A DNA stretch of 64,000 bases from an uncultured Verrucomicrobiota bacterium. Its GTDB lineage: Bacteria; Verrucomicrobiota; Verrucomicrobiia; Limisphaerales; J093. Numbering within the stretch: position 1 is the first letter of the stretch; every line of letters begins with the position of its first letter. The stretch lies in the NCBI GenBank assembly GCA_964535555.1, contig CAZHUS010000006.1:9458-73457 (forward strand). The letters are read 5' to 3'. The notes beneath the pieces were generated by a model. That model saw nothing but the letters and a program-made list of their open reading frames with translations. It did not search any database and had not been told where the DNA came from. Of the stretch, positions 1 through 64,000 are shown one piece after another. A program made the position numbers and the translations under genes.

Positions 1-432
1 GAGCGCAAGAAGATGGAGGAGGAATACGAAAAGCTGAACAGTGAGTTCCGCGAGCTGGAGAAGGGCTCCCGTGACCCCGCCATCTCCCCCGAGGAACAGA
101 AGAAGCGCAAGGACTCCTCGAACAGCAAGCTGCTCGAAATCCGCGAGATCGAGCAGAGCGTCCAGAACTTCGACCGCAACTTCCGGCAACAGGTCGCCGA
201 CCAGATCCAGCGCATGCGCGAGAACATCTTCCGCGACATCCGCGAGGTCGTGGACGGCAAGGCCAAGGCCGGCGGCTACAACGTGGTGCTGAACACCGCC
301 GCGGAAATCACCCAGGTTCCCGTCTTCATGCACGTCTCCGGTCTTCCCGATGTGACCCAGGAAGTCCTGAACGAATTGAATGCCAAGGCACCTCCCGGAG
401 CCTTGGACGCCAAGAAGGAGCCCACGAAATAG
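1..432 (+). CDS. OmpH/Skp-family periplasmic chaperone, 5'-truncated at window edge
   Basis: Frame is open from nt 1 into ORF 13..432. Charged coiled-coil-like sequence (EEEYEKLNSEFRELEK, QQVADQIQRMRENIFRDIREVV) followed by GYNVVLN...VPVF, typical of Skp/OmpH. Confidence 0.6.
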   Translation, partial: ERKKMEEEYEKLNSEFRELEKGSRDPAISPEEQKKRKDSSNSKLLEIREIEQSVQNFDRNFRQQVADQIQRMRENIFRDIREVVDGKAKAGGYNVVLNTAAEITQVPVFMHVSGLPDVTQEVLNELNAKAPPGALDAKKEPTK

Positions 433-460
433 CGCGGCGGCCCTGGGTTGCTGCTTTTCA

Positions 461-487
461 AACGCCCCGCCAGAACGGCGGGGCGTT
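461..487 (+). terminator. GC-rich hairpin downstream of the skp-like gene, possible intrinsic terminator
   Basis: Perfect 11-bp stem AACGCCCCGCC / GGCGGGGCGTT with a 5-nt loop, 29 nt after the stop at 432. The following tail CGCCTTTCC is only weakly U-rich. Confidence 0.4.
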
Positions 488-512
488 CGCCTTTCCAAGG
501 CGCCCGTCGCCC

Positions 513-689
513 CCGATAGAAGAGGACAGGCATGTTTGAGGGGCCGCCCGAGTCATCCACACTCCCCTCTCCCGAGACGCCGACCGTGACCGGATGGATG
601 TCCGACCAGGTCTTGAGGTCCACGCTCTGTTGGATGACGTAATCGCCGACATCCGCAATGGCCGTGACGTTGCCGCCTTCGCCGTCCAT
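513..689 (-). pseudogene. Possible remnant of the C-terminal FYR module of a larger secreted protein
   Basis: Minus-frame translation VIQQSVDLKTWSDIHPVTV...SNMPVLFYRGRR resembles the C-termini at 15433-15609 (LQESANLTSWTDL...KFYRLKQ) and 48906-49408. An in-frame TAG lies just upstream, upstream similarity continues in another frame, and no stop follows FYR. Confidence 0.25.
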
Positions 690-821
690 CAGGTTGACCT
701 TGGCCGCCCCCTACAAATCCACGCGCCGCGGCTTCGTCCCGCGCTGCGGCCGTGGCCAACGTCGGGCTCGTCAGCGCCGGCGTCACGTCGCCGCCTTTGA
801 TCTTCGCCACCGTGCCGTTGC

Positions 822-2111
822 CTATTCGTATTCGCCCGCGCGCGATGGCGCACGCCCCTTGGTCCAGCCTTGCCAGAACATCCCGTCGGCGAAATCCCAC
901 AGCAGGTAGAAGTGCAGGCGGAAGTCGTACTCACGTTCGTTGAGCGGGATTTCGACCCCTGCAGCCGCACGGACGTGGCCGCGACGGCTCAAGCCAAAGT
1001 TGAGCTGGGGTATCACGGTCCAGCGAAGCATGTCGCGGTCCCCCGAGTCGAACGGGGCGGTGGCGGTGAGCTCGATGCCGGGGAAGACCCCGCGCGGCCA
1101 GGGCGTCGGCAACCAGTGCACCGCCGCCGCCATCTCCACGTCACCCGCTTCGACGTCCTCGAAGGGAAGATGCGATTTCACGCTGGATTGCAGCGTGAAG
1201 AACTCACCCAGGCCTTTGGCGGCGGCCACATAGGGGATTGCCTCCGCCTCGTTGCCGCTCTCGAGCGAGACGGCGAAATCCGCTCCGGCCGAGAGCAGGA
1301 ACGTCCGCTTGAGATCATCGTGAACGGCATACTTGAAGCCCGCCTCCACCTCATCCCAGCGGCCGTGGCCCGCCTCGACTTCATGGGACAGCTTGAGTTC
1401 GGTCTGCCACCGGGCGAACCAGCGCTTCTCGAACTCGAGGGCGTTGTAGACCACATCGTCCGCCTCGTCGCGTGCGATGAACCGGTTGAGATACACCAGT
1501 TCGTCTTCCAACCACGCCTTCTTGGTGCGGATCGGCCGCAGGTAGTTGAGGTCGCCGGGCGGGTAGTTGTGCTCTCCGGCCAGGGTCTTGAGGTGGGCAA
1601 TAACCCCCTCGAGTTCGTCGTCCGCATACGCATCCTTGAATGCCGGCATCGCCGCCGAAAAACCCATCGCCGGTCCTCCGTGCTTGGTGACCATGAACCA
1701 GTCGGCAGAAGGCTCGCGGCTGTTGAAGAGGGGATCGGTGAAGTCAGCCGGTTTCGGCTCCAGGGCTCTCACGCCGGGCAAGGTGGGATCGTAGCGGCCC
1801 GCGGGTCCGTGACAGGCAGCGCAGGCAGCTTCGTAGTGCCTCTGACCCCGGAGTGGGTCCGATTCCTCGCATAACGCGAGAGCCGCCTGGGCGAGGATCA
1901 ACCCAATCGCCCACGGCCTGAGGCTTCGGGAAAGGAGGCGATCCGCCGTACCGATGGGGTGGCGGGCCCCGGTCCGGGAGCGCCCGGGACGTTCGGGGTT
2001 CGGTGCCGCCCGCTCTTGGCGATGGGGGCAAACCGGGATGGCGATCAGGGACGAGAGTTCCGGCAGGATCATAGGGCCCGCTGAATAACATGGAGACCCG
2101 TGCGCGCGCAA
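822..2111 (-). CDS. c-type cytochrome domain protein with a large C-terminal domain of unknown function
   Basis: Heme-binding motif CAACHG after a signal-like segment WAIGLILAQAALALC. About 300 further residues rich in alternating aromatic and charged positions. Start is uncertain (M1 at 2111 or M14 at 2072). Confidence 0.65.
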   Translation of the reverse strand: MRAHGSPCYSAGPMILPELSSLIAIPVCPHRQERAAPNPERPGRSRTGARHPIGTADRLLSRSLRPWAIGLILAQAALALCEESDPLRGQRHYEAACAACHGPAGRYDPTLPGVRALEPKPADFTDPLFNSREPSADWFMVTKHGGPAMGFSAAMPAFKDAYADDELEGVIAHLKTLAGEHNYPPGDLNYLRPIRTKKAWLEDELVYLNRFIARDEADDVVYNALEFEKRWFARWQTELKLSHEVEAGHGRWDEVEAGFKYAVHDDLKRTFLLSAGADFAVSLESGNEAEAIPYVAAAKGLGEFFTLQSSVKSHLPFEDVEAGDVEMAAAVHWLPTPWPRGVFPGIELTATAPFDSGDRDMLRWTVIPQLNFGLSRRGHVRAAAGVEIPLNEREYDFRLHFYLLWDFADGMFWQGWTKGRAPSRAGEYE

Positions 2112-2305
2112 TCGGGCAGGCCTTTAGCCGGCCCGGCCGCGTGGACCTGCCCCGGGGCGTGCGTCCCGCCCTCCGCCGCCCTTTTGCCCCCTTTTTGGTC
2201 GTTGACACCTGCCGCGACGCAATCCTAGCCTCTGGTTCCTGACCGGAAGGCCCGGGCCACACTTGTGGTCTGCGCCAGGTTCGCTAGAGAGGAAGTGAAT
2301 CTGCT

Positions 2306-2503
2306 TTGACCGAAATCCGACTGAAAAAAGGCGAAGCCGTCGAGAAGGCGCTGCGCCGGCTCAAAAAGCGCGTGGACCGCGAAGGGACTCTTCGCGAAGT
2401 CCGCAACCACCGTCACTTCGAGAAGCCCAGCGAGAAGCGACGGCGCAAGCTGAAGGTGGCCAGGTTTAACGCCATGCTGGCCGCCCGTTACGCCGACATG
2501 TAG
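2306..2503 (+). CDS. rpsU: 30S ribosomal protein S21
   Basis: 65 aa, ...EKALRRLKKRVDREGTLREVRNHRHFEKPSEKRRRK... matches the S21 pattern. TTG start with AGAGAGGAAG about 10 nt upstream and an in-frame TAG at 2285 excludes longer forms. Confidence 0.9.
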   Translation: MTEIRLKKGEAVEKALRRLKKRVDREGTLREVRNHRHFEKPSEKRRRKLKVARFNAMLAARYADM

Positions 2504-2573
2504 GCTGGGTTCCGATTTCCGCCGGGCAGGGCCGAGCGCCGGGCCATTCGCCCCACGCTCGGCCCTGACTTCC

Positions 2574-3488
2574 ATGTACGCCCTCTCCACTTGCTGGAAC
2601 TCGGACCGCCACACGGATGGCCGTGAGATGCTTCGCGAGATCCGTGAACTCGGGTTTGAGTACGCGGAGTTGAGCCACGGCATCCGTCTAAGCCTCGTCC
2701 CCGGGATCATTCAGGCCGTTGACGAAGGCCTGGTCCAGATCACCACCCTTCACAATTTCTGCCCGCTGCCCATCGGCCTGAATCGGGCCGCCCCCAACGT
2801 CTTTCAGTTCACGTCGCTGGACCGGAAGGAGCGCGAGAACGCCCTGCGACACAGCCTGAAGACGCTCGAGTTCGCGGAGCGCGTCAAGGCCCGGTTGGTG
2901 GTGCTCCACATGGGGTCCGTCGACATCAAGGAATACACCGACAAGCTCCTCGACCTGGTGAAGGATGGGAAGCGCGAGACGCCGAAGTACCAGCGGCTCT
3001 GCGAGGAGGTTGAGGCGAAGCGCGAAGCCCGCAAGGAACGGCACCTGGAGGCGGCTTACGATCTGTTACGCCGCATCGAGGAGGATGCCCGGGCGCGGGG
3101 TCTGCTGCTGGGGGTCGAAAACCGCGAAGCCCTCGAGGAGATCCCTTTCGAGAGCGACTTCCAGTTCTTCCTTTTCGAGTTCCGGGGCGGTCCGGTCCGC
3201 TACTGGCACGATACCGGGCACGCCCAGATCAAGGAGAACCTCGGGTTCATCCAGCACGCGATGCACCTGGAATCCCTGGCGGAGAACCTCGCCGGCTTCC
3301 ACATCCATGACGTGGAGTTCCCCGGACGGGATCATCGCCCTCCCGGGGCGGGGTCCATCGACTTCACGGCCCTCAAGCCGTTCGTGAAACCGGACCACAT
3401 CAAGGTGCTGGAAATGAGTCCCTCGCTCAGCGCCGAGGAGGTGCTCGCGGGTGCGGCTCATATCCGCTCGATCTGGGGCGACACGTGA
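2574..3488 (+). CDS. Sugar phosphate isomerase/epimerase (xylose isomerase-like TIM barrel) family protein
   Basis: 304 aa with a pattern typical of AP endonuclease 2 / xylose isomerase-like TIM barrels (GFEYAELSHG, VVLHMG, LLGVENRE, HDTGH, HIHD). Confidence 0.75.
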   Translation: MYALSTCWNSDRHTDGREMLREIRELGFEYAELSHGIRLSLVPGIIQAVDEGLVQITTLHNFCPLPIGLNRAAPNVFQFTSLDRKERENALRHSLKTLEFAERVKARLVVLHMGSVDIKEYTDKLLDLVKDGKRETPKYQRLCEEVEAKREARKERHLEAAYDLLRRIEEDARARGLLLGVENREALEEIPFESDFQFFLFEFRGGPVRYWHDTGHAQIKENLGFIQHAMHLESLAENLAGFHIHDVEFPGRDHRPPGAGSIDFTALKPFVKPDHIKVLEMSPSLSAEEVLAGAAHIRSIWGDT

Positions 3489-4615
3489 ATGCGCGGCGCA
3501 ACACCTGGCGCCTGGCCTCGCGGGTTGCCGTGTGCGCGTTGCTCTTGGGGTGGGCCTTTCACGGCATCTTTGTCAATGAAGGCCGGTTGGAGTGGAGCCG
3601 GCGCGGGGGCGACTGGGAAGCGCTAGGCCGGCCCGAGCAATGGCGGTTCGCCTGGACTTACGGTCCGGCCGCGCTGGGACGGCTCGTGATGCTGATCCAG
3701 CCCGGGCCCGGGCTGCTCTCGGTACTGGCCATGGGGGCGACGCTCTTTCTGGGTGTGCTGAGGTGGCACCTCGTGTTGCGGGCGCACCACCTGGATGTCC
3801 CCGTCGGACGGGTGCTCGAGATTTCGCTCGTCGGCCACTTCTTCAACGCCTTCTTTCTTGGTTCGACCGGCGGAGACCTCATGAAGGCCTACTACGTCGC
3901 CGGCGAGACCGCTCACCGCAAGGCGGAGGCCGTGGGGTCGGTCTTTGTGGATCGTCTCCTGGGGCTGGCCTCGATGCTCGGCTTTGCCGCCTTGATGATG
4001 ATCCCCAACCTGCCGCTGCTCCTCAGGTACAAGCGTCTCGGCGCCCTCGCCCTGGTGGCGCTCGCGATGCTTTCGGTGCTCCTGTTCCTCGGAGCGCTTT
4101 CCTTTCGAAGAGGCTTGTCGCGACTCTGGCCCGGCGCCCACGAGTGGCTGCGCCGCCTGCCGAAGGGCGAGAGCATTGAACGCGCGCTCGAGGCGATGCG
4201 GCACTTCGGGCAGGAGCGCGGGTTGCTCGCCAAGGCCGTCGGGTTGTCAATGCTGCTCAATCTCGCGTGCGTGCTCCAGATCTGGGCGCTGGCGCGGGGA
4301 CTGGACCTGGACATCCCGCCGCAGGTGTTGCTCGTGCTGGTACCCATCATCATCTGCATCGCGGCCCTGCCAATTACGCCGAGCGGACTCGGCGTCCGCG
4401 AGAACCTCTACGTTTGGACGTTGTCCGTGCCGGCGCTGGGAGTGCCGGCGGCCGCCGCGTTGACCCTGTCGTTGCTGGCCTTTGCCGGGTTCCTCCTCTG
4501 GAGCCTGGTCGGAGGTCTGGTCTATCTGCGCTTTCGCCGCACTCATGTCCCGTCCGCGGCGTCCTCGCGCGCGACGGAGCACGCCGGCGAGCGTCCGCAT
4601 GGCCACCGCTCGTGA
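3485..4615 (+). CDS. Flippase-like / UPF0104 (lysylphosphatidylglycerol synthase TM-region) family membrane protein
   Basis: Multi-pass hydrophobic protein with LVGHFFNAFFLGSTGGDLMKAYYVA, characteristic of UPF0104. GTGA start/stop overlap with the upstream gene. Confidence 0.65.
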   Translation: MNARRNTWRLASRVAVCALLLGWAFHGIFVNEGRLEWSRRGGDWEALGRPEQWRFAWTYGPAALGRLVMLIQPGPGLLSVLAMGATLFLGVLRWHLVLRAHHLDVPVGRVLEISLVGHFFNAFFLGSTGGDLMKAYYVAGETAHRKAEAVGSVFVDRLLGLASMLGFAALMMIPNLPLLLRYKRLGALALVALAMLSVLLFLGALSFRRGLSRLWPGAHEWLRRLPKGESIERALEAMRHFGQERGLLAKAVGLSMLLNLACVLQIWALARGLDLDIPPQVLLVLVPIIICIAALPITPSGLGVRENLYVWTLSVPALGVPAAAALTLSLLAFAGFLLWSLVGGLVYLRFRRTHVPSAASSRATEHAGERPHGHRS

Positions 4616-5967
4616 AGCCCGTGCCGCCCCATCCGGAACGGCAGGCGAGGGACATCGCGGCCCGCTTGCAGCAGAACGGCTTCGAGGCGTACTGGGTCGG
4701 CGGATGCGTTCGGGATCGGTTGCTGGGAAGGCTTCCCCAGGATTTCGACATCGCCACGAGTGCGCGACCGGACGAGATCGAGCGACTCTTCTCCCAAACC
4801 GTTCCGGTGGGCCGGCAGTTCGGAGTCGTCGTCGTCCGGCTCGAGGGGGTCTCGTACCAGGTTTCGACCTTCCGGGCTGAAGGCCCCTACCTCGACGGCC
4901 GGCGACCCAGCAGCGTGCGCTTCACCGATGCGGTCGAGGATGCCCGACGGCGGGACCTGACCGTGAACGGTCTCTTTTATGATCCCGTGCGAGGTCAGTT
5001 GCATGATTGGGTCGAAGGCCAGCTCGATCTGGAGCGGAAACGGATCCGGATGATCGGGGATCCCGTCGAACGACTCGGCGAGGATCACCTGCGCCTCCTG
5101 CGAGTGCCCCGGTTCGCCGCGCAGCTTGCGTTCGACATCGAGCCCTCCACGTTGGCCGCCGTGCGCAGTCACGCGGCCGGCATCCGCACCGTAAGCGCTG
5201 AGCGCGTCCGGGATGAGTTGCGCAAGTTGTTCCAGTATCCGCACGCGGCACGGGGGTTGGACTTGTTGCGTGAAACGGGTCTGCTCCAGGAGGTGCTGCC
5301 GGAGGTAGCCGCATTCGAGCGCTGCGAGCAATCACCGGATTACCATCCTGAAGGCACCGTCTATCAACACGTGCGGCGCATGCTCGAACTGCTGCCGGAG
5401 ACGGCCGGGCCCCGCCTGCCATGGGCAGTCATCCTGCACGACGTTGCCAAGCCCGTCACCGCCAGCCGGGATCCGGTCCGCGGCTCCATTCATTTCTACG
5501 GCCACGAGAAGGCCGGGGCGGAGATGGCTCATTCGATTCTCGAGCGGCTGAGGTTTTCGCGGCAGGAGATCGATGAAATCACGGCGGTGGTTCGGCACCA
5601 CATGCAGTTCAAGGATGCCGCCCAGATGCGGCAGGCCACGCGACGGCGCATCATCATGCGTCCCAGCTACCCGCTCGAAAGGGAGTTGCATCGGCTCGAC
5701 TGCCTGGGCTCTCACGGGGACCTGGCGAGCTACGAGTGTTTTCGCGCCGAGGAAAGGGCGTTGGCTCAGCGTCCGGACCTGCTTCCCCCGCTTCTGAACG
5801 GGGAAGATCTCATGACCCTGGGTCTAAAACCGGGACCGCCGCTCGGAAAGCTCCTGGCAGAGATCCGGGACAAGCAACTTCAGGAAGAACTCACCACGCG
5901 CGAGGCCGCCCTGGACTGGGCCCGGGAGCGGATCGCGAGGCTCATGCTGCCCAAGGCGCCGTCCTGA
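4612..5967 (+). CDS. cca: CCA-adding tRNA nucleotidyltransferase with HD domain
   Basis: YWVGGCVRDRLLG...DFDIAT nucleotidyltransferase motif and a downstream HD region (ILHDVAKP, GHEKAG). In-frame GTG at 4612 overlaps the upstream stop; the ORF-track N-terminal extension from 4267 overlaps the previous gene. Confidence 0.85.
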   Translation: MKPVPPHPERQARDIAARLQQNGFEAYWVGGCVRDRLLGRLPQDFDIATSARPDEIERLFSQTVPVGRQFGVVVVRLEGVSYQVSTFRAEGPYLDGRRPSSVRFTDAVEDARRRDLTVNGLFYDPVRGQLHDWVEGQLDLERKRIRMIGDPVERLGEDHLRLLRVPRFAAQLAFDIEPSTLAAVRSHAAGIRTVSAERVRDELRKLFQYPHAARGLDLLRETGLLQEVLPEVAAFERCEQSPDYHPEGTVYQHVRRMLELLPETAGPRLPWAVILHDVAKPVTASRDPVRGSIHFYGHEKAGAEMAHSILERLRFSRQEIDEITAVVRHHMQFKDAAQMRQATRRRIIMRPSYPLERELHRLDCLGSHGDLASYECFRAEERALAQRPDLLPPLLNGEDLMTLGLKPGPPLGKLLAEIRDKQLQEELTTREAALDWARERIARLMLPKAPS

Positions 5968-7411
5968 GGGCCGCCGATTTTTCGTCCAGCTTGAAGATGC
6001 GCCGCGCGTTCCCGTGCATGATCGGGTCAACCAGCGCCTGCGCCTCGCCGAGGCTGATCCATCCCTCCTCGACCAGTTCGCTCAAAGCGATCGCGATGCC
6101 CCGGCGGGCGAGGGCGGCGTGGCCCACCACCGGTTCGACCGGGATGTAGTCGCCGCCAAAGGTGAGGATCTTGTTCGCGGGGGCCGTGACGAGGTACTTC
6201 TTGAGGAAATCCTTCGAGGCGATGGGATTGATGATCCACGCCCAGCACATGTCGATGCAGGCGTTGGTGTGCTGCTTCGCCGCCGCCAGGATCTCCTCGT
6301 AGTACGGGTAGCAGATGTGCATGAACACGAAGGTGGCCTCAGGCGCGCGACGGCAGAGCTCGGCCGCCGAGCCCGGATTCCGGATCAACCGGTCGAGCGG
6401 CATCGAATCGTGACCGGCGTAGTAACCCGTATGGAGCTTGACGGGGAGCCGGGCCTTGGCGGCCTCGTCCACCGCCTGCCAGAAGAGGTGATCCTCCAGT
6501 TTCTTCCGATCTTCCGGGGAGATCCGGTCGCCCGCCAGCACGCGTTCAAAGATCGGGGCCGCCTGGTCTGCGGGCACCCGGGCGTAGTCGATGTCCCGGC
6601 TGTAGGCGTTTTGGGACTTCACCGCGACGGCAAACCGGCCATAGCGGGCAAACCACCAGCGAATGACCGCGTGCCAGTCCGTCAGCGAGCCGACCGCGAT
6701 GCCGGCGGGGCCGGCGTAGCCCTTGAGATTCGGGCCGGCGAACATTCCCACGATGCTCAGGTCCTGCATCAGCAGCGTCGGAAGCCCCGATTCCTTGAAC
6801 GGCTCTCCGGTGAGGCAATTGACCTGGCAGGATTCGATGTTCGCAACCCGGCGCAGCACGTGGTCATAGAAGCCCCGCCGACGGGTCTGGTCGTACCCGC
6901 GTTGCACCTCCGCCACCGTGTCGGCCGAGAGTTCCGCCACTCCGTACAGGGCGGAGATGGCCAGGTGGACGGCGCGTCCGTAACCGGTGTGTTTCACCGC
7001 CGGCCACCAGGGGGCCAGCAACTTCCATTTATCGCCGGGGTCCACCGCGGGAGAAAGGAAGCGTTTCAAGTCAGCCGCCGACATTCCCGCCGTGGCCAGA
7101 TCGGAATCGAGGTAATGACTGAAAAGAAGGGCGAAGTCATCGCAGGGTACCCGCGGATGCGCGGTCCCTTGGAGCCGGTCGCTCTCCTCGATGAGGTGTT
7201 CGTGCGTGTCGATGAAGGGAGTGGCCTGGACCTGTTCGAAAAGAACCCGACGGACCTCGGAGCTCGAGGCATTCACGGGGACGGGGCGCGGCGGGGTTGC
7301 GGGGGCTTCAGGGGTGCCGGCTTCGGCCGGCGGGCCGAGTGCGGCCAAGGCTCCCGTGGCTCCAAGACCCTTGAGAAGGGACCGCCGGGTGACACTCGAG
7401 TCGGGGTTCAT
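5942..7411 (-). CDS. TAT-signal amidohydrolase-family metal hydrolase
   Basis: N-terminal twin-arginine signal (TRRSLLKGLGATGALAAL). FIDTHEHL metal-binding motif typical of the amidohydrolase superfamily. Confidence 0.7.
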   Translation of the reverse strand: MNPDSSVTRRSLLKGLGATGALAALGPPAEAGTPEAPATPPRPVPVNASSSEVRRVLFEQVQATPFIDTHEHLIEESDRLQGTAHPRVPCDDFALLFSHYLDSDLATAGMSAADLKRFLSPAVDPGDKWKLLAPWWPAVKHTGYGRAVHLAISALYGVAELSADTVAEVQRGYDQTRRRGFYDHVLRRVANIESCQVNCLTGEPFKESGLPTLLMQDLSIVGMFAGPNLKGYAGPAGIAVGSLTDWHAVIRWWFARYGRFAVAVKSQNAYSRDIDYARVPADQAAPIFERVLAGDRISPEDRKKLEDHLFWQAVDEAAKARLPVKLHTGYYAGHDSMPLDRLIRNPGSAAELCRRAPEATFVFMHICYPYYEEILAAAKQHTNACIDMCWAWIINPIASKDFLKKYLVTAPANKILTFGGDYIPVEPVVGHAALARRGIAIALSELVEEGWISLGEAQALVDPIMHGNARRIFKLDEKSAALRTAPWAA

Positions 7412-7449
7412 GGCTTTGAGAGGTGGTTGGTGGGAGCGGGGGTGTTGGA

Positions 7450-8598
7450 TCAGGACCGACGATCGCGGGGCTGCCCGATGATCTGGATCATCGCGTGCTG
7501 GAGCACCAGATCGTCATCCAGGTTGCTGCTGACGAGTCGCTCGTTGCAAGCGAGCAGGGTCTCCATGGCTGCCACCAGTTCCGAGGCCGTGTACTTGCCG
7601 GTTTGGGCGAGGCTTTTGGAGACCACGAAGGGGTGCATTGCCGCGGGGTTGTAGCGCCGGTCGGCTGGCAGCAGGTCGCCGGGGAGCTGACTCAGCTGGG
7701 CTTTGAGCCGGCCGTATTCCGCGTCCACGGCCAGGAGGCCCATGCGCACCAGTTCCTTCAACAGCAGGAGCGTTCGCACCTTGGTGATCAGCCCGTAGAG
7801 CAGCCCGATGTGGCTCTTGTTGCGATCCACCTTGAGGCGCACCTCCCAAAGCTCCTCGTCGAGGGCGCGCAAGGCCCGGGGAAGATCGCGGTCTCCAAGC
7901 GCCTCGGCGAGGCCGAAGGATTTGGCGTGTTTGCCAGGGGTGACGAGCCTGGCGACGTCGTCGGTCACCAGGTCGGACCGATCCCCGGCGTACAGTGTCA
8001 GCTTTTCCACCTCCTGGCTCAGCTGACGCAGGTCCGGGCCGACCGCCGCCACGAGGCGTCCCACGGCCTCCGGCGTCATCCGCTTGCCTCGCGCGGCGAG
8101 TTCCTCACGCACGAAGCGCTCGGCCTGTTCCGCCCAGCCTTTGTCCTCGAACGAAAGCCCCGGGTGTTCCTCGACCTGGCCGACCGCCTCGAGCGTCTTG
8201 TAGAAGGTGCGGCGCTTGTCGACCTTGGCGGCGCTGATCAAGAGGCGGACCCCTTCCCAGCGGAAGGTCTTCAGCTCCTGGGCGAGTTCGCCCAGGCGGG
8301 TCGTGACAGCCGCGCTGCTGGCGGTCCGTTCGTCACCCAGGAAGTTGCAGTTCTGAAACCAGACCACTTTTTGCGACCCGAAGAAGGGCAGGCTCTGCAA
8401 GGCTTCGCGGAGACGATCGAGGGCGCGCAGGGCCTCACCGCTGTTGGCGACGCTGGCGTCGATGGTCTCCTGGTCAAACCCGCCCGAGGATTGAGCCCAG
8501 TCGCGGAACTGTTGCCGCGCCCGCTGCTGCACCGCGAAGCTGTCCTCGCCCCAGACGAGGAGGAGCGGGGCGGCTTGATTCCGAACGGCGGCAGGCAC
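7450..8598 (-). CDS. holA: DNA polymerase III delta subunit
   Basis: 382 aa. N-terminal LLLVWGEDSF and overall helical layout typical of HolA. Assigned by overall resemblance only. Confidence 0.65.
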   Translation of the reverse strand: MPAAVRNQAAPLLLVWGEDSFAVQQRARQQFRDWAQSSGGFDQETIDASVANSGEALRALDRLREALQSLPFFGSQKVVWFQNCNFLGDERTASSAAVTTRLGELAQELKTFRWEGVRLLISAAKVDKRRTFYKTLEAVGQVEEHPGLSFEDKGWAEQAERFVREELAARGKRMTPEAVGRLVAAVGPDLRQLSQEVEKLTLYAGDRSDLVTDDVARLVTPGKHAKSFGLAEALGDRDLPRALRALDEELWEVRLKVDRNKSHIGLLYGLITKVRTLLLLKELVRMGLLAVDAEYGRLKAQLSQLPGDLLPADRRYNPAAMHPFVVSKSLAQTGKYTASELVAAMETLLACNERLVSSNLDDDLVLQHAMIQIIGQPRDRRS

Positions 8599-8624
8599 AC
8601 CGGATAGGGAGCGGAAACCACTCC

Positions 8625-9083
8625 TCAGGTCGACTCACTCTCGTCGTTGTTCTCGTTCATCTTCGCCAGCATCTCCGACATGTCCTCCACCTGGTCGAAG
8701 AGGCTGCGGGTGACGAAAATCGGCCGCTTGCGTGCCACTGCCAGCGCAATGCAATCGCTGGGGCGCGCGTCCACTTCCACGATCTTCTTCCCCAGCTCGT
8801 TCTCCTGCTTGAGAATGAGCCGGGCGAAATAGGTGGAGTTGCGGAGTTCCGTCACCACGACGCGTTCCACGGAGATCCCGAATCCTTCGAAAACCAGGGC
8901 CATCAGGTCGTGGGTGAGCGGCCGCTCCTTCGGCGCGTCCCGCATGAACATGCTGATGACCATGCCCATGTTGTTCTCGACCTGGATGACAAACACCTTC
9001 TCGCCGTTGCCAATGAAGATCGCGCAGCCGGTCGGGGCCGGAAGGATGCCTCGTATCTCCACGGGCACGACGTCGTTCTTCAT
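8625..9083 (-). CDS. Bifunctional nuclease (BFN/DUF151) family protein
   Basis: 152 aa. VFVIQV...PLTHDLM...YFARLIL...VDARPSDCIALAVR matches the conserved BFN domain pattern. Confidence 0.8.
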   Translation of the reverse strand: MKNDVVPVEIRGILPAPTGCAIFIGNGEKVFVIQVENNMGMVISMFMRDAPKERPLTHDLMALVFEGFGISVERVVVTELRNSTYFARLILKQENELGKKIVEVDARPSDCIALAVARKRPIFVTRSLFDQVEDMSEMLAKMNENNDESEST

Positions 9084-9189
9084 GGGCCGAACTTAAGCGG
9101 CGTCCCCGCGAAAGACAAGCCCGCCCCGGAGGGCGGACCTGTCAGGCCGCTTCGTGAGATATCGTTCGCCACTGCCACCGGTGCCCAGG

Positions 9190-9795
9190 TCACCGATGCG
9201 CGAGCAGGCGGTCGCGTTCGGCGGCAAAATGCCGCAGCGCCAACTCGGCGAGGGGGGCCGGATTGGCCCGGCCCGAGACGAAGACCAGCTCGTTTCCGTC
9301 AAACACCACGACGCAGACCTCCAAGGCGTCCGCCTCGTGCAGATGATCCGGCGCAAACACGGCCACCATGTCGTGCCGGTCGAGGACGCCAACCACGCGG
9401 CTCCACCCCCGGGCTTTCATGGCGCGGTCCGCCGCGGCAAGCATGGCAGGTCGATCCGGAGTTCCGGAGGCTCGCTCGTACAACGCGACGCGCAGACCCC
9501 TCAGGGTCTGGATCGCCGCGCGCGCTTCGGGCTCAAGGTCCACAAAGCTCAATCCCGCGCGGGCGACGCTGAACAACACTCCCGGCACACCGATCCGGAT
9601 CTGCCGCGCCCAATCGCAGCCGCTTTCCTGGACCACGGCGGCTTGCATGTTGCTGAAATCCGCCCCGCTTCGCGAGCAGGCGGTCAGGCCGGCTGCCAGG
9701 AAGAGCCCAAGGACCAACGCCGTGCGACGTCCCCGGGCCGGAGCCCGGCTGTCCACGGTGAGCGTGCTTTCCACAGCTTGGGGTGAGGTGATCAT
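9190..9795 (-). CDS. DUF4252-like lipoprotein
   Basis: Start trimmed to ATG at 9795. Lipobox LAAGLTAC. Central and C-terminal pattern parallels the adjacent DUF4252-like paralog. Confidence 0.5.
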   Translation of the reverse strand: MITSPQAVESTLTVDSRAPARGRRTALVLGLFLAAGLTACSRSGADFSNMQAAVVQESGCDWARQIRIGVPGVLFSVARAGLSFVDLEPEARAAIQTLRGLRVALYERASGTPDRPAMLAAADRAMKARGWSRVVGVLDRHDMVAVFAPDHLHEADALEVCVVVFDGNELVFVSGRANPAPLAELALRHFAAERDRLLAHR

Positions 9796-9850
9796 AACCT
9801 TGCGGGTTGGGAGTTGTCGGCGGCAGGCGGCGCCGGGGCACCGCGGCGGC

Positions 9851-10411
9851 TCAGTGCTTCTCGAGCTTGACCCCAAGTTCCTTGAGCGGCTGGATGTTCA
9901 GGCGTTCTCCGATTTCGGCGATCTTGTCCGGACGGAGATCGCCGATGATGTTCACCAGGACCGCCTGCTTGTCGCCTTCCACGACGGTGACCACGACCCC
10001 CTCGACCGCTTCTTCGCCCCGGGTCTTCAAGAAGACTCGAATGTCGTCCTGTTTCTGTCGCGCGGTCACCACGCTTTCCCAGCCCTGGTCGTCCAGTGCC
10101 GCGCGGACTTTGGCGATGCGGTTTTTGACCTCCTCACGGTTCTTGTCGTCGAGGCTGACCACGCTGACGTGGATTCCCTTCAGACCGCGGAGGAGTTGGG
10201 CCACTTCGGGCTCCTGACGCTCCACGAGCCGGGCCGCCATGCCGATGAGGTTGCTTCGGATCCGGACCTCGACGCATTCCCCGCCGGAGCCCGGGAGCGG
10301 CAGGTTGCCGAAGTCGACCTGGCCCTGGAGTTCGGGGCTCGCCGCCATGGCCGGGGCGAAGGTCGCGACCAACGCGGCCGCCACCAAGGTTTCGAGAAAC
10401 AGTCTTTTCAT
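9851..10411 (-). CDS. DUF4252 domain protein
   Basis: Start trimmed to ATG at 10411 (MKRLFLETLVAAALVATFAPAMA signal peptide). GIHVSVVSLDD...GWESVV...IRVFLK...VVVTVVEG...VLVNIIGDL is a DUF4252-type pattern. Confidence 0.6.
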   Translation of the reverse strand: MKRLFLETLVAAALVATFAPAMAASPELQGQVDFGNLPLPGSGGECVEVRIRSNLIGMAARLVERQEPEVAQLLRGLKGIHVSVVSLDDKNREEVKNRIAKVRAALDDQGWESVVTARQKQDDIRVFLKTRGEEAVEGVVVTVVEGDKQAVLVNIIGDLRPDKIAEIGERLNIQPLKELGVKLEKH

Positions 10412-10555
10412 AGGTGCTATCAGGTTCTGTCGCATTTCCGGTGCCGGCGCGGCCCCGGTGATCTCAGTACAGTCGGGCGGGGTGCCGGGTTTCAGAAAAC
10501 CCCCGGCCAAATTCCGCGGCTTGGACTTGGGAGGGCCAGCGGCTACGTTGGCGGC

Positions 10556-10930
10556 ATGAGAGCGAAGCTGAGTGCGTGCGTGCTCCTCGCCGGTCTGGCA
10601 GCCGGCTGTGACGGGAGCAGCCCTTCCGAGGCGCCGCCGCCGCCTTCCACCAACAGCGCGAGCAGCGGCAACCGGGCGATCACGGCTCCCGTCGATTACG
10701 TGGGCGCCGTTGGGCAGGCCCAGAAGCACTCGGTGAAGGTCCTGGATAACGTCCAGCTCCGCGACGCGATCCGGCAATTCCATGCCGGCGAGGACCGGTA
10801 TCCCCGGGATCTCGATGAACTGGTCAAGGAAGGTTACCTTGCCCGGCTGCCGGACCCGCCGGCCGGGATGAAGTTCGAGTATGACGAGGCGGCGGGGCAG
10901 GTGAAGTCCGTGGCCTTGAAGCAGCCGTAG
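10556..10930 (+). CDS. Small lipoprotein with GspG-like globular motif
   Basis: Only the last 124 codons of ORF 9368..10930 are plausible. Lipobox LLAGLAAGC. DRYPRDLDELVKEGYLARLPDPPAG resembles the GspG head-domain motif, but there is no pilin N-terminal helix. Confidence 0.5.
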   Translation: MRAKLSACVLLAGLAAGCDGSSPSEAPPPPSTNSASSGNRAITAPVDYVGAVGQAQKHSVKVLDNVQLRDAIRQFHAGEDRYPRDLDELVKEGYLARLPDPPAGMKFEYDEAAGQVKSVALKQP

Positions 10931-11010
10931 CCAGGGCGCTCCGTCCACCGGGTGGCGGATCGGAGCGCGTGTTGACACCCGGGGCGGTGCCTTTTCAAAT
11001 CAGGTGAGGT

Positions 11011-11505
11011 ATGTCACTGATTATTCCGTTGGCGCAGCTCGCGCAACAGGAGGTCCGGTTTGAGGGCAGCCTGGGGGCTGCCGAGCTCGGAGCCGGGATC
11101 GACACCCAGGGAGATTTGGTCCGGTTGGACGCACCGTTGGAGTACCGGCTGACGGTGCGCCGGATGGGATCTTCGCTGCTGGCGGAGGGCACTTTGGACA
11201 CCGAGGTGGGATGCCAGTGTGCGCGTTGTCTGGCGCCCTTTCGGCGAGCCGTGCGTCTGGATCCCTGGTCGGTTGTCCTGCCCTTGGAAGGGGAGGAGGC
11301 GGTGCCCGTGGTCCAGGACGCCGTGGACTTGACGCCTTATGTGCGGGAAGATACTCTCCTCGCGCTTCCGCAACATCCGTTGTGTGATCCCGAGTGTCGC
11401 GGCCTTTCATCGAAGCCGTCGACCGAGGTGAAAGATCCTGACACCGCTGACTCGCCGGAGGGTGACGTGTCGGCGTGGGCGGTGCTGGATCGTTTGAAGC
11501 TTTAG
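11011..11505 (+). CDS. yceD: YceD/DUF177 family (23S rRNA accumulation) protein
   Basis: Cys pairs CQCARC...CDPEC, an acidic C-terminus, and the conserved position directly upstream of rpmF-plsX-fabH. AGGTGAGG RBS upstream. Confidence 0.8.
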   Translation: MSLIIPLAQLAQQEVRFEGSLGAAELGAGIDTQGDLVRLDAPLEYRLTVRRMGSSLLAEGTLDTEVGCQCARCLAPFRRAVRLDPWSVVLPLEGEEAVPVVQDAVDLTPYVREDTLLALPQHPLCDPECRGLSSKPSTEVKDPDTADSPEGDVSAWAVLDRLKL

Positions 11506-11515
11506 AGAGAGAACT

Positions 11516-11704
11516 ATGGGCGTTCCGAAACGAAAACCGTCGCACAGCCGACAGCGGCAGCGGCGGGCGTATAACAGTGTGCTGAAGCTCCCGCAGCTGG
11601 GCGTTTGCCCCCAGTGCGCGGCGCCGTACATCCCGCATCGCGCCTGTCCGGCTTGCGGATACTACAAAGGACGACAGGTCATCACGGTGAAAAGCGCCGG
11701 CTGA
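11516..11704 (+). CDS. rpmF: 50S ribosomal protein L32
   Basis: MGVPKRKPSHSRQRQRRA...CPQC...CPACGYYKGR is the classic L32 sequence. Confidence 0.95.
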   Translation: MGVPKRKPSHSRQRQRRAYNSVLKLPQLGVCPQCAAPYIPHRACPACGYYKGRQVITVKSAG

Positions 11705-11763
11705 ACCGAGTGTTCAGCCCCCAATGCACCGCGCGTGGGTGATCGCCCACGCGCCGGTTGCTT

Positions 11764-12795
11764 ATGCGCATAGCTGTCGATGTCATGGGCGGCGACCACG
11801 GATGCGGGGTGGTGGTCGACGGCGCCCGGTTGTCGCTGCGTGCCAACCCCGGCATCTCGAAGATCTACCTGGTCGGCCAGCAGACCGAGATCAAGGCGGC
11901 GCTGGGCCACGCCGGGGCTCACGATTCCCGGCTCGAGATCGTTCATGCGAGCGAGGTGCTCACGATGGAGGACAAGCCCCTGGTGACGCTCCGTCGCAAG
12001 AAGGACGCCTCCATTCTCCGCGCCGTTGACCTGGTGAAGAACGGAGAGGCCGAAGGGTTGATCTCGCCGGGAAACACGGGGGGCGTGGTCACCGCGACCA
12101 CGATCCGGCTGCGAACCCTGCCCGGGGTCGAGCGACCCGCGATCATCGCCGTGATCCCCGCTCCCGAGAACGACTTCGTCCTCGTCGATGCCGGCGCAAA
12201 TGTCGAATGCCGGCCGGAGCACCTGGCCCAGTTCGCGATCATGGGCAGCGTCTATTCCCGGGCGGTGCTTGGTTACGCCCGTCCCCGCGTGGGCCTGCTG
12301 AGCGTGGGCACCGAGGACGTCAAGGGCAATGACCTGACCCAGGAGACCTTCAAGCTTTGCAGGCAGTTGCCGGTGAACTTCATCGGCAACATCGAGGGGA
12401 ACGACCTCTTCGACAACGGCGTGGATGTCGTCGTTTGCGACGGTTTCGTGGGCAATATCGTGCTCAAGACGTGTGAGAGCCTGGCGACCAGCCTTTTCAA
12501 GTGGCTCCGAAAGGAGCTGACCAAGACTCCCAAGCGTCAGTTGGGCGCCTTGCTCGCCAAAGGTGCCTTCCGCAGCATGAAGCAGCGGGTTGATCCGGAG
12601 GCCCACGGTGGCGCACCGCTTCTCGGGCTGAACGGGAATGTCGTGATTGCCCACGGCTCCTCTCGCGAGCGCGCCATCATGAATGCGATCGGGCAGACCG
12701 TTCGCGCCGTCCAGCACAAGGTCAATCAACTCGTTACCCGCGAAGTCGCCGCGGCTGCCGCTCTACTCCGGCCTACGCCGGCTCCCGTCCGATGA
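11764..12795 (+). CDS. plsX: Phosphate acyltransferase PlsX
   Basis: MRIAVDVMGGDHG N-terminus and a PlsX-like body. ATG at 11764 preferred over TTG at 11758. Confidence 0.9.
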   Translation: MRIAVDVMGGDHGCGVVVDGARLSLRANPGISKIYLVGQQTEIKAALGHAGAHDSRLEIVHASEVLTMEDKPLVTLRRKKDASILRAVDLVKNGEAEGLISPGNTGGVVTATTIRLRTLPGVERPAIIAVIPAPENDFVLVDAGANVECRPEHLAQFAIMGSVYSRAVLGYARPRVGLLSVGTEDVKGNDLTQETFKLCRQLPVNFIGNIEGNDLFDNGVDVVVCDGFVGNIVLKTCESLATSLFKWLRKELTKTPKRQLGALLAKGAFRSMKQRVDPEAHGGAPLLGLNGNVVIAHGSSRERAIMNAIGQTVRAVQHKVNQLVTREVAAAAALLRPTPAPVR

Positions 12796-13829
12796 CCACC
12801 AACAAAGGGCAGGCATTCCGAAATCCCCGCGCCCGCCACAATTACCAAGGCCGTCCCTGCTCGATCGTGGGCGTCGGGTCCCATGTGCCCTCCCAGGTTC
12901 TGTCGAACGCGGATTTGGAGCGCATGGTAGACACCTCGGACGAGTGGATCATCACCCGCACCGGGATCCGGCAACGCCGCATGGCAGGGCCGGACGAAGC
13001 CACGTCCGATCTCGCGTCCCAGGCTGCGTCGCGCGCGCTCGCGAACGCCGGAGTCTCCCCCGACCAAGTGGAGCTGATCATCACCGCCACCGTGACCCCG
13101 GACATGCCCTTCCCGTCGACCTCCTGCCTGGTTCAGGAGAAGCTCGGGGCCAGCCGGGCGGCCGCGTTTGACTTGGAGGCGGCTTGTTCCGGCTTCATTT
13201 ACGCCCTCGAAGTCGGTCAGCAGTTCATCATGTCCCGCACGTATGAAACGGTGCTGGTCATCGGCGCGGAGAAGCTCACCAGCATCGTCGACTGGACCGA
13301 CCGCAACACCTGCGTTCTGTTCGGCGACGGAGCAGGGGCTGCCGTGTTGCAGCACCGCCCGGGTTCGCACGGCCTGCTGACCGTTTGCATGGGCGCGGAC
13401 GGCAGCAAGGGGAACGTCTTGTGCGTTCCGGGCGGTGGAAGCCGACGGCCGGCCTGTCCGGAGTCGATCCAGTCGCGGCAGCATTACATCCAGATGGATG
13501 GTCGCGAGACGTTCAAGAATGCGGTGCAGTCGATGCTGGCCGCCGGGAAAGAGGCGCTGGCGAGGTGTGAGCTGGACATTTCCCAGATTGCGTGCGTGAT
13601 TCCGCATCAGGCGAATCAGCGCATCATTGAGGCCGTGGGCGAGAGGTTGGGCGCGAAACCCGAGCAGGTGTTCGTGAACCTGGATCGCTATGGGAACACC
13701 TCGGCGGCGTCGGTGGCGATCGCATTGGATGAAGCGGTGTCGTCCGGCCGCATTCGGCGGGGGGATCTGGTGCTGCTGGTCGTTTTCGGGGCGGGGTTCA
13801 CATGGGCAGCTGCGGTTATCGAGTGGTGA
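12792..13829 (+). CDS. fabH: 3-oxoacyl-ACP synthase III (FabH)
   Basis: TSDEWIITRTGIRQRR, the active-site context AACSGF, HQANQRI and NTSAAS are FabH hallmarks. ATGA overlap with plsX. Confidence 0.9.
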   Translation: MTTNKGQAFRNPRARHNYQGRPCSIVGVGSHVPSQVLSNADLERMVDTSDEWIITRTGIRQRRMAGPDEATSDLASQAASRALANAGVSPDQVELIITATVTPDMPFPSTSCLVQEKLGASRAAAFDLEAACSGFIYALEVGQQFIMSRTYETVLVIGAEKLTSIVDWTDRNTCVLFGDGAGAAVLQHRPGSHGLLTVCMGADGSKGNVLCVPGGGSRRPACPESIQSRQHYIQMDGRETFKNAVQSMLAAGKEALARCELDISQIACVIPHQANQRIIEAVGERLGAKPEQVFVNLDRYGNTSAASVAIALDEAVSSGRIRRGDLVLLVVFGAGFTWAAAVIEW

Positions 13830-13844
13830 AGCCGGATCATTGAC

Positions 13845-14204
13845 GTGCATCGCCGATGTGATAGGGTCAGGGCATCGCTTATGATCACCCCCAAGCTTGA
13901 TGAAACGGACGGGCCTCCCCCGGCGTCGCCTCGGGGCCACATCCACCTGCGCCTCTCAGAGAACGAGGTGGTGATCCGGCGGAGTGGGTTGGAGTTTTTG
14001 TCGCGCGATCCCGTGCCGTTGTGGGCCGAAGTCACCGTGGAGCTGCGGTCGCCGCAGTCCAGTCGTCCGCTGCGGGCGGACGGCGTGGTGGTGGATTGCA
14101 CCGGCAGCCGTCATACCGGCTATACGATTTCCGTGTTGTTTCTGGCGCTGCCGCCGAAGTCGGAGCACCACCTCAGGGAGCTGGCCGTCGCCTGCGCCAC
14201 TTGA
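13845..14204 (+). CDS. Small hypothetical protein, possibly PilZ-like
   Basis: About 108-119 aa (GTG 13845 or ATG 13881), immediately upstream of pilT. Weak PilZ-like layout, but canonical RxxxR / DxSxxG motifs are not clearly present. Confidence 0.35.
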   Translation: MHRRCDRVRASLMITPKLDETDGPPPASPRGHIHLRLSENEVVIRRSGLEFLSRDPVPLWAEVTVELRSPQSSRPLRADGVVVDCTGSRHTGYTISVLFLALPPKSEHHLRELAVACAT

Positions 14205-14225
14205 AGCACGCGGCCGTCCCGCTTC

Positions 14226-15314
14226 ATGGAAATATTCCAACGTATCCTGCAAACCGCCGTCGATGGCGGTGCCTCCGACGTTCACATCAAGGTCAATTCC
14301 CCGGTCATCTTCCGCATTAACCGGCAATTGGTGGCGATCGAAGCCCCCACACCTACCTTGGCTTGGGTCGACAAGATCGTCGACAGCATCGTCCCCAAAC
14401 ACGCCCGGCGGCGTCTCGACGAAGACCGCGAAGTCGACTTCTCGTACGCCCTTCCCGGCATCGGTCGCTTCCGCACCAATGTGTTCCAACAAAAGGGCCA
14501 GTGGTGCCTCGCCATGCGCTACGTCAAGGTCAAGGTGCCCAGCTTCGAGGAACTGGGTCTCCTGCCGACCCTTCGCAGCCTGGCGGAAGCCCCCCGCGGG
14601 ATCCTCCTGATCTCCGGCTCCACCGGCTGCGGCAAGTCCACCACCCTGGCGGCGATGGTCGAACACATCAACGCCTCCTTCAAAAAGCACATCATCACGC
14701 TCGAGGACCCGATCGAGTACGTGTTCGATGACAACCAGTCCGTGATCGAACAACGCGAGATCGGCTTGGACTCGCTCTCTTTCGAGCAGGGCCTGAAACA
14801 CATTCTCCGCCAGGACCCGGACATCATCATGGTCGGGGAGATGCGCGACGCGATCAGCTTCATGGCCGCCATCAACGCCGCCGATACGGGGCACCTGGTG
14901 CTTTCCACGCTGCACACCACCAACGCCTCCCAGGCCATCGGCCGCATCCTGGATTTCTTCAAGCCAGACGAGCGCGACCAGGTTCGCCGGCAGCTGGCCG
15001 CGACCCTGCAGGCGGTGGTGTGTCAGCGCATGGTGGCCAAGAACGGGGGGGGCGTGATCCCCGCGCTGGAGATCATGATCAACACGCCCACGGTGCGAAA
15101 GCTCCTGGAGGAGAATCGTACCGAGAAGCTCCCTGCCGCCATCGAGACCGGGGTGGATGACGGGATGCAGACGTTCAACCAGGCGCTGTTCAACCTGGTG
15201 AAGCAAGGGAAGGTTTCCGAGAAAGAGGCGCTCGCCAAGGCCACCAACCCGCAGACCCTCGAGATGAACTTCAAGGGCATCTTCCTGGACGAAGCGCGGC
15301 GGATCCTCACCTGA
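14226..15314 (+). CDS. pilT: Type IV pilus retraction ATPase PilT
   Basis: Walker A GSTGCGKSTT, EDPIE, ILRQDPDIIMVGEMRD and LVLSTLHT are PilT/PilU-family hallmarks. 362 aa. Confidence 0.9.
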   Translation: MEIFQRILQTAVDGGASDVHIKVNSPVIFRINRQLVAIEAPTPTLAWVDKIVDSIVPKHARRRLDEDREVDFSYALPGIGRFRTNVFQQKGQWCLAMRYVKVKVPSFEELGLLPTLRSLAEAPRGILLISGSTGCGKSTTLAAMVEHINASFKKHIITLEDPIEYVFDDNQSVIEQREIGLDSLSFEQGLKHILRQDPDIIMVGEMRDAISFMAAINAADTGHLVLSTLHTTNASQAIGRILDFFKPDERDQVRRQLAATLQAVVCQRMVAKNGGGVIPALEIMINTPTVRKLLEENRTEKLPAAIETGVDDGMQTFNQALFNLVKQGKVSEKEALAKATNPQTLEMNFKGIFLDEARRILT

Positions 15315-15371
15315 GCCGCGGTCCGCGCGGCGGGGAGGAAAACCCGGGCAGAAAGCCCGAGACCAGAAAGC

Positions 15372-15407
15372 GCGAAAACAAAAAGGACCGGACGAACGTC
15401 CGGTCCT
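15372..15407 (-). terminator. Intrinsic terminator of the 889-aa gene
   Basis: Perfect 11-bp stem AGGACCGGACG / CGTCCGGTCCT with a 2-nt loop. On the minus strand it is followed by TTTTTGTTTTCG, 23 nt after the stop at 15430. Confidence 0.65.
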
Positions 15408-15429
15408 TCGTGCTACGGGCTGGCAGCGG

Positions 15430-18099
15430 TTACTGCTTCAGGCGATAGAACTTGCCGGCATTGCCGCCCGTGGTGGGGCGGTAGGGCGAGGTGGCCGTGG
15501 TGAGGTCGGTCCACGACGTCAGGTTCGCCGATTCCTGCAGGACGACGCCCGACTGGCTCCAGGTGATCTCGACGCCGCTCGCAATCCGGCTGATTCCCAG
15601 CGAGAACTCCGTCGGCTTGTTGGGAGCGACGCCGGTGCGGTAGGTCCGGTAGCCGCCGTTGGCGGTGTCATTGAGCAGGACCTTCGTGGTTCCGTCGGTT
15701 GCGACGCTGAAGAGCTCAACGTTCGCGGTGCCGGTGCCGTCCTGGTAGATCGTGCGGATCGGGTAGGTGCCGGCGTCCTGCACGAAGATCTGGAACGTGG
15801 TGTCGCTGGCCCCGCGGGCGCCATCGAATTGGCCGAGGAGCACGGCGTCAGTCGTGTTGTTGATGTACCCGGCCTGGCTCCGGAAGCCATCATCGCTGTT
15901 CACGCCGAGGGTCACCCAGCCGGCGGGCAGTTCCACGAACGTGATGATCTCCGCATCGATGCCTTCATCGGTCTGCCAGATGCCCGGGATGCCCGGCATC
16001 TGGTCATCGGGAACGAAGTTGCCGTTCGACTCACCGGCGAGTTGGCTCAGGTTGATCACGGTGGGAATGGCGAACTCGACGACCGCGCCGGCCTTGACGC
16101 CGACGCCGCTGGCGATGCCGACAGCGTTCGGGTCTGCGTAATTGTCGGTCACCGGCGTCCCGTTGGCATCCTTCAGCTGACCGGCCAGCGCGAGCTCGGC
16201 GTCCGCCATCGAGGTCGGTGTGTAGGTGTCGTTCTGCCAGACGCTCCACATGAACCCACGTTGGGCGGTGTTCACGGAGACGGCCTGCATGGACTTGGTG
16301 AGGACCGGGTAATTGAGGGTCTTGAAGGTCGCGGCGTCGGTCACGGCCTTGCCGGTGGTGTCCTTCACCTCGATCAGGTAGGAGTGCTCCGATCCCGGCG
16401 GGAACGGCGTGCTGCGTTTGTACGCGAAGTCGGTCGAGTCGAGGACCTTGGGATTCGAGGTCAAGGGAACCACCTGCCCGTCCAGCGTGAGTTTCACGCT
16501 CGCGGGATCCAGGACCGAGCTGCCCTTGTCGTTGACCCGGAAGGTGATGCCGTCCACGGCGGTGTTGATGGCCGAAAGGAAGAGCTGATCGCCGCCCGTG
16601 GTTCCTCCGATCCCGAGCGTCACAAGGGCGGTTTGTTGCGGCGTCTTGCCGAACACGATCGAGTGGGCACCGAGGCCACCCCAGCCCTGCTGACCGGGGG
16701 CGTCCTTGTCACCGTCATTGATCGCCATGCCGAGCCCGAACTGCGTGCCCAAGGCGAGCGAGGTCAGCCCCAGGGCCCCCTTGGGAAGCTTGATTTCGTA
16801 GGTGGTGCGTTTGGTTGCGGCATCGCGTCCCACCACCGCCACGGTGGCGCAGTCGCAGGTTGGGTCGCCCGCAGGGCCGGCTTCGTGCATGACGATGGTC
16901 TCGGCCAGTCCCGCCTCTTCGGTTCCGCCCAGGGCATAATTGTAAAGCGCGACCTGCGCGTCCTGGGCTCCACTGGCAATCATGAGCTGAATCGAGTCGC
17001 CGTTCCAGGCGCTGAGCGCGGCGTTCTCGTGGTATTCGTCGGTAACCACGAATCCGAAGTAAACGTTGTCCTGGTCGTAGGCGATCTGGACGGCTGACGT
17101 CTGGTCGTCGGGTCCGGTCCACACGGCCGTCCCTGGCCCGCCGGCGTCATAGAGCTCGAAGAGGACGAGATTGCCGGTCCGCCCGGAGCCCTTCGGCACG
17201 GAGAAGCGCGGGTCGGCCAACACCGGAACGCCCGTCCACTCGGAGAGGTTGCCGTCCACGACAATGGCCTTGGGGGCGGGGTTGGCGGTGTAGATTTCTT
17301 TGCCGGGTTCGATGTCGTTCGAGGTTGCCAGCGTCACCAGCGCGGTCTCACCCGGGGTCTTGCCGAACACGATGGAGTGCGCGCCGAGCCCGCCCCAGCC
17401 CTGCTGGCCCGGGGCGTCCTTGTCACCGTCATTGATGGCCATGCCGAGGCCGAACTTCGCTCCGCCCGCGAGGCTTTCGAGGCCGAGGGCGCCCTTCGGG
17501 AGTTTGATTTCGTAAACGGTGCGCTTGGTGGCGGTGTTCCGTTTGACCACGGCTTCCGTCGCGCAATCGCACGCCGGGTCGGTGGCGGGACCGGCCTCGT
17601 GCATGACGATGACTTCGCCGAGCGCTTCTTCCGTGCCGCCCTGAGCGTAATTGTAGAGGGCGACTTGCTGGTCACGACCGGCGCTGGCGACCATCAACTG
17701 AACCGAGTCACCGTTCCACGCGCTGTTGGCGGCGTTCTCGTGGTACTCATCCGTGACCACAAAGCCGAAGTATACGTTGTTGTCGTCATAGACGACCTGG
17801 ACCGCCGAAGTCTGGTCGTCGGGTCCGGTCCACACGGCGGTTCCCGGACCGCCGGCGTCGTACAACTCGAAGAACACCAGCGTGCCGCTCGGGCCTGAGC
17901 TCTTGGGAATGTAGAAACGCGGGTCTGCCAGGACGGGAGCTCCGCTCCATTCCGAGAGGTCGCCGTCGAGGACGATGGGTTTGGGGGCTCGAATGGCTGA
18001 ATAAAATTCCTTGCCCAGTTCGATGTCATTGCCCAGGGCAGCCCACTGCAGGATGCAGGCACCTGTGGCGGTTAGTAGCGGGAGGGATCTTCTTTTCAT
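15430..18099 (-). CDS. Secreted multidomain protein: two CBM9/DOMON-like repeats, a PA14-like region and a C-terminal FYR module
   Basis: Signal peptide MKRRSLPLLTATGACILQWAALG. Residues 24-260 and 261-499 are near-duplicates. SDDGFR...AGTYPIRTIYQDGTG is PA14-like. Ends ...LTSWTDL...KFYRLKQ. Confidence 0.75.
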   Translation of the reverse strand: MKRRSLPLLTATGACILQWAALGNDIELGKEFYSAIRAPKPIVLDGDLSEWSGAPVLADPRFYIPKSSGPSGTLVFFELYDAGGPGTAVWTGPDDQTSAVQVVYDDNNVYFGFVVTDEYHENAANSAWNGDSVQLMVASAGRDQQVALYNYAQGGTEEALGEVIVMHEAGPATDPACDCATEAVVKRNTATKRTVYEIKLPKGALGLESLAGGAKFGLGMAINDGDKDAPGQQGWGGLGAHSIVFGKTPGETALVTLATSNDIEPGKEIYTANPAPKAIVVDGNLSEWTGVPVLADPRFSVPKGSGRTGNLVLFELYDAGGPGTAVWTGPDDQTSAVQIAYDQDNVYFGFVVTDEYHENAALSAWNGDSIQLMIASGAQDAQVALYNYALGGTEEAGLAETIVMHEAGPAGDPTCDCATVAVVGRDAATKRTTYEIKLPKGALGLTSLALGTQFGLGMAINDGDKDAPGQQGWGGLGAHSIVFGKTPQQTALVTLGIGGTTGGDQLFLSAINTAVDGITFRVNDKGSSVLDPASVKLTLDGQVVPLTSNPKVLDSTDFAYKRSTPFPPGSEHSYLIEVKDTTGKAVTDAATFKTLNYPVLTKSMQAVSVNTAQRGFMWSVWQNDTYTPTSMADAELALAGQLKDANGTPVTDNYADPNAVGIASGVGVKAGAVVEFAIPTVINLSQLAGESNGNFVPDDQMPGIPGIWQTDEGIDAEIITFVELPAGWVTLGVNSDDGFRSQAGYINNTTDAVLLGQFDGARGASDTTFQIFVQDAGTYPIRTIYQDGTGTANVELFSVATDGTTKVLLNDTANGGYRTYRTGVAPNKPTEFSLGISRIASGVEITWSQSGVVLQESANLTSWTDLTTATSPYRPTTGGNAGKFYRLKQ
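16603..17319 (-). repeat. Tandem intragenic duplication, copy 2 (aa 261-499)
   Basis: NDIEPGKEIY...HSIVFGKTPQQTALVTLGIG. Same length class as copy 1 and high identity to it. Confidence 0.9.
17320..18030 (-). repeat. Tandem intragenic duplication, copy 1 (aa 24-260)
   Basis: NDIELGKEFY...HSIVFGKTPGETALVTLATS aligns colinearly with copy 2. Long identical peptide runs include FELYDAGGPGTAVWTGPDDQTSAVQ and GLGMAINDGDKDAPGQQGWGGLGAHSIVFGKTP. Confidence 0.9.
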
Positions 18100-18337
18100 T
18101 GCCGAACTTCCAGTCGGTTTAGGTTTGATGGGCCTCCATGCACTACGATGGGGACCATTGCGGGCGTGCTAGCAGAGAACTTAACCGCGTGTAAAGTACA
18201 TTCTGGTCTCGCGGCCCTCCGGCAGGCCGGAAACAGGTTGAAGGCGTCGCCGGTAGTGGCTATGGACAGTTCATCAAGCCAAGCCCGACACCGCAGATTG
18301 CCGCCGACGCGGCACACCCCGTCCCCCCGCACGCGTC

Positions 18338-20839
18338 ATGAAACCGACCCGCAACCCGGCGCTGCCGCCTGGCACTGTCCACCCGGGTGACATTCGCACC
18401 GGCCTCACTCCCCAAGCCATCGCCGCGGCTTTTTGCGACAACCTGTTCTATATCCAGGGGCGCTTTCCCGCCGTCGCCACACCGAACGACCTTTACATGG
18501 CCCTGGCGTTCACGGTCCGGGACCGGATGTTGCATCGGTGGCTGCGGACCGCGGAGACGTACTTCGAAAAGGCGAGTCGGACGGTTTGTTATCTCTCGGC
18601 GGAGTTCCTGCTCGGGCCGCAACTCGCTCACAACCTCACCAGCCTGGGAATCCTCGAGCAGACGCGCGTCGCCATGGACTCGCTGAGCATCCGCCTGGAC
18701 GACCTCTTCGAGCACGAGGAGGAGCCTGGGCTGGGCAATGGCGGGCTGGGGCGACTGGCTGCGTGCTACCTGGATTCGCTCGCCACGCTGGAGATCCCGA
18801 GCATCGGTTACGGGATCCGCTACGAGTTCGGCATTTTCGATCAGGAAATCCGGGATGGCTGGCAGGTGGAGGTAGCCGACCGGTGGCTCCGGCTGGGCAA
18901 CCCGTGGGAGATCCCACGTCCCGAGATCGAGTTCCTGGTGAAGTTCGGAGGCCACACCGAGCCCGAGACCCACAGCGGCCGCTACCGGGTGCGGTGGGTC
19001 CCGGCCCAGGTCGTGCGGGGGACCGCCTTCGATACCCCGGTGTTGGGCTATGGCGTGGCCACCGCCAACATGCTGCGGCTCTGGAAGGCGGAGGCGACCG
19101 ATTCGTTTGATTTTCAGGCGTTCAACCTGGGCGAGTACTACAAGGCGGTGCTGCAGAAGGTGGTCTCCGAGAACATCACGAAGGTGCTCTACCCGAACGA
19201 CGACTCCCCCCAGGGCAAGCAACTCCGGCTCCAGCAACAGTATTTCTTCGCGTCCTGTGCCCTGCAGGACATGATCCGACTTCACACGCAGAAGGGCGCG
19301 CCCCTCACCCGGTTTCACGAGAAGTACGCCGTCCAGCTCAATGACACCCATCCGGCCATCGCGGTGGTGGAGTTGATGCGCCTGCTCGTGGATGAGCACG
19401 GGATGGAATGGGACCCCGCCTGGGGCATCACCCAGCGGACCTTTGGGTACACGAACCACACCCTGCTCCCGGAGGCGCTCGAGCGGTGGAGCGTCCCGCT
19501 GTTCGCCGCCTTGCTGCCCCGTCATCTCGAGCTGATCTACGAGATCAACCGCCGCTTCCTCGACGAGGTTCGCGTCCGATTCCCCGGCGACGAAGGTCGC
19601 GTCCAGCGGCTCTCACTGATCGACGAGTCCGGCTCCCGTGCCGTGCGCATGGCCAACCTGGCGAGCCTAGGCAGTCACGCCATCAACGGCGTGGCCGCCC
19701 TGCACACCGATCTCCTCAAGCGCGGGGTGTTGAAGGACTTCTACGACTTCGCGCCGGCGAAGTTCAGCAACAAGACGAACGGGGTGACGCCCCGCCGCTT
19801 TCTGCTGCTGAGCAATCCGGCGTTGGCGGAATTGTTGAACCGCACCATCGGTACGGCCTGGGTTCGGGATCTGGAGGAACTGCGCAAGCTCGAAGCTCAC
19901 GCCGAGGATCCGCTGTTCCGCGAGACCTGGCGGCGGGTCAAGCGCCAGAACAAGGTCCGCCTCGCGGAGTTCCTGCTCGCCCACACGGGCGTTCAGGCCG
20001 ACCCGGACTCGCTGTTCGACATCCAGGTCAAACGTCTTCACGAGTACAAGCGGCAGCACCTGAACCTGCTGCACATCATTGCCCTCTCGAACCGCATGCG
20101 TCGCGATCCGGCGCTCGCGGTCCCGCCCCGCACCTTCATCTTTGGTGGCAAGGCGGCCCCGGGCTACTACATGGCGAAGCTCATCATCCGTTTGATCCAC
20201 GCCGTGGCCGACAAGATCAACCGGGACCCGGCCCTCGACGGGCGGCTGCGCGTGCTCTTCCTTCCAGACTTCAACGTGAAGAACGCCCAACGAGTGTACC
20301 CGGCGGCCGATGTCTCGGAGCAGATCTCGACGGCGGGCAAGGAGGCGTCGGGCACTGGCAACATGAAGTTCGCGCTGAACGGCGCTTTGACCATTGGCAC
20401 CATGGACGGCGCCAACGTCGAGATTCGCGAACAGGTCGGCGACGAGAACTTCTTTCTGTTCGGTCTGTCCGCCACGGAAGTCCAGGAACTCAAGGGGCGA
20501 GGCTACCGCCCGCTGGACTATTACGAGCGGGACGGCGCGCTGCGCGAGGTGCTCGACCAGATTGCGGGCGGCGAATTCGCGCCTGCCGACCGGAACTTGT
20601 TTTTGCCGCTCGTGGACGCGTTGCGGTATCACGATGAATACGTCCTGCTGGCGGACTTTGCTTCCTACGTCGAATGCCAGGAGCGGTTGGGCCAGGCCTA
20701 CCGCGACCGCGAGGGCTGGACCCGGAAGTCCATCCTGAACGTCGCGCGCATGGGCTACTTCTCCTCCGATCGGGCCATCCGGGAGTATTGCGAGGAGATC
20801 TGGCAGGTGAAGCGGGAGCCCATCCGGCTCGACGCGTAA
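18338..20839 (+). CDS. glgP: Glycogen/maltodextrin phosphorylase
   Basis: 833 aa. EEPGLGNGGLGRLAAC, NDTHPA and the PLP-site context EASGTGNMKF are GT35 phosphorylase hallmarks. Confidence 0.95.
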   Translation: MKPTRNPALPPGTVHPGDIRTGLTPQAIAAAFCDNLFYIQGRFPAVATPNDLYMALAFTVRDRMLHRWLRTAETYFEKASRTVCYLSAEFLLGPQLAHNLTSLGILEQTRVAMDSLSIRLDDLFEHEEEPGLGNGGLGRLAACYLDSLATLEIPSIGYGIRYEFGIFDQEIRDGWQVEVADRWLRLGNPWEIPRPEIEFLVKFGGHTEPETHSGRYRVRWVPAQVVRGTAFDTPVLGYGVATANMLRLWKAEATDSFDFQAFNLGEYYKAVLQKVVSENITKVLYPNDDSPQGKQLRLQQQYFFASCALQDMIRLHTQKGAPLTRFHEKYAVQLNDTHPAIAVVELMRLLVDEHGMEWDPAWGITQRTFGYTNHTLLPEALERWSVPLFAALLPRHLELIYEINRRFLDEVRVRFPGDEGRVQRLSLIDESGSRAVRMANLASLGSHAINGVAALHTDLLKRGVLKDFYDFAPAKFSNKTNGVTPRRFLLLSNPALAELLNRTIGTAWVRDLEELRKLEAHAEDPLFRETWRRVKRQNKVRLAEFLLAHTGVQADPDSLFDIQVKRLHEYKRQHLNLLHIIALSNRMRRDPALAVPPRTFIFGGKAAPGYYMAKLIIRLIHAVADKINRDPALDGRLRVLFLPDFNVKNAQRVYPAADVSEQISTAGKEASGTGNMKFALNGALTIGTMDGANVEIREQVGDENFFLFGLSATEVQELKGRGYRPLDYYERDGALREVLDQIAGGEFAPADRNLFLPLVDALRYHDEYVLLADFASYVECQERLGQAYRDREGWTRKSILNVARMGYFSSDRAIREYCEEIWQVKREPIRLDA

Positions 20840-20840
20840 G

Positions 20841-21647
20841 TCAGGGGAACCACGCCAGCACCCCGTCGCGTTGTTGCGGCCGGTCGGCCGCGAAATCCCA
20901 GTAAACGGTGTTGCGAAACCGCGCGGCGCGGCCATCCAGAAAAAGGAACTGGGCGCCACCCAGGTGGAGGTTGGTATGCACATAACTCCACGAACCGACG
21001 GCGGGCAGGTTTTTGGAGTCGAACAGCCACACCAACGAGGACGGCTGCGGCATCGCAGACAGGCGGACGGGTTGGTTGTCTTCCCCGGTGCCGTTGATGT
21101 TCTCGTTGAGGCAATAGTGAAAGAGGTTCCGGCCGTTGCTCCGGCGCGGGTTCGCGGCACAGAGCCACACTGATCGATGGGGACGGGCCATGGCGTTGGT
21201 CCGCCACGGCATGTCATGGTAGCGCGGGAGGCCCAGGACAGCGGGCAGCTGGATGTACCAACCGACGTTGGTGGCGCTGTCGGCCGGGTTGGGGGTTCCT
21301 TCCGGCGGGAGATAATCTCCGTGATCCGTGGCGTACAATTGGGTGGCGAGACCCCACTGACGGAGGTTATTCAGGCAGAGGACGCCGTGGGCACGAGCTT
21401 TCGCACGCGTGAGCCCGGGCAGGAGCAGGCTGGCGAGCACGGACATGACCGAGACCACCACGAGGAGCTCGAGCAAAGTGAAGCCTCGGCCCTGCGCGAA
21501 CGCTGTCCCTGTTGATCGTCGGGTCCGACCTCCGAGGGGCGCCCGGTCAGGTCTGGCGGGCAGATGGCTTGCCCGGGAGGGAGCGCCGAAACCGGACGGG
21601 ATTGGGCCTTGATGACGGTCGGAGTGTGGGGCGGCACGGGTTGGCAT
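20841..21647 (-). CDS. Prepilin-type N-terminal cleavage/methylation domain protein, DUF1559-like
   Basis: GRGFTLLELLVVVSVMSVLASLLLP motif. The C-terminus has a HxxxxxxxxxDG-like LHLGGAQFLFLDG. The only canonical in-frame start upstream of the motif is ATG 21647, which gives a 55-aa leader. Confidence 0.7.
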   Translation of the reverse strand: MPTRAAPHSDRHQGPIPSGFGAPSRASHLPARPDRAPLGGRTRRSTGTAFAQGRGFTLLELLVVVSVMSVLASLLLPGLTRAKARAHGVLCLNNLRQWGLATQLYATDHGDYLPPEGTPNPADSATNVGWYIQLPAVLGLPRYHDMPWRTNAMARPHRSVWLCAANPRRSNGRNLFHYCLNENINGTGEDNQPVRLSAMPQPSSLVWLFDSKNLPAVGSWSYVHTNLHLGGAQFLFLDGRAARFRNTVYWDFAADRPQQRDGVLAWFP

Positions 21648-21795
21648 CACCCGACACGTTGCGCTTCGGGCGCCGCGCGGCCAAGACCACTTCCAGGCAA
21701 AGCGCGGGAAGATCCGGCGGAGGTTTCGCCGACCCACCGGACGGGGTGCCTTGCGTCCCCAACTGGCGGAAGTACGCTGAGGACGGACCCGGAAT

Positions 21796-22944
21796 ATGAT
21801 GGATCTGAACCAACAGGAGAGGCTGCGGTACGCCCGGCATCTGCAACTCCCGGAAGTCGGCGTGGCCGGGCAGCAACGCCTGCGCGAGGCGCGGGTTCTG
21901 TGTGTGGGCGCGGGGGGGTTGGGGTCGCCGGTGGCGATGTACCTCGCGGCGGCCGGTGTCGGCCACCTGGGCATTGTGGATTTCGACGCGGTGGAGTTGT
22001 CGAACCTGCAGCGTCAGTTGCTCCACGGCACCAGCCGGCTGGGCCAACGGAAGACGGCTTCCGCGAGCACCACGCTTCGCGACCTGAATCCCGAAATCGA
22101 AGTGATCGACCACGAGCTGCGCCTCGACGCGGGCAACGCGATGGCACTGCTCGCCGGCTACGAACTGGTGGTGGACGGAACAGACAACTTTCCCACGCGC
22201 TACCTCGTCAATGACGCGTGCGTGCTCCTGCGAAAGCCGCTGGTGTACGGCTCGATCTTCCGCTGGGAAGGCCAGGCCAGTCTCTTTGCGCCCCACCTGG
22301 GAGGGCCATGCTATCGGTGTCTCTTCCCGGAGCCACCCGCGGCCGGGACCGTTCCCAACTGCGCCGAGGGCGGCGTTTTGGGGGTCCTGCCCGGCGTCAT
22401 CGGCTGCATTCAGGCGACGGAGGCCCTGAAGCTCCTGCTGGGCCAGGGCCGCTCGCTGCTGGGCCGGTTCCTCTTATTTGACGCCCTGGCGATGGAGTTC
22501 AGGGAACTTCGGTTGCGACGTGATCCGTCGTGCCCGATCTGTGGCGAGCGTCCCACCATTCAGCGACTCGAGCAGTCCGCGGGTGCGTGTGCCGCCAGCT
22601 CTCCTCCAGCTATGGGCGCGGACCCTCGCGAGGTGAGCGTTCATGAGATGAAACGCGCGCTGGACGAGCCCGGGTTGGGCATCACGGTGGTGGATGTACG
22701 GGAGCCGGAGGAGTGGGAGATGGCCCGCGTGCCGGGGGTGCAGTCGTTACCGCTGTCGAGGCTTGCCGAGCGTTGGACCGAGCTCGACCCGTCACGTCCC
22801 TACTACTTGCACTGCAAGGCGGGGGCCCGCTCGTTGCGGGCGGTTGAGTTCCTCGAACAACGGGGATTCCGGCAGGTCAAAAGCGTGCGGGGAGGCTTGA
22901 TGGACTGGGCGGCGACGATTGACCCGGAGATGCTGTTGTACTGA
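21796..22944 (+). CDS. moeB: ThiF/MoeB-type adenylyltransferase with C-terminal rhodanese domain (MoeZ-like)
   Basis: RYARHLQLPEVG, GAGGLGSP nucleotide loop, CYRCLFP...C..GGVLG, CPICG, then a rhodanese-like tail with YYLHCKAGARS. Confidence 0.85.
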   Translation: MMDLNQQERLRYARHLQLPEVGVAGQQRLREARVLCVGAGGLGSPVAMYLAAAGVGHLGIVDFDAVELSNLQRQLLHGTSRLGQRKTASASTTLRDLNPEIEVIDHELRLDAGNAMALLAGYELVVDGTDNFPTRYLVNDACVLLRKPLVYGSIFRWEGQASLFAPHLGGPCYRCLFPEPPAAGTVPNCAEGGVLGVLPGVIGCIQATEALKLLLGQGRSLLGRFLLFDALAMEFRELRLRRDPSCPICGERPTIQRLEQSAGACAASSPPAMGADPREVSVHEMKRALDEPGLGITVVDVREPEEWEMARVPGVQSLPLSRLAERWTELDPSRPYYLHCKAGARSLRAVEFLEQRGFRQVKSVRGGLMDWAATIDPEMLLY

Positions 22945-22996
22945 TGAGCCGCATTGATGGATTGCAGGCAGCCAAGAGCCCTGTCATCCTTGCGCC

Positions 22997-24112
22997 GTGG
23001 TCATTCGAGTTTTCATCCTGGAAGCGCATTCCATCACCCGAGCGGGACTGCGAGCTCACTTGGAGATAGCCTCGGATATCGATGTCAGTGGTGAGGCCTC
23101 TGACCTCCAGGTCGGCCTGAGGGTGGTGAACAACTCCAAGCCGGGTGTCGTGCTGGTCGGCGCCAGCCTCTACCGGCAGGAAGGGGATCAACTCATCCGG
23201 CGCCTGCTCGACATCACGCCCCAGCCGGCGGTGCTCATCCTTGCCGACCAGGAAGACGCATGGTCCGCCGAGCGCGCCCTTCGTGCCGGGGCGTTGGGGT
23301 ATGTCTCCAACCGCATTGAGGCCCCGGCCCTGGCGGCCGCCATCCGCCAGGTCTCCCGACAGCAAGTCGTGGTCAGCTCCGAGATCAAGGACGCCCTGCT
23401 GCGGCGCCTTACCGGGAGCACCTCCGCCACGCCCAAGGATCCCGCTCAACTCCTGTCCGAGCGCGAGATGGAGATCTTCGTTCTGACGGGGAAGGGGCTC
23501 GAGGCCAAGGAAATTGCCGCCCAGCTTTCCATCAGCCCGCGGACGGTGGACGTGCACCGGGCCAACATCCGGAACAAACTCGGCATCCAGGGTGCGCACG
23601 AGCTGATGCGCTACGCGATGCTCTGGGAGCAGCACCAGCAGGAACTCGAGCGCCTGCGCGCCTTTGGACGCAAGGCGAGTCCCTTGCTGCTGGTCGAAGA
23701 TGACGAGGTGGACATCCTGAGCGTGGACCGCGCGCTCCAGGAACTCGGGGCGGAAGCCAAGCTGGTCGTGGCCCGCACCGCCGAGGAGGCGCTCACGTAT
23801 TTGCGGAATCCAGGCAATACCCGGCCGGGATTGGTGCTCCTGGACATCAAGATGCCCGGCATGAACGGACGCGAGTTCCTGGTCGAGGTGCGCAAGGATC
23901 CGTCCCTGCGCAGTTTGCCCGTCGTGGTGTTGACCGCCTCCCAGCTGGACGAGGACAAGCTCGGCATGCACTCCCTCGGCATCACGGGTTACTTGACCAA
24001 GCCGTCGAATTCCGCGGAGTTCGTCCAACGCCTCGGCTTGCTGGCGCAGTACTGGGGTGTCAACGAACCGCCGCCCGCCCTTCCGCTCAAGGGCACGCCC
24101 GGGCGCGGTTGA
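22997..24112 (+). CDS. Atypical regulator: pseudo-receiver, LuxR-type HTH, canonical receiver
   Basis: The N-terminal NarL-like fold lacks the acidic pocket, phospho-Asp and Lys (FILEAH, VLVGASL, GYVSN). HTH is LSEREMEIFVL...AAQLSISPRTVDVHRANIRNKL. The C-terminal REC keeps VEDDE, LLDIKMPGMNG, VVVLTAS and LTKP. GTG start. Confidence 0.8.
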   Translation: MVIRVFILEAHSITRAGLRAHLEIASDIDVSGEASDLQVGLRVVNNSKPGVVLVGASLYRQEGDQLIRRLLDITPQPAVLILADQEDAWSAERALRAGALGYVSNRIEAPALAAAIRQVSRQQVVVSSEIKDALLRRLTGSTSATPKDPAQLLSEREMEIFVLTGKGLEAKEIAAQLSISPRTVDVHRANIRNKLGIQGAHELMRYAMLWEQHQQELERLRAFGRKASPLLLVEDDEVDILSVDRALQELGAEAKLVVARTAEEALTYLRNPGNTRPGLVLLDIKMPGMNGREFLVEVRKDPSLRSLPVVVLTASQLDEDKLGMHSLGITGYLTKPSNSAEFVQRLGLLAQYWGVNEPPPALPLKGTPGRG

Positions 24113-24206
24113 CGCGGATTCCAGACCTCGGCCCGGCGCAAGCACGCCCCTCCGGAGCGGACCGCGCCGCACCCGCCGACGGCGCCGGGGGGACGATCTC
24201 AGGGGT

Positions 24207-25469
24207 TCATCCCCCCGAGAGCAGCCGTTCCCAAAGCCGTTCGTTGGTCATCGCCCGCACCAGGAATTCCTCGCTCTCGACCTGGGGAGAGGTGCTGCTC
24301 GGACGCAGCGGAAAGCTGAGCGCAAGGCAGCTCCCTTCCGTGCCCTGGTTCAGGAAGTGAACGCGTCCACCGTGGTGGTAGACGATGAAGTAACAGGCCA
24401 TCAGGTTGAGTCCGAGGTCCACCGCCCGGTCGCTGCGTGCCACCAGCGGGTCGAGGACGGACAGCACGGCGTCCGGCGGCAGACCGGGGCCGCTTTGCCT
24501 GACCTGCACCTCGACCTCGCCCTCCCCGTTTCCTTCGCCGGGTTTCGACAAGGCCGCGATGCGGACCTCGGGGCTGGGAGGCGAGCTGTGAAGGGCGTCG
24601 CGCAGGAGCAGTTCGAAGAGCTTCGTGAACCGGGCTCCGTCGACGTGCAAGGTCGGGAGGTCGACCGGGACTTCGTTGGCGACCCGGACCCCGCGCTGCT
24701 CGAGTTCGGGCCCCAGCTTCTGCAGGGTATCCTCGAGAACCGCGCGTAGCTGCACTTCGGTGTCGAAGCGGAAGGGCAGACCCGACGACGGCGTGAGGTC
24801 GTCCAGCAGACCAAACACCGTTTTTACCTGGGTCTGAACGTGCCGGTGGAACTGCTGCCAGAAGTCCGGATTGCGCAGCTGTTCCATGTCGACGTTCTCC
24901 CGCTGCAACATCTCGGGCGCGAGATCCAGGAATTTGTGAACCGCGCCCAGGGTGTTGCGGAGGCGGTTACCCAACCCCGCGGCCAGCACGCCCAGGCTGA
25001 GGACCCGGTCGGCGATCAACATGCGGTGAAGACTCGAGAGCTTCTCGCGGAGGAGCAGGTCCCGCTCCATCTGGACGATGAAAAACTCGAGGCTGCGCTT
25101 GAGCGTCATCTCGAGTCCGCGCAGGTCCCAGGGTTTGGTGACGTATTTGTAGATCGCGCCCGCGTTGACGGCGGCGATGGCGGCGTCCAGGTCGGTGTAA
25201 GCGGTGGCGAGAATCCGGATGATGCGCGGTTGCAGGCGGCGGGAACGCTCGAGGAACTGCACCCCCTGTTCACCCGGCATCCGCTGGTCGCTCATCACCA
25301 CGCCGATTTCGTCCTGGCAGTCCTGGAGGATCTGGAACCCCTCGGCGGCATTCGGGGCGGTGTACACCCGGAACGTATTCGCGAAGGCCTTGGCGAAGTA
25401 CTTCAAGGACTTCTCCTCGTCATCCACGTAGAGAATCGCAAAACGCTTGTAGTCGTAGATTGAGTTCAT
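24207..25469 (-). CDS. Response regulator with degenerate histidine-kinase-like output domain
   Basis: REC domain (ILYVDDE, VVMSDQRMPG, KPWD). The C-terminal HATPase_c-like region has degraded boxes (no His in AAGLGNRLRNTLG, LLLRDAL instead of the N box, QSGPGLP instead of DxGxG). Its start overlaps the stop of the upstream kinase gene (ATGA). Confidence 0.75.
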   Translation of the reverse strand: MNSIYDYKRFAILYVDDEEKSLKYFAKAFANTFRVYTAPNAAEGFQILQDCQDEIGVVMSDQRMPGEQGVQFLERSRRLQPRIIRILATAYTDLDAAIAAVNAGAIYKYVTKPWDLRGLEMTLKRSLEFFIVQMERDLLLREKLSSLHRMLIADRVLSLGVLAAGLGNRLRNTLGAVHKFLDLAPEMLQRENVDMEQLRNPDFWQQFHRHVQTQVKTVFGLLDDLTPSSGLPFRFDTEVQLRAVLEDTLQKLGPELEQRGVRVANEVPVDLPTLHVDGARFTKLFELLLRDALHSSPPSPEVRIAALSKPGEGNGEGEVEVQVRQSGPGLPPDAVLSVLDPLVARSDRAVDLGLNLMACYFIVYHHGGRVHFLNQGTEGSCLALSFPLRPSSTSPQVESEEFLVRAMTNERLWERLLSGG

Positions 25470-28231
25470 GCAAAGGTTCCTATCAGGGCCTCGCGTGCGG
25501 GGAGATCGTGCGATACGTGCTCCTGGAACACCATGGTGAATTCACAGAATTCGCCTTCCTGGCTCCGCACACTGATGCTCGCGCCCACTTCGTTCAACAG
25601 CCGGTAGCAGATGCTCAAACCGAGCCCGGTGCCTTGCCCTACTTCCTTGGTTGTGAAGAAGGGGTCGAAGATGCGCGCCTGGAGCGGGGCCGGGATTCCC
25701 GGGCCGTTGTCGCGGACGCGGACGATCTTCAAGCCGGGCTCGCGCTCCTCGACGGTGAGGGTGATCCGCGGCGGCCGGGCCTCGTGGGGGTGGGTTCGCA
25801 GGGCGTCCAGGGAGTTCTGAAGCAGGTTGACAAACACCTGGATGAGCTTGCTGTGGATGGCGGGGACGGTGAAGCCCTCGGGCACCTCGTTCTCCACCGC
25901 CACCCGCTCCTTCCACTCCGCCGCCAGGAACCGGAGCGCCGCCTCGATGGCGCGTCGCAACGGGACTTCCTCGATTTCACCCCCCTGCGGATGCGTGAAG
26001 GTCCGCAGGTCCGTGATGATGCCCGCCACCCGCCGCAGACCCTCCTGCACGTCGCGCAGCGTCTCCTCGTAATCGAGTCGGGCCTCCGGCGGTAGGTCGT
26101 CCGCGGTCCGCTCCATCAGGCCCAGCGCCGTGAGGGCGAAGTTCAAGGGGTTGTTGATCTCGTGGATGATGCCCGCGCTCATGCGACCCAAGGACGCCAT
26201 CTTCTCGGCCTGGACCAGTTGGGACTCGGTTTCGCGGAGTTGGTCGAGCGTGGCTTGCAGACGCCGATTCCGGCGCGACAGCTCCAGCTGCATCTGATGA
26301 CTGGCGCTGAGGCTTTTCACCCGGGCGCGCAGTTCGGCCAGCGAGAACGGCTTCGCGAGGAAATCGTTGGCCCCTGCCTCGAGCGCTCTCAGCTTCGTGA
26401 TGTCATCGGCACGCGCCGTCAGCATGAGCAGCGGGAGCGCGCGGGTCGCCGTCTGTGCCCGCAGCTCCCGGCAGACCGCGAGCCCGTCCTTCTCGGGCAG
26501 CATGAGATCGCAGACGATCACGTCGGGCAGGTACTGGGATGCGAGCGTGATGGCTTGGTCCCCGTCGCCGGCCTCCACGACTTCGTAGTCGCGGCTCAGC
26601 TCCGCTCTCAAGAACCGCACCATGTCGGGTTCATCGTCCACGACGAGCACCCGGGGGCGCTGACCGCGGCTGGGGGTGGCCGGGGGTGACCACACGGTGT
26701 CGCGCAGGGGCGTCACGCTCGCGAACCGCTCGGCCCGACGGTAGAGGTCACTTAACCAACCGGCGTTGACACCGGTCTCGGTGTCCGCCTGCGGCAGAGT
26801 CGGCGGGGGTGGAGCGCTGGCCGCAGGCACCAGGTCGGGCGATTCGGGCTGGAGTGCGGAGGCCTCGGCGACTTTCAGAGGCAGGCGCACGATCATGGTC
26901 GTTCCTTTCCCCAGTTCGCTGATCGCCTGAACCGAACCGCCGTGCGCCACGACGAGTTCCTTCACCAGCGCCAGGCCGAGGCCGACACCCTGGTACTTGC
27001 GCTGACTGGACGAGTCGGCCTGCCAGAAGCGGCTGAACAAGTAGGGCAGGTGCTCCGAGGCGATGCCGACCCCCGAGTCGATCACTTCAAAACGGGCCAT
27101 GTCGTCCTCCGCGCGCGCCGTGAGGCGGATGCTGCCGCCCGCGGCGGTGAACTTGATGGCGTTGAAGAGCAGGTTGAGGAAGACCTTCTCGAGTTTGTCG
27201 GCGTCGACGGACACCGTGCTCAAGGCCGGATCGACTTCGCACGACACCTGCAGACCGCGTTCTTCGGCCAGGCTGCGCACCGCGTTGAGGAGCCCCCGCA
27301 GAAACGTGTTCACCTGGACCGTCGACAGCTGCAGTCGCATCTGGCCGGCGTCCAGGCGGACCAGGTCCAGCAGGTCGTTGATCAGCTTGAGCAGGCGCAT
27401 CCCGTTGTCCCGCATCGTTTCGAGCGACTGGCGCAATTGCGGTTCGGACACGCCGCCTTGCGGTTGCAGCAACGCCTCCAACGGCCCGAGCAGGAGCGTC
27501 AGGGGCGTGCGAAGCTCATGGCTGATGTTGGCGAAGAAGCGCCCCTTGAGCTCATCGAGTTCTCGCAGCCGTTCGTAGCTGGTCTCGAGTTCCTTCTGGC
27601 TCCGCCGCAGCGCGAGGTTCGAGGCGAAATCCCGGAAGCGCAGCTTGTATTGAAGATCGCTGCCCACGGTCATGATGATGCCCGTGAGCACCATGAACCA
27701 CAGATTGCTGAAATAGGTGCCGCCATCGCCACCCGCCTGGCCGAGGCTGGCCGCAACATACAGGCCGATGAGGAGCAGGCAGGCCACCATGCTTTGGCGC
27801 CACGTCCATTGCGCCACCAGTGCCATGGCCAGCAGGATCAGGTTGAGCCCCGCGTAATAAGGCCACGCCGGGCCTTCCCGGAAGATGATCCAGCTCATGG
27901 CGAGGCCCGGAATCACTGCCAGCACGATGCCCAGTTCCCGGTAATAACGGATCCCGGTCCCGCTGCGGAACAAATGCAGCACCGGGAGGATCAGCAGCGA
28001 GCAAACCACCCGCACCCCGAAGTATTGTCCGAGGTTTTCCTCGTAAAGCAGGAAGTCCACGATCGATCCCAGCGGCAGGAGGACCATGATCAGGTAACAG
28101 CCCACCACCAGGCGTTGGCTGCCCTGCTTCCGCTCATGCTCCGCGAAGGCCGCCAGCATCTCGGGGTCCGCGGCCGATTGGGAGAGGCCCCAGTCGCGCT
28201 GCGGATTCAGAGGGTCAGAAGGAGATTCCAT
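25466..28231 (-). CDS. Multi-pass membrane hybrid histidine kinase with two transmitter modules (TM, HisKA/HATPase, REC, HisKA/HATPase)
   Basis: About 6 hydrophobic helices. First H box FFANISHELRTPL with GVGLGLALV. REC has VLVVDDEP and CDLMLPEKDG. Second H box SAGIIHEINNPLN with DNGPGIP and GTGLGLSI. Confidence 0.85.
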   Translation of the reverse strand: MESPSDPLNPQRDWGLSQSAADPEMLAAFAEHERKQGSQRLVVGCYLIMVLLPLGSIVDFLLYEENLGQYFGVRVVCSLLILPVLHLFRSGTGIRYYRELGIVLAVIPGLAMSWIIFREGPAWPYYAGLNLILLAMALVAQWTWRQSMVACLLLIGLYVAASLGQAGGDGGTYFSNLWFMVLTGIIMTVGSDLQYKLRFRDFASNLALRRSQKELETSYERLRELDELKGRFFANISHELRTPLTLLLGPLEALLQPQGGVSEPQLRQSLETMRDNGMRLLKLINDLLDLVRLDAGQMRLQLSTVQVNTFLRGLLNAVRSLAEERGLQVSCEVDPALSTVSVDADKLEKVFLNLLFNAIKFTAAGGSIRLTARAEDDMARFEVIDSGVGIASEHLPYLFSRFWQADSSSQRKYQGVGLGLALVKELVVAHGGSVQAISELGKGTTMIVRLPLKVAEASALQPESPDLVPAASAPPPPTLPQADTETGVNAGWLSDLYRRAERFASVTPLRDTVWSPPATPSRGQRPRVLVVDDEPDMVRFLRAELSRDYEVVEAGDGDQAITLASQYLPDVIVCDLMLPEKDGLAVCRELRAQTATRALPLLMLTARADDITKLRALEAGANDFLAKPFSLAELRARVKSLSASHQMQLELSRRNRRLQATLDQLRETESQLVQAEKMASLGRMSAGIIHEINNPLNFALTALGLMERTADDLPPEARLDYEETLRDVQEGLRRVAGIITDLRTFTHPQGGEIEEVPLRRAIEAALRFLAAEWKERVAVENEVPEGFTVPAIHSKLIQVFVNLLQNSLDALRTHPHEARPPRITLTVEEREPGLKIVRVRDNGPGIPAPLQARIFDPFFTTKEVGQGTGLGLSICYRLLNEVGASISVRSQEGEFCEFTMVFQEHVSHDLPAREALIGTFA

Positions 28232-28235
28232 GGCT

Positions 28236-29684
28236 TCAGCTCGCCGTCGGTTTCCGGACCTCCAGGAACAGATTCACACCGGTGGAATCAGCCTCGATGC
28301 GCCATTGCGGAGGCGGTTTTCCGGTGGGCACCAGACGCTTCATTTCCTCCGGGCTGCGACAGATGAGATGCCACTCGAGGATATAATCCATGGAATGGCG
28401 GAAGGGTTTCGCGGCGTCCACGTTCGTCACAATGACGACCCCGCCGGGGGCGAGCCAGGTGTAGAACAGCTCGGTCAACCTCTTGCACACGCGGTCGGAC
28501 ACGTAATCAAAAAGTCCCGCGCAATACACCAGGTCGTATCCCGCCCCATTGAGCGGCGCCTCCGGGCGCAACGACTCCTTCAGCAGTTGATTGACAGATT
28601 TCTCGGAGAAATCCAGCACCGCGCGACGTCCGTGCTGCCCTTGAATCTGCCGGAGGCATTGGGAGGCGAACTCGAGTGTCTCCCCGTTGAAGTCGAGCAG
28701 GCTGAGGTCGACCTGGTTCGAAAGGGTGTCCTCGGCCAGGAACAACTGGACCTCGCGGGCGGGCCCGCAGCCCAGGTTCAGGATTCGGGCCCGCCGGCCC
28801 AGTTGGGCGACACGCTGCGTTTCCTCGCGCAACCGGCGCCAGAGGTATTGAATCCGGTTCCGGTGGGCCTCGGCCGGGGGGTTCCGCAGGAAGACGACGT
28901 TCACCATTTTCGCGAACAACGTCGCGCCTTCGTGCGGATCCCGCAGGATCATGTTCACCATCTCATAGTCGCCCGCGTAGCCCAGCGGTTTATGATAGGT
29001 GCGGTACACGAAGGGCGAGCACATTACCAGGGGATGGATCTGCCGGCGCGCATAGGCCCGGTACGCCGGACGCAGGCCGTCTTCAATGCTCTCGGCCGCG
29101 GTGTCGAAACGTCCTGCCCATTCGTCGATCTCCGGCAGAATATGTCCTTCGAGCTCGGTCAGGACCTGACGTTCCATGTCCCGTCGGACGCCGGTGGGCT
29201 CGGAGCGTACGCCGAGTTCGACCTGATCCAACCAGCGCCGCACCTCCGAGAGCAGCATCTGGAAATCGGCCACCGCCACCTTGAACGCGTCGCTGATTCC
29301 CTGCATCTTCCGCCACTGACCCATGAAGGACTCGAACTCGCCCCGGAGGCGATCCGGTTGCGAGATGGGCGAGAAGATGTCGACATCCAGCCAGGACTCG
29401 TCGTCGAGGGTCACCTCGGCGAGCACCAGGATGCCGGCGTTCACGAGGTTGCTGACGACCGCCCGGCCGGCATAGACGCACCGGTCACCGATCGTGATGT
29501 GAAAATCCCCGAGGACTTCGGAAAGCTGGAGGATGCTGTGAGGGTTGTAGACCTCGAGGACCGCCGTGTACCGCGTTACCCGGACGGGCGTCGAGCGAAC
29601 CTCTCCTCCCTGGCTGTTGCGGCAGGTGATGAGGATATCGCGATTCTCGAACAGGGCGGAACCGATGGTTGCGTGCTGAGACAT
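28236..29684 (-). CDS. Class I SAM-dependent methyltransferase with large N-terminal domain, PhcB-like
   Basis: SAM motif I RILNLGCGPAREV and post-I/II elements (YDLVYCAGLFDY, LAPGGVVIVTN). About 300 aa lie N-terminal to it. Start trimmed to ATG 29684. 4-nt spacer to the downstream kinase gene. Confidence 0.7.
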   Translation of the reverse strand: MSQHATIGSALFENRDILITCRNSQGGEVRSTPVRVTRYTAVLEVYNPHSILQLSEVLGDFHITIGDRCVYAGRAVVSNLVNAGILVLAEVTLDDESWLDVDIFSPISQPDRLRGEFESFMGQWRKMQGISDAFKVAVADFQMLLSEVRRWLDQVELGVRSEPTGVRRDMERQVLTELEGHILPEIDEWAGRFDTAAESIEDGLRPAYRAYARRQIHPLVMCSPFVYRTYHKPLGYAGDYEMVNMILRDPHEGATLFAKMVNVVFLRNPPAEAHRNRIQYLWRRLREETQRVAQLGRRARILNLGCGPAREVQLFLAEDTLSNQVDLSLLDFNGETLEFASQCLRQIQGQHGRRAVLDFSEKSVNQLLKESLRPEAPLNGAGYDLVYCAGLFDYVSDRVCKRLTELFYTWLAPGGVVIVTNVDAAKPFRHSMDYILEWHLICRSPEEMKRLVPTGKPPPQWRIEADSTGVNLFLEVRKPTAS

Positions 29685-29914
29685 GCGTGGGCCGGCAACG
29701 CTGCGGTGCCTCAGAAGACCACCGACGGCACGTCGGGTGCAATACGTTTGTCGAGTACCGCGGCTAACGATCTTGCGTACGCACCTCCGCGGCCCCGGCG
29801 TCCTTCGCCTCGCCCCGGGCTGTGTTTGGTGTTGCGCCCTGCCGTGCGGGAGCGCGATTCTCGGGTTCAGGATCATGCCTCCCTCAGCACCCGTTCCAGA
29901 TTGAGTTCACGCTC

Positions 29915-31528
29915 ATGCCGGTCAGCCAAGCTCTAATGCGTGAAGCAGCGACGCCCGACGTCGTCCGGTCGCCGGACCCTCTGGCCCCGCGCCGGCCTCC
30001 GCCCTGGCCGGCCTTGCTTCACCTCGGAGATCGACTGGACAGCTTCCACGACTTCATTGTTCTGGTGGGTGCCCAGGGGCATCTCCTGTTCGCCAACCGA
30101 AGCTGGTGCCGCGCCGTCGGCTACGATCCTGCCGAGATCGGGGGCCTCCATTGTCACGACGTCTCCCCGCCCGAGCAGTGGAGTCTCTGGGATCGTTGCC
30201 TGGATCCAAACCACCCGCCGGGAGAGATCGGCTCGATACCCCTTTCGTGGCGCACCAAGTCAGGCCATATCCTCCCGGCCGAGGGCAGTCTCCATGTCTG
30301 TCCGGAGAACGGCTCCCCCGTCCGGTTGCTCGGCATCTTTCAGGATCTGTCTCAACTGGCGGGCGCCCAGGCGGCCCTGCGGGAGTCGGAAGCGGCTTAC
30401 CACGTCATCGAGACCCGGGCACCGGTCGGCATCTTCCAAACCGACATGCACGGCCGACTGGTCCGGACCAACAAGCGCTGGCGCCTGATTGCCAACCTGG
30501 ACCACGTGACCGAGCCCCGCGGTGTGTGGTGGCAAATGGTCGAACCCGGCGAGCGTGAACGCGTTCTGGCTGAATGGCGGTCCGCCCAGCGCCATCGACG
30601 GGAGTACCGCGGCGAGTTTCGAGTGAACGCCGGGGCCGACGTCGAGCGCTATGCCCGGACGATCCTGGTCCAGAGCTACGCCAAAGACGGCTTGCCGGGC
30701 TCCTGCATCGGCGTTTCCGAGGACGTGACCGAACAGCGTCGATTCGAAACGCAATTGCGGGACGCCCAGGAACAACTCGAGCGCCGTGTCCGGATCCGTA
30801 CCTCCCAGCTTGAGGCCGCCAACCGTGAACTGGCCCAGTTCGCCCACGTCGTCGCCCACGATCTCAAGGCTCCCCTCCGCGGCGTCAACAACGTCGCCGA
30901 GTGGCTCTCGCGGGATTACGAAGAGGTGCTGGACCCGAATGGCAAACGCCTGCTGAGCCTGATCCGGCAGCGCGTCCAGCACATGCACGACCTGATCGAG
31001 GGCATCCTGGCCTACACGCGCTTCGGTCAGGTTGCCGAAGCCGAAATCCACGTGGATCTCCAGGAACTGGTGACGCACGTGCTGAGCATCCTCGCGCCCT
31101 CGCCCGGAATCCTTTTCCGCATACCTCCTTCCCTGCCCACGGTACGGGGAGTGCCTGAGCGGTTGCGGCACATTTTCCAGAACCTCTTCGACAACGCCAT
31201 CAAGTTCATGGACAAGCCCCAGGGCCTGGTGACCCTGTCGGTGAAGCGTCTCCCCCAAGCCTGGGAGTTCGCCGTCCGCGACAATGGATCCGGCATTCCC
31301 GAGCGCTATCACCACCGGGTTTTCAAGATGTTCGAGCAGTTGCCGGGGCGGCGCAAAACCAGCGGAACGGGCATTGGCCTGGCGCTGGTCAAGCGCATCG
31401 TGGAGGCGCGGGGGGGTGAGGTCCGGCTGGACTCGACCGAGGGGGAAGGGGCGACGTTTACTTTTACCTGGCCGGATCTGGCGGTGAGCGAGGAAGGACA
31501 TCCGCTCGGATCGGACCCGGAGATTTAG
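29915..31528 (+). CDS. PAS-domain sensor histidine kinase
   Basis: Two PAS-like segments, H box FAHVVAHDLKAPLRG, N box NLFDNAIKF, and DNGSGIP / GTGIGLALV. Divergent from the methyltransferase operon. Confidence 0.85.
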   Translation: MPVSQALMREAATPDVVRSPDPLAPRRPPPWPALLHLGDRLDSFHDFIVLVGAQGHLLFANRSWCRAVGYDPAEIGGLHCHDVSPPEQWSLWDRCLDPNHPPGEIGSIPLSWRTKSGHILPAEGSLHVCPENGSPVRLLGIFQDLSQLAGAQAALRESEAAYHVIETRAPVGIFQTDMHGRLVRTNKRWRLIANLDHVTEPRGVWWQMVEPGERERVLAEWRSAQRHRREYRGEFRVNAGADVERYARTILVQSYAKDGLPGSCIGVSEDVTEQRRFETQLRDAQEQLERRVRIRTSQLEAANRELAQFAHVVAHDLKAPLRGVNNVAEWLSRDYEEVLDPNGKRLLSLIRQRVQHMHDLIEGILAYTRFGQVAEAEIHVDLQELVTHVLSILAPSPGILFRIPPSLPTVRGVPERLRHIFQNLFDNAIKFMDKPQGLVTLSVKRLPQAWEFAVRDNGSGIPERYHHRVFKMFEQLPGRRKTSGTGIGLALVKRIVEARGGEVRLDSTEGEGATFTFTWPDLAVSEEGHPLGSDPEI

Positions 31529-31597
31529 CGTCAGGCCGAGCATTGGTTGGGAAAAGTCCTTGACGAAACGGGTCAAGTGCTCGATTAAGGCTCTGGT

Positions 31598-31640
31598 TGT
31601 ACATACAATGTACAGACATTGCATGGTCGTTTGATGTACA
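31598..31640. promoter_or_regulatory. Three TGTACA palindromes, candidate toxin-antitoxin operator
   Basis: TGTACA at 31598-31603, 31609-31614 and 31635-31640. TTGTACAT (31597) and ATGTACAA (31634) are reverse complements. They lie directly upstream of, and overlap, the possible brnT starts. Confidence 0.35.
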
Positions 31641-31651
31641 ATCCGGGGCGT

Positions 31652-31936
31652 ATGGAGTTCGATTGGACCAATCCGCCGTTTGAAATGGCGGCACTGACGA
31701 CGCGGGACATCGAAGAGTCTTTCGAAGACCCGTTCGCCGTCCGGTTGCTCCCGGACTCGCCGCGCTTTTCGGTTCAGGCGCGGTTCTTTAATCTCGGCCG
31801 TTCGGCGGGGGGTCAGGGAGTCCTGAGCCTTTACCGGGCGAACGGGAAAACGCTTCGGGTCATTTTCGCGCGTCCGTTCACGCCGGAGGAAGAGTTCTTC
31901 CATCAGCGCAAAGTGAACCAGATGTTGGCGCAGTAA
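31652..31936 (+). CDS. brnT: BrnT-like (DUF497) toxin
   Basis: MEFDW start and RVIFARPFTPEEEFFHQRK tail fit the BrnT pattern. The in-frame TTG 31619 and ATG 31634 are alternative starts. Confidence 0.6.
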   Translation: MEFDWTNPPFEMAALTTRDIEESFEDPFAVRLLPDSPRFSVQARFFNLGRSAGGQGVLSLYRANGKTLRVIFARPFTPEEEFFHQRKVNQMLAQ

Positions 31937-31986
31937 ATGCAGCCGACAATACACAGACCGGCATCGGTGGCGCGCCCAGAGCGGCC

Positions 31987-32262
31987 ATGAATGTCCTCAC
32001 CAGTTGGGACGAGGTGCCGCTGTTTGACAACGAGGAAGCCGAGGCGGCTTACTGGGCGGACTGCCGGGTGGATTTGCGGCTCATGGAAGCCGCGGTGGTG
32101 GCGGGTTCGGAAACGAGCGAGTCGGTGACGATTACGCTTCGCATGGACCCGCGGATGTTGGCGAAGATAAAGCGCTTGGCGCGCTCCCGGTATTTGAATT
32201 ACCAGAGCATGATCAAGCAGTGGCTGAGTGAGCGAATGGAACAGGAAGCACGGGACCGGTAG
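31987..32262 (+). CDS. brnA: BrnA-like antitoxin (CopG/RHH-type C-terminus)
   Basis: 91 aa. VTITLRMDPRMLAKIKRLARSRYLNYQSMIKQWLSERM matches the BrnA-type C-terminal pattern. Located 50 nt downstream of brnT. Confidence 0.6.
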   Translation: MNVLTSWDEVPLFDNEEAEAAYWADCRVDLRLMEAAVVAGSETSESVTITLRMDPRMLAKIKRLARSRYLNYQSMIKQWLSERMEQEARDR

Positions 32263-32295
32263 CGCGATCGAGGCTCCGGCAGCATACAAACGCGA

Positions 32296-33048
32296 ATGAA
32301 CTTGCACGAGCACACACGGCCGGGGTTCGCGTGGCACCGCTCACGCGCCCGCGCCCGACTCAGGGCATTCACCCTCATCGAACTGCTCACGGTCATCTCT
32401 ATCATCGCCCTGCTGGCAACCATCGGTGCCGCCCTGTCCGGCGTCGCGATCCGAAAGGCCCGGGAATCACGGATCCGGGCGGAGCAGGGGAAGCTGGTGA
32501 CGGGCATCGAGCATTACAAGGCCGAGTTGGGCCAATACCCGCCTGACAACTCGCGGAACGGGGTCAACCGGGATCCGGCCATCCACCCGCTTTACTATGA
32601 GCTCTTGGGGACCGTTTCGAGTGATCAAGGCCGTCTCTACCGCGACCCGGACACCACCGAGCAGGTAACGGCGGCCGCCATCGGCAACGCCTTCGGCGGG
32701 GCTGGCGGCTTCGTGAATTCCGTCGTGGCCCCGGCCAAGCCACGGAGTTTTCTGAAGGGACTCGACCAGCGGCAGCACCGGCGGGTTCGCCTCAGCTCGG
32801 GCGCGGAAATCGAGCTGCTGACGGTTTCGGGTCAGGACTGGCCCACGAAGAACAGCGTGCAGACCGGCCAGGCTCCGCTGGCCGGCAGGGTCGCGGACGC
32901 CAAGTTGCTGAGCGTCAACCCGTGGCATTACGTGGCGACGCGCCCCACCAACAACCCGGGTTCGTTTGATCTCTGGGCCCTGCTTCCGTCCGGCAGGGTG
33001 GTCAACGGCACCAACGAGTACCGCATCCTCGGGAACTGGAAGGAATGA
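32296..33048 (+). CDS. GspG-like major pseudopilin paralog 1 (250 aa)
   Basis: RAFTLIELLTVISIIALLATIGAAL prepilin motif, then ...RAEQGKLVTGIEHYKAELGQYPPDN in a GspG-like arrangement. Confidence 0.75.
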   Translation: MNLHEHTRPGFAWHRSRARARLRAFTLIELLTVISIIALLATIGAALSGVAIRKARESRIRAEQGKLVTGIEHYKAELGQYPPDNSRNGVNRDPAIHPLYYELLGTVSSDQGRLYRDPDTTEQVTAAAIGNAFGGAGGFVNSVVAPAKPRSFLKGLDQRQHRRVRLSSGAEIELLTVSGQDWPTKNSVQTGQAPLAGRVADAKLLSVNPWHYVATRPTNNPGSFDLWALLPSGRVVNGTNEYRILGNWKE

Positions 33049-33082
33049 TCTCTCCCCACCATCCGACGCCACTTCTGTGACC

Positions 33083-33928
33083 ATGAAACTACGTCCTCTC
33101 AACCCTGCCAGGAGCCATCGCGGCTTCACGCTGATCGAACTGTTGACCGTGATCGCCATTATTGGCGTGCTGGCCGGCATGATCCTCCCGGCACTCTCGG
33201 GGGCCAAGGCCAAGGCCAAGGTCGCGCTGGCCCGGAACGACATCACCATCCTCCTGGGCGCCATCAATGACTACCATGCCACCTACAACCGGATGCCCGC
33301 GTCCCAACGGACTCGGAACAGCATCACGGACCGGTGTCCTGATTTCACGTTCGGTACGGCTCAGCGTTCCGGCAACTCCGCCAGCCCGACCCTCACCGGC
33401 GGACGTGGCGAGTCGCTCGTCCCCATCGGCAACACCGGGAACGCGGGCAACTGGCAAGCCAACAACTCTGAACTGGTCGCGATCCTCTCCGCGCGTGATC
33501 GCATGGACGATCAGACCGTGACGGTCAACCGGGACCATAATCTCAACCCCCAAAAGAAGAACTTCCTCGACGGGATCAAGCAGAAGAGCTTCGTGAAAGC
33601 CGGGGTCCCCGGGGTCGGCGGGATCACCCCGGACCTCGTCATGCGGGACCCGTGGGGACGGCCCTATCTCGTTACCATTGACCTGAATTTCGATGGCAAG
33701 TGCCGCGACGCGCTGTACCGCATGCAGGCCGTCTCCCAGCAGACGGGGGACAGCGGTCTCAACGGCACGTCGCGCGGGGCGCCGGTGGGACCGGATGATG
33801 TCGGGGGAGACCGGTTCGAGGTTCGCGCCACCGCGATTGCGTGGTCCCTGGGACCCGACGGGGCGGCAACCGCCGATCAAAAGGCGAACTTCGGCGTGAA
33901 TAAAGACAACATCCTGAGCTGGAAGTAA
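33083..33928 (+). CDS. GspG-like major pseudopilin paralog 2 (281 aa)
   Basis: MKLRPLNPARSHRGFTLIELLTVIAIIGVLAGMILPALSGAKAKAK...DITILLGAINDYHATYNRMP. Start trimmed to ATG 33083. Confidence 0.75.
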   Translation: MKLRPLNPARSHRGFTLIELLTVIAIIGVLAGMILPALSGAKAKAKVALARNDITILLGAINDYHATYNRMPASQRTRNSITDRCPDFTFGTAQRSGNSASPTLTGGRGESLVPIGNTGNAGNWQANNSELVAILSARDRMDDQTVTVNRDHNLNPQKKNFLDGIKQKSFVKAGVPGVGGITPDLVMRDPWGRPYLVTIDLNFDGKCRDALYRMQAVSQQTGDSGLNGTSRGAPVGPDDVGGDRFEVRATAIAWSLGPDGAATADQKANFGVNKDNILSWK

Positions 33929-33938
33929 GCCGGGCCTT

Positions 33939-34883
33939 GTGTTCATGAAGGCGAGACCCAACAACATGCTGAAAGCGCGCGTGTCGCCGAATCCGGGAGG
34001 GGCACGTCGCGGGGCGGGGGTCCGCTTGAACGGTTCCGGCGTCCAGCCTGAGAGCAGCCAGGCCCGTCCGGGCGGCGGGTTCACGTTGCTGGAAATGCTG
34101 GTGGTGGTCGCGATTGTCGGTCTGCTCGCCGCGGCCAGCCTGCCGGCCATCCGGGCGTTGACCCAGACGAACACGGTGGCCGCGGGGCATCGTCAGTTCC
34201 TGGACGATTTGGCCTTGGCCCGCCACCAGGCCATCAGTGGCCGGCGCATCGTGTATCTGGTTCTGGTGCCGCCCACGATGCGAACGCACTTCAACACGAT
34301 CCGGAATGCCGACGTGCGGCTCTACCCGGCCGCCGTCAAGGATGCTTCGCTGCGCCAGTTGACCAACCTCGTCAACGGCCAATTCACGGCGTACGCCTTG
34401 TTCACCCGGCGCTCCGTGGGGGACCAACCCGGTCGTGAACGGCCGCGCTACTTGAGCGATTGGAACCAACTGCCGGACGGCATGCTCTTTGGAACGAATG
34501 TCTTCGAGGATCTCGGGGCGGCGTGGTTCAATGTGGCCGGTCTCACCAACCGGGTCAGCCGTCCGCTTCCCTTCGGGTGGTTTCCGTTTCCACTCGCCGA
34601 CAGCCCCGAGATGCGCCTGCCCTACATCGCCTTCGATTCGACGGGGCGCATGTTCTACGACGGCGGCGTGGTGCCCGCCCGCCCGGGCGAGTCGGTTCCG
34701 CTCCTGCGCGGGAGTGTCTTTTACGAGAAGGACGCCGAGCAGCGTTATCGCCTGGGCATGCCTCCCGATGTGGTCATCACGGAACAATCGCGGACGAATC
34801 AAATGGTGGTGCGCGTGGAGTGGCTCACCGGCCGCGCGAGAGTCATCAGGCCGTGGGAACAAACCGTCGCGTGGCAACAATGA
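33939..34883 (+). CDS. GspH/FimT-like minor pseudopilin (up to 314 aa)
   Basis: GGGFTLLEMLVVVAIVGLLAAASLPAI then HRQFLDDLALARHQAISGRR, a GspH-like pattern. Start is ambiguous (GTG 33939, ATG 33945, ATG 33966, or an in-frame TTG 18 codons before the motif). Confidence 0.65.
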   Translation: MFMKARPNNMLKARVSPNPGGARRGAGVRLNGSGVQPESSQARPGGGFTLLEMLVVVAIVGLLAAASLPAIRALTQTNTVAAGHRQFLDDLALARHQAISGRRIVYLVLVPPTMRTHFNTIRNADVRLYPAAVKDASLRQLTNLVNGQFTAYALFTRRSVGDQPGRERPRYLSDWNQLPDGMLFGTNVFEDLGAAWFNVAGLTNRVSRPLPFGWFPFPLADSPEMRLPYIAFDSTGRMFYDGGVVPARPGESVPLLRGSVFYEKDAEQRYRLGMPPDVVITEQSRTNQMVVRVEWLTGRARVIRPWEQTVAWQQ

Positions 34884-35770
34884 AGATCTGCATCGCATCG
34901 TCGCGTTGGCCCGTTGCGGGTGAGCCCGGTCCGCTTGCTCACGGCGCGGAAGTTGTCGCGCGGGGGACACCCGCGTGCCGGAATCCCGTGCTGGCGTCGG
35001 GTGCAGGCGGCAGCACGCGGGCGACCGCCGCCTTCACCATGGTGGAGATCGCGATCAGCATTGCGATCGTCGCCTTTGCCCTGGTCGCGATCATCGGCGT
35101 CCTGCCGACGGGCTTCGACGTTCAGCGCCAGAACCGCGAGAACACGATCATCAACCAGGAGGGGAACCTCTGGATGGAAGCGTTGCGCGGGGGGGCGTGG
35201 GGCATGGATTACCTGACCAACCACGTGGATGTGATCAACATCCCGGGCATTCCCGTCCCCGGTCAACAGCCGCCCCGTGCGTTCGGGACGACCAACGGCT
35301 TTCGGAACGGAAGGGACATCGTCGGCCTCCTCACCCAGCCAGTGGCGATCGACGGACGGAGGATCTACGAACGGCCTGTCACTGCCTTTGTGCGCGCCAT
35401 CACCGGGTCGGCCGGAGAAAAGTCAGCCAAGAACGACTTCGCGTTCACCTATCGCATGACGACCGAGCTGCGACCCTTCACCTCGATTGCGCCCGCACAG
35501 ACCAATTGGACCGAGCCGGGGATAACCCCCTACGAGCAACACGTCCGCTCCAACTTGTGGATAAAGTCCCGCGCGATGCAGGCCACCACGTACGAGTTGA
35601 GCCTCGCCCTCGAGTGGCCTGTCTACCTGATGAACAACCAGACCCGGATCGGGAACAACCGCAAGCTGTTCCGTACCCTCGTGAGCGGGAGTCTGGCTTC
35701 CACCAACGATCATCGCCTGGGCGTGCTTCACTGGCTGCAGCCTCTCGGCGGCCACGCCTTCCAGCCATGA
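34880..35770 (+). CDS. GspI-like minor pseudopilin (up to 296 aa)
   Basis: AAFTMVEIAISIAIVAFALVAIIGVLP. ATG 34880 forms an ATGA overlap with the upstream stop. An in-frame GTG 15 codons before the motif is an alternative start. Confidence 0.6.
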   Translation: MKICIASSRWPVAGEPGPLAHGAEVVARGTPACRNPVLASGAGGSTRATAAFTMVEIAISIAIVAFALVAIIGVLPTGFDVQRQNRENTIINQEGNLWMEALRGGAWGMDYLTNHVDVINIPGIPVPGQQPPRAFGTTNGFRNGRDIVGLLTQPVAIDGRRIYERPVTAFVRAITGSAGEKSAKNDFAFTYRMTTELRPFTSIAPAQTNWTEPGITPYEQHVRSNLWIKSRAMQATTYELSLALEWPVYLMNNQTRIGNNRKLFRTLVSGSLASTNDHRLGVLHWLQPLGGHAFQP

Positions 35771-36909
35771 ACGCTCCCCGCTTCAGCTGCCCCTGCGCTT
35801 TCGGCGCTATCCAGGAACTGCCAGCAGGTAGGGCGGGCACTCCGTTGCCCGCCGAGACCGGCGCTCAAGGGATGGGGCGCCCTGCGCAGAACTGCCGACT
35901 TCAGTCGGCAGGAACCCGCGCCGGCCGGGGCACGTCCCAGCGGGCCAGAGCCCGCCTCCAGGCCTTCACCCTGCTCGAGGTCCTCGTCGCCGTGGGGATC
36001 ATGGGCATCATCGTGGCGGCCCTGTACACCGTCTTCAACCACACCCAACGAGCGCTCCGCGCCAACGCCAACCAGACGGATGTGATGGAAGGCGGACGCT
36101 TCGCCATGGCGCTGCTGACGACCGACCTCCGTTCGCTCACCGCGGCCGGTCTGGCTCCCGAAACCAATTTCATCTCGTCATTGAGCCCCGCCGTGGGCAT
36201 CCCAATGCTCAGTGCCCTCGGGAACGATCTCTACCGGCGATATTACACCACCAATGCTCCCGGTAGCTGGAGCGGGTACCTGCCCGTGATCCAGAGACTG
36301 AACACGGGAACCGAATGGCGGACCAATAGGCTGGAAGAGTTCTTCCTCCACACCCGAACAGGGGCGCGCTCGGCCGGCGTGGTTTACCGGGTCATTGATG
36401 CTCAGGGCGGCGTGGGGACGCTGGCCCGCTTCTCCTTCGAACACACGAACCGGTTCGTGTTGCCCGGGACGCTCTCCCGGGCATGCCTGATGCAGCCCGC
36501 CGCGAATTTCGCCCAGGTGCTGGATGGCGTGGTGCACTTCCGCGTCCAGGCCTACGATCCCCTCGGGTATCCAATGTCGTGGTGGAATAGCGCCTGGTAC
36601 AACACCTCCACCAACGGGTATGGGCTCCACGGTTATCGGCTCGGTTTCGATCTGGTGCTCGACCCGGATCCACGTCTGGTGAGCACCACCCTTGCCATGT
36701 TCCGCAGCAACGCCCTGCCAGCCGCCATCGAGATCGAAATCGGAGTGCTCGAACCCGAGTCGCTCGCGCAGTTTAGAGCCTTGCCCGACGGCTCGCCCTT
36801 CGCCGAACGGTTTCTGTCGAATCGCGCGGCCCAGGTCCAACTCTTCCGCCAGCGCATCCCCATCTGGCAGGCGCCTCCCCTCCAGTCCGCTCAGTCTCTC
36901 CGGCCATGA
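35767..36909 (+). CDS. GspJ/PulJ-like minor pseudopilin (up to 380 aa)
   Basis: QAFTLLEVLVAVGIMGIIVAALYTVF...GGRFAMALLTTDLRS. ATG 35767 forms an ATGA overlap. The only other canonical in-frame start is ATG 35872. Confidence 0.6.
   Translation: MNAPRFSCPCAFGAIQELPAGRAGTPLPAETGAQGMGRPAQNCRLQSAGTRAGRGTSQRARARLQAFTLLEVLVAVGIMGIIVAALYTVFNHTQRALRANANQTDVMEGGRFAMALLTTDLRSLTAAGLAPETNFISSLSPAVGIPMLSALGNDLYRRYYTTNAPGSWSGYLPVIQRLNTGTEWRTNRLEEFFLHTRTGARSAGVVYRVIDAQGGVGTLARFSFEHTNRFVLPGTLSRACLMQPAANFAQVLDGVVHFRVQAYDPLGYPMSWWNSAWYNTSTNGYGLHGYRLGFDLVLDPDPRLVSTTLAMFRSNALPAAIEIEIGVLEPESLAQFRALPDGSPFAERFLSNRAAQVQLFRQRIPIWQAPPLQSAQSLRP
35815..35857 (+). repeat. GC-rich hairpin repeat, copy 1
   Basis: GAACTGCCAGCAGGTAGGGCGGGCACTCCGTTGCCCGCCGA, with the internal stem GGCGGGCA / TGCCCGCC. 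Near-identical to 36936-36978. Confidence 0.8.
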
Positions 36910-39900
36910 AGTTCCAGGCACGCGATTCCTTCTGTGAACTGCCAGCAGGTGGGGCGGGCACTCTGTTGCCCGCCGAATTGGGCGCGCCGAGGGCTTCGCG
37001 ACCCACTTTGGACGGCCGGGGCATGGCCCCGCTGCGCCCCGGTCTGCGCGGCGTCCCGACGTTCCATGAACCTGCCCAGGAGCGCGGACTTCAGTCCGCA
37101 GGAAGCCATGCCGGCGCAGGGAGGTTCCTGCGGGCTGAAGCCCGCGCTCCTCACAGGGTCGGGTTCGCTCCGCCGCTCCGCGGGGATCCGACCGCGTCCG
37201 GGGAGCGCGGGGTGGTTCTGGTCATCACGTTGGTGATGCTCTCGGTGGTTACTTTCATGGCGATCACCTTCCTCGCCGTCAGCCGCCGCGAACGCGCGGC
37301 GGTCACGGTGGTCGAGGACCAGAGCCGGGCCCGCGCCATGGCGGAGGCTGCGGTGGCTCGCAGCCAGGCGGAGATCGTCTCCCGGGTGATCGCGTCGAGC
37401 AACCTGCTCGACTACAGCTTCATCGTCTCCACCAATTTCATCAGCCCTTACGGCTTCAACGCCGGGCTGCCGCAGGTCCTGCCGAACCCCACGAACGTCA
37501 ATTACGAGCGCATCCTCGGCGGAGGGCCGATGGCGGCAAACGACAACAACTGGCTCCGGAACATCGCCAACCTGCAGTACGACCCGCGACCGCCGGTCTT
37601 CATCGCGATGACCAATGACAACCGGGTGCCTCTGGACTTCCGGTTCTATCTCGACCTGAACCGCAACGGCCGGTTCGAGTCCAATGGCCCGCTCCCGGAA
37701 TTGTCCGCCGACGGTCGTTGGCTGAACACGAACGGGTTGATCTGGCGGCCGGGCGAGTTTGTGCTCAGCAACTTCTTCGTGGGGGACCCGGAGTGGATCG
37801 GGGTGTTGCAGCAGCCGGGTTACCCGCATTCACCCACGAACCGGTTCATCGGCCGGATGGCTTTCCTGCTGCAGCCGGCAGGCAAGAGCCTTGATCTCAA
37901 TTTCATGGGCAACCACACCTTGCGGCTGAACGACACCCGGCTGCAACTGGACGGCTTCTATCGGAACCAGGGCGTGGGCTCCTGGGAGTTGAACCTCGCG
38001 GCCTTGCTGCGCGACCTGAACACGAACGTCACGGACTTCTACAACTATCGTGGCCTGGCTGGCCCGGCGACCGGCACCGCCGCGGAAGATTCGCTCTCGA
38101 TTCTGCGCTACCGATACGGCTCCGACCTCCAGAACCTCCTGCCGTTCGCCTTGCTTTATGGACCGCAGGCCGCCAGTTCGTTCCAGGTCGACCTGATCGA
38201 TGGCTACAGCGACGGACCCGCCTTCACCGCCACGAACGTGCTCGGGCTTGCGACCGACGACGATCTTACGCCGCAGAACAAGCCGTGGGCCGGCAGTGAC
38301 AACGCCCGCTCGTACGTGGATCTGCAAGAGCTGTTCGACACGAACAAGGTGATCCGCTCGGCCAGCGGTGGCGGCCCGGTGTGGCCGGCGCGGATGCTGC
38401 TCGCCCAGAACAGCCTCTCTTCCTACAACCGGTACACGTACTACCGGATGCTCGCCCAGGTCGGGGTTGACTCCGCCCCCGGCGAGAACGGCAAGGTCAA
38501 CCTCAACTACAACAACGTCCCTCCGTACGCCTCGACGAACTTCGTCCCGTGGACCCCGACCGAGTTCTTCGAGGCGGCCGCGAACCGGCTCCTGGTCGCC
38601 GCCCGGCGTACCAACGTCGTGCGGGCTGGAAACAATCTGTACACGAACTTCTATGTCGGCAGCACCCTGGTCCGGCCGGGCATGTCGCTGACGAACATCC
38701 TGCTGTACCCCTACAACGAGTATTCCAGCGAAGTGCATCGGCTGTTCCAGCTTGCCGTCAACCTTTACGACGCCAGCACCAACCGCCAGGACACGGCGTA
38801 TCCGCACCTCCCCACCGTCTTCCGGCCGCTGTTCGGGACCGACGACCAGGCCGTTTTCATCAAGGGCTACGAGCTGGTTACCAACGCCACCGAGATCCTT
38901 ACCGAGCGGATTCTCAGCCTGAACGTGCCGGCCCACCGGGACGTGCTGCGCAGCACGCCGAGGGCGATCGTGTACGACGTTCCCTTTATCATCGGAGCCA
39001 AGAAGGGACTGCCGAACTTCAACGAATTCTCGCTCCGCAACGTCGCCCAGCTCACGCGCAAGCTCGAGGTGCGCAAGCGCACGCCTGCCGATGTGATGCC
39101 CTACCAGACCAACCTGATGTACCTGGTGACGCTCACGAACCAGTTCGGCGTCGAGCTCTGGAATTCCTATACGAACGACTTCCCGCGCCCGTTGCGGGTC
39201 CATGTCGTGGGCAGCTTCTCCCTCGCCTTGATCGACGGGCTTCGTACCAACATCCCGCTTGCCTGGACGAACCTCCCCTACAGCACCAATTTCGGCGTCA
39301 ACACCTGGGTCTCGAATCGCTTTGTGCTCCCGGTCGCCCGCCCGGTCAGCCTCGCCAACTCGATGGCGTACTCGCAGGTGCCGCTCGGTCTCACACCCAC
39401 GACCGTGAACACGCCGTTCGTCACGGGCCGCGGTTACTACCTCCCGGAGTGGACCCTCCAGGGAACCAACAGCTTCATTTGCGCCATCCTCGACGAGCGG
39501 ACCGGCAACCTCGTGGACTTCGTCAACATCGGCAACATGCGGTCGGTCATGAACATCTCCCGCGAACTCGGTGGCCGGCGGCAGTCCGCGACTCCGGGAC
39601 TCGCGCCGCAGCTGGCCAATGTTTGGGACACGAACCGCGTCGGTGGCGTCAACAGTCTCAATGTCCCCATGGTCGGCATCGAGAACCAGATGCAGATCGC
39701 ACTCGGCAATACGACCGTGAGCGACGCCGAGTGGCGCAGTTACAGTCAGATGAGCGCCGAGGGCCAGGACAAGCAGAAGGGCATTGATCGCTTCCGGGTC
39801 TTCAACGGCCTCACGCCGCTGTACTTCACGAGCGATCTCGAGCGGCGCCAGCTCGCGAACGAACTGGCGGGACGTACCGCGGTCCAGGCCCCCTTCTCGC

Positions 39901-40976
39901 CGACTCAGAAGCTGTACCAGGACACCGCCTGGCAGGCGAACGACCCGTTGGTGCACTACCTCGTGCAGGACCTTCTCGATCCCACCAACCGGCCGGACGA
40001 TCCCAACCGCACCAACACCGTCCGCTTCGCCATCCCGCCCACCGCGGTGCTGACCAATTCGAACCTCGGCGCCGTCAACGAGCGGTACGCCCCGTGGGGC
40101 GGCAATCCGAATCTCACTCCGGGTGTCCGGGCCTACGACAACCGCGTCAAAGACCCGTACATCAGCCGCCCGGACGACTGGCAGTTCCCGACCAACAAGT
40201 TCCCCAGTCTTGGCTGGATCGGGCGGGTGCACCGCGGCACGCCCTGGCAGACCGTGTACCTGAAGTCGGGTGTCATCTCGGCGCGCGAATGGCTGGGCTG
40301 GTCCGGCAGTCCGGGCACGCATCCCACCAACGACTGGCCCCTCATCGAATCGTTCACGGTCGCGGCCAACGAAAACGCTGCCCGCGGCCTGCTCTCGGTG
40401 AACCAGACCAACCTCGCCGCGTGGTCCGCGGTGCTCAGCGGCGTGTCGGTATTGAGCAATCTGACCCCGGCCAACATTGCCCTGGGCGGGCTGCAGCCGG
40501 AATTCCAGGAAGTCATTATCCAGCCGGACGGTCCCGCCGGGCTGACGCATTACCCGCAGCTCCGCCGCATCGTGGACGGCATCAACCGCACGCGCCTGTC
40601 GGAAGTGACGAACAACCAACAGTCCGTGCCCGTCTTCAACCGGTTGGGGCGGATCCTGGCTACGCCCGAACTGACCGTCGCTTCGCCCTTCCTGAACCCG
40701 AGCAATGTGGTGAACGACATGGTCCTCGAGCGCATTCCCCAACAGATTCTCTCGCTCATTCGCGAGGATGAACCGCGCTTCGTCGTCTACGCCTTCGGGC
40801 AGTCGCTTCGGGAGGCGCCCAATTCGCTCTTCCTCCAGGCCGGCAGCTTCAACCGGCTCTGCACCAACTACCAGATCACGGCGGAATACGCCGCCAAGGC
40901 GGTCATTCGGATCGAGGGCTCTCCGCTCAGTCCGCGCGCCGTCATCGAGAGCTATCGAGAACTGCCTGCGCACTAG
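36906..40976 (+). CDS. Giant GspK/PilX-like pseudopilin-family protein (up to 1356 aa)
   Basis: ATGA overlap with the upstream gene. Hydrophobic anchor GVVLVITLVMLSVVTFMAITFLAVSRRE followed by AMAEAAVARSQAEI (PilX_N/GspK-like). The body is rich in N, Y, F, T and W, typical of secreted proteins. The first ~100 codons are doubtful (alternative starts ATG 37023, GTG 37212). Confidence 0.6.
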   Translation: MKFQARDSFCELPAGGAGTLLPAELGAPRASRPTLDGRGMAPLRPGLRGVPTFHEPAQERGLQSAGSHAGAGRFLRAEARAPHRVGFAPPLRGDPTASGERGVVLVITLVMLSVVTFMAITFLAVSRRERAAVTVVEDQSRARAMAEAAVARSQAEIVSRVIASSNLLDYSFIVSTNFISPYGFNAGLPQVLPNPTNVNYERILGGGPMAANDNNWLRNIANLQYDPRPPVFIAMTNDNRVPLDFRFYLDLNRNGRFESNGPLPELSADGRWLNTNGLIWRPGEFVLSNFFVGDPEWIGVLQQPGYPHSPTNRFIGRMAFLLQPAGKSLDLNFMGNHTLRLNDTRLQLDGFYRNQGVGSWELNLAALLRDLNTNVTDFYNYRGLAGPATGTAAEDSLSILRYRYGSDLQNLLPFALLYGPQAASSFQVDLIDGYSDGPAFTATNVLGLATDDDLTPQNKPWAGSDNARSYVDLQELFDTNKVIRSASGGGPVWPARMLLAQNSLSSYNRYTYYRMLAQVGVDSAPGENGKVNLNYNNVPPYASTNFVPWTPTEFFEAAANRLLVAARRTNVVRAGNNLYTNFYVGSTLVRPGMSLTNILLYPYNEYSSEVHRLFQLAVNLYDASTNRQDTAYPHLPTVFRPLFGTDDQAVFIKGYELVTNATEILTERILSLNVPAHRDVLRSTPRAIVYDVPFIIGAKKGLPNFNEFSLRNVAQLTRKLEVRKRTPADVMPYQTNLMYLVTLTNQFGVELWNSYTNDFPRPLRVHVVGSFSLALIDGLRTNIPLAWTNLPYSTNFGVNTWVSNRFVLPVARPVSLANSMAYSQVPLGLTPTTVNTPFVTGRGYYLPEWTLQGTNSFICAILDERTGNLVDFVNIGNMRSVMNISRELGGRRQSATPGLAPQLANVWDTNRVGGVNSLNVPMVGIENQMQIALGNTTVSDAEWRSYSQMSAEGQDKQKGIDRFRVFNGLTPLYFTSDLERRQLANELAGRTAVQAPFSPTQKLYQDTAWQANDPLVHYLVQDLLDPTNRPDDPNRTNTVRFAIPPTAVLTNSNLGAVNERYAPWGGNPNLTPGVRAYDNRVKDPYISRPDDWQFPTNKFPSLGWIGRVHRGTPWQTVYLKSGVISAREWLGWSGSPGTHPTNDWPLIESFTVAANENAARGLLSVNQTNLAAWSAVLSGVSVLSNLTPANIALGGLQPEFQEVIIQPDGPAGLTHYPQLRRIVDGINRTRLSEVTNNQQSVPVFNRLGRILATPELTVASPFLNPSNVVNDMVLERIPQQILSLIREDEPRFVVYAFGQSLREAPNSLFLQAGSFNRLCTNYQITAEYAAKAVIRIEGSPLSPRAVIESYRELPAH
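36936..36978 (+). repeat. GC-rich hairpin repeat, copy 2
   Basis: GAACTGCCAGCAGGTGGGGCGGGCACTCTGTTGCCCGCCGA. The two differences from copy 1 fall in the 5' flank and the loop, not in the stem. Confidence 0.8.
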
Positions 40977-40990
40977 CGCTTCCCCGGCGT

Positions 40991-43900
40991 ATGAGATCCA
41001 GATTTTGGTCCGTCATCAGTGTCCTGGCGTTCGTCGCCGCAATCCTGTGCTGGCTCGAGGGCGACCGGCGTCGCGCGGCCAACGCGCCGCCCGTGGCGCC
41101 TGCATCGGCTGCGCCCGCCCCGGCCACCAATGAGCCCGGGGCCGGCGCCGCGGCCCCGCAGGGCGTTCGGCTCCTCAGCAATCCCGGCATCCTGATGCGC
41201 CAGCCTGCGGTGGTCACCGCCACTTCGGGAGGGCCTGCCCCCGCCGCCTCTCCGGACGCCCTCCTGCCGATGCGTCTGCGCAACGTCGATGCGCCCCTCG
41301 GTGAGTTGAGCCGCCGGGACACCGCCGTGTTGCTGCGCAATGCCCTCATCGACACGGCAGGCCAGGAACCGTTGGACGTTCCCGCCGTGCTTCGATCCAC
41401 GGACGCGCCCGGCGCGTACATCGTCCAGGCCCGTGGCAACACCACCGACGGCCTTCGGGAGCGGATTCGCGCCGCCGGCGGGCGCCTGGTTTCGTACGTT
41501 CCCAACAATGCCTACCTGGTTCGCCTGTCGCCCGCGGGCGCAGCCGAGCTCCAGGATATCGCCCAGGCGGTGTTGCCCTTTGACCCTTACTTCAAGCTCG
41601 AGCCCGGTCTGCTGAAACCCGCCCTCGAGGGAACGCCTCCCGATGAAGGCGCGCTCCTGTTGATCACCGGGTACGCCGAAGATCGTGATGCGACCCTGGA
41701 ATCGCTTCAAGGGCTCGGCGCTGCGGTGCTGGTCGAAGGCCGCGGCAATGTCGGCTTTGGGCCCGAACCCCAGTTCCTGGTCGACCCGCGAGGGGCCTCT
41801 TTCGCCGCGTTGGCCGGACTGGCCGGCGTGCAGCTGATTGAAGCGTCCCACGAGCGGTCGTTGCTCGTGGACCTCACGCGCGAACGGTTGGGCGTGGCGC
41901 TGGACACCGTCACCCTTACCAACCACCTCGGCCTCACCGGCAGCAACGTGTGGGTGAATGTCAACGACACGGGCATTTGGGGCGACCACCCCGACCTCGA
42001 GGGGCGCGTCTTTGCCCATGGCACGAATCTCCTGGAGGACCCCTACGGCCACGGCACTCACGTCGCCGGGATTATTGCCAGCACCGGCGCCAACGGCCCC
42101 ACCGGCACCAACGTCCCGCCGGGTTCGCTGACGAACGCCACCTTCCGCGGCTTTGCCACCAACGCCAGCCTGTTCGTCCTGCCGGTGGATCCCGTGACCG
42201 GGCCGCTGGTGTCCGACACCTTCCTTCAGGAGGTCGCCGCCGCCACGAACTACAACACCCTGGAACGGACCAACGCCCTGATCTCGAACAACAGCTGGGG
42301 ATACGCGCGGGCCTTCGAATACAACTCCGCCGCCGCCAGCTACGACGCGGCGGTGCGCGACTCCCTTCCCGACCAGACCGGGTCGCAGCCCGTGATGTAT
42401 GTCTTTGCCGCGGGGAACGCGGGATTCGGCAACAACGTGGGCAGCGGTGGCTTTCCCGGCAGCATCACTTCGCCCGGCACGGCGAAGAACGTGATCACGG
42501 TCGGTGCTGTGGAGAATCTCCGCGAGATCACGCTGGAGGTGGTGAGCACCAACCAGGTCACCAACATCGTGGATGGCGAATTCGTGGTCACCAACGTGGT
42601 CGAGACGAACCAGATCCCGATCGAGATCTCCGACAGCAATGACGAGATCGCCGCTTTCTCCAGCCGTGGCAACGTCGGGTTGGGTGTCGAAGGAGACCGG
42701 GGGCGGTTCAAGCCGGACCTGGTGGCCCCGGGTGTCTTCATCGCCTCGACGCGCGCGACCAACTGGACCGTCGATTTCATCCGCACCAACTCGACCGTCT
42801 TCACCTATCCGGCCCAGGTGGTGCAGCCCGAGGATTGGAACAACTACAGCATCCAGGTTCCCGCGCTGGCGAAGCGCTTGACGATCTCCACGGTTCCCGA
42901 GCCGGCTTCCCCCGACCCCTTCCCCGCACTCCGCATTTACACGCTCTACGGCGCGCCGCCCACTCCGGCCGATCTTCAGGGTACGGGTGAGGTGGTGATC
43001 GACGACCCGCAGGAAGGCCCCTGGTATTATGCCGTCGAGAATCCCACGCAGACGCCGGTCACGTTCACGCTTCGAGTGAGGATCGACGTGCAGATCGACT
43101 CCGACGATTACCTGGACCTGATCACGGACATCAACGAGCCGCTCGAGCCGTATTACCGTTTCGACACCGGCACCAGCGCTTCCGCCGCCGCCGTTTCCGG
43201 GATGCTGGCCTTGATGCAGGAGTTCTTCGAGCGCCAGATCGAGCAGCCGTACAGCCCGGCCTTGATGAAGGCCCTGCTCATCAACGGGGCGCGTTCGGTC
43301 AGCCCGCTCTACAACCTGGAAGTCCGCTCCCAGGTGAATTACCAGGGCTGGGGCCTGCCCCTGTTCACGAACGTCCTGCCCGCCACGATCACCAACAACC
43401 TCGAGAAACTGGAGGAATGGCCGCTGCGATGGGTGGACCAGCATCCCACCAATGCCCTCGCCACCGGCGAGACCCATGCTTACGACCTCGAGGTTCCCAC
43501 CAACGCCATCCTTTCGGATCTGCGCGTAACGCTCGTTTGGACCGACCCGCCCGGCAACCCGGCGGCTTCGATCAAGCTGGTCAACGACCTCGACTTGGTG
43601 GTGTCGAACAAGACCACGGGAACCTGGTACTTCGGCAACGACATCCCCGCCTCCAGCGACTACAACCGGCCCAACACCACCAATGAAATCGTCGGGCTCC
43701 CGGACAACATCAACAACGTCGAAAACGTCTTCCTTCGGCAGCCCATCGACACCAACTACACCGTCCTTGTCAGCGCCCGCCGCGTCAATGTGAACGCCGT
43801 CACGGCGCACACCAACGGCATCGTCCAGGATTACGCGCTCGTCATGTCGGTGGGTGGGACCAACGCGCTGAAGCTTACGCCTCAGACCCCGGTCGCCACC

Positions 43901-46900
43901 AACTTCACCGAGGCGACCATCATCACCAACGGGGTGCCCATCCTGTACCAGCGCGCCGGCGCGCACTCGCCCCTGATTGGCAAACCGGAGTTCGGGACGA
44001 CCAACCAGTGGCATTTCTACGTCTTCACCAACCGCTACGACACGAACCTCACGGGAGGTGAAACCAACTTCGGCAAGTACGTCGCCTTCCTGACCTTCAC
44101 CCCGCCCAACCTCTCCGTGCCCCGCACGGCGGAGGAAGGCGACATCGACATGTACGTCACCCGCACGGGGCCGGGCGCGGGCGCCAACCCCGGCGCGTCG
44201 AACCTGACCCGTCTGGACCCGGCGCAGATGGCCGCCGCGGCGACGTCCCTGACACGCTTGGGCACGGAGCTCGTGGCCTTTGAGAACGCCGCGATCGGCG
44301 AGGTGTTCTACATCGGCATCAAGTCGGAAGATCAGATGTCCGCGGAGTACGGCATCATCGGGCTGTCCAGCGACGAACCCTTCGGGAGCCTCCTGCCGGA
44401 TGGCAGCTACGAGATCTACGGTCGCCCGCTGCCGCGGGACATACCCGACGGCAGCCCCAACGCCCCGGGAGCCGCGCTCGTCTTCGGGGTGGGGGTGTAT
44501 CCCATGGTGGTTGGCCGCGCGATCGTTTATAACGCGTTCACGCATGAGGAAGCGGGCGACTTGCTGGGCAACCTGAGCCACTCCAGCCGCTTCGTCGTTC
44601 TGAACAACCACAGCCCCGCGCCCGAGGACAACGACGGGTATGTGGCCGCCATCTACGACGACACCGGGAACGCGATCGAGCCGTTGGCCCAGCCCAGCGA
44701 CGGCCCCGGGAGCCTGGTCGATTTTATCGGCAGCCAGGGAACCGGGGTCTGGCAGTTCACGATGATCGACAACGGCCTCGCGCACACCGGCCGGGTCGAG
44801 GAACTCACGATCCGCCTCTTTCCGGCACCCGATCTCATGGCGGGGAGCTTCGTCACGCTGCAGCCCAACCAGTTCAACATCTTCTACGTCGACGTGCCTG
44901 CAGACGCCACGCTGCTGCGCATCCTGCTCTCACAGATGACGCTGCCCATCGACGTCTTTGCCCGGTACGAGGCGCCGCCGACGTTGACGGACTTCGACAA
45001 GTCCGCGCGCATTCCGCCGCCGAGTGGAGAGATGACGGTCGGGCAAACGGACATTCCGCCCCTGCGTCCGGGACGCTACTTCGTCGGGGTTTTCAATCCG
45101 AACGGCGTGGCGACCACCTTCTACATCCGGGCGGCCATCGAGCGCGCCCTGGCTGGTCCGTTGCGCCGCGATCTGGTGGGCACCAACGCCGTGCCGCTCC
45201 AGGACGATTTGCGGATGTTCTTCACCAACTATGTCGACAACGCCCTCGCCGTGGCGGAGGTCATGGTGGGCATCCGGGCCAGCCACCCCCGGCTTTCCGA
45301 TCTCGCGTTCAGTCTCATCAGCCCCCAGGGAACACGCACCATCCTGGCGGAGAACCGCGGCGCCACCAACCGCACCACCTTTGGCTACGACACGGTGAAC
45401 ACGAACTTCCACCACGTCGCGCTCACCTACAGCACCAATACCGGACTCGCCATTCTCTACCTGGACGGAGCCGAGCAGGGGCGCCGCGTGATTGGCCCGG
45501 TCACGCCGGACACGCGTCAGAGCCTCCACCTGGGCCGGCAGCCCGCGTCGAACTTCGGCTTCTCCGGCCAGTTCCTGGGGCAACTGGACGAGGTCGATCT
45601 GTACGGTCGAGCCCTGCAGGCCTCGGAGATCCTGGGAATCTACCGCTATGGCGGCGCCGGGAAGCCTACGAATGAACTGGTCAGCCGTTGGAGCTTCGAC
45701 GGAAACGGCGCCGACTCCATGGGGAACAATCCCGCCTCCGTCCTCGGGCCCACCTTTGTGCCCGGCAGGTTCCGTGGCGGGCTGGACTTCCGCGCCGAGG
45801 GCGATCACGTGCTGGTCACGAACTCCTCCGGGCTCGATGTTGGTCTTCGGAGCGGCTTCACCCTGGACGCCTGGGTGAATCCGTTCGACCTCAGCACCAA
45901 TCGCGTCCTGGCCGCCTGGAGCAACGGCACCAACACCCTGGGCGTCGAATTCGGCATCCGCGCCGGCTCGCTCACGAACCTCGCCCCCGGAGTGCTTTAT
46001 GCGAATCTGCGCGACCGATCCGGATCCAACCACGTGGTGGAAGCAGCCACCCAGGGTCTGATTCGGACCAACGGGTTTTTCACGAACGTCGTCTATGTCA
46101 GTTTCACGGACGACACCAACCTGGCGTTGGTCCCGATCAAGTTTGCCGAGCCCGACACGGCTCCCATCGCGCAATCCACCAACCGGCTCGTGAGCGGCTT
46201 CGAGGCGCCGACCTCAAGCCGCGTTACCACGCTGAACGTCGATGACGTCTTCGATGGCTGGACGGTGGATGCGGGCCGGCCTTCGGTGCTGACCGGGCCT
46301 CTGGCCCACACCGGCACGAACCTGCTGGTCCTCCGTGATGGCTCCATCTACGCCTCGGTGCCCACCGTGCCCGATCGCGCGTACCGGCTCCAATTCGCCC
46401 ATCGGCGCGAGCCGCTGCCCGACGATGCGGTGAGTTGGTGGGATGGCCAGGACAGCCTGACTGACATCCTCAGCACCAACGACGCGCTGGCTTTCGATGA
46501 CCTCGCTTTCGCGGCGGGGAAGGTGGGACGCAGCTTCGCCCTCACCAACACCGCCCGGTTGGAGGTGCCGCACGCCGACGCGCTTAGTTTGACCAACGAA
46601 CTCAGCATCGAATTCTGGTACCTGGCCCGTAATTACGGTCCGGCCGGTACGAATCTGATCTACAAGGCCGAACCGGCGGAGCCGACGCTTTTGAACTACT
46701 TCGTGAATCTGTCCTCCGCGGGCGTCGACGTCGGCTTCAACGATCCGGACCAGCCCGGCGTGGGATCCGATCTGGCCAACGGCGTCGAGGGCATTCGCTA
46801 CAATCCGCTGCCGGCCCTCAACGTCTTCCATCACCTCGCGGCAACGTTCCGGCAGGTGACTCCAACCCAGGTCGAGTTGACGCTGTACCTGGACGGCGTC

Positions 46901-49408
46901 GCGCAGCGGGCCAAGGTGCTCAACGGCCTCCTGGTGAACACGGCCAGTGCGGGGCCGCTGGTCATCGGCCGTGGGGACTTCGACGGACTGCTGGATGAGA
47001 TCACCGTTTACAGCCGGGCCCTGAGGGCCGACGAGGTCCAGGAGATCTTCTGGATGGACGCGCTGGGTAAGGCCCGTCCGCCCGCCCTGCCGGCCACGTT
47101 GGTGCGCGTCGATCGCGCGGCGAACACCGTGTTCGCCTCCGACCCTCTCTGGTTGACCAACGGTCTCACGTTCCTCGCCACCCGCACCAACACCCTGGTC
47201 GAGATTGTCGGCGTACAGCCGGGGGTGATGCTGGATTCGGTCGAAGTGCGCGAGCTCCCGGCTACCACCTTCTTCCCGGAGGAACCCCTGAAGCCGTTCG
47301 TGGGCGAGAACGCCCTGGGCGACTGGAAGCTGGAGGTGGTCGACCGACGGGTTGGCGCCACGAATGACCTGTTGGACGCCTTCATTCGCTGGCAGTTGCA
47401 GCTCACCTTTGCGCCGATCGTCGTCCCCGCGGTCACCCTTACAAACGGGGTGATCTACACGAACACACTCCCTGCCGGACAGGCCCGCTACTTCATCGTG
47501 GACGTGCCGCTCGAGGCCCGACGCGCCACCAACACCCTGGGGGCGACGGTCCCGCTTGACCTCTGGTTCAATCATGCCGGCATCCCGACCTACGGCGCTT
47601 CGGGCACCGATTACCACGTCCTGACGAACCTGTCCTCCGGCATCGCGGTGGTCCTTACCAACGAAATGCAGGTGCGGGACACCAACCACACGTTGGTGGC
47701 TTCCGCCCCCGCGCCGGTCCTCGAGCCGGGGCAGCGATACTATCTCGCCCTGACCAACCAATCGGCGACATCGACGCCGTTCTCCATCCAGGTCGATTTT
47801 GACCAGGTGACCGGGGACATCGCCGGCGTCCGGAATCTCGGTTGGGGGCAGGTGATTCGCACCAACATCGCCGCGGGAACGGCGATGCAGTTTTTCCGCT
47901 ACAACGTCACCAGCAATGCGATCGGGGCTTCGTTCCAGGTCACGCCCACGGACGGGGATGTCCACCTCTACCTGCGCAAAGGGACGACCTCGCGGAACCC
48001 GCTGCCCACCCCGCAAACGTTCGACTACGCCAGCGAGAACGTGGGCACCAATCCCGAGACGATTCTCGTCACCCAGGATTCCGTCCCCGTTCCGCTGAGC
48101 AGTGGACCCTGGTACCTGGGCGTCCTCAACGTCGATACGCACCCGGTGAACTACTCGGTTCGGGTCCTCGAATATACCAACGTCACCGACCAGGTGATTG
48201 ACCTGCAGCCGGACGTGACGCAGACCGCGACGGTGAACCCGGCCGGACTCAGCCGGCTGTACTTCCGGTTCACCGCCACCGGGTCGCCGGCGGCAGTTCA
48301 GTTTGACCTTGCGGGTCTCACCGGCAACGCGGAGCTCTACGTCAAGCAGGGATCCAACCCGTCGCCTTTTGACTATGAGTTCATGGATGCCGCGGCACCG
48401 GGCCTGCCCGCCCGTCTGGTCATCCGGACCTCGGTCAGCGGCGCCAACCTGAACGGCGAGTGGTACTTGCAGGTCTACAACCTCGAAGCGGGCCCGATCT
48501 CGTTCGGCATCACGGCGTCCTATCCACCACCAGGACCCGTCATCTGGAATCTGCGGGATTCCATTCCGTTCCAGGCGACGCTGGGAGCCGACCTTCCCGG
48601 TCAACAACCGGTTCCGCAGTATTTCTCGTTCATCGTGCCGGAAGGTGCCACGAACGTTCTGTTCCAGCTCACGCCCTTGAACGGCAATGTGGACATGCTG
48701 GTGCGCCGGGGGGCTTTGCCCGATCTGGCCAACTTCGACTACTTCAGCTTCAACGGCGGCACGGCGGTGGAGGCGATTGTGGTCGATGCCGAGTCGCTTC
48801 CCGCGCCCTTGGCTCCGGGAGAGTGGTTTGTGGCCGTGTACAGCGGCGCCACCACCTCCACCACCTACGAGATGCTGGCCAGGAGCCTGCCCCCGGGGCT
48901 CAGCGGTGAGGTCACCATCGATCCCCACGTGGAGATCGGCGTCAACGGCGTCACGATCCGCTGGACGGCGGCGCCCAACCTCAACTTCCAGGTTCAATAC
49001 GCCACCCGCATCGCCGCCGACGGCAGCATTCCATGGATCACCATTCCGGGACTGGTGACCTCGTCCACCACGGCCTACGCGTTTACGGACGACGGCTCTC
49101 AGACGGGGGGGCTGGGCGCTTTCAAGTTCTATCGGGTGGTCCTGGTTTCGTCGGGGGGCGGCGGCGTCCTCCTGGATCCGCACGTGCAATTCGATGGTGC
49201 CGTTGCGGTGCTCCGATGGAGTGCCGATCCTGATCTGAACTTCCAGGTGGAGTACGCCACCAGCTTCCGGGCGAACGGCAGCCCGGCCTGGGTGGCCGTG
49301 CCGGGCTCCGTCACTTCGACGACGGGGAACTACGAGTTCCGGGATGACGGGTCGCTGACGGGCGGCGCTGCCGCGATGAAACTCTACCGGGTGCGGCAGC
49401 TTCCGTAA
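40991..49408 (+). CDS. Giant (2805 aa) secreted subtilisin-family (S8) peptidase with P-domains, LamG domains and PPC-like repeats
   Basis: Signal anchor FWSVISVLAFVAAILCW. I9-like propeptide (AYIVQARG...NAYLVRL). Catalytic residues D326 (NDTG), H354 (HGTHVAG), NNSWG and S729 (GTSASAAAVSG). P-domain-like HPRLSDLAFSLISPQGT. LamG signatures LDEVDLYGRAL and LDEITVYSRAL. PPC-like GDVHLYLRKG, GNAELYVKQG and GNVDMLVRRG. Two C-terminal FYR modules. Confidence 0.9.
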   Translation: MRSRFWSVISVLAFVAAILCWLEGDRRRAANAPPVAPASAAPAPATNEPGAGAAAPQGVRLLSNPGILMRQPAVVTATSGGPAPAASPDALLPMRLRNVDAPLGELSRRDTAVLLRNALIDTAGQEPLDVPAVLRSTDAPGAYIVQARGNTTDGLRERIRAAGGRLVSYVPNNAYLVRLSPAGAAELQDIAQAVLPFDPYFKLEPGLLKPALEGTPPDEGALLLITGYAEDRDATLESLQGLGAAVLVEGRGNVGFGPEPQFLVDPRGASFAALAGLAGVQLIEASHERSLLVDLTRERLGVALDTVTLTNHLGLTGSNVWVNVNDTGIWGDHPDLEGRVFAHGTNLLEDPYGHGTHVAGIIASTGANGPTGTNVPPGSLTNATFRGFATNASLFVLPVDPVTGPLVSDTFLQEVAAATNYNTLERTNALISNNSWGYARAFEYNSAAASYDAAVRDSLPDQTGSQPVMYVFAAGNAGFGNNVGSGGFPGSITSPGTAKNVITVGAVENLREITLEVVSTNQVTNIVDGEFVVTNVVETNQIPIEISDSNDEIAAFSSRGNVGLGVEGDRGRFKPDLVAPGVFIASTRATNWTVDFIRTNSTVFTYPAQVVQPEDWNNYSIQVPALAKRLTISTVPEPASPDPFPALRIYTLYGAPPTPADLQGTGEVVIDDPQEGPWYYAVENPTQTPVTFTLRVRIDVQIDSDDYLDLITDINEPLEPYYRFDTGTSASAAAVSGMLALMQEFFERQIEQPYSPALMKALLINGARSVSPLYNLEVRSQVNYQGWGLPLFTNVLPATITNNLEKLEEWPLRWVDQHPTNALATGETHAYDLEVPTNAILSDLRVTLVWTDPPGNPAASIKLVNDLDLVVSNKTTGTWYFGNDIPASSDYNRPNTTNEIVGLPDNINNVENVFLRQPIDTNYTVLVSARRVNVNAVTAHTNGIVQDYALVMSVGGTNALKLTPQTPVATNFTEATIITNGVPILYQRAGAHSPLIGKPEFGTTNQWHFYVFTNRYDTNLTGGETNFGKYVAFLTFTPPNLSVPRTAEEGDIDMYVTRTGPGAGANPGASNLTRLDPAQMAAAATSLTRLGTELVAFENAAIGEVFYIGIKSEDQMSAEYGIIGLSSDEPFGSLLPDGSYEIYGRPLPRDIPDGSPNAPGAALVFGVGVYPMVVGRAIVYNAFTHEEAGDLLGNLSHSSRFVVLNNHSPAPEDNDGYVAAIYDDTGNAIEPLAQPSDGPGSLVDFIGSQGTGVWQFTMIDNGLAHTGRVEELTIRLFPAPDLMAGSFVTLQPNQFNIFYVDVPADATLLRILLSQMTLPIDVFARYEAPPTLTDFDKSARIPPPSGEMTVGQTDIPPLRPGRYFVGVFNPNGVATTFYIRAAIERALAGPLRRDLVGTNAVPLQDDLRMFFTNYVDNALAVAEVMVGIRASHPRLSDLAFSLISPQGTRTILAENRGATNRTTFGYDTVNTNFHHVALTYSTNTGLAILYLDGAEQGRRVIGPVTPDTRQSLHLGRQPASNFGFSGQFLGQLDEVDLYGRALQASEILGIYRYGGAGKPTNELVSRWSFDGNGADSMGNNPASVLGPTFVPGRFRGGLDFRAEGDHVLVTNSSGLDVGLRSGFTLDAWVNPFDLSTNRVLAAWSNGTNTLGVEFGIRAGSLTNLAPGVLYANLRDRSGSNHVVEAATQGLIRTNGFFTNVVYVSFTDDTNLALVPIKFAEPDTAPIAQSTNRLVSGFEAPTSSRVTTLNVDDVFDGWTVDAGRPSVLTGPLAHTGTNLLVLRDGSIYASVPTVPDRAYRLQFAHRREPLPDDAVSWWDGQDSLTDILSTNDALAFDDLAFAAGKVGRSFALTNTARLEVPHADALSLTNELSIEFWYLARNYGPAGTNLIYKAEPAEPTLLNYFVNLSSAGVDVGFNDPDQPGVGSDLANGVEGIRYNPLPALNVFHHLAATFRQVTPTQVELTLYLDGVAQRAKVLNGLLVNTASAGPLVIGRGDFDGLLDEITVYSRALRADEVQEIFWMDALGKARPPALPATLVRVDRAANTVFASDPLWLTNGLTFLATRTNTLVEIVGVQPGVMLDSVEVRELPATTFFPEEPLKPFVGENALGDWKLEVVDRRVGATNDLLDAFIRWQLQLTFAPIVVPAVTLTNGVIYTNTLPAGQARYFIVDVPLEARRATNTLGATVPLDLWFNHAGIPTYGASGTDYHVLTNLSSGIAVVLTNEMQVRDTNHTLVASAPAPVLEPGQRYYLALTNQSATSTPFSIQVDFDQVTGDIAGVRNLGWGQVIRTNIAAGTAMQFFRYNVTSNAIGASFQVTPTDGDVHLYLRKGTTSRNPLPTPQTFDYASENVGTNPETILVTQDSVPVPLSSGPWYLGVLNVDTHPVNYSVRVLEYTNVTDQVIDLQPDVTQTATVNPAGLSRLYFRFTATGSPAAVQFDLAGLTGNAELYVKQGSNPSPFDYEFMDAAAPGLPARLVIRTSVSGANLNGEWYLQVYNLEAGPISFGITASYPPPGPVIWNLRDSIPFQATLGADLPGQQPVPQYFSFIVPEGATNVLFQLTPLNGNVDMLVRRGALPDLANFDYFSFNGGTAVEAIVVDAESLPAPLAPGEWFVAVYSGATTSTTYEMLARSLPPGLSGEVTIDPHVEIGVNGVTIRWTAAPNLNFQVQYATRIAADGSIPWITIPGLVTSSTTAYAFTDDGSQTGGLGAFKFYRVVLVSSGGGGVLLDPHVQFDGAVAVLRWSADPDLNFQVEYATSFRANGSPAWVAVPGSVTSTTGNYEFRDDGSLTGGAAAMKLYRVRQLP

Positions 49409-49521
49409 GCCTTGATTCCAGATTTCCTAATGACTGGCGTGGGTTATCAGTAGAATCTTCTTGGCGCCTTCTTTGGGGGGTGGCAAGGTCGTCACGAATG
49501 GGCCATCCGCCCGTGACGAAA

Positions 49522-49902
49522 ATGAAAATTATCGAGCAGTGCTTCAGGCTGCAGGAATTGGAACTTGGTGCCACGGCCGGTACCGCGGCCTCCAGGCAGG
49601 AAGCGCAGTCGCTTCGAACGGAATTGCCACCCACGGTTCTGGGTCATTACGATCGCCTCGTCTCCCGAGGCAAACGGGCAGTCGCTCTCGTTCGGCATGG
49701 GGTTTGCAGCGGGTGCCAGATGCAACTCCCCTCGGGCTTGTTCGCCAAGCTCCTTCGAGACGACGACATCTGCGTCTGTGAGAACTGTGCCCGGTACCTC
49801 AAGGTAGCTCCTCAAGCTCCGGTCCCGGTCGAGCCGCCCCCGGTCAAGCGCGCGCCTCGACGCCGCCGCGCTGCGGCTTCGATGGAAGCGGTCGCAGCCT
49901 GA
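49522..49902 (+). CDS. C4-type zinc-ribbon protein (COG1579-like C-terminal region)
   Basis: Start trimmed to ATG 49522 (MKIIEQ). CSGCQMQLP...CVCENC zinc ribbon preceded by LLGHYDRL, as in DUF164-type proteins. Confidence 0.55.
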   Translation: MKIIEQCFRLQELELGATAGTAASRQEAQSLRTELPPTVLGHYDRLVSRGKRAVALVRHGVCSGCQMQLPSGLFAKLLRDDDICVCENCARYLKVAPQAPVPVEPPPVKRAPRRRRAAASMEAVAA

Positions 49903-49927
49903 GCGGTTTCGACTCCCCTTCCGACAA

Positions 49928-49960
49928 CGCCGCCCGGCCTTGTGCCGGGCGACGCTTTTT
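49928..49960 (+). terminator. Intrinsic terminator
   Basis: 11-bp stem CGCCGCCCGGC / GCCGGGCGACG with one mismatch and loop CTTGT, followed by CTTTTT. 26 nt after the stop at 49902. Confidence 0.65.
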
Positions 49961-50036
49961 CGGGAACCTGTTTCTATTCGGGTTCGGGCGCGAGACCACG
50001 CGTGACATGGACCGAACTCCGGTGTAGTAGCGGCCC

Positions 50037-51257
50037 ATGAACAGTTCTCACCCCGGATCCTCGCAGGTCGCTTCGCGCCGGTCCTTTCTGAAAACCTTGG
50101 GAGCCACCGCGGCCGCGGCCGGACTCCCGCTTGACGCGCACACGCAAGCCCCTGCGATTGCGGGCTTCGAGCAGGCGCCGACAACGGCTGACGATTCCCG
50201 CGGGTGGCAGCCGGTTACGGATCGCCGCCTGCGCGTGGGGATCGTCGGTTACGGGGTCTGCCGCTTCGGGGCGGCATTCAGCTTCCAGGATCATCCCAAC
50301 GTCGAGATCGTCGCCGTCAGCGACCTGGTACCCGACCAGTGCGCCGGCCTTGCGAAGGCGTGTCGTTGCGACAAGACCTACCCTTCGCTTGAAGCCCTCG
50401 TGAAGGATGACCGGATCGAGGCGGTCTTCGTGGCCACCGACGCCCCCAGCCACGCGCGTCACTGCCTCGAGGTGCTCAAGCACGGCAAGCACGTGGCCTC
50501 CGCCGTCCCGGCGGTCTTTGGCTCGCTGGAGGATGCGGATCAACTTTACCGCGCCGTGAAGGCGAGCGGGCTCAAGTACATGCTGTTCGAGACCTCCTGC
50601 TATCACGAGGACCTGCACGCCATGCGCGAGATCTACCGCGCGGGAGGCCTGGGCGAGATCGTCTATTCCGAAGGCGAGTACTATCACTACATGGAGCAAC
50701 CGATTCCGTCCTATAAGGACTGGCGGGTGGGACTGCCGCCCCAGTGGTATCCGACGCATTCGAACGCGTATCATCTCGGGGTCACGCGGGGCAGCTTCAC
50801 CGAGGTGTCCTGTCTGGGAATGCCCAGCAAGATTCCTCATTTGCAGGCCGGGAACAATCGCTACGGCAACCCGTTCGGCACCGAGATCGCCTTGTTCCGC
50901 ACGCGGGAAGGCGGCATGTCACGCATGGCGGTCAGCTGGGACACGCCCGGGGACGAAGGGGAACGAGGCCGGGTTCGGGGGCAGCGCGGAACCTACCACA
51001 ATCAGTACCAGGGCCTTGAAAAGCAGTTGCCAGGCACCAGGCGTCCGCCGCTCCCCCCGAAGGTCGAGGCGGGCGGCCACGGTGGCTCGCACGGCCATCT
51101 GATGAACGAGTTCGTGACCGCCATCCTGGAGAACCGCGACCCGCTCGTGGACGTGGCCCTTGCCCTCAACATGACGGTCGCCGGAATTGTTGCCCATCAG
51201 TCTGCTCTCAAGGGCGGGGAGTGGATGAAGATCCCGCAGTACCGGCTGAACGCCTGA
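50037..51257 (+). CDS. TAT-signal Gfo/Idh/MocA family oxidoreductase
   Basis: SRRSFLKTLGATAAAAG twin-arginine signal, RVGIVGYGVCRFG Rossmann start, and a typical Gfo/Idh/MocA body. Confidence 0.8.
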   Translation: MNSSHPGSSQVASRRSFLKTLGATAAAAGLPLDAHTQAPAIAGFEQAPTTADDSRGWQPVTDRRLRVGIVGYGVCRFGAAFSFQDHPNVEIVAVSDLVPDQCAGLAKACRCDKTYPSLEALVKDDRIEAVFVATDAPSHARHCLEVLKHGKHVASAVPAVFGSLEDADQLYRAVKASGLKYMLFETSCYHEDLHAMREIYRAGGLGEIVYSEGEYYHYMEQPIPSYKDWRVGLPPQWYPTHSNAYHLGVTRGSFTEVSCLGMPSKIPHLQAGNNRYGNPFGTEIALFRTREGGMSRMAVSWDTPGDEGERGRVRGQRGTYHNQYQGLEKQLPGTRRPPLPPKVEAGGHGGSHGHLMNEFVTAILENRDPLVDVALALNMTVAGIVAHQSALKGGEWMKIPQYRLNA

Positions 51258-51350
51258 GCCAGGTCCAGGCTGGCGTCGACCGCACGACGGTGTGGCGCTG
51301 GTTAAGGCGGCATGGTCTCGATCGGGATGGCGACGGTGAGGGCGCGGCTC

Positions 51351-52205
51351 CTACCGCCGGAACATGAATTGACTCCCGACCGCACACGTGGTGACGCGAT
51401 CCGGGAAGGCGGTCCAGAGCCGCGCGGTGGCAGCCTGCCCGGTGCAGTGCGCCGGCCCGAGGACCTTCAAGCCCTTTTGTTCAAGCCCGGCGAGCGTCTG
51501 GTTCAGGCGGTTCCCCGTGGCCGCGAGGAGATGAAAACCTCCCAGCACGGCGTGGATTGGCCGGCCGGCGGTGAGGTCGCGGATGTAGTGCAAGGTGTTG
51601 ATGACGCCCGCGTGAGCGCAACCCAGCAGCACCACCACGCCTTCCGTCGTGTCGAAGAACAGGGCCTGGTCGTCCCACAACGGGTCCGGCTGCGCGCCGT
51701 CCGGGTCGAGGTAGAAACGCCCGCCCGTGTCTTCGAAGGCCGTTCGTCGGGGGATTTCGCCGGTGACAAAGATGCCCTTCAACACCTCGGTCGGCTGCCG
51801 TGTCCAGGTGACCGCCGGCGCCGTCTGTTCGAGTTGGCGGGCGGTTGCCTCGTTCATGCCCACAGAACGCGCGCTTCCGTCCGGTTTCCCCGAGAACTTG
51901 GGTTTCACAGATTCAGGGTGCAGATACACCCGGGCCTGCGGGGCGCACTGCCAGACGGCGGGGAGCCCGCCGGTGTGATCATAATGGCCGTGACTCAACG
52001 CGACGGCCTGAACCGCCCTTAGATCGAGGCCGAGGACGGCGGCATTGCGCCGGAGCAGGTCGGTCTGCCCGGTGTCGAACAGGAGCTGACCGGCGTGGGT
52101 TCGCACGTGGAAGGCGAGCCCGTGCTCGGCCTGGAGCTCGCGGCCGTGCACGGAGTTCTCGACCAACACCGTGACGCAGATGGCGTTGTCTGGGTTCGTT
52201 TCCAT
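51351..52205 (-). CDS. MBL-fold metallo-hydrolase (COG1237-like)
   Basis: Start trimmed to ATG 52205 (METNPDNAICVTVLVENS...EHGLAFHV). ALSHGHYDHTGG metal motif. The upstream sigma-54 promoter excludes the longer ORF-track start. Confidence 0.75.
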   Translation of the reverse strand: METNPDNAICVTVLVENSVHGRELQAEHGLAFHVRTHAGQLLFDTGQTDLLRRNAAVLGLDLRAVQAVALSHGHYDHTGGLPAVWQCAPQARVYLHPESVKPKFSGKPDGSARSVGMNEATARQLEQTAPAVTWTRQPTEVLKGIFVTGEIPRRTAFEDTGGRFYLDPDGAQPDPLWDDQALFFDTTEGVVVLLGCAHAGVINTLHYIRDLTAGRPIHAVLGGFHLLAATGNRLNQTLAGLEQKGLKVLGPAHCTGQAATARLWTAFPDRVTTCAVGSQFMFRR

Positions 52206-52224
52206 GTTGAGAGCGGCTGGATCA

Positions 52225-52241
52225 AAGCACCGCGGGTGCCA
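52225..52241 (-). promoter_or_regulatory. Candidate sigma-54 (-24/-12) promoter for the MBL hydrolase gene
   Basis: Minus strand reads TGGCACCCGCGGTGCTT (TGGCAC-N5-GTGC), with canonical GG-to-GC spacing. The GC element is about 22 nt upstream of ATG 52205. Confidence 0.55.
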
Positions 52242-52325
52242 CATCCAGGATCCGGTGAGGCACGGGCCGGCGACCTGTAGGCCGGGTCCCCCCAACCCGG
52301 CGGGAGCGGTTCAGGGTAACGGCGC

Positions 52326-53723
52326 ATGGCCGCCAGCCCCAGAGAACTTCCCCCAAGCTCGCCAGTGTCGCCGGGTTGTGATTGTCTGTCGGTCGTGACG
52401 AACGAGTTGCTCGATTACGTGCCCGACGGTCTGTTCACCGTGGACACCGAGTGGCGGATCACGTTCTTCAACCGGGTAGCGGAGCAGGTGACGGGCATCC
52501 GGCGGGAGGCGGCGCTCGGGCGCTGCTGCTGCGATGTCTTTCGGGCCAGCATTTGCGAAAACGCCTGCGCGCTCAAACACACGCTCACGACCGGACGCCC
52601 GGTGGTGAACCGGGTGGTGTACATCATCGACGCGCGCGGGCGGAAAATCCCGATCAGCATCTCGACGGCAGCGCTGAAGGACGGGCGGGGGCGAGTGGTG
52701 GGCGGGGTCGAGAGCTTCCGCGACCTGCGGGTGGTCGAGGAACTGCACCGCCAGTGGCAGCAACAGGACTCGTTTTCGGAGATCATCGGCCGCAGTGCGG
52801 CGCTACGGGAAGTGTTTGACCTGCTGCCGCAGATCGCCGAGAGCGACAGCACCGTGCTGGTCGAGGGGGCGAGCGGGACCGGGAAGGAGCTGATCGCGCG
52901 CGCCATCCACAGTCTTTCTCCGCGCCGGGACCGCCGCTTTGTGGCCATCAACTGCGGCGCCCTGCCTGACAACCTGCTCGAGTCCGAGTTGTTCGGATAC
53001 AAGGCGGGCGCTTTTACCGACGCACGGCGGGACAAGCCGGGGCGCTTTGCCCTGGCCGATGGCGGGACCATCCTGCTGGACGAGATCGGCGACATCTCGC
53101 CGGCGATGCAGGCCCGCTTGCTGCGGGTCCTGCAGGAGCGGGTTTACGAGCCGTTGGGCGGCGTGGACTCGGTGAAGGCTGACGTGCGCGTCGTCGCCGC
53201 GACGAACAAAAACCTCCGGCAGTTGGTCGAGAAGGGGAGTTTCCGGGAGGACCTCTTCTACCGGATCCACGTCATCCGGATCGAGCTGCCCGGCCTGGCG
53301 CGGCGGCGCGAGGACATTCCCCTGCTGGTGGATCACTTCGTCGCCCGCCTGAATCGCCTGAAAGGGAAGGACCTGGCCGGCGTTTCCGACGAAGTGCTGG
53401 CGCGGCTCATGGAGTACGATTTTCCCGGGAACGTGCGTGAACTGGAGAACATCCTCGAACATGCCTTCGTTTTGTGCCGGGGCGGTCTGATCGAAGTGGC
53501 GCATCTTCCGCCGCATGTGCGCGACGCCGCGTCGATCCCCGGTTTCGGAACCGCGAAGGGCCTGACGCTCGAAGCGATGGAGGACCTGGTGATCGCCAAC
53601 GCCCTGCGGCGCCACCACGGGAATCGGCGGGTAGCGGCCCGGGAGCTCGGCATCAATCCGAGCACTCTCTTCCGCAAGCTCAAGCGCCGGCGCCTCTCCG
53701 GGGCGGCGCGTCCTCCGCGGTAA
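52326..53723 (+). CDS. Sigma-54-dependent transcriptional activator (PAS, AAA+, Fis-type HTH)
   Basis: PAS-like N-terminus with a Cys cluster (GRCCCDVFRASICENACALKH). GASGTGKE Walker A, ESELFGY (GAFTGA-region context), and a C-terminal HTH RVAARELGINPSTLFRKLK. Confidence 0.9.
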   Translation: MAASPRELPPSSPVSPGCDCLSVVTNELLDYVPDGLFTVDTEWRITFFNRVAEQVTGIRREAALGRCCCDVFRASICENACALKHTLTTGRPVVNRVVYIIDARGRKIPISISTAALKDGRGRVVGGVESFRDLRVVEELHRQWQQQDSFSEIIGRSAALREVFDLLPQIAESDSTVLVEGASGTGKELIARAIHSLSPRRDRRFVAINCGALPDNLLESELFGYKAGAFTDARRDKPGRFALADGGTILLDEIGDISPAMQARLLRVLQERVYEPLGGVDSVKADVRVVAATNKNLRQLVEKGSFREDLFYRIHVIRIELPGLARRREDIPLLVDHFVARLNRLKGKDLAGVSDEVLARLMEYDFPGNVRELENILEHAFVLCRGGLIEVAHLPPHVRDAASIPGFGTAKGLTLEAMEDLVIANALRRHHGNRRVAARELGINPSTLFRKLKRRRLSGAARPPR

Positions 53724-54120
53724 CGCTCCTCGGGGCCACCTTCGAACCCGCGGGGGATTCGCGGACGATCGCGGATGGTGGGGTGACCATTGCCGCCCGG
53801 TTCCCGAGGCCGTTGCCGTTGCACAATGCCACTCTGCAACCCGGGCTCCGAGGTGCAATCTGCGAGTCATGGAGACACTGGTCTTGCCGGCACCTGCCCC
53901 TCTGCATGAACCTGCTCCGGAAAGCGGGGATGAATCCCCGCACTCCAGGCGCTGCGGGACTCCGAACGTGCCTTGGAGCGGCGCGAAGCGTTTGGAGTGC
54001 GTCCGGTCCACCGGCGCTTTTTTTCAGGGTCACGCCGCATGACCGCCAGGCCAAGGGAGCCTGCGAAGGGCGAGGACCCGGACGAGGTCCGGCCGCGGAG
54101 CATCGCCGCTGGACGCGAGT

Positions 54121-54137
54121 TGGCACGGCGGTCGCAT
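54121..54137 (+). promoter_or_regulatory. Candidate sigma-54 (-24/-12) promoter of the 10-gene operon
   Basis: TGGCACGGCGGTCGCAT, one mismatch from TGGCACG-N4-TTGCW. The GC element at 54134-54135 is only about 14 nt upstream of GTG 54149. Confidence 0.6.
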
Positions 54138-54148
54138 ACAGCGCCCGC

Positions 54149-54622
54149 GTGCGGATCGCCATTCCTCACTTCCAAGGCCGCGTCTCGCCGGTCTTTGACG
54201 TGGCGTCACGCCTGACGGTCGTTCTGGTCAAAGGCCGGGTCGAGTTGGAACGACGCGAGGTGACGCTCTTCGAGGCCCAACCCGAAGCCATCACCCGGAG
54301 CTTGCTGGAATTGCGGGTCGAGGTGCTGATCTGCGGTGCCATCTCCCAGTTGCTCGAGGGGATGCTGCGCCGCGCCGGGGTGCGCGTCGTCGCCCAGGTG
54401 TGCGGTGAGGTGAAGACAGTCCTCCAGGCCTTCTTGCACCGGAAGCTCGGGGCGCCGGAGTTCGCCATGCCGGGGTGTTATCGGCGGCCCAGCGTACGCC
54501 GCTCACGCCGCGGCCGGGAACGACAAGGGAGGCGCGACGTCCGGACCGCTCGCAAACCGAGAGCTGAGGAAACGGCCGTTACGACGGCGGGCCGGGGCGG
54601 TGCGGATGGAGTTCCGCGATGA
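54149..54622 (+). CDS. NifX/NifB-C-like (dinitrogenase FeMo-cofactor-binding fold) family protein with Arg-rich tail
   Basis: The GTG start gives VRIAIPHFQGRVSPVFD, parallel to MRIAIPHQAGRLHGHFG of the paralog at 58684. LICGAIS motif. 47-aa Arg-rich C-terminal tail. Confidence 0.65.
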   Translation: MRIAIPHFQGRVSPVFDVASRLTVVLVKGRVELERREVTLFEAQPEAITRSLLELRVEVLICGAISQLLEGMLRRAGVRVVAQVCGEVKTVLQAFLHRKLGAPEFAMPGCYRRPSVRRSRRGRERQGRRDVRTARKPRAEETAVTTAGRGGADGVPR

Positions 54623-55050
54623 AAGTCGTCCCAACCTTCACCGGCCGGAGCTTGCTGGTTCCGGCGTTGCTGGGCGGTTTGCTGACCGCCGGCGGTCTCC
54701 TCGTCACCCTCGACGCAGCCCGACAACGCGCACACCGCGGCGAGTCCGAGCCTGACGTGCGAACCGTCGTGCGGCTCCTGGGCACGGCGGACATGGCCCT
54801 GTCGAGTGCTTCACGCTGGCTGCGTCATCCGTCGCTAAGTGAACCCGGCGCGGCGTTTGCCGACGCTCCTGCCATCCTCGATGCCGATCCCGCGGGAGCG
54901 ATGATCGCCCCGCCGCGGGATTTGCTGGCGGGGGCGAACGCCGCCGTGCTGCCGGTCTCGGCTCCCGACGCCACGGCCGCCTCGCGTTCGGTGGCTGCGC
55001 TTTCGATGCCCACCGAATCGTCACGGGTCAAAGGCCGGGTTTTCCCATGA
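54619..55050 (+). CDS. Hypothetical membrane-anchored protein
   Basis: ATGA overlaps on both sides. One N-terminal hydrophobic helix (LLVPALLGGLLTAGGLLVTL). No recognisable motif. Confidence 0.4.
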   Translation: MKVVPTFTGRSLLVPALLGGLLTAGGLLVTLDAARQRAHRGESEPDVRTVVRLLGTADMALSSASRWLRHPSLSEPGAAFADAPAILDADPAGAMIAPPRDLLAGANAAVLPVSAPDATAASRSVAALSMPTESSRVKGRVFP

Positions 55051-56231
55051 AGCGGCACCTGGCCCTGATGCGGTTTGCCGTGGGCAGCAGTCGGCGGCGG
55101 CTGGGGCGTTCGATCGCTTTGGGCGTTGCCCTGGGTTTGGTGACGTTCGCCTTCGGAGCCGTGTTGTTCCTTACCGAAGCGTTGCGGCGCGAGTTCCATT
55201 TGGGTGCGCAAGCGCTTCCGGACCTGACCGTGCAACGGTTGATCGCGGGCCGTCCCGCGCTGATTCCAGGCGACTGGGCCGATGAGATCGTCGGAATCGC
55301 GGGCGTCACCCGGGTCGATTCCCGCGTCTGGGGCTACTACTTCGTCACGGCGCTCGCGGGCAACTTCACCGTGGTGGGGGTCGAGACCAACAGCCTGCCT
55401 GAGCTGGCCGAACGTGAGCTGGTGATCGGAGAAGGCCGCTTCTTCAATCCCGCGATCCGGGACGAAGTGGTGATGGGTGAGAAGCTGGCCCGCTTTCTCG
55501 GCCTGAGCGTGGGGGACGCCATCGAGTTGCCGACGGGGCAAACCCGCAAGCGTCTCGAGGTCGTCGGCCTGTTCCGTTCGAGCGTCGCCTTGTGGTCGGC
55601 GGATGTGATTCTCATGAGCATCGCGGACGCGCGGCAGTTCCTGCAGGTACCGCCCGGCCAGGCCACGGATCTCGCCGTGCGCCTGAGCACGCCAGACGAA
55701 GCGGTGGTGGCCGCTCGGAAGATCGCCGAACTCCTGCCCGGCGCCCGGATCCTCGACCGCCAGCTCATGAACCGGGGATACGACCTGACCTTCGATACCC
55801 GCGGCGGGATCCTGGGAGCCATGCTCATGCCCGCGTTGGTCGCTTTCCTGGTGCTCGCGTGGGATCGGTTGACCGGCGTTGGCCCGGGCGAACGTCGGGA
55901 AATTGGCGCGCTCAAAGCGATGGGCTGGCAGACCCGCGACGTGTTGTGGGCCCGGCTGTGGGAAAATCTGGCCATTGGTTCACAGGCCACGATGGTGGGC
56001 TTGATCGGGGCGTATCTCTTCGTCTTCCACGCCCAGGCACCCGGGCTGGCCCACGTGCTGTTCGGTTGGAGTTCGCTGTACCCGGCCCTGGAACTGGCAC
56101 CCGCGGTCACCGGCAGTCAGCTTCTGGCGCTGACCTGTCTGGTCGTGCTGCCGTTCCTCGCGGTGAGCCTGGTGCCGGCCTGGCGCGCCGCCACTCTCGA
56201 TCCGCTTGCCTTGCTTCGGGGGGTGACATGA
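55047..56231 (+). CDS. ABC transporter permease, FtsX/MacB-LolE type
   Basis: N-terminal TM helix, a large periplasmic region, then three C-terminal TM helices with EIGALKAMGWQTRDV (FtsX-domain signature context). Confidence 0.8.
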   Translation: MKRHLALMRFAVGSSRRRLGRSIALGVALGLVTFAFGAVLFLTEALRREFHLGAQALPDLTVQRLIAGRPALIPGDWADEIVGIAGVTRVDSRVWGYYFVTALAGNFTVVGVETNSLPELAERELVIGEGRFFNPAIRDEVVMGEKLARFLGLSVGDAIELPTGQTRKRLEVVGLFRSSVALWSADVILMSIADARQFLQVPPGQATDLAVRLSTPDEAVVAARKIAELLPGARILDRQLMNRGYDLTFDTRGGILGAMLMPALVAFLVLAWDRLTGVGPGERREIGALKAMGWQTRDVLWARLWENLAIGSQATMVGLIGAYLFVFHAQAPGLAHVLFGWSSLYPALELAPAVTGSQLLALTCLVVLPFLAVSLVPAWRAATLDPLALLRGVT

Positions 56232-56959
56232 ACCGCGCGTCCTCACGCCCCGTCGCGATTCGAACGGTTGGGCTGACCAAGCGCTACGCAAACGGCCGCC
56301 AGGATCGGACGGTGCTCACGGACGTGAACCTCTGCGTCCCGGCCGCCAGCTTCTCGGTCGTGAGCGGTCCCAGCGGGTCGGGCAAAACGACGCTGCTCGG
56401 TTTGCTGGCTGGCATGATCGCTCCGACGGCGGGCGAGGTGCTTCTGGACGGAAGGTCGATGACTCACCTCCGCGATCATCACCGCGCGCTCGTGCGCCGC
56501 CGCGGAGTGGGCATGGTCTTTCAGGAGTTCGCCTTGGTGACCGGATTAAGCCTCGTCGAGAACCTGCTTCTGCCCTTCGTGCCGGAAGGAGGTCCGTCGG
56601 CAACGGTGCGCCAGCAGGCGGCGTCCCTGATCGAGCGGTTCGGCCTGGCCGCTTTGACCCGGACGCGGGTCGAACGGCTTTCCACCGGCGAACGGCAGCG
56701 GGCGGGAATCATCCGCGCCCTGCTGGGTGATCCGCCCGTCTTGCTGCTCGACGAACCGACCGCAGCGCTCGACACCACGAACGTCCGGGTGCTCGTGGAC
56801 CTGCTGGTCGGATTGCGCGATGAAGGGCGGACGCTTCTCGCCACCACCCACGACCAGCGGTTGGTGGACGATCCACGGGTGGACGGCCGGCTTCGGTTGA
56901 TGGATGGGCGGCTGTGTCCTGAGTGCCCGGACGCGAGAGGACCGGGTGCCCCATGCTGA
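56228..56959 (+). CDS. ABC transporter ATP-binding protein
   Basis: Walker A GPSGSGKTT, signature LSTGERQR, Walker B LLLDEPTAALD, H-loop ATTHD. ATGA overlap with the permease gene. Confidence 0.9.
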   Translation: MNRASSRPVAIRTVGLTKRYANGRQDRTVLTDVNLCVPAASFSVVSGPSGSGKTTLLGLLAGMIAPTAGEVLLDGRSMTHLRDHHRALVRRRGVGMVFQEFALVTGLSLVENLLLPFVPEGGPSATVRQQAASLIERFGLAALTRTRVERLSTGERQRAGIIRALLGDPPVLLLDEPTAALDTTNVRVLVDLLVGLRDEGRTLLATTHDQRLVDDPRVDGRLRLMDGRLCPECPDARGPGAPC

Positions 56960-57990
56960 CGAACCTCCTCAACGTCTGGTTGCTGGCGCGGGTGATCCAA
57001 GCGGCCGTGACGACCACGCTGGTCCTTCTGGGGGCCGGGGTTGGTGTCCACGTGGCCTGGCGTTGGCGGGCGGCACACGCGGACGAAGTCCAGTTGGCGC
57101 TCGAACGGGAGGCCGAACTCGTGGCTGCGGTCATGCAGGTGGCGCTGGGGGTTGGGATTGCCGGCCTGGTGCTGTCGGTCTTTGTGGCCGATCACCTGGT
57201 TGGAGGTATTCGCGGTGCGATGTGTGCGTTTGGCGTGCTGGCCTCGACTCCGAACGGCTTTGCCGGTTTGGGCGTCAGCGCGCTGACGGCCCTGGCGTGC
57301 GGGCTATGGGTGGTGTTGCACCGGTTTGATCTTCACCTCGAAACTCCGGTGCTGACGCGTCGCAAGATGCTCGCGTTGCTGGGCGTGGCCCCGTGGGCGG
57401 TGGCCGACTTCTGGCTGGCGGTCCGGTTCGCGCGCGACCTGGATTTCAGTGTGATCGCCTCATGCTGTTCGGTCTGGCTGGACGACGCTGTCGTTCAAGG
57501 GCGGGCCGCGGCTCTGGTGGTATCACCTGGACTTGCTGGCGGCCTGGGCCTCGGCGCGACCCTGCTCGCCCTGGCTTCGAGCCTGGCCGCCTGGCGCTGG
57601 CCCCGGCGGGCCACGGCACTGCCGGCAGCGATGTTGTCCGGCGTGGCAATCTTCGCCACCGTGCCCGCGATCCTCGGCGTCGTCGCACCTTACGCGCTCG
57701 AGACGCCCGGACATCTCTGTCCGTTTTGCCTTCTCCAGGCGCAGGGAAACTGGTTGGGGTGGCCGTTGTTTGGGGCGCTGTTCTCGGCGGCAGTCACCGG
57801 GTTGGGAACAGGCATGGTCGAGGGGTTTCGGCCGGCGGCTCAGGTTGCGGAACCGGGCCGGCGGTTCCAGCGAGCCCTCGCCGGCTGGTCGGCGTGGTCG
57901 TGGTTGGGTGTCCTGATCTTCGGGGTACTTCCGGTGGTGCGCTATCTGGTTCGATCAGGAGGCGTGCCGGTATTTGGGGAGAGCGCATGA
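56953..57990 (+). CDS. Multi-pass membrane protein of unknown function with LCPFC motif
   Basis: Start ATG 56953 overlaps the upstream stop by 7 nt. About 8 hydrophobic segments. Conserved-looking Cys (MCAFG, ASCCSVW, HLCPFCLL). Confidence 0.5.
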   Translation: MLTNLLNVWLLARVIQAAVTTTLVLLGAGVGVHVAWRWRAAHADEVQLALEREAELVAAVMQVALGVGIAGLVLSVFVADHLVGGIRGAMCAFGVLASTPNGFAGLGVSALTALACGLWVVLHRFDLHLETPVLTRRKMLALLGVAPWAVADFWLAVRFARDLDFSVIASCCSVWLDDAVVQGRAAALVVSPGLAGGLGLGATLLALASSLAAWRWPRRATALPAAMLSGVAIFATVPAILGVVAPYALETPGHLCPFCLLQAQGNWLGWPLFGALFSAAVTGLGTGMVEGFRPAAQVAEPGRRFQRALAGWSAWSWLGVLIFGVLPVVRYLVRSGGVPVFGESA

Positions 57991-58499
57991 GAAGGAGAAG
58001 CGGAATGAGAATGACCCAAGGAATCAGCGTGACGATGAACGCGAGAACATTCCTGGTGCTCGGCTTGGGCTGCCTGGTGATTTCACTCCTCACGGGCTGC
58101 GGACCCGCCGCCGCCCGGTGTGCCAAGTGCGGCATGCGCGTGGCCGACCACCCACGGTGGGTGGCTGGCGCGATCACGGCCGCGGGCGTCGAGGAACGGT
58201 TCTGCTGCCCGCGCTGCATGTTTGTCTGGCATCATAGCCGGGACGGTGCGGGAAGCCGTGACCTCTGGGTCACCGAGTACTATGCTCAGAAGCGCATGCC
58301 CGCCGCCGACGTGTTCTTCGTAATGGGTTCCGATGTCGCAGGCCCGATGGGCAAGGCGCTGGTGCCAGTTGCCGGTCGCGAGGAGGCTGGGCGCTTCCTC
58401 AAGGACCACGCCGGTGCCCGCCTGCTCCAGGCCCAGGAAATCACGCCCGAACTGCTGCGCGAGCTGGCGGGCAAACCGCCAGAACCGATCAGACCATGA
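57987..58499 (+). CDS. NosL-like copper-chaperone-family lipoprotein
   Basis: Lipobox LLTGC. CAKCGMRVADHPRW is the NosL-type CxxCGM motif. GPMGKALVP and the FLKDHAG tail fit NosL. ATGA overlap. Confidence 0.7.
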   Translation: MRRRSGMRMTQGISVTMNARTFLVLGLGCLVISLLTGCGPAAARCAKCGMRVADHPRWVAGAITAAGVEERFCCPRCMFVWHHSRDGAGSRDLWVTEYYAQKRMPAADVFFVMGSDVAGPMGKALVPVAGREEAGRFLKDHAGARLLQAQEITPELLRELAGKPPEPIRP

Positions 58500-58687
58500 A
58501 AGCTGCTTCCACTCCTTCCAAGCTCGACCGCGCCCTCGCCAAGGTCTGTCACAACTGCCCGGTGTGCCGCACCGCGCGCCGACGTCAGGCCGGTCTGGCC
58601 TTCTGGGTGGTAAACCACGTGGAGCACAAGCTCTGTCCATTCTGCCGCGCCTATGAACGGGTGTACGGCCGCAAAGCACATCAATGA
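58496..58687 (+). CDS. Small Cys-rich (zinc-ribbon-like) protein
   Basis: 63 aa with CHNCPVC...LCPFC. ATGA overlaps on both sides. Confidence 0.45.
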   Translation: MKAASTPSKLDRALAKVCHNCPVCRTARRRQAGLAFWVVNHVEHKLCPFCRAYERVYGRKAHQ

Positions 58688-59085
58688 GAATCGCCATCCC
58701 CCATCAAGCCGGTCGCCTGCACGGTCACTTCGGAGGCTGCCGTGAGTTTGCGCTGATCGAAGTGGACCCGGAAACCAAGACCACGCTGCACGTCGCGATC
58801 GTGCCGGCGCCCGAACACCAGCCGGGGTTGTTCCCGCGGTGGCTTCGCGAGCAAGGTGTCCAGGTGGTCATCGCCGGTGGCATTGGCGCCCGCGCGCTCG
58901 CCCTCTTTGCCGAGCGCGGAATCAGCGTGCGGGCAGGAACGCCCGAGGCGAGTCTCGACGAGCTGGTCGCCGCGTATCTTGACGGCCGATTGACGGCCCC
59001 TCCCGCAGGTTGCTCGCACCACGGCGAACACGAACACCACCACCATCCGGAGCCGCACGGGGGCCATCAGCAGTGTGATCCTTGA
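58684..59085 (+). CDS. NifX/NifB-C-like family protein with His-rich metal-binding tail
   Basis: MRIAIPHQAGRLHGHFGGC...VVIAGGIGARA core. C-terminal CSHHGEHEHHHHPEPHGGHQQC. Confidence 0.7.
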   Translation: MRIAIPHQAGRLHGHFGGCREFALIEVDPETKTTLHVAIVPAPEHQPGLFPRWLREQGVQVVIAGGIGARALALFAERGISVRAGTPEASLDELVAAYLDGRLTAPPAGCSHHGEHEHHHHPEPHGGHQQCDP

Positions 59086-59600
59086 AGGCTGACCAGGCCC
59101 TCCGTTGCCCGCCGAACCGGGTGTCCCGGATGAGCTCGCTTCCCGCTTCCGATCCAACTCAGCTCCGGACGCTGCGCGCCGCCGTTCATCCGCGCTGCGT
59201 CGTCTGCAGCCCGCGGCACTCTCCGGGGCTCGGCCTGGAATTCAGCGTGAGACCGGACGGCAGCGTCACCGCCGAGTTCACCGCGCATGAAGGCTGGGAA
59301 GGCTATGCCGGCCAGCTGCACGGCGGCATCATCGCCGCTCTGTTGGACGGGGCCATGGCCAACTGCCTCTTCGCCCGCAGTTGCCAGGCGATGACGGCCG
59401 AACTCAAAGTGCGCTACCGCCACCCGGTCCTGATCGGATTGCCGCTGACCGTGGGCGCTCGGCTCACAGGATCCCATGGCCCGCTCTTGCTGCTCGAGGC
59501 AGAGCTGGTGCAGGGTGGAAAGTCAAAGGCTGTGGCGATTGGGAAATTCATGACCATGCCGGGACCTGGACAAATGGACCAACGCCGTTCCTCCTCATGA
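59082..59600 (+). CDS. PaaI/hotdog-fold thioesterase family protein
   Basis: QLHGGIIAALLDGAMANCLF is the PaaI-type motif. TTGA overlap start at 59082; ATG 59130 is an alternative. Confidence 0.7.
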   Translation: MKADQALRCPPNRVSRMSSLPASDPTQLRTLRAAVHPRCVVCSPRHSPGLGLEFSVRPDGSVTAEFTAHEGWEGYAGQLHGGIIAALLDGAMANCLFARSCQAMTAELKVRYRHPVLIGLPLTVGARLTGSHGPLLLLEAELVQGGKSKAVAIGKFMTMPGPGQMDQRRSSS

Positions 59601-60511
59601 ACAGTCCGGACACCGCCGTCGCGCTGGGCGTGTATTGCCTGGCGGCCTTTCTCGCCGCCTTGGGTGGTGGGATGCTGCCATTCCTGGTGCACCTGACGCA
59701 CACGCGAATGCAGGTCGCGGTGAGTTTCGTCGCGGGGCTGATGTTGGGACTCGCGCTGCTCGGGCTGGCGCCGCATGCCATGGATCACCTGGGGTCGCCG
59801 CGACAGGGAGCGGCCTGGCTGTTGGGCGGTTTCCTGCTGATGTTTCTGCTTCAGCGTTTCCTGCCTTTCCATCACCACGACGTTGCCGAAGGCAGTCCGT
59901 TGGAACCGTGCGGCCATACCCATTCCCTGGCGGAGCGTTCGGCCCGCACCTTGAACTGGGTGGGGATTTCGCTCGGGCTCGCGCTGCACTCGGTGTTCGA
60001 CGGTTTGGCGATGGCGGCCGCGGCCGCGGCGGGGCAACACGGGCATGGCAGCGGCCTGGGGTTGGGGACGGCGCTGGCGGTCATCCTGCACAAGCCATTC
60101 GGTGCGCTGGCCATCACGACGCTCATGACGGCGGGACACGCTTCGCGTTCGGCATGCTGGCGGGTCAACGTCGGATTTGCCCTGGTCACACCGGTGGGAG
60201 CGCTGTTGTTCTTCCTCGGAGCCGGCCACGCACTCGACCTGCATCCTGCCTGGCTGGGGGCGGCGCTGGCCTTTTGTGCGGGCACGTTCCTGTACATTGC
60301 GGGAGCGGATCTCCTGCCGGAACTGCAGTTTCACCGGCACGATCGCATTCCGCTTACGCTGGCCCTGCTGGCGGGGGTGGGAATCGCGGTCCTCATTGCG
60401 GAGTTCGGCCATGGCGACAAGGCCCATGAACACGCCGGGGCGAGTCGAGTTCTGCCGATGCCGCTTCAATGCCTGCAACCGTCCTACGCTTCGAGGATTC
60501 TAGCAGCATGA
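59597..60511 (+). CDS. ZIP (ZupT-like) family metal cation transporter
   Basis: Start ATG 59597 (ATGA overlap). Multi-pass protein with a His-rich loop (FHHHDV...CGHTH), HSVFDGLA and ILHKPFGAL ZIP signatures. Confidence 0.8.
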   Translation: MNSPDTAVALGVYCLAAFLAALGGGMLPFLVHLTHTRMQVAVSFVAGLMLGLALLGLAPHAMDHLGSPRQGAAWLLGGFLLMFLLQRFLPFHHHDVAEGSPLEPCGHTHSLAERSARTLNWVGISLGLALHSVFDGLAMAAAAAAGQHGHGSGLGLGTALAVILHKPFGALAITTLMTAGHASRSACWRVNVGFALVTPVGALLFFLGAGHALDLHPAWLGAALAFCAGTFLYIAGADLLPELQFHRHDRIPLTLALLAGVGIAVLIAEFGHGDKAHEHAGASRVLPMPLQCLQPSYASRILAA

Positions 60512-60559
60512 GCCGATGACGTTTGCATCAATGGCCGCCCGTTTCACAGACTACCGCCC

Positions 60560-62317
60560 ATGATCACGAAACTCAGCATCAAGAACTTCAAGCGCCTGAA
60601 ATCGGCTGAGATTGACCTTGGCGGCCATGTCGTGTTCATCGGTCCCAACAACTCCGGCAAGTCCAGCGCCTTGCAGGCGCTCACCCTCTGGGATGCCGCC
60701 TGGCGGCGCTGGTCAGAAAGGCGTGAAAAGAAGGACGCGGAAGGCAAGCTCCGGCGACAGCCTGCGAAAGTCCGCACCGGCGTCGTACTCAACCGGCGCG
60801 AGCTTCACGCGATTCCGTTGCCTTCGGCGAAGCTCCTTTGGACCGATCTTCACACCCATCAGACGAAGGGCCGGGGCGGTGAGAAGGAAACTGAGTACGT
60901 CTACATGCAAATCACGGTCGAGGGGATCGATCGCGACCGGGTGTGGTCCTGCGGCATGGAGTTCTACTACGCGAACGAAGAGTCCTTTTATTGCCGCCTG
61001 GCCTCAGGCGGTGAGGGACAGCTCCCTGATGCCTTGCTCCGTCACCCCGTGGTGTTTTTACCCCCCATGTCCGGATTGGCGGACCGGGAGTTTCGCAAGG
61101 AGCGCGGAGAGATCAGCATGTTGATTGGCCAGGGGCAGACTGCCCAAGTGCTTCGCAACCTGTGCTGGCAGTTGTTCTCCCGCGAGGACAAAAGGCCTTG
61201 GGGCCAGCTGGTGGAACATATCCAAAGGCTCTTTTCCGTCACGCTCACGCCGCCGCAATACTACCCGGAAAACAGCAGCCTGACGCTCGCGTATCAGGAG
61301 GGGGACGGAATCGAACTGGATATTTCTTCCTCGGGTCGCGGTTGCCAGCAGGTCACGCTCTTGCTGGCCTTCCTGCTCGCCAATCCCGGAGCCATCCTGC
61401 TCCTGGACGAACCCGATGCCCATCTCGAGATCCTCCGCCAACGCGATGTTTACACTCTGCTCACCGAAGTCGCCGCGGCGCAGGGCTCCCAGATTATCGC
61501 CGCCAGCCACTCCGCCACGGTCATGCAGGAGGCGGGCGAAAAGGACGTGTTGGTGGCTTTCCTCGGAGCCCCGCATCGGGTGGACACGCGCTCCCGCCAG
61601 AACCAGATCAAGAAAGCACTCGAGTCCGTCCCCATGTCGGATTTCTATCAGGCGGAGCAAATGGGCTGGACCCTTTATCTCGAGGGATCCACCGATCTGG
61701 CCATCCTCAGAAAACTGGCGATCAGGACAAACCACGGCGCCCGACGCCATCTTGAAGGCCGCGTGCCCGCCGTCTATCTCGGCAGCAACAAACCGGGCGA
61801 CGCCCGCAATCATTTCGATGCGATGCGCGAGGCCAGTTCGTCAGTGCTCGGCTTTGCCCTCTATGACCGGCTGCCCAACCCGGACACCCAACTCGGGACA
61901 CTGCAGAACCTGGTCGAGCGGATGTGGAAACGCCGCGAGATCGAGAATTATCTCGTCACGCCAGCCAGTCTGCTTGCGTACGTCCAGGCCGATTTGCGGG
62001 TCGGGGACTTGTTCGACAGCGCCGAGGGCCGGCGACGCGCCGAGATCATGCGAGCCTGCATCAACGAGCTTGAGCAGTCGTTGAAGACCCAGCGTCGCCC
62101 CAGTCCGTGGAGCGATGAGGTGAAGGTCACTGACGAGTTTCTTGATCCGCTTTTTGCGAACTTCTACGACCGCCTCGGCATCCCGCAGCAGACGTTCAAG
62201 AAGGACTACCATGGGCTCGCCGATGCCATTCCCGCCGGGGAGATTCCGCCGGAAGTGACTGCGGTTCTCGACGACATCCTGGCGGTCGCCGACAAAGCCC
62301 GTGGGGTCAAACATTGA
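60560..62317 (+). CDS. ABC/SMC-like AAA ATPase fused to a Toprim/DUF4435-like C-terminal region (OLD/PARIS-like)
   Basis: MITKLSIKNFKRL...FIGPNNSGKSS (Walker A), SSSGRG (signature-like), ILLLDEPDAHLE (Walker B) and IIAASHS (H-loop). The C-terminal half has LYLEGSTDLAIL and KRREIENYL. The ATPase call is confident; the nuclease-domain call is tentative. Confidence 0.8.
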   Translation: MITKLSIKNFKRLKSAEIDLGGHVVFIGPNNSGKSSALQALTLWDAAWRRWSERREKKDAEGKLRRQPAKVRTGVVLNRRELHAIPLPSAKLLWTDLHTHQTKGRGGEKETEYVYMQITVEGIDRDRVWSCGMEFYYANEESFYCRLASGGEGQLPDALLRHPVVFLPPMSGLADREFRKERGEISMLIGQGQTAQVLRNLCWQLFSREDKRPWGQLVEHIQRLFSVTLTPPQYYPENSSLTLAYQEGDGIELDISSSGRGCQQVTLLLAFLLANPGAILLLDEPDAHLEILRQRDVYTLLTEVAAAQGSQIIAASHSATVMQEAGEKDVLVAFLGAPHRVDTRSRQNQIKKALESVPMSDFYQAEQMGWTLYLEGSTDLAILRKLAIRTNHGARRHLEGRVPAVYLGSNKPGDARNHFDAMREASSSVLGFALYDRLPNPDTQLGTLQNLVERMWKRREIENYLVTPASLLAYVQADLRVGDLFDSAEGRRRAEIMRACINELEQSLKTQRRPSPWSDEVKVTDEFLDPLFANFYDRLGIPQQTFKKDYHGLADAIPAGEIPPEVTAVLDDILAVADKARGVKH

Positions 62318-62485
62318 CATTCGACATTTTCTCCGGAGGGGATGCGGGCCTACTGCAGCCGGCTGCTCGTGGAGGTTCGGTTCGCCACGGCGAGCCAGGC
62401 GAGCCAAGTCCGGCTTTACCAACGGCGGCCGGGTAGCGTTGAATGGGTTCGTGCACCACCGCATCACCGGCTTGCCTTTCCTGCC

Positions 62486-64000
62486 ATGAGATCGCTCCCC
62501 CTTATCCTCGCCCTCGTTGCCGTGCCGGTCTGCAGCCTGCGGGCCGCCGACGACCTGTTGATCGCCCGTTTCGAGGAGTCCGACTACGGAGCCTGGACCT
62601 GCACCGGCGACGCATTCGGGGCCGGCCCGGCCCGGGGCACTCTTCCCGGCCAGATGACCGTCGACGGCTTCGAAGGCGCGGGGTTGGTCAACTCGTTCCA
62701 CGGGGGCGACGCGACCACCGGCAGGCTGGTCTCGCCGCCCTTCACCATCGAACGCCGTTACCTGAGCTTTTTGATTGGCGGCGGGAAGGACATCGAACGC
62801 CTCACCATGCGGTTGGTGATCGGCGGGCGAGCGGTTCGCGTCGCGACGGGGCCCAACGATCGCCCGGGCGGCAGCGAAACCCTGGCGCGCGAGTCCTGGG
62901 ACCTGGATGAGTTCCGCGGTCAGACCGCCATTCTCGAGATCGTGGACCAGGCGACGGGCGGATGGGGTCACCTCAACATCGACCACATTCTCCAGACCGA
63001 CCGCAAGCCGTCGGGGTTGCTGGCGAAGGCCCGTCGGGAGTTCAACGTCGATTCGCGTTACCTGAATCTGCCCATCCAGAACGGTGCGCCGAAGCGCCTT
63101 GTGACGGTGCTGGTGGACGGAGCGGTCGTCGTCCGGAATGAGATCGAACTGGCTCCTGCGACCCCGGATTGGTGGGCGTTCATGGACGTGAGCCCGTGGA
63201 AGGGGCGGACACTGACGCTGCAGGTGGACCGCGTTCCCGAGGGCTGGCAGGCGCTCGAGGCGATTGAAGCGGGAGACACCATCAAAGGCGGCGCCGGCAT
63301 GTACCGCGAGCCCCTGCGGGGTCAGTTTCATTTTTCAAGCCGGCGTGGGTGGAACAACGATCCCAACGGGCTGGTCTTCTATCGGGGCGAATATCACCTG
63401 TTCTACCAGCACAATCCCTACGGCTGGGGCTGGGGCAATATGCATTGGGGCCACGCCGTCAGCCGCGACCTGGTGCACTGGGAGGAAGAGGGCGACGTGC
63501 TGCTTCCCGACGATCTGGGGCCGATGTTCAGTGGGAGCGCCGTGGTGGACTGGGACAACACCAGCGGATTGGGGCGCAACGGTGAACCACCGTTGGTGCT
63601 GATCTACACGGCCGCCGGGGACCCGACCGTGCAGTGCATCGCCTCGAGCACCGACGGGCGCACCTTTTCGAAGTACCCGGGCAACCCGGTGTTGAAGCAG
63701 ATCACGTCCGGCAACCGCGACCCGAAAGTGCTATGGCACGAGCCGACCAAGCGCTGGGTGATGGTGCTCTACGTCGAGAAGCCTGCGGGGCAGCACACCA
63801 TTCACTTCTTCACCTCGCCGAACCTGCGCGACTGGACCCTGGCCAGCGTCGTCGAGGGCGACCCCGCGGGGAAGCCGTTTCTGTTCGAGTGTCCGGACTT
63901 CTTCGAGTTGCCGGTGGATGGTGAGGCCGGGAACCGGAAATGGGTGCTGACCGCGGCCAACAGCGAATACGCCGTCGGCACGTTTGACGGGACGCGGTTC
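62486..64000 (+). CDS. Secreted GH32 beta-fructosidase/levanase-family glycoside hydrolase, 3'-truncated at window edge
   Basis: Not in the ORF track because no stop falls in the window. ATG 62486 stays open for 505 codons to nt 64000. Signal peptide MRSLPLILALVAVPVCSL. GH32 catalytic motif WNNDPNGL with YHLFYQHNP, later RDPKV and FECPD. Confidence 0.85.
   Translation, partial: MRSLPLILALVAVPVCSLRAADDLLIARFEESDYGAWTCTGDAFGAGPARGTLPGQMTVDGFEGAGLVNSFHGGDATTGRLVSPPFTIERRYLSFLIGGGKDIERLTMRLVIGGRAVRVATGPNDRPGGSETLARESWDLDEFRGQTAILEIVDQATGGWGHLNIDHILQTDRKPSGLLAKARREFNVDSRYLNLPIQNGAPKRLVTVLVDGAVVVRNEIELAPATPDWWAFMDVSPWKGRTLTLQVDRVPEGWQALEAIEAGDTIKGGAGMYREPLRGQFHFSSRRGWNNDPNGLVFYRGEYHLFYQHNPYGWGWGNMHWGHAVSRDLVHWEEEGDVLLPDDLGPMFSGSAVVDWDNTSGLGRNGEPPLVLIYTAAGDPTVQCIASSTDGRTFSKYPGNPVLKQITSGNRDPKVLWHEPTKRWVMVLYVEKPAGQHTIHFFTSPNLRDWTLASVVEGDPAGKPFLFECPDFFELPVDGEAGNRKWVLTAANSEYAVGTFDGTRF

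Follow-up and report, generated by a model that had tools for sequence, protein, structure and literature searches.

A long-form phc-type cassette of a PhcB-family methyltransferase, a hybrid sensor kinase and a response regulator in an uncultured Verrucomicrobiota bacterium

A cassette of three genes related to the phc system of Ralstonia and Cupriavidus was identified in a 64,000-nucleotide stretch of DNA (the window) from an uncultured Verrucomicrobiota bacterium. The homology of the three proteins and of the sensor domain to phc proteins was established, together with the domain order, the catalytic residues and the synteny. The cassette is probably an autoinducer module of the phc type in a long form, operating through the signalling chain proposed below. 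The features of the cassette and of its two neighbours are as follows.

28236..29684, minus strand: PhcB-family SAM-dependent methyltransferase (MT), 482 aa, putative autoinducer synthase (BLASTP, hhalign, AF2)
29406..29636, minus strand: MT residues 17-93, N-terminal beta-barrel with PilZ-like fold (AF2, Foldseek)
28800..29357, minus strand: MT residues 110-295, helical bundle/cap with the family-invariant KPLGYAGDYEMVN and HRNR (AF2 secondary structure)
28254..28790, minus strand: MT residues 299-477, class I Rossmann methyltransferase domain (sub-threshold Pfam, invariant residues, Foldseek)
25466..28231, minus strand: hybrid sensor kinase, 921 aa, PhcS-type membrane sensor, HK1, REC and HK2 (Pfam, hhalign)
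27587..28189, minus strand: kinase residues 15-215, polytopic (5-6 TM) sensor domain (hhalign, motifs, hydropathy)
26867..27559, minus strand: kinase residues 225-455, HK1 of the classical HisKA 'SHELRTPL' type, H238 (conserved boxes)
26312..26659, minus strand: kinase residues 525-640, internal receiver, D532/D533, phospho-acceptor D575 (Pfam Response_reg, E 5.6e-27)
25517..26236, minus strand: kinase residues 666-905, HK2 of the 'IIHEINNPL' type, H690, equivalent of the PhcS kinase core (hhalign)
24207..25469, minus strand: PhcR/PhcQ-type response regulator, 420 aa, receiver, degenerate kinase-like domain and conserved tail (hhalign)
25086..25445, minus strand: regulator residues 9-128, receiver, D16/D17, D61, T89, K112 (conservation with PhcR)
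24285..25022, minus strand: regulator residues 150-395, histidine-kinase-like domain (degenerate boxes)
24210..24278, minus strand: regulator residues 398-420, conserved tail EEFLVRAMTNERLWERLL, absent from PhcR (alignment)
22997..24112, plus strand: convergent neighbour, regulator with REC, LuxR-type HTH and REC (Pfam)
29822..31528, plus strand: divergent neighbour, cytoplasmic PAS-PAS histidine kinase (Pfam)

The three ORFs are co-directional. The MT stop codon TGA (28236-28238) is followed by a 4-nt spacer, 'agcc' (28232-28235), and by the kinase ATG at 28231, and the kinase stop and the regulator start are joined by an ATGA overlap (25466-25469). This reading of the ORFs and junctions confirms the tight packing described in the earlier note. 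The spacer and the overlap indicate that the three genes are co-transcribed. The open frame of MT extends back to 29876 (546 aa); the start at 29684 was chosen because it fits the homologues, which are mostly 477-485 aa long with alignments beginning at about residue 1-15. Long antisense ORFs (e.g. 28230-29936, plus strand) were rejected as reflections of the true genes, the genome being GC-rich. No promoter or terminator was found in a scan of 23800-30200, which is uninformative for this phylum.

Both neighbours lie outside the conserved core. The REC-LuxR-REC gene adjoins the cassette only in the closest relatives (L001, L002, L005 and L006), and it is a candidate downstream transcription factor in the sub-lineage of the window only. 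A homologue of the PAS-PAS kinase is located upstream of MT in 15 of 80 loci and may provide an extra input to the cassette.

The phc loci of Ralstonia chuxiongensis (L211) and Cupriavidus necator (L138 and L152) were used as references. When Ralstonia PhcB, PhcS, PhcR and PhcQ were searched against the window by tblastn, their best matches were the three cassette genes. MT was found to be a full-length homologue of the Ralstonia and Cupriavidus PhcB, with 38.7-39.6% identity over about 460 residues (BLASTP, E about 1e-114), a level of identity that does not fix the substrate. Both domains were aligned by hhalign (probability 100, E 2e-121), and the halves matched when compared separately (N halves, E 2.5e-63; C halves, E 8.6e-74). 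Names of this kind are already placed on these proteins, as PhcB and PhcQ in KEGG-style pipelines, and at JGI as 'extracellular factor 3-hydroxypalmitic acid methyl ester biosynthesis protein' for MT homologues and 'probable response regulator PhcQ' for regulator homologues.

The first gene had been read as a class I SAM methyltransferase with a large N-terminal domain, and Pfam agrees: class I matches, weak and below cut-off (Methyltransf_12/23/25), cover residues 283-440, after about 280 residues covered by no Pfam model. Searches of Pfam up to E 10 returned no meaningful family for the helical bundle and barrel of MT, for the membrane sensor of the kinase or for the tail of the regulator. 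In the AF2 model of MT (pLDDT 91.9), the barrel resembles PilZ domains; its best 16 Foldseek matches in the PDB are all PilZ-domain proteins, at weak values (TMq 0.49-0.62, E 5e-3 to 6e-2). The barrel has no Pfam PilZ match, and the canonical c-di-GMP motifs (RxxxR, D/NxSxxG) were not seen in it by eye. The Rossmann domain has the SAM motif LNLGCGPAxE and the acidic D331. Among 95 diverse family members the invariants are KPxGxxGD, R277, GxGPxxE, D331, D393, N421, R443 and N471, with K232, P233, G235, G238, D239 and R277 as the invariant columns of the cap and G307, E311, D331 and D393 as those of the C-terminal part. The invariants also hold in an alignment including one Burkholderiales PhcB, and the window MT carries every one of them.

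A profile search of PDB sequences found no solved structure for the MT family. By Foldseek, the structures closest in fold to MT are O-, C- and N-methyltransferases of small molecules. PDB 3OCJ, an uncharacterised protein of Bordetella parapertussis, and small-molecule O-methyltransferases such as MfnG, SibL and DsyB share the helical cap and Rossmann fold (E 8e-11 to 2e-8); however, they are only 13-19% identical and have neither the N-terminal PilZ-like barrel nor the two-component gene context. Grouping with cyclopropane-fatty-acid or polyketide methyltransferases, which the earlier note had set against its own reading, was not seen: such enzymes are fold neighbours of 10-13% identity. Membership in the CMAS or PKS methyltransferases was rejected, with no Pfam or NCBIfam match, and E. 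coli CFA synthase, CurJ and citrinin CMeT (11-13% identity) are only fold neighbours ranked among many generic class I methyltransferases.

The second gene had been described as a polytopic sensor kinase. The polytopic sensor is present, but the protein is more complex, a hybrid of 921 aa that contains a receiver and two full kinase cores (Pfam: HisKA twice, HATPase_c twice, one internal receiver). The membrane domain matches that of PhcS over 201 columns (hhalign probability 99.9%, E 2e-36). The two sensor domains have the motifs G..LD..YP and SPYYAGLNL in common, and the hydropathy peaks of the kinase sensor lie within 41-166. HK2 matches the PhcS kinase core strongly (hhalign E 8e-67, score 435) and is 36-38% identical to the C-terminal half of PhcS by BLASTP, whereas HK1 matches the core weakly (score 189). 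These comparisons, which confirm the relationship to PhcS claimed for this gene, point to HK2 as the only PhcS-type kinase core in the window kinase. The H, N, G1 and G2 boxes of HK1 are kept in 57 orthologues, in which the catalytic residues of HK1, REC and HK2 are conserved. The internal receiver, with a conserved acidic pocket, LTAR and KPF, is of a generic type distant from the PhcR/PhcQ receivers (hhalign scores 56-97). The TM-HK1-REC-HK2 architecture is also found in the long-type loci, and the HK1-REC module has no counterpart in the studied phc system. A fusion of PhcS and PhcR was first suggested by BLASTP, which aligned kinase residues 525-905 with PhcR. It was rejected because the internal receiver scores 97 against the PhcR receiver while the separate regulator scores 240, and because HK2 matches the PhcS core (435) far above the PhcR core (195).

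The third gene had been called a response regulator with a kinase-like output, and this description stands, with Response_reg and HATPase_c in Pfam and with kinase boxes that are degenerate here. The regulator has the same architecture as PhcR and is homologous to it, as had been proposed (hhalign, 360 columns, E 8e-50). Its receiver resembles those of PhcR and PhcQ about equally (scores 240-248; E 2e-44 for PhcQ), and the motif YVDDE...TDxRMPG...TAY...KP is common to the regulator and PhcR. In the kinase-like domain, N168 aligns with H151 of PhcR; this position is H in 31 of 52 family members and Q, N, R, S or G in the others. The N-box has lost its Asn and reads RDA, where most family members have RDE/KDE/RHE; G1 is QSGPG against the family consensus DNGPG, and G2 is degenerate. 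The domain is thus predicted from its boxes to be catalytically dead in the window genome. The mode of action of the regulator may differ even within the family, since the H-box His that most orthologues keep is missing here. The tail is near-invariant among the Verrucomicrobiota orthologues, and our guess is that it forms a partner-docking helix.

The order and domain logic of the cassette had been said to mirror the Ralstonia phc system. The homology and the order, synthase followed by sensor kinase followed by receiver protein, do match: MT is homologous to PhcB across both domains, the sensor domain and HK2 to PhcS, and the regulator combines a PhcR/PhcQ-type receiver with a C-terminal domain that is kinase-like, and lacks a DNA-binding domain. 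However, the match is incomplete. In PhcS (442-453 aa) the membrane domain is joined directly to one HisKA-HATPase core, which the window kinase does not fit, with HK1 and a receiver inserted. There is one regulator gene in place of two; the equivalent of phcQ is absent, and the next gene is the convergent LuxR-type regulator. PhcR keeps all kinase boxes, whereas neither the His nor the N-box Asn nor G2 survives in the window regulator, which has the extra tail. The host is also different, being a member of the Verrucomicrobiota. No LysR domain, as expected of a PhcA-like gene, was found in the ten LysR-sized ORFs scanned in the window, and no gene of the PhcX/LqsR type was noticed next to the cassette. 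A further related cluster is carried by the Paraburkholderia graminis plasmid pPHS1_P (CUJ91_RS33675-33690: methyltransferase, ATP-binding protein and two response regulators). It likewise has a PhcB-family methyltransferase (38% identity to MT) followed by a kinase and receivers, but it is a plasmid-borne cluster of the short Burkholderiales type: its kinase has 445 aa, and one of its two regulators is a receiver only (134 aa).

The order of MT, kinase and regulator was kept in all loci of sufficient length among the 80 closest (L001-L080) and also among more distant loci (L162-L241). The survey of relatives therefore did not show the loss of synteny that had been named as evidence against the proposal. 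Broad conservation is limited to these three genes, and the flanking genes change. The long form was found in Verrucomicrobiota, Planctomycetota and Gamma-, Alpha- and Deltaproteobacteria, in at least 600 species genomes, with Pelagicoccus sp. SDUM812002 (L067) and Roseimaritima sediminicola JC651 (L198) as cultured carriers. The suggestion of a cognate cassette in a very distant lineage is thus correct as to its presence, but the lineage is not an isolated case, since the family is widespread, with 653 clusters at 50% identity (E < 1e-30). Members looked up to place its distant representatives taxonomically were mostly metagenome proteins. The short phcBSRQ form is almost exclusively found in Burkholderiales. 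The tree was constructed by neighbour-joining with midpoint rooting and without support values. The short form looks derived: PhcS looks like the long kinase minus the HK1-REC module, and PhcR and PhcQ look like duplicates of the single regulator. Tentatively, and with somewhat more doubt than confidence, the long TM-HK1-REC-HK2 form may represent the ancestral phc module, distributed over several phyla, from which the Ralstonia/Cupriavidus system would be a trimmed Burkholderiales derivative.

We infer what the product is (a methyl ester), how it is exported and sensed, which way the phosphate is transferred and what the output is. As a PhcB-family enzyme, MT would perform SAM-dependent O-methylation of a small lipophilic carboxylic acid, most likely a (3-hydroxy) fatty acid from fatty-acid metabolism, to give a diffusible methyl ester. 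Detection of the ester would fall to the polytopic membrane domain of PhcS type in the kinase. Ligand binding would control HK1 (H238), the phosphate would pass from HK1 to the internal receiver (D575), and this receiver would gate HK2 (H690), which in turn would phosphorylate the regulator receiver at D61. The pairing of HK2 with the regulator is suggested by the similarity of HK2, rather than HK1, to the PhcS core, and of the regulator receiver, rather than the internal one, to PhcR/PhcQ. The absence of a DNA-binding domain and the apparently dead kinase-like domain suggest that the regulator acts on a downstream factor through protein contacts, possibly via its conserved tail. In the sub-lineage of the window, the neighbouring REC-LuxR-REC regulator may be this factor. 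Methyl 3-hydroxymyristate/palmitate is known to be made by PhcB and sensed by PhcS (PMC8578825, PMC10653808). Phosphotransfer from PhcS to PhcR/PhcQ is still without biochemical proof even in Ralstonia (PMC8578825).

The main competing explanation involves no cell-to-cell signalling: MT would act on a cell-bound lipid or metabolite, and the kinase would monitor this compound or the membrane in a private homeostatic circuit. The greater complexity of the window kinase relative to PhcS, with two kinase cores and an internal receiver, is consistent with such a circuit, and no exporter, PhcA or known quorum-sensing output is linked to the cassette among the neighbouring genes and the LysR-sized ORFs of the window. 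The 39% identity to PhcB cannot reveal the product, and the signal chain length in Ralstonia reportedly varies, according to the work of Kai and Hikichi, between PhcB proteins much closer than this. However, across several phyla the synthase and the PhcS-type sensor domain remain together although their neighbours change, a pattern expected of a signal-receptor pair, and the only characterised members produce a secreted, diffusible signal (PMC8578825). A private circuit is considered unlikely.

MT could also be imagined as a CheR-like protein methyltransferase, an adaptation enzyme modifying the kinase or the regulator. A two-component pair always accompanies the MT gene, its PilZ-like barrel could be a regulatory domain binding a protein or ligand, and one weak plasmid match is annotated CheR. 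Neither Pfam nor NCBIfam gave a CheR match, however, and the fold neighbours described above act on small molecules. PhcB, which is 39% identical to MT and has its two domains in the same arrangement, has been assigned the synthesis of a fatty-acid methyl ester signal (PMC8578825). We consider a protein substrate very improbable. That the resemblance to phc is superficial, with an unrelated methyltransferase lying by chance beside generic two-component genes, could be argued from the generic, sub-threshold Pfam matches and the lack of NCBIfam matches. This explanation is refuted by the full-length homology of MT to PhcB, the homology of the sensor domain to PhcS, the best matches of the Ralstonia proteins within the window and the strict synteny. 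The phc-type autoinducer module in its long form is the preferred reading of the cassette.

Phc signalling is known as a speciality of Ralstonia and Cupriavidus, and to our knowledge almost no signalling systems have been characterised in PVC bacteria. A 2023 survey of Proteobacteria described a restricted distribution of the phc cluster within Betaproteobacteria (PMC10653808). Literature searches pairing phcB with Verrucomicrobia, or with metagenomes or phyla, found nothing relevant. The present data indicate that the phc family is much wider than Betaproteobacteria, and that the sensor kinase outside Burkholderiales is different and more elaborate. The comparison of the long and short forms suggests how the studied phc system arose. 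Should MT make a diffusible methyl ester, this chemical class of quorum sensing would extend to PVC bacteria. If the long form is ancestral, fatty-acid methyl esters, or methylated lipids related to them, would commonly serve as signals among soil and freshwater Verrucomicrobiota, Planctomycetota and Proteobacteria, and the signals could be shared between phyla or interfere across them.

Three co-directional ORFs are packed on the minus strand, with one plus-strand gene on either side:

22997-24112 (+), response regulator, convergent with the cassette, of unusual domain order (REC - LuxR-type HTH - REC)
24207-25469 (-), regulator, 420 aa
25466-28231 (-), kinase, 921 aa
28236-29876 (-), methyltransferase (MT), maximal ORF; 482-aa reading from the ATG at 29684
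29822-31528 (+), PAS-PAS histidine kinase, no membrane segment noted, divergent from the MT gene

The MT and kinase genes are joined as TGA-agcc-ATG, with a 4-nt spacer at 28232-28235, and the kinase and regulator genes share an ATGA overlap at 25466-25469, exactly as an earlier note, written from the window sequence alone, had them. The 482-aa start is favoured because MT homologues are mostly 477-485 aa long and their alignments begin at about residue 1-15. Pfam gave generic class I methyltransferase matches at MT residues 283-440, all sub-threshold, and left the roughly 280 residues before them without annotation. The regulator contains a receiver and a HATPase_c domain, which is the kinase-like output proposed for it. 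What the note observed is confirmed except on one point. Gene 2 had been called a sensor histidine kinase. It is a kinase, but a hybrid one rather than a plain sensor, with two HisKA and two HATPase_c domains and a receiver between both cores (HK1 and HK2). Antisense ORFs at 28230-29936 (+), 26942-28366 (+) and 24840-25463 (+), seemingly "conserved" in relatives, were rejected as shadows of the real genes in this 65% GC genome.

Synteny was surveyed by a one-genome-per-species scan, which returned 184 MT relatives, and the best 80 of these were kept. They are mostly Verrucomicrobiota MAGs (Pedosphaerales, Limisphaerales and similar) and also take in Pelagicoccus, Opitutaceae and bins labelled Deltaproteobacteria or Binatia. 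Among these 80, all loci of sufficient length carry the MT, then a full-length homologue of the 921-aa kinase, then a homologue of the 420-aa regulator. The flanking genes vary, and the conserved unit is exactly three genes. The upstream PAS-PAS kinase has a homologue in 15 of the 80 loci, and the REC-LuxR-REC regulator adjoins the cassette only in the four closest (L001, L002, L005 and L006). The three-gene arrangement is not chance.

Other features were noted in the window. Two small adjacent ORFs at 31619-31936 and 31987-32262 (+) may be a toxin-antitoxin pair; Pfam gave nothing for the first and a CopG-type antitoxin family for the second. Several genes at 20841-21974 (-) and 32296-34883 (+) carry a prepilin-type N-terminal methylation motif, typical of PVC genomes, with one weak DUF1559 match. 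Two very large ORFs of 1356 and 2805 aa, at 36906-40976 and 40991-49408 (+), have coding-like GC3. The fatty-acid and phospholipid synthesis genes plsX and fabH lie at 11758-13829 (+), about 14 kb from the cassette, a nearness that is probably incidental.

Real phc loci were collected for comparison. Plasmid records searched by tblastn gave a full-length MT homologue in Paraburkholderia graminis, with a kinase gene and two response-regulator genes after it. This protein, used as query, gave 80 Burkholderiales loci, including Cupriavidus necator, and loci of several Ralstonia species were obtained by a later genome scan with the family alignment. Their ORFs (PhcB 463-470 aa, PhcS 442-453 aa, PhcR 368-377 aa, PhcQ 333-335 aa) agree with the published phc operon (PMC8578825, PMC10653808). 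The phc proteins of one locus, L152 (CP158803.1, 7001-11884, labelled Ralstonia pickettii RAL3), are about 94% identical to those of the Cupriavidus loci and do not have the lengths seen in other Ralstonia species (L211-L218); a wrong label or a transfer of the locus could account for this.

By BLASTP, the MT and PhcB share 38.7-39.6% identity across some 460 residues (E ~1e-114). Kinase residues 44-451 match whole PhcS at 22-29% identity, and residues 646-914 match the PhcS kinase half at 36-38%. The regulator matches PhcR over its whole length at 25-26%, and its receiver matches that of PhcQ at 37-45%. Searched back against the window, Ralstonia PhcB, PhcS, PhcR and PhcQ best-match the three cassette genes. 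Profiles were then compared by hhalign, with alignments built from 31-78 orthologues per protein.

Table. Profile-profile comparisons (hhalign)
MT vs PhcB, full length: probability 100, E 2e-121
MT vs PhcB, N-terminal halves: E 2.5e-63
MT vs PhcB, C-terminal halves: E 8.6e-74
Kinase membrane domain (1-215) vs PhcS membrane domain: probability 99.9, E 2e-36, 201 columns
HK2 vs PhcS kinase core: score 435, E 8e-67
HK1 vs PhcS kinase core: score 189
Kinase internal receiver vs PhcR / PhcQ receivers: scores 97 / 56
Regulator receiver vs PhcR / PhcQ receivers: scores 240 / 248
Regulator vs PhcR, full length: 360 columns, E 8e-50
PhcQ vs PhcR C-terminal domains: E 5e-24

The motifs G..LD..YP and SPYYAGLNL are common to the membrane domains of the kinase and PhcS. 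These comparisons equate PhcS with the membrane sensor and HK2 taken together, and make HK1-REC an additional internal module; the scores of HK2 and the internal receiver rule out a fusion of PhcS and PhcR. By profile, the C-terminal domain of PhcQ is a diverged relative of that of PhcR, and therefore the most fitting match for the single regulator is PhcR and PhcQ together. The note's interpretation is supported, and neither of the outcomes that it named as refuting was seen. The cassette is truly related to phcB-phcS-phcR; it is not a strict member of the four-gene Burkholderiales operon, from which it differs by its kinase architecture and the absence of PhcQ.

The MT structure was predicted with confidence by AlphaFold2 from a 95-sequence alignment (pLDDT 91.9, pTM 0.89), with three parts:

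residues 17-93 (window 29406-29636), predicted beta-barrel
residues 110-295, predicted helical bundle
residues 299-477, predicted Rossmann methyltransferase domain

The family has no sequence match among solved structures. Foldseek placed the helical and Rossmann part nearest 3OCJ, an uncharacterised Bordetella protein, and small-molecule O-, C- and N-methyltransferases, at 10-21% identity. The grouping with unrelated enzyme families that would have spoken against PhcB was not seen: cyclopropane fatty-acid synthase and polyketide C-methyltransferases, both rejected as identities, are merely ordinary class I neighbours. Modelled alone (pLDDT 84.4), the barrel gave PilZ domains as all of its first 16 Foldseek matches (TMq 0.49-0.62, weak E-values). 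No Pfam model covers it, and no canonical c-di-GMP motifs were seen on reading its sequence. For the PhcB family, the models predict an N-terminal beta-barrel domain of PilZ-like fold.

Catalytic residues were compared across 57 kinase orthologues. Conservation extends in HK1 to the H box (SHELRTPL, H238) and to N, G1 and G2, in the internal receiver to the pocket (DDEPD, D575, LTAR, KPF), and in HK2 to the H box (IIHEINNPL, H690) and its accompanying boxes, so both kinase cores and the internal receiver look functional. The regulator receiver shares D16/D17, D61, T89 and K112 with PhcR. Opposite PhcR H151, 31 of 52 regulator orthologues have His, and the window regulator has Asn (N168, 24966-24968); in its closest relatives neither this residue nor the following one is His, and the loss seems specific to the window's sub-lineage. 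The N-box Asn is substituted throughout the regulator family, and the window regulator has lost G2 and reads QSGPG at G1, whereas PhcR retains all of these boxes. The kinase-like domain of the regulator is thus degenerate. Its C-terminal tail EEFLVRAMTNERLWERLL (residues 398-420, window 24210-24278) is near-invariant in Verrucomicrobiota regulators, matched no known domain, and is lacking in PhcR.

The best-supported reading of the cassette is a synthase-receptor module. By analogy with PhcB, the MT would methylate a lipophilic acid with SAM, and the product would be sensed by the PhcS-type membrane domain of the kinase. The signal would pass from HK1 to D575, HK2 and regulator D61. HK2 would pair with the regulator since they are counterparts of PhcS and PhcR/PhcQ; in Ralstonia, PhcS to PhcR/PhcQ phosphotransfer has not been demonstrated in vitro (PMC8578825). 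The regulator presumably acts on a partner, because it has no DNA-binding domain and a predicted dead kinase-like domain. The chief alternative puts these parts to use in a private, non-communal circuit. Methylation of proteins by the MT, whose structural neighbours include small-molecule enzymes, is poorly supported, as is chance adjacency of three genes that stay together in the relatives.

An exhaustive profile-free search found 653 MT clusters at 50% identity (E <= 1e-30), and a genome scan with the family alignment gave at least 600 matches. Those listed are from Planctomycetota, Verrucomicrobiota, Polyangiaceae, Burkholderiales, Gammaproteobacteria (Thiotrichaceae, Ectothiorhodospiraceae, Pseudomonadales, Salinisphaerales) and Alphaproteobacteria (Hyphomicrobium, Filomicrobium). 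The gene after the MT was classified with purpose-built HMMs. Among the matches listed, almost all non-Burkholderiales loci have the long form, a TM-HK1-REC-HK2 kinase of about 850-900 aa and, after it, a PhcR/PhcQ-type receiver protein. The short form, PhcS followed by PhcR and PhcQ, is confined to Burkholderiales (genera including Ralstonia, Cupriavidus, Paraburkholderia, Hydrogenophaga, Polaromonas and Telluria), save for L208, a MAG labelled only 'Pseudomonadota'. A short TM-HK2 kinase without HK1-REC occurs in a bin labelled Rickettsiaceae (L209, 8403-9692) and a Pirellulaceae bin (L220, 6117-7541), which may reflect repeated loss of the module. Some long-form loci (L187, L183, L188, L206, L230) have two tandem PhcR/PhcQ-type receiver proteins, so regulator duplication is not confined to Burkholderiales.

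A neighbour-joining tree of 229 methyltransferases placed the short-form loci in one clade with no long-form member, sister to gammaproteobacterial long-form loci. Outward follow alphaproteobacterial loci, the Verrucomicrobiota clade including the window, and a mixed Planctomycetota and Verrucomicrobiota group; the branching approximates organismal relationships. The tree points to an ancestral long form and a derived short form, the one that has been studied; being midpoint-rooted and without support values, it gives an indication rather than proof.

The JGI pipeline names gene 1 homologues 'extracellular factor 3-hydroxypalmitic acid methyl ester biosynthesis protein' and gene 3 homologues 'probable response regulator PhcQ'; automated orthology assignment therefore already ties both to phc. 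No paper was found that treats phc genes outside the Proteobacteria, Verrucomicrobia included, and a systematic survey, of Proteobacteria only, reported a restricted distribution of the cluster, in Betaproteobacteria (PMC10653808). The interest lies less in the single window locus than in the long form of phc-type signalling being widespread in PVC and other environmental bacteria.

Follow-up and report, generated by a model that had tools for sequence, protein, structure and literature searches.

A candidate single-polypeptide defence protein combining an OLD-type ABC ATPase with a divergent Toprim-like domain in an uncultured Verrucomicrobiota bacterium

The locus and its ABC-ATPase head

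In the 64-kb window, by which the whole stretch of DNA analyzed in this work is meant, a complete gene for a protein of 585 amino acids lies between a gene for a ZIP transporter (PF02535), which ends at position 60511, and a gene for a secreted GH32 hydrolase, which starts at about 62486 (Table 1). This agrees with the metal operon and the sugar hydrolase gene that a previous sequence-only reading of this DNA had placed on its two sides; the motif strings quoted in that reading all occur in the open reading frame (ORF), and the 585-aa protein keeps all residues that are invariant in its family. The gene is solitary, with no partner gene beside it. Genes for a helicase or for HNH, Res or Mod proteins were detected neither near it nor elsewhere within the window; the absence of a helicase or HNH partner had already been pointed out in the sequence-only reading.

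The gene had also been described as an isolated and slightly AT-rich insertion. In gene content it is isolated, and its GC content is indeed lower than that of the neighbors (0.61 vs. ~0.66), but at the codon level its composition is host-like: the deficit is confined to codon positions 1 and 2, whereas GC3 (0.768) does not differ from that of the adjacent upstream operon (0.74-0.82; 0.85 in the GH32 gene), so that the composition is weak evidence of recent acquisition. With this host-like GC3, and with flanks in which neither mobility genes nor direct repeats turned up, the compositional case for an insertion was rejected. A consensus scan of both flanks revealed no terminator-like site.

Table 1. 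Features of the 585-aa protein and its gene
Feature	Residues	Positions	Strand	Remarks
Complete ORF	1-585	60560..62317	+	ATG start, 585 aa plus stop codon; no other long ORF in frame
ABC-ATPase head, OLD-ABC / AAA_15-AAA_21 type	1-342	60560..61585	+	Pfam, PADLOC, Foldseek
N-terminal start motif MITKLSIKNFKRL	1-13			
Walker A GPNNSGKSS (G28, G33, K34)	28-36	60641..60667	+	Invariant, 52/52 divergent relatives
ABC signature-like motif SSSGRGCQQ (G259, R260, G261)	256-264	61325..61351	+	
Walker B and D-loop ILLLDEPDAHLE (D283, E284, D286)	279-290	61394..61429	+	
H-loop ASHS (H317)	315-318	61502..61513	+	H317 in 52/52 divergent relatives
C-terminal domain	343-585	61586..62314	+	Always fused behind the ABC ATPase
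Toprim-like alpha/beta core	~366-470	61655..61969	+	Predicted secondary structure, Foldseek, hhalign
Motif 1 LYLEGSTDLAIL	372-383	61673..61708	+	E375, D379 directly behind strand 1
Motif 2 ALYDRL	433-438	61856..61873	+	D436 directly behind strand 3
Motif 3 KRREIENYL	457-465	61928..61954	+	E460, E462, N463, Y464 behind strand 4
C-terminal helical bundle	471-585	61970..62314	+	Helices 484-510, 523-539, 552-556, 564-579

Judged from its sequence, the N-terminal part of the protein is an intact OLD-type ABC ATPase, in which all catalytic motifs are conserved and which contains a beta-rich Insert-1 and a helical Insert-2. In the signature-like motif, G261 is invariant and G259 is found in 50 of the 52 divergent relatives that were compared; the Walker B motif has a canonical DE dyad, with E284 kept in all 52 relatives and D283 in 50 of them. 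On the whole protein, Pfam assigned AAA_21 (1.8e-19, 71.3 bits) and AAA_15 (5.9e-19, 69.4 bits), and the PADLOC models matching the ATPase part included NsnB (the best, E 5.9e-24), AriA, mad3, GajA (1.4e-13) and Old (1.6e-13); the nearest ATPase relatives by PADLOC profile are all defence ATPases. The phmmer search matched the OLD protein of Thermus scotoductus (6p74, E 2.4e-6), and the full-length Foldseek search matched PtuA, GajA and SMC heads with E-values down to 2.6e-8. The OLD/AAA_15-21 ATPase recognized at the N-terminus by the sequence-only reading is therefore borne out by Pfam, PADLOC, phmmer and Foldseek. The full-length Foldseek matches were dominated by ATPase heads and are uninformative on the C-terminal domain.

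A Toprim-like C-terminal domain

The AF2 model of the C-terminal domain (pLDDT 94.3, pTM 0.90) has the strands of its Toprim-like core at residues 370-374, 404-406, 430-435 and 451-455. In the aligned family sequences, five acids located at strand ends (E375, D379, D436, E460 and E462) are nearly invariant: among the 52 divergent relatives, E375 was found in 51, D379 in all and D436 in 50, while E460, E462, N463 and Y464 were each found in 50-51. The helical bundle carries conserved patches of its own (K522-x-T/S-D525-x-F-L and K547-x-D-Y-H551) and may have a role in dimerisation or substrate binding. The lack of a clear DxD motif, with only YDRL visible, had been pointed out from the sequence and is confirmed: strand 3 is followed by D436-R-L, with L438 where the DxD/DxE motif of Toprims has its second acid, and the next acid at D442. 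This second acid is also missing in 12 of the 52 relatives, and position 437, next to D436, is conserved as basic (R, K or H). Because of the missing acid, catalysis by the C-terminal domain is only putative.

Profile searches assigned the domain to no described family. DUF4435 (PF14491) was not matched by the whole protein at E<=1 or by the C-terminal domain alone at E<=10, and the latter was likewise unmatched at E<=10 by the Pfam and PADLOC models, including Toprim_OLD and the AriB models; in NCBIfam, which was searched with the whole protein and with the C-terminal domain alone, the domain was unmatched as well. In none of the 52 divergent relatives did the domain match a Pfam or PADLOC model, DUF4435 and Toprim included. 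The profile of the C-terminal domain retrieved no AriB, OLD or GajA chain from the PDB sequences, and its matches to cullin and to a Fic N-terminal "EIEN" helix were dismissed as chance. A Foldseek search of viral predicted structures yielded nothing significant. Formal membership in Toprim_OLD, one of the families considered in the sequence-only reading, can thus be set aside, given the unmatched models and the missing DxD. PADLOC does report an AriAB match for the protein that reaches residue 506, but it was rejected as evidence for a Toprim domain and attributed to the ATPase, since the C-terminal domain alone scores nothing and an Hma-embedded member of the family aligns over the ATPase only.

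Comparison of structures and profiles points to AriB, the partner of AriA in PARIS. When the model of the C-terminal domain was compared with the PDB by Foldseek, the two top matches were AriB chains (8ux9_A, E 0.013, probability 0.80; 8v46_D, E 0.019, probability 0.72), which makes AriB the best match of the predicted structure, at a marginal level (TM ~0.27, with no PDB match at E<=1e-3); GajA and the Thermus OLD protein 6p74 stood lower in the list with non-significant E-values of 1.3-1.5 (6p74, 1.5). In hhalign, the domain aligned with DUF4435 over 91-99 columns with pairwise E-values of about 0.001-0.005 and probabilities of 7-23%, and the scores against two different DUF4435 profiles (24.6-26.6) compare with 9-11 in the reversed controls. 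This alignment places E375-G-x-x-D379 over E37-G-x-x-D41 of DUF4435, D436 over the first Asp of "VDHD" and E462-N-Y over "SIENY".

The acidic cluster of AriB consists of E26, D30, D88, E90 and E122 (PMC11464382). Through the weakly scoring DUF4435 alignment, E375, D379 and D436 are proposed as the equivalents of E26, D30 and D88, with 61 residues between E375 and D436 and 62 between E26 and D88; E462 is proposed to correspond to E122 by motif order only, and the position of AriB E90 is occupied by Leu438. Published AriB sequences carry FVFEGVDD / SIENYI and FVFEGDDD / AIENPL (PMC9122126 supplement); a fused PARIS sequence from Vibrio, given in the same supplement, is cut off ahead of the Toprim and was left out of the comparison. 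The association of EGxxD and ENYL with DUF4435 made in the sequence-only reading holds for the strings, which do occur in AriB, and not for formal membership in DUF4435; the Toprim/DUF4435 likeness is visible in the top pair of Foldseek matches and in the collinear hhalign motifs, both of them marginal. We infer for the C-terminal domain the function of a metal-dependent nuclease, of a divergent Toprim type resembling DUF4435.

Distribution of the family and relatives inside defence operons

In total, at least 598 clusters at 50% identity were found for the family by phmmer among 1.84e9 representatives (E<=1e-3). The C-terminal domain stands at the C-terminus in every full-length match, so the fusion is obligate. 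A lookup of the exact 585-aa sequence among public assemblies gave no record. The family is common in Verrucomicrobiota, Planctomycetota, Acidobacteriota, Proteobacteria, Chloroflexota and Poribacteria.

In about one-sixth of the loci, the gene is enclosed either by a res-X-mod cassette of Type III restriction-modification (R-M) or by a full set of Hma genes (hmaA-X-hmaB-hmaC). This embedding of relatives, which the sequence-only reading did not include, is the most informative evidence on the family. Eleven loci are res-X-mod cassettes, with gaps from a few bp to about 135 bp; one locus (L064) is a complete Hma system, and three more are HmaA-adjacent. A distant relative is located between pglX and pglZ of BREX-1. 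Embedded genes have been found to be often defence systems themselves (bioRxiv 10.1101/2024.01.29.577857). About 80% of the loci, including the one described here, have no adjacent defence gene, as judged by comparing the neighbors with each other and with one set of Res, Mod and Fic proteins. No helicase recurs beside the solitary members.

The tight coupling within these operons, most pronounced in the cassette (L001) where the family gene stops 2 bp ahead of mod, could also be read as that of a sensor or regulator, whose non-nuclease Toprim-like domain binds nucleic acid or a partner and modulates Type III R-M or Hma as a helicase-methylase system; its solitary copies would act with unlinked partners or in another regulatory role. 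The missing canonical DxD, the conserved basic residue after the Asp and the marginal matches to catalytic Toprims would suit such a protein. However, conservation of the five strand-end acids in at least 96% of the divergent members is the pattern of a metal site and not of a binding surface, and four of the five AriB acids have proposed equivalents in the same order (three by hhalign, the E462-E122 pair by motif order only). Furthermore, most copies have no linked partner, yet in solitary copies both domains are under strong purifying selection. We therefore regard a purely regulatory protein as unlikely.

It is rather improbable that the protein is an ABC ATPase of chromosomal housekeeping or repair in the manner of RecF, RecN or SbcC; its solitary copies would serve DNA maintenance and the R-M and Hma neighborhoods would be incidental. 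This explanation agrees with the location of most loci as solitary genes among metabolic genes, with the very high sequence conservation (dN/dS of about 0.08 between the 585-aa gene and its closest relative compared at the DNA level), with the synteny kept across six Poribacteria species, with the host-like GC3, with the fact that the family was not found on ~72,000 plasmids or ~50,000 phages, and with the SMC, Rad50 and RecN heads among the structural matches. On the other hand, the coiled-coil insert typical of SMC, Rad50 and RecN is absent from the structure model and the nearest ATPase profiles are those of defence ATPases. The species scan gave at least ~420 tblastn-confirmed matches among 185,579 species, a small fraction of the representatives, scattered over about a dozen phyla; close relatives (74-84% identical) occupy unrelated neighborhoods; and the embedded copies are precise, same-strand insertions within operons, between res and mod or hmaA and hmaB. 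A universally conserved housekeeping gene, named in the sequence-only reading as the finding that would speak against a defence role, is not what was observed: the patchy distribution and the repeated embedding in defence operons support the conclusion that the family is not housekeeping. A selfish addiction element of the AbiEii / type IV toxin-antitoxin kind, kept by post-segregational killing rather than phage defence, is highly improbable. It would agree with the description of Pfam AAA_21 as "putative AbiEii toxin" and with the corresponding label on relatives in several databases, but the AAA_21 label is generic for OLD-type ABC ATPases, no antitoxin-sized gene recurs beside family members, and no association with plasmids, phages or transposases was observed.

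Comparison with known systems and proposed function

The ABC-ATPase plus Toprim-nuclease class of defence proteins includes P2 Old, GajA, PARIS AriA/AriB and HEC-04. Like AriA, the 585-aa protein has an OLD-type ABC ATPase, although the phmmer match to AriA is weak (E 0.011 over residues 242-347); with AriB it has in common the collinear and similarly spaced E-G-x-x-D, D and E-N-Y, while it lacks an equivalent of E90 and has an extra Glu, E460. PARIS senses anti-restriction proteins, and the association with restriction systems common to PARIS and the family was therefore counted as a likeness; a difference is that phage satellites, phages and plasmids yielded no member of the family. The published detection rule for PARIS combines AAA_15 at >=32 bits or AAA_21 at >=27 bits with DUF4435 (PF14491) at >=27 bits, and single-polypeptide PARIS exists (PMC9122126). 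Both ATPase scores of the 585-aa protein exceed these thresholds, but PF14491 is unmatched in it and in its 52 divergent relatives.

In P2 Old, the Thermus scotoductus OLD protein (6P74) and GajA, the ABC ATPase at the N-terminus belongs to the same clade and the C-terminal domain is likewise of an alpha/beta nuclease type, and class 1 OLD genes stand alone as the gene described here does. The ATPase thus fits OLD class 1 (by phmmer to 6p74 and the PADLOC Old model), whereas the Toprim_OLD signature of a Glu, a DxD and further acids and Lys was not found: the C-terminal domain has no Toprim match in Pfam or PADLOC, has D436-R-L instead of DxD and matches 6p74 at a Foldseek E of 1.5. Gabija GajA was rejected because the gene, flanked by the ZIP and GH32 genes, has no adjacent GajB/UvrD-like helicase partner.

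HEC-04, an Hma-embedded system, has the same architecture, a single protein in which the Toprim-like domain comes after the ABC ATPase, and its defence needed both active sites (Payne et al., bioRxiv 10.1101/2024.01.29.577857). Some family copies are likewise embedded between hma genes (L064), in contrast to the copy in the window. Identity with HEC-04 was rejected, since it is not among the best 25 PADLOC matches for the 585-aa protein or the L064 member and the C-terminal domain is unmatched; moreover, an OLD-like Toprim that has the metal site of OLD is described for HEC-04, while the domain of the 585-aa protein is nearest to AriB and lacks the DxD. PrrC and RloC are likewise ABC-ATPase plus nuclease proteins inserted in R-M operons, and PrrC, the classic "guard", is set off once the restriction enzyme has been inactivated by a phage (summarized in bioRxiv 10.1101/2024.01.29.577857). 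Their nuclease domains are of a different type, no homology beyond the ATPase was seen, their models are absent among the PADLOC matches listed, and PrrC sits in Type I R-M whereas the family is found in Type III R-M, Hma or BREX.

Three further candidates were rejected. Menshen NsnB, the best PADLOC match, has a DUF3696 C-terminal helix, a Walker B that is degenerate, with EN, and the genes for NsnA (DUF262) and NsnC at its sides (PMC12065111); the match covers the ATPase only, DUF3696 is unmatched, the Walker B has D283-E284, and neither NsnA nor NsnC is a neighbor. For HmaC, the L064 locus holds its own HmaC (1180 bits) beside the family gene, and for MADS MAD3, the NF047739 score was 43.2 bits against a threshold of 420.

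Taken together, the intact ATPase, the AriB-like domain and the relatives inside R-M and Hma operons suggest that the gene probably forms an anti-phage system by itself, of a general type that is already known. With a probability of roughly 60%, its product belongs to the ABC-ATPase plus Toprim-nuclease class as a single-polypeptide defence protein; it would be a new member of this class beside PARIS, OLD, GajA and HEC-04, without being a formal PARIS. The proposal of a fused PARIS-type or OLD-like defence gene made in the sequence-only reading is thus retained for the ATPase, the AriB-like tail and the view that the family is not housekeeping, but not for the DUF4435 domain of PARIS or the Toprim of OLD.

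For such a defence protein, the following mode of action can be proposed. The ATPase heads would dimerise or oligomerise and keep the nuclease inactive until a cue from the phage alters the state of the ATPase and allows the nuclease to act; from the examples of PARIS and PrrC, a plausible cue may be an anti-restriction protein or the loss of the neighboring restriction system. The nuclease would then cut host or phage nucleic acid, and the infection would be aborted; candidate substrates are tRNA, which AriB cuts, and DNA, which GajA and OLD cut. Solitary copies, such as the one in the window, may act autonomously, like fused PARIS, class 1 OLD or HEC-04.

A more specific version, which we put forward only tentatively and consider doubtful, is that the family forms a distinct guard module for helicase-plus-methyltransferase immunity (Type III R-M, Hma and, distantly, BREX), in which the metal site of an AriB-like single-Asp Toprim differs in geometry and the substrate may be new, and whose solitary copies watch over restriction systems at other loci or respond to an anti-restriction factor that is broadly conserved among phages. 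If so, it would be an analogue of PARIS and PrrC for Type III restriction that is missed by current defence finders.

If the assignment to a single-polypeptide defence protein is true, a large family (at least 598 clusters) would be added to the ABC-ATPase/Toprim defence class, with an effector domain unmatched by any Pfam or PADLOC model searched, and the labels "AAA family ATPase" and "AbiEii toxin" on its members could be replaced by "ABC ATPase-Toprim-like defence candidate". The res/mod insertion extends "guilt-by-embedding" to Type III R-M, a type with little attention in the mining work considered here, which covered Hma, BREX, DISARM and Type I R-M, and would offer a tractable case for the wiring of back-up immunity to restriction. 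With its divergent active site (E-x3-D, one Asp and E-x-E-N-Y), the family would provide a natural test of the Toprim residues that are required in AriB-like nucleases.

The gene, its surroundings and the ATPase head

The gene under study encodes an ABC-ATPase head (residues 1-342) followed by a C-terminal domain, the tail (residues 343-585), and all of the motif strings quoted in the sequence-only reading were found in the protein at the places given for them. The upstream ZIP transporter gene is the last of a co-directional run with genes for a MacB-like permease, an ABC ATPase (assigned from sequence motifs), a NifX-like protein and a thioesterase. Downstream lies a gene for a secreted GH32 hydrolase, in which a signal peptide and a ~280-aa N-terminal extension without Pfam match precede the GH32 domain. 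Farther away, an ORF with a prepilin-type N-methylation motif precedes two very large co-directional ORFs. No gene for Res, Mod, a helicase or an HNH protein was found in the 64-kb window, whether close to the gene under study or farther off. Neither flank of the gene showed repeats, mobility genes or a terminator-like site.

Features of the window and of loci holding relatives in other genomes
Feature	Position	Sequence or remark
Gene under study	60560..62317 (+)	ATG start; 585 aa
N-terminal start string	residues 1-13	MITKLSIKNFKRL
Walker A	residues 28-36	GPNNSGKSS
Signature-like motif	residues 256-264	SSSGRGCQQ
Walker B/D-loop	residues 279-290	ILLLDEPDAHLE
H-loop	residues 315-318	ASHS
Tail motif	residues 372-383	LYLEGSTDLAIL
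Tail segment	residues 433-438	ALYDRL
Tail segment	residues 457-465	KRREIENYL
Conserved Asp and following residues	61865-61885 (residues 436-442)	alignments A2/A3
ZIP transporter gene	end at 60511	upstream neighbour
GH32 hydrolase gene	62486-64000	start ~62486; extends past window end
ORF with prepilin-type motif	34975-36909	
Two very large ORFs	36906-49408	1356 aa and 2805 aa
Fic-domain gene	L003:6820-7881	
Degenerate Hma locus	L066:3496-11720	
Distant relative in BREX-1 system	L089:3001-4878	625 aa; 'AAA family ATPase'

The gene had been described as an isolated insertion of lower GC content. Its isolation by gene content and its lower total GC (0.61 vs ~0.66 in the neighbours) both hold, but composition says little on recent transfer: the deficit sits in codon positions 1 and 2, and GC3 (0.768) is at the level of the upstream operon (0.74-0.82), the GH32 gene being higher (0.85).

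The head is matched by the Pfam families AAA_21 (1.8e-19) and AAA_15 (5.9e-19), and its best PADLOC matches are defence ABC ATPases, namely NsnB (5.9e-24), AriA (8.6e-22), mad3 and AriAB (2.8e-18), with GajA and Old also matching at ~1e-13 each. The best match in a PDB sequence search was the Thermus scotoductus OLD nuclease (E 2.4e-6), with AriA at E 0.011, and the full-length AF2 model (pLDDT 73) resembles PtuA, GajA, retron-associated PtuA and SMC/Rad50 heads (E down to 2.6e-8). Among 52 divergent relatives, just 34-49% identical to the window protein, G28, G33, K34, E284 and H317 never vary and D283 and G259 hardly do; judged by these residues, the ATPase very probably retains catalytic competence.

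Fold and active-site motifs of the C-terminal domain

The sequence-only reading had linked the tail to DUF4435, the family of AriB, which is the nuclease partner of the ABC ATPase AriA in PARIS. Profile scans do not sustain formal membership: residues 325-585 alone gave no Pfam or PADLOC match even at E<=10, a search of the 52 relatives at E<=1 gave no match to DUF4435 or to a Toprim family, and a domain HMM retrieved no AriB, OLD or GajA chain among PDB sequences at E<=10. Under the rule published for the detection of PARIS (AAA_15/AAA_21 together with PF14491 at >=27 bits; PMC9122126), the protein is not a formal member, as the PF14491 match is missing. The PADLOC AriAB alignment extends to residue 506 in the window protein, and was not counted as evidence for the tail because it covers the ATPase only in a relative embedded in a Helicase-Methylase-ATPase (Hma) system.

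An AF2 model of the domain alone, computed from 37 divergent sequences, reached high confidence (pLDDT 94.3, pTM 0.90) and shows a beta-alpha-beta-alpha-beta-beta core (strands 370-374, 404-406, 430-435 and 451-455) with a helical bundle after it. When it was compared with 350,542 PDB chains by Foldseek, none matched at E<=1e-3; the top two matches were both AriB (8ux9_A, E 0.013, probability 0.80; 8v46_D, E 0.019, probability 0.72; TM ~0.27), the following ones were ten-fold weaker and unrelated, and GajA (E 1.3) and TsOLD (E 1.5) appeared lower down. E375, D379, D436, E460, E462, N463 and Y464, each kept in at least 96% of the divergent members, lie at the C-terminal ends of strands 1, 3 and 4 of the model, which are the positions of the metal ligands in Toprim domains. 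The AriB ligands are E26, D30, D88, E90 and E122 (PMC11464382); the E-x3-D spacing is identical in the two proteins, and E375 and D436 are 61 residues apart, as against 62 in AriB.

The EGxxD and ENYL elements, named in the sequence-only reading as AriB/DUF4435 signatures, are genuine, since published sequences of this kind have FVFEG(V/D)DD, VD(H/Q)DY and (S/A)IEN(Y/P) (PMC9122126 supplements). Two DUF4435 profiles built from PF14491-annotated relatives of these sequences (A4 and A5) were aligned with the tail by hhalign, and all three motifs fell in register across 91-99 columns (score 24.6-26.6, pairwise E 0.001-0.005, HH probabilities just 7-23%), compared with scores of 9-11 (E 0.4-0.8) for reversed-profile controls. 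The tail is thus likely to be a divergent DUF4435-like Toprim domain.

A clear DxD motif had been reported as lacking, and indeed L438 occupies the place of the second acid of DxD/DxE in the window protein, the next acid being D442. Across the family, D-x-x-[DE] is found in about half of the members, and 12 of the 52 relatives have no second acid. The conserved Asp is usually followed by a basic residue (R/K/H), about half of the members having D-[RKH]-h-[DE], with the acid at +3 replacing the Toprim DxD; the window's subclade has a 'PNP' insertion at this point. Catalytic competence of the putative nuclease site is plausible, and a regulatory, non-catalytic tail, weighed between the missing second acid and the retained acidic residues, is unlikely.

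Distribution and genomic context of the family

A phmmer search with the tail against 1.84 billion representatives gave at least 598 clusters at E<=1e-3; all full-length matches have 550-630 aa and bear the domain at the C-terminus, and the fusion is therefore obligate. At least ~420 matches, a lower bound on prevalence, were confirmed by tblastn in a scan of one genome for each of 185,579 species. The 80 loci listed include Verrucomicrobiota, Planctomycetota, Acidobacteriota, Proteobacteria, Chloroflexota, Bacteroidota, Nitrospirota, Poribacteria, Latescibacterota and others, the named relatives closest to the window protein being from Verrucomicrobiota MAGs. This distribution is patchy, and the orthologs are not the universally conserved housekeeping genes that had been considered as a possibility. 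The sole copy among the listed loci in a MAG labelled Candidatus Bathyarchaeota (L026, ~50% identical, on the 1.0-Mb contig CAVQNT010000002.1) could be a case of transfer between domains, or else an error of binning or labelling.

Every ORF lying up to 6 kb from the gene in 88 loci was clustered with no prior assumptions, and only two partners recur beyond lineage synteny: a ResIII helicase/endonuclease (11 loci, median 135 bp upstream) and an N6/N4 methyltransferase (9 loci, median 31 bp downstream; 2 bp in L001). PADLOC identifies them as Type III REase and Type III MTase, the latter with up to 1001 bits. One such cassette (L003) has the order res - fic - family gene - mod, so that the Fic-domain gene is a second embedded candidate effector in the same operon. 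In four more loci the family gene adjoins full-length or partial HmaA. The order hmaA, family gene, hmaB (1483 bits), hmaC (1180 bits) in L064 shows that the family gene is inserted as an addition to a complete Hma system, and the separate hmaC rules it out as HmaC itself. L066 is a degenerate Hma locus and looks like a decaying or recombined defence island: a truncated HmaA-like helicase and a PDC-S02 PD-(D/E)xK candidate (456 bits) precede the family gene, after which only a fragment of HmaC remains. In a BREX-1 system on Nostoc sp. ATCC 53789 plasmid pNsp_c (L089), pglX and pglZ flank a distant relative, which has the LE-x-S-D ... D ... EIENYL core in common with the family (hhalign E 3.8e-4) and whose tail has no Pfam match.

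Of the relatives examined, those closest to the window protein (71-84% identity) are solitary, with housekeeping surroundings that differ from one to the next; solitary here means that no recurrent partner was found when neighbours were compared with each other and with one Res/Mod/Fic set. Purifying selection on the solitary copies is strong in both domains: between the window gene and L007, dN/dS is 0.08 for the whole gene (ATPase 0.06, tail 0.11), and these ratios are approximate because dS (~1.2) is near saturation. Six Poribacteria species representatives (L049, L070, L079, L081, L085, L088) keep the gene in conserved synteny, with a common, conserved ~350-aa gene ~40 bp upstream. This suggests stable vertical inheritance in the lineage, which defence genes do not usually show. 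Such inheritance stands beside the embedding in defence operons elsewhere, and a chromosomal role other than defence appears rather improbable, slightly more so than a non-catalytic tail. An addiction module is highly improbable for a family with no members in ~72,000 plasmids or ~50,000 phage records.

Proposed function and relation to known systems

Defence systems are frequent among the genes that lie inside Hma, BREX, DISARM and Type I R-M operons, and HEC-04, an Hma-embedded ABC ATPase fused to Toprim, was validated, defence requiring both active sites (Payne et al., bioRxiv 10.1101/2024.01.29.577857). PrrC, which lies within a Type I R-M locus and is set off by Stp (bioRxiv 10.1101/2024.01.29.577857), and PARIS, which is triggered by Ocr, are paradigms of ATPase-nuclease back-ups firing upon attack on restriction (PMC11464382; bioRxiv 10.1101/2024.01.29.577857). 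On these precedents, the most likely model for the window gene, with a probability of about 0.6, would be a stand-alone sensor-effector defence gene. We infer that ATP-dependent dimers of the heads would restrain the Toprim-like nuclease until a phage cue licensed it, and that cleavage of nucleic acid (tRNA or DNA) would then abort the infection.

The gene would work like other members of the ABC-ATPase/Toprim class (OLD, GajA, PARIS, HEC-04). PARIS is nearest in effector domain, HEC-04 and class 1 OLD in architecture, and PrrC and HEC-04 in genomic habit. Several assignments were rejected: OLD for lack of a DxD Toprim motif, GajA for lack of a GajB partner, NsnB for lack of its defining DUF3696, NsnA and NsnC (PMC12065111), and MAD3 on a score of 43 bits vs a 420-bit cut-off; the HEC-04 model was not among the best 25 PADLOC families matched. 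The family is best regarded as a new and uncharacterised one within the class. Its architecture would not surprise a specialist, and its interest lies in the family size, an effector domain invisible to the Pfam and PADLOC models searched, the divergent active site and the embedding in Type III R-M operons.
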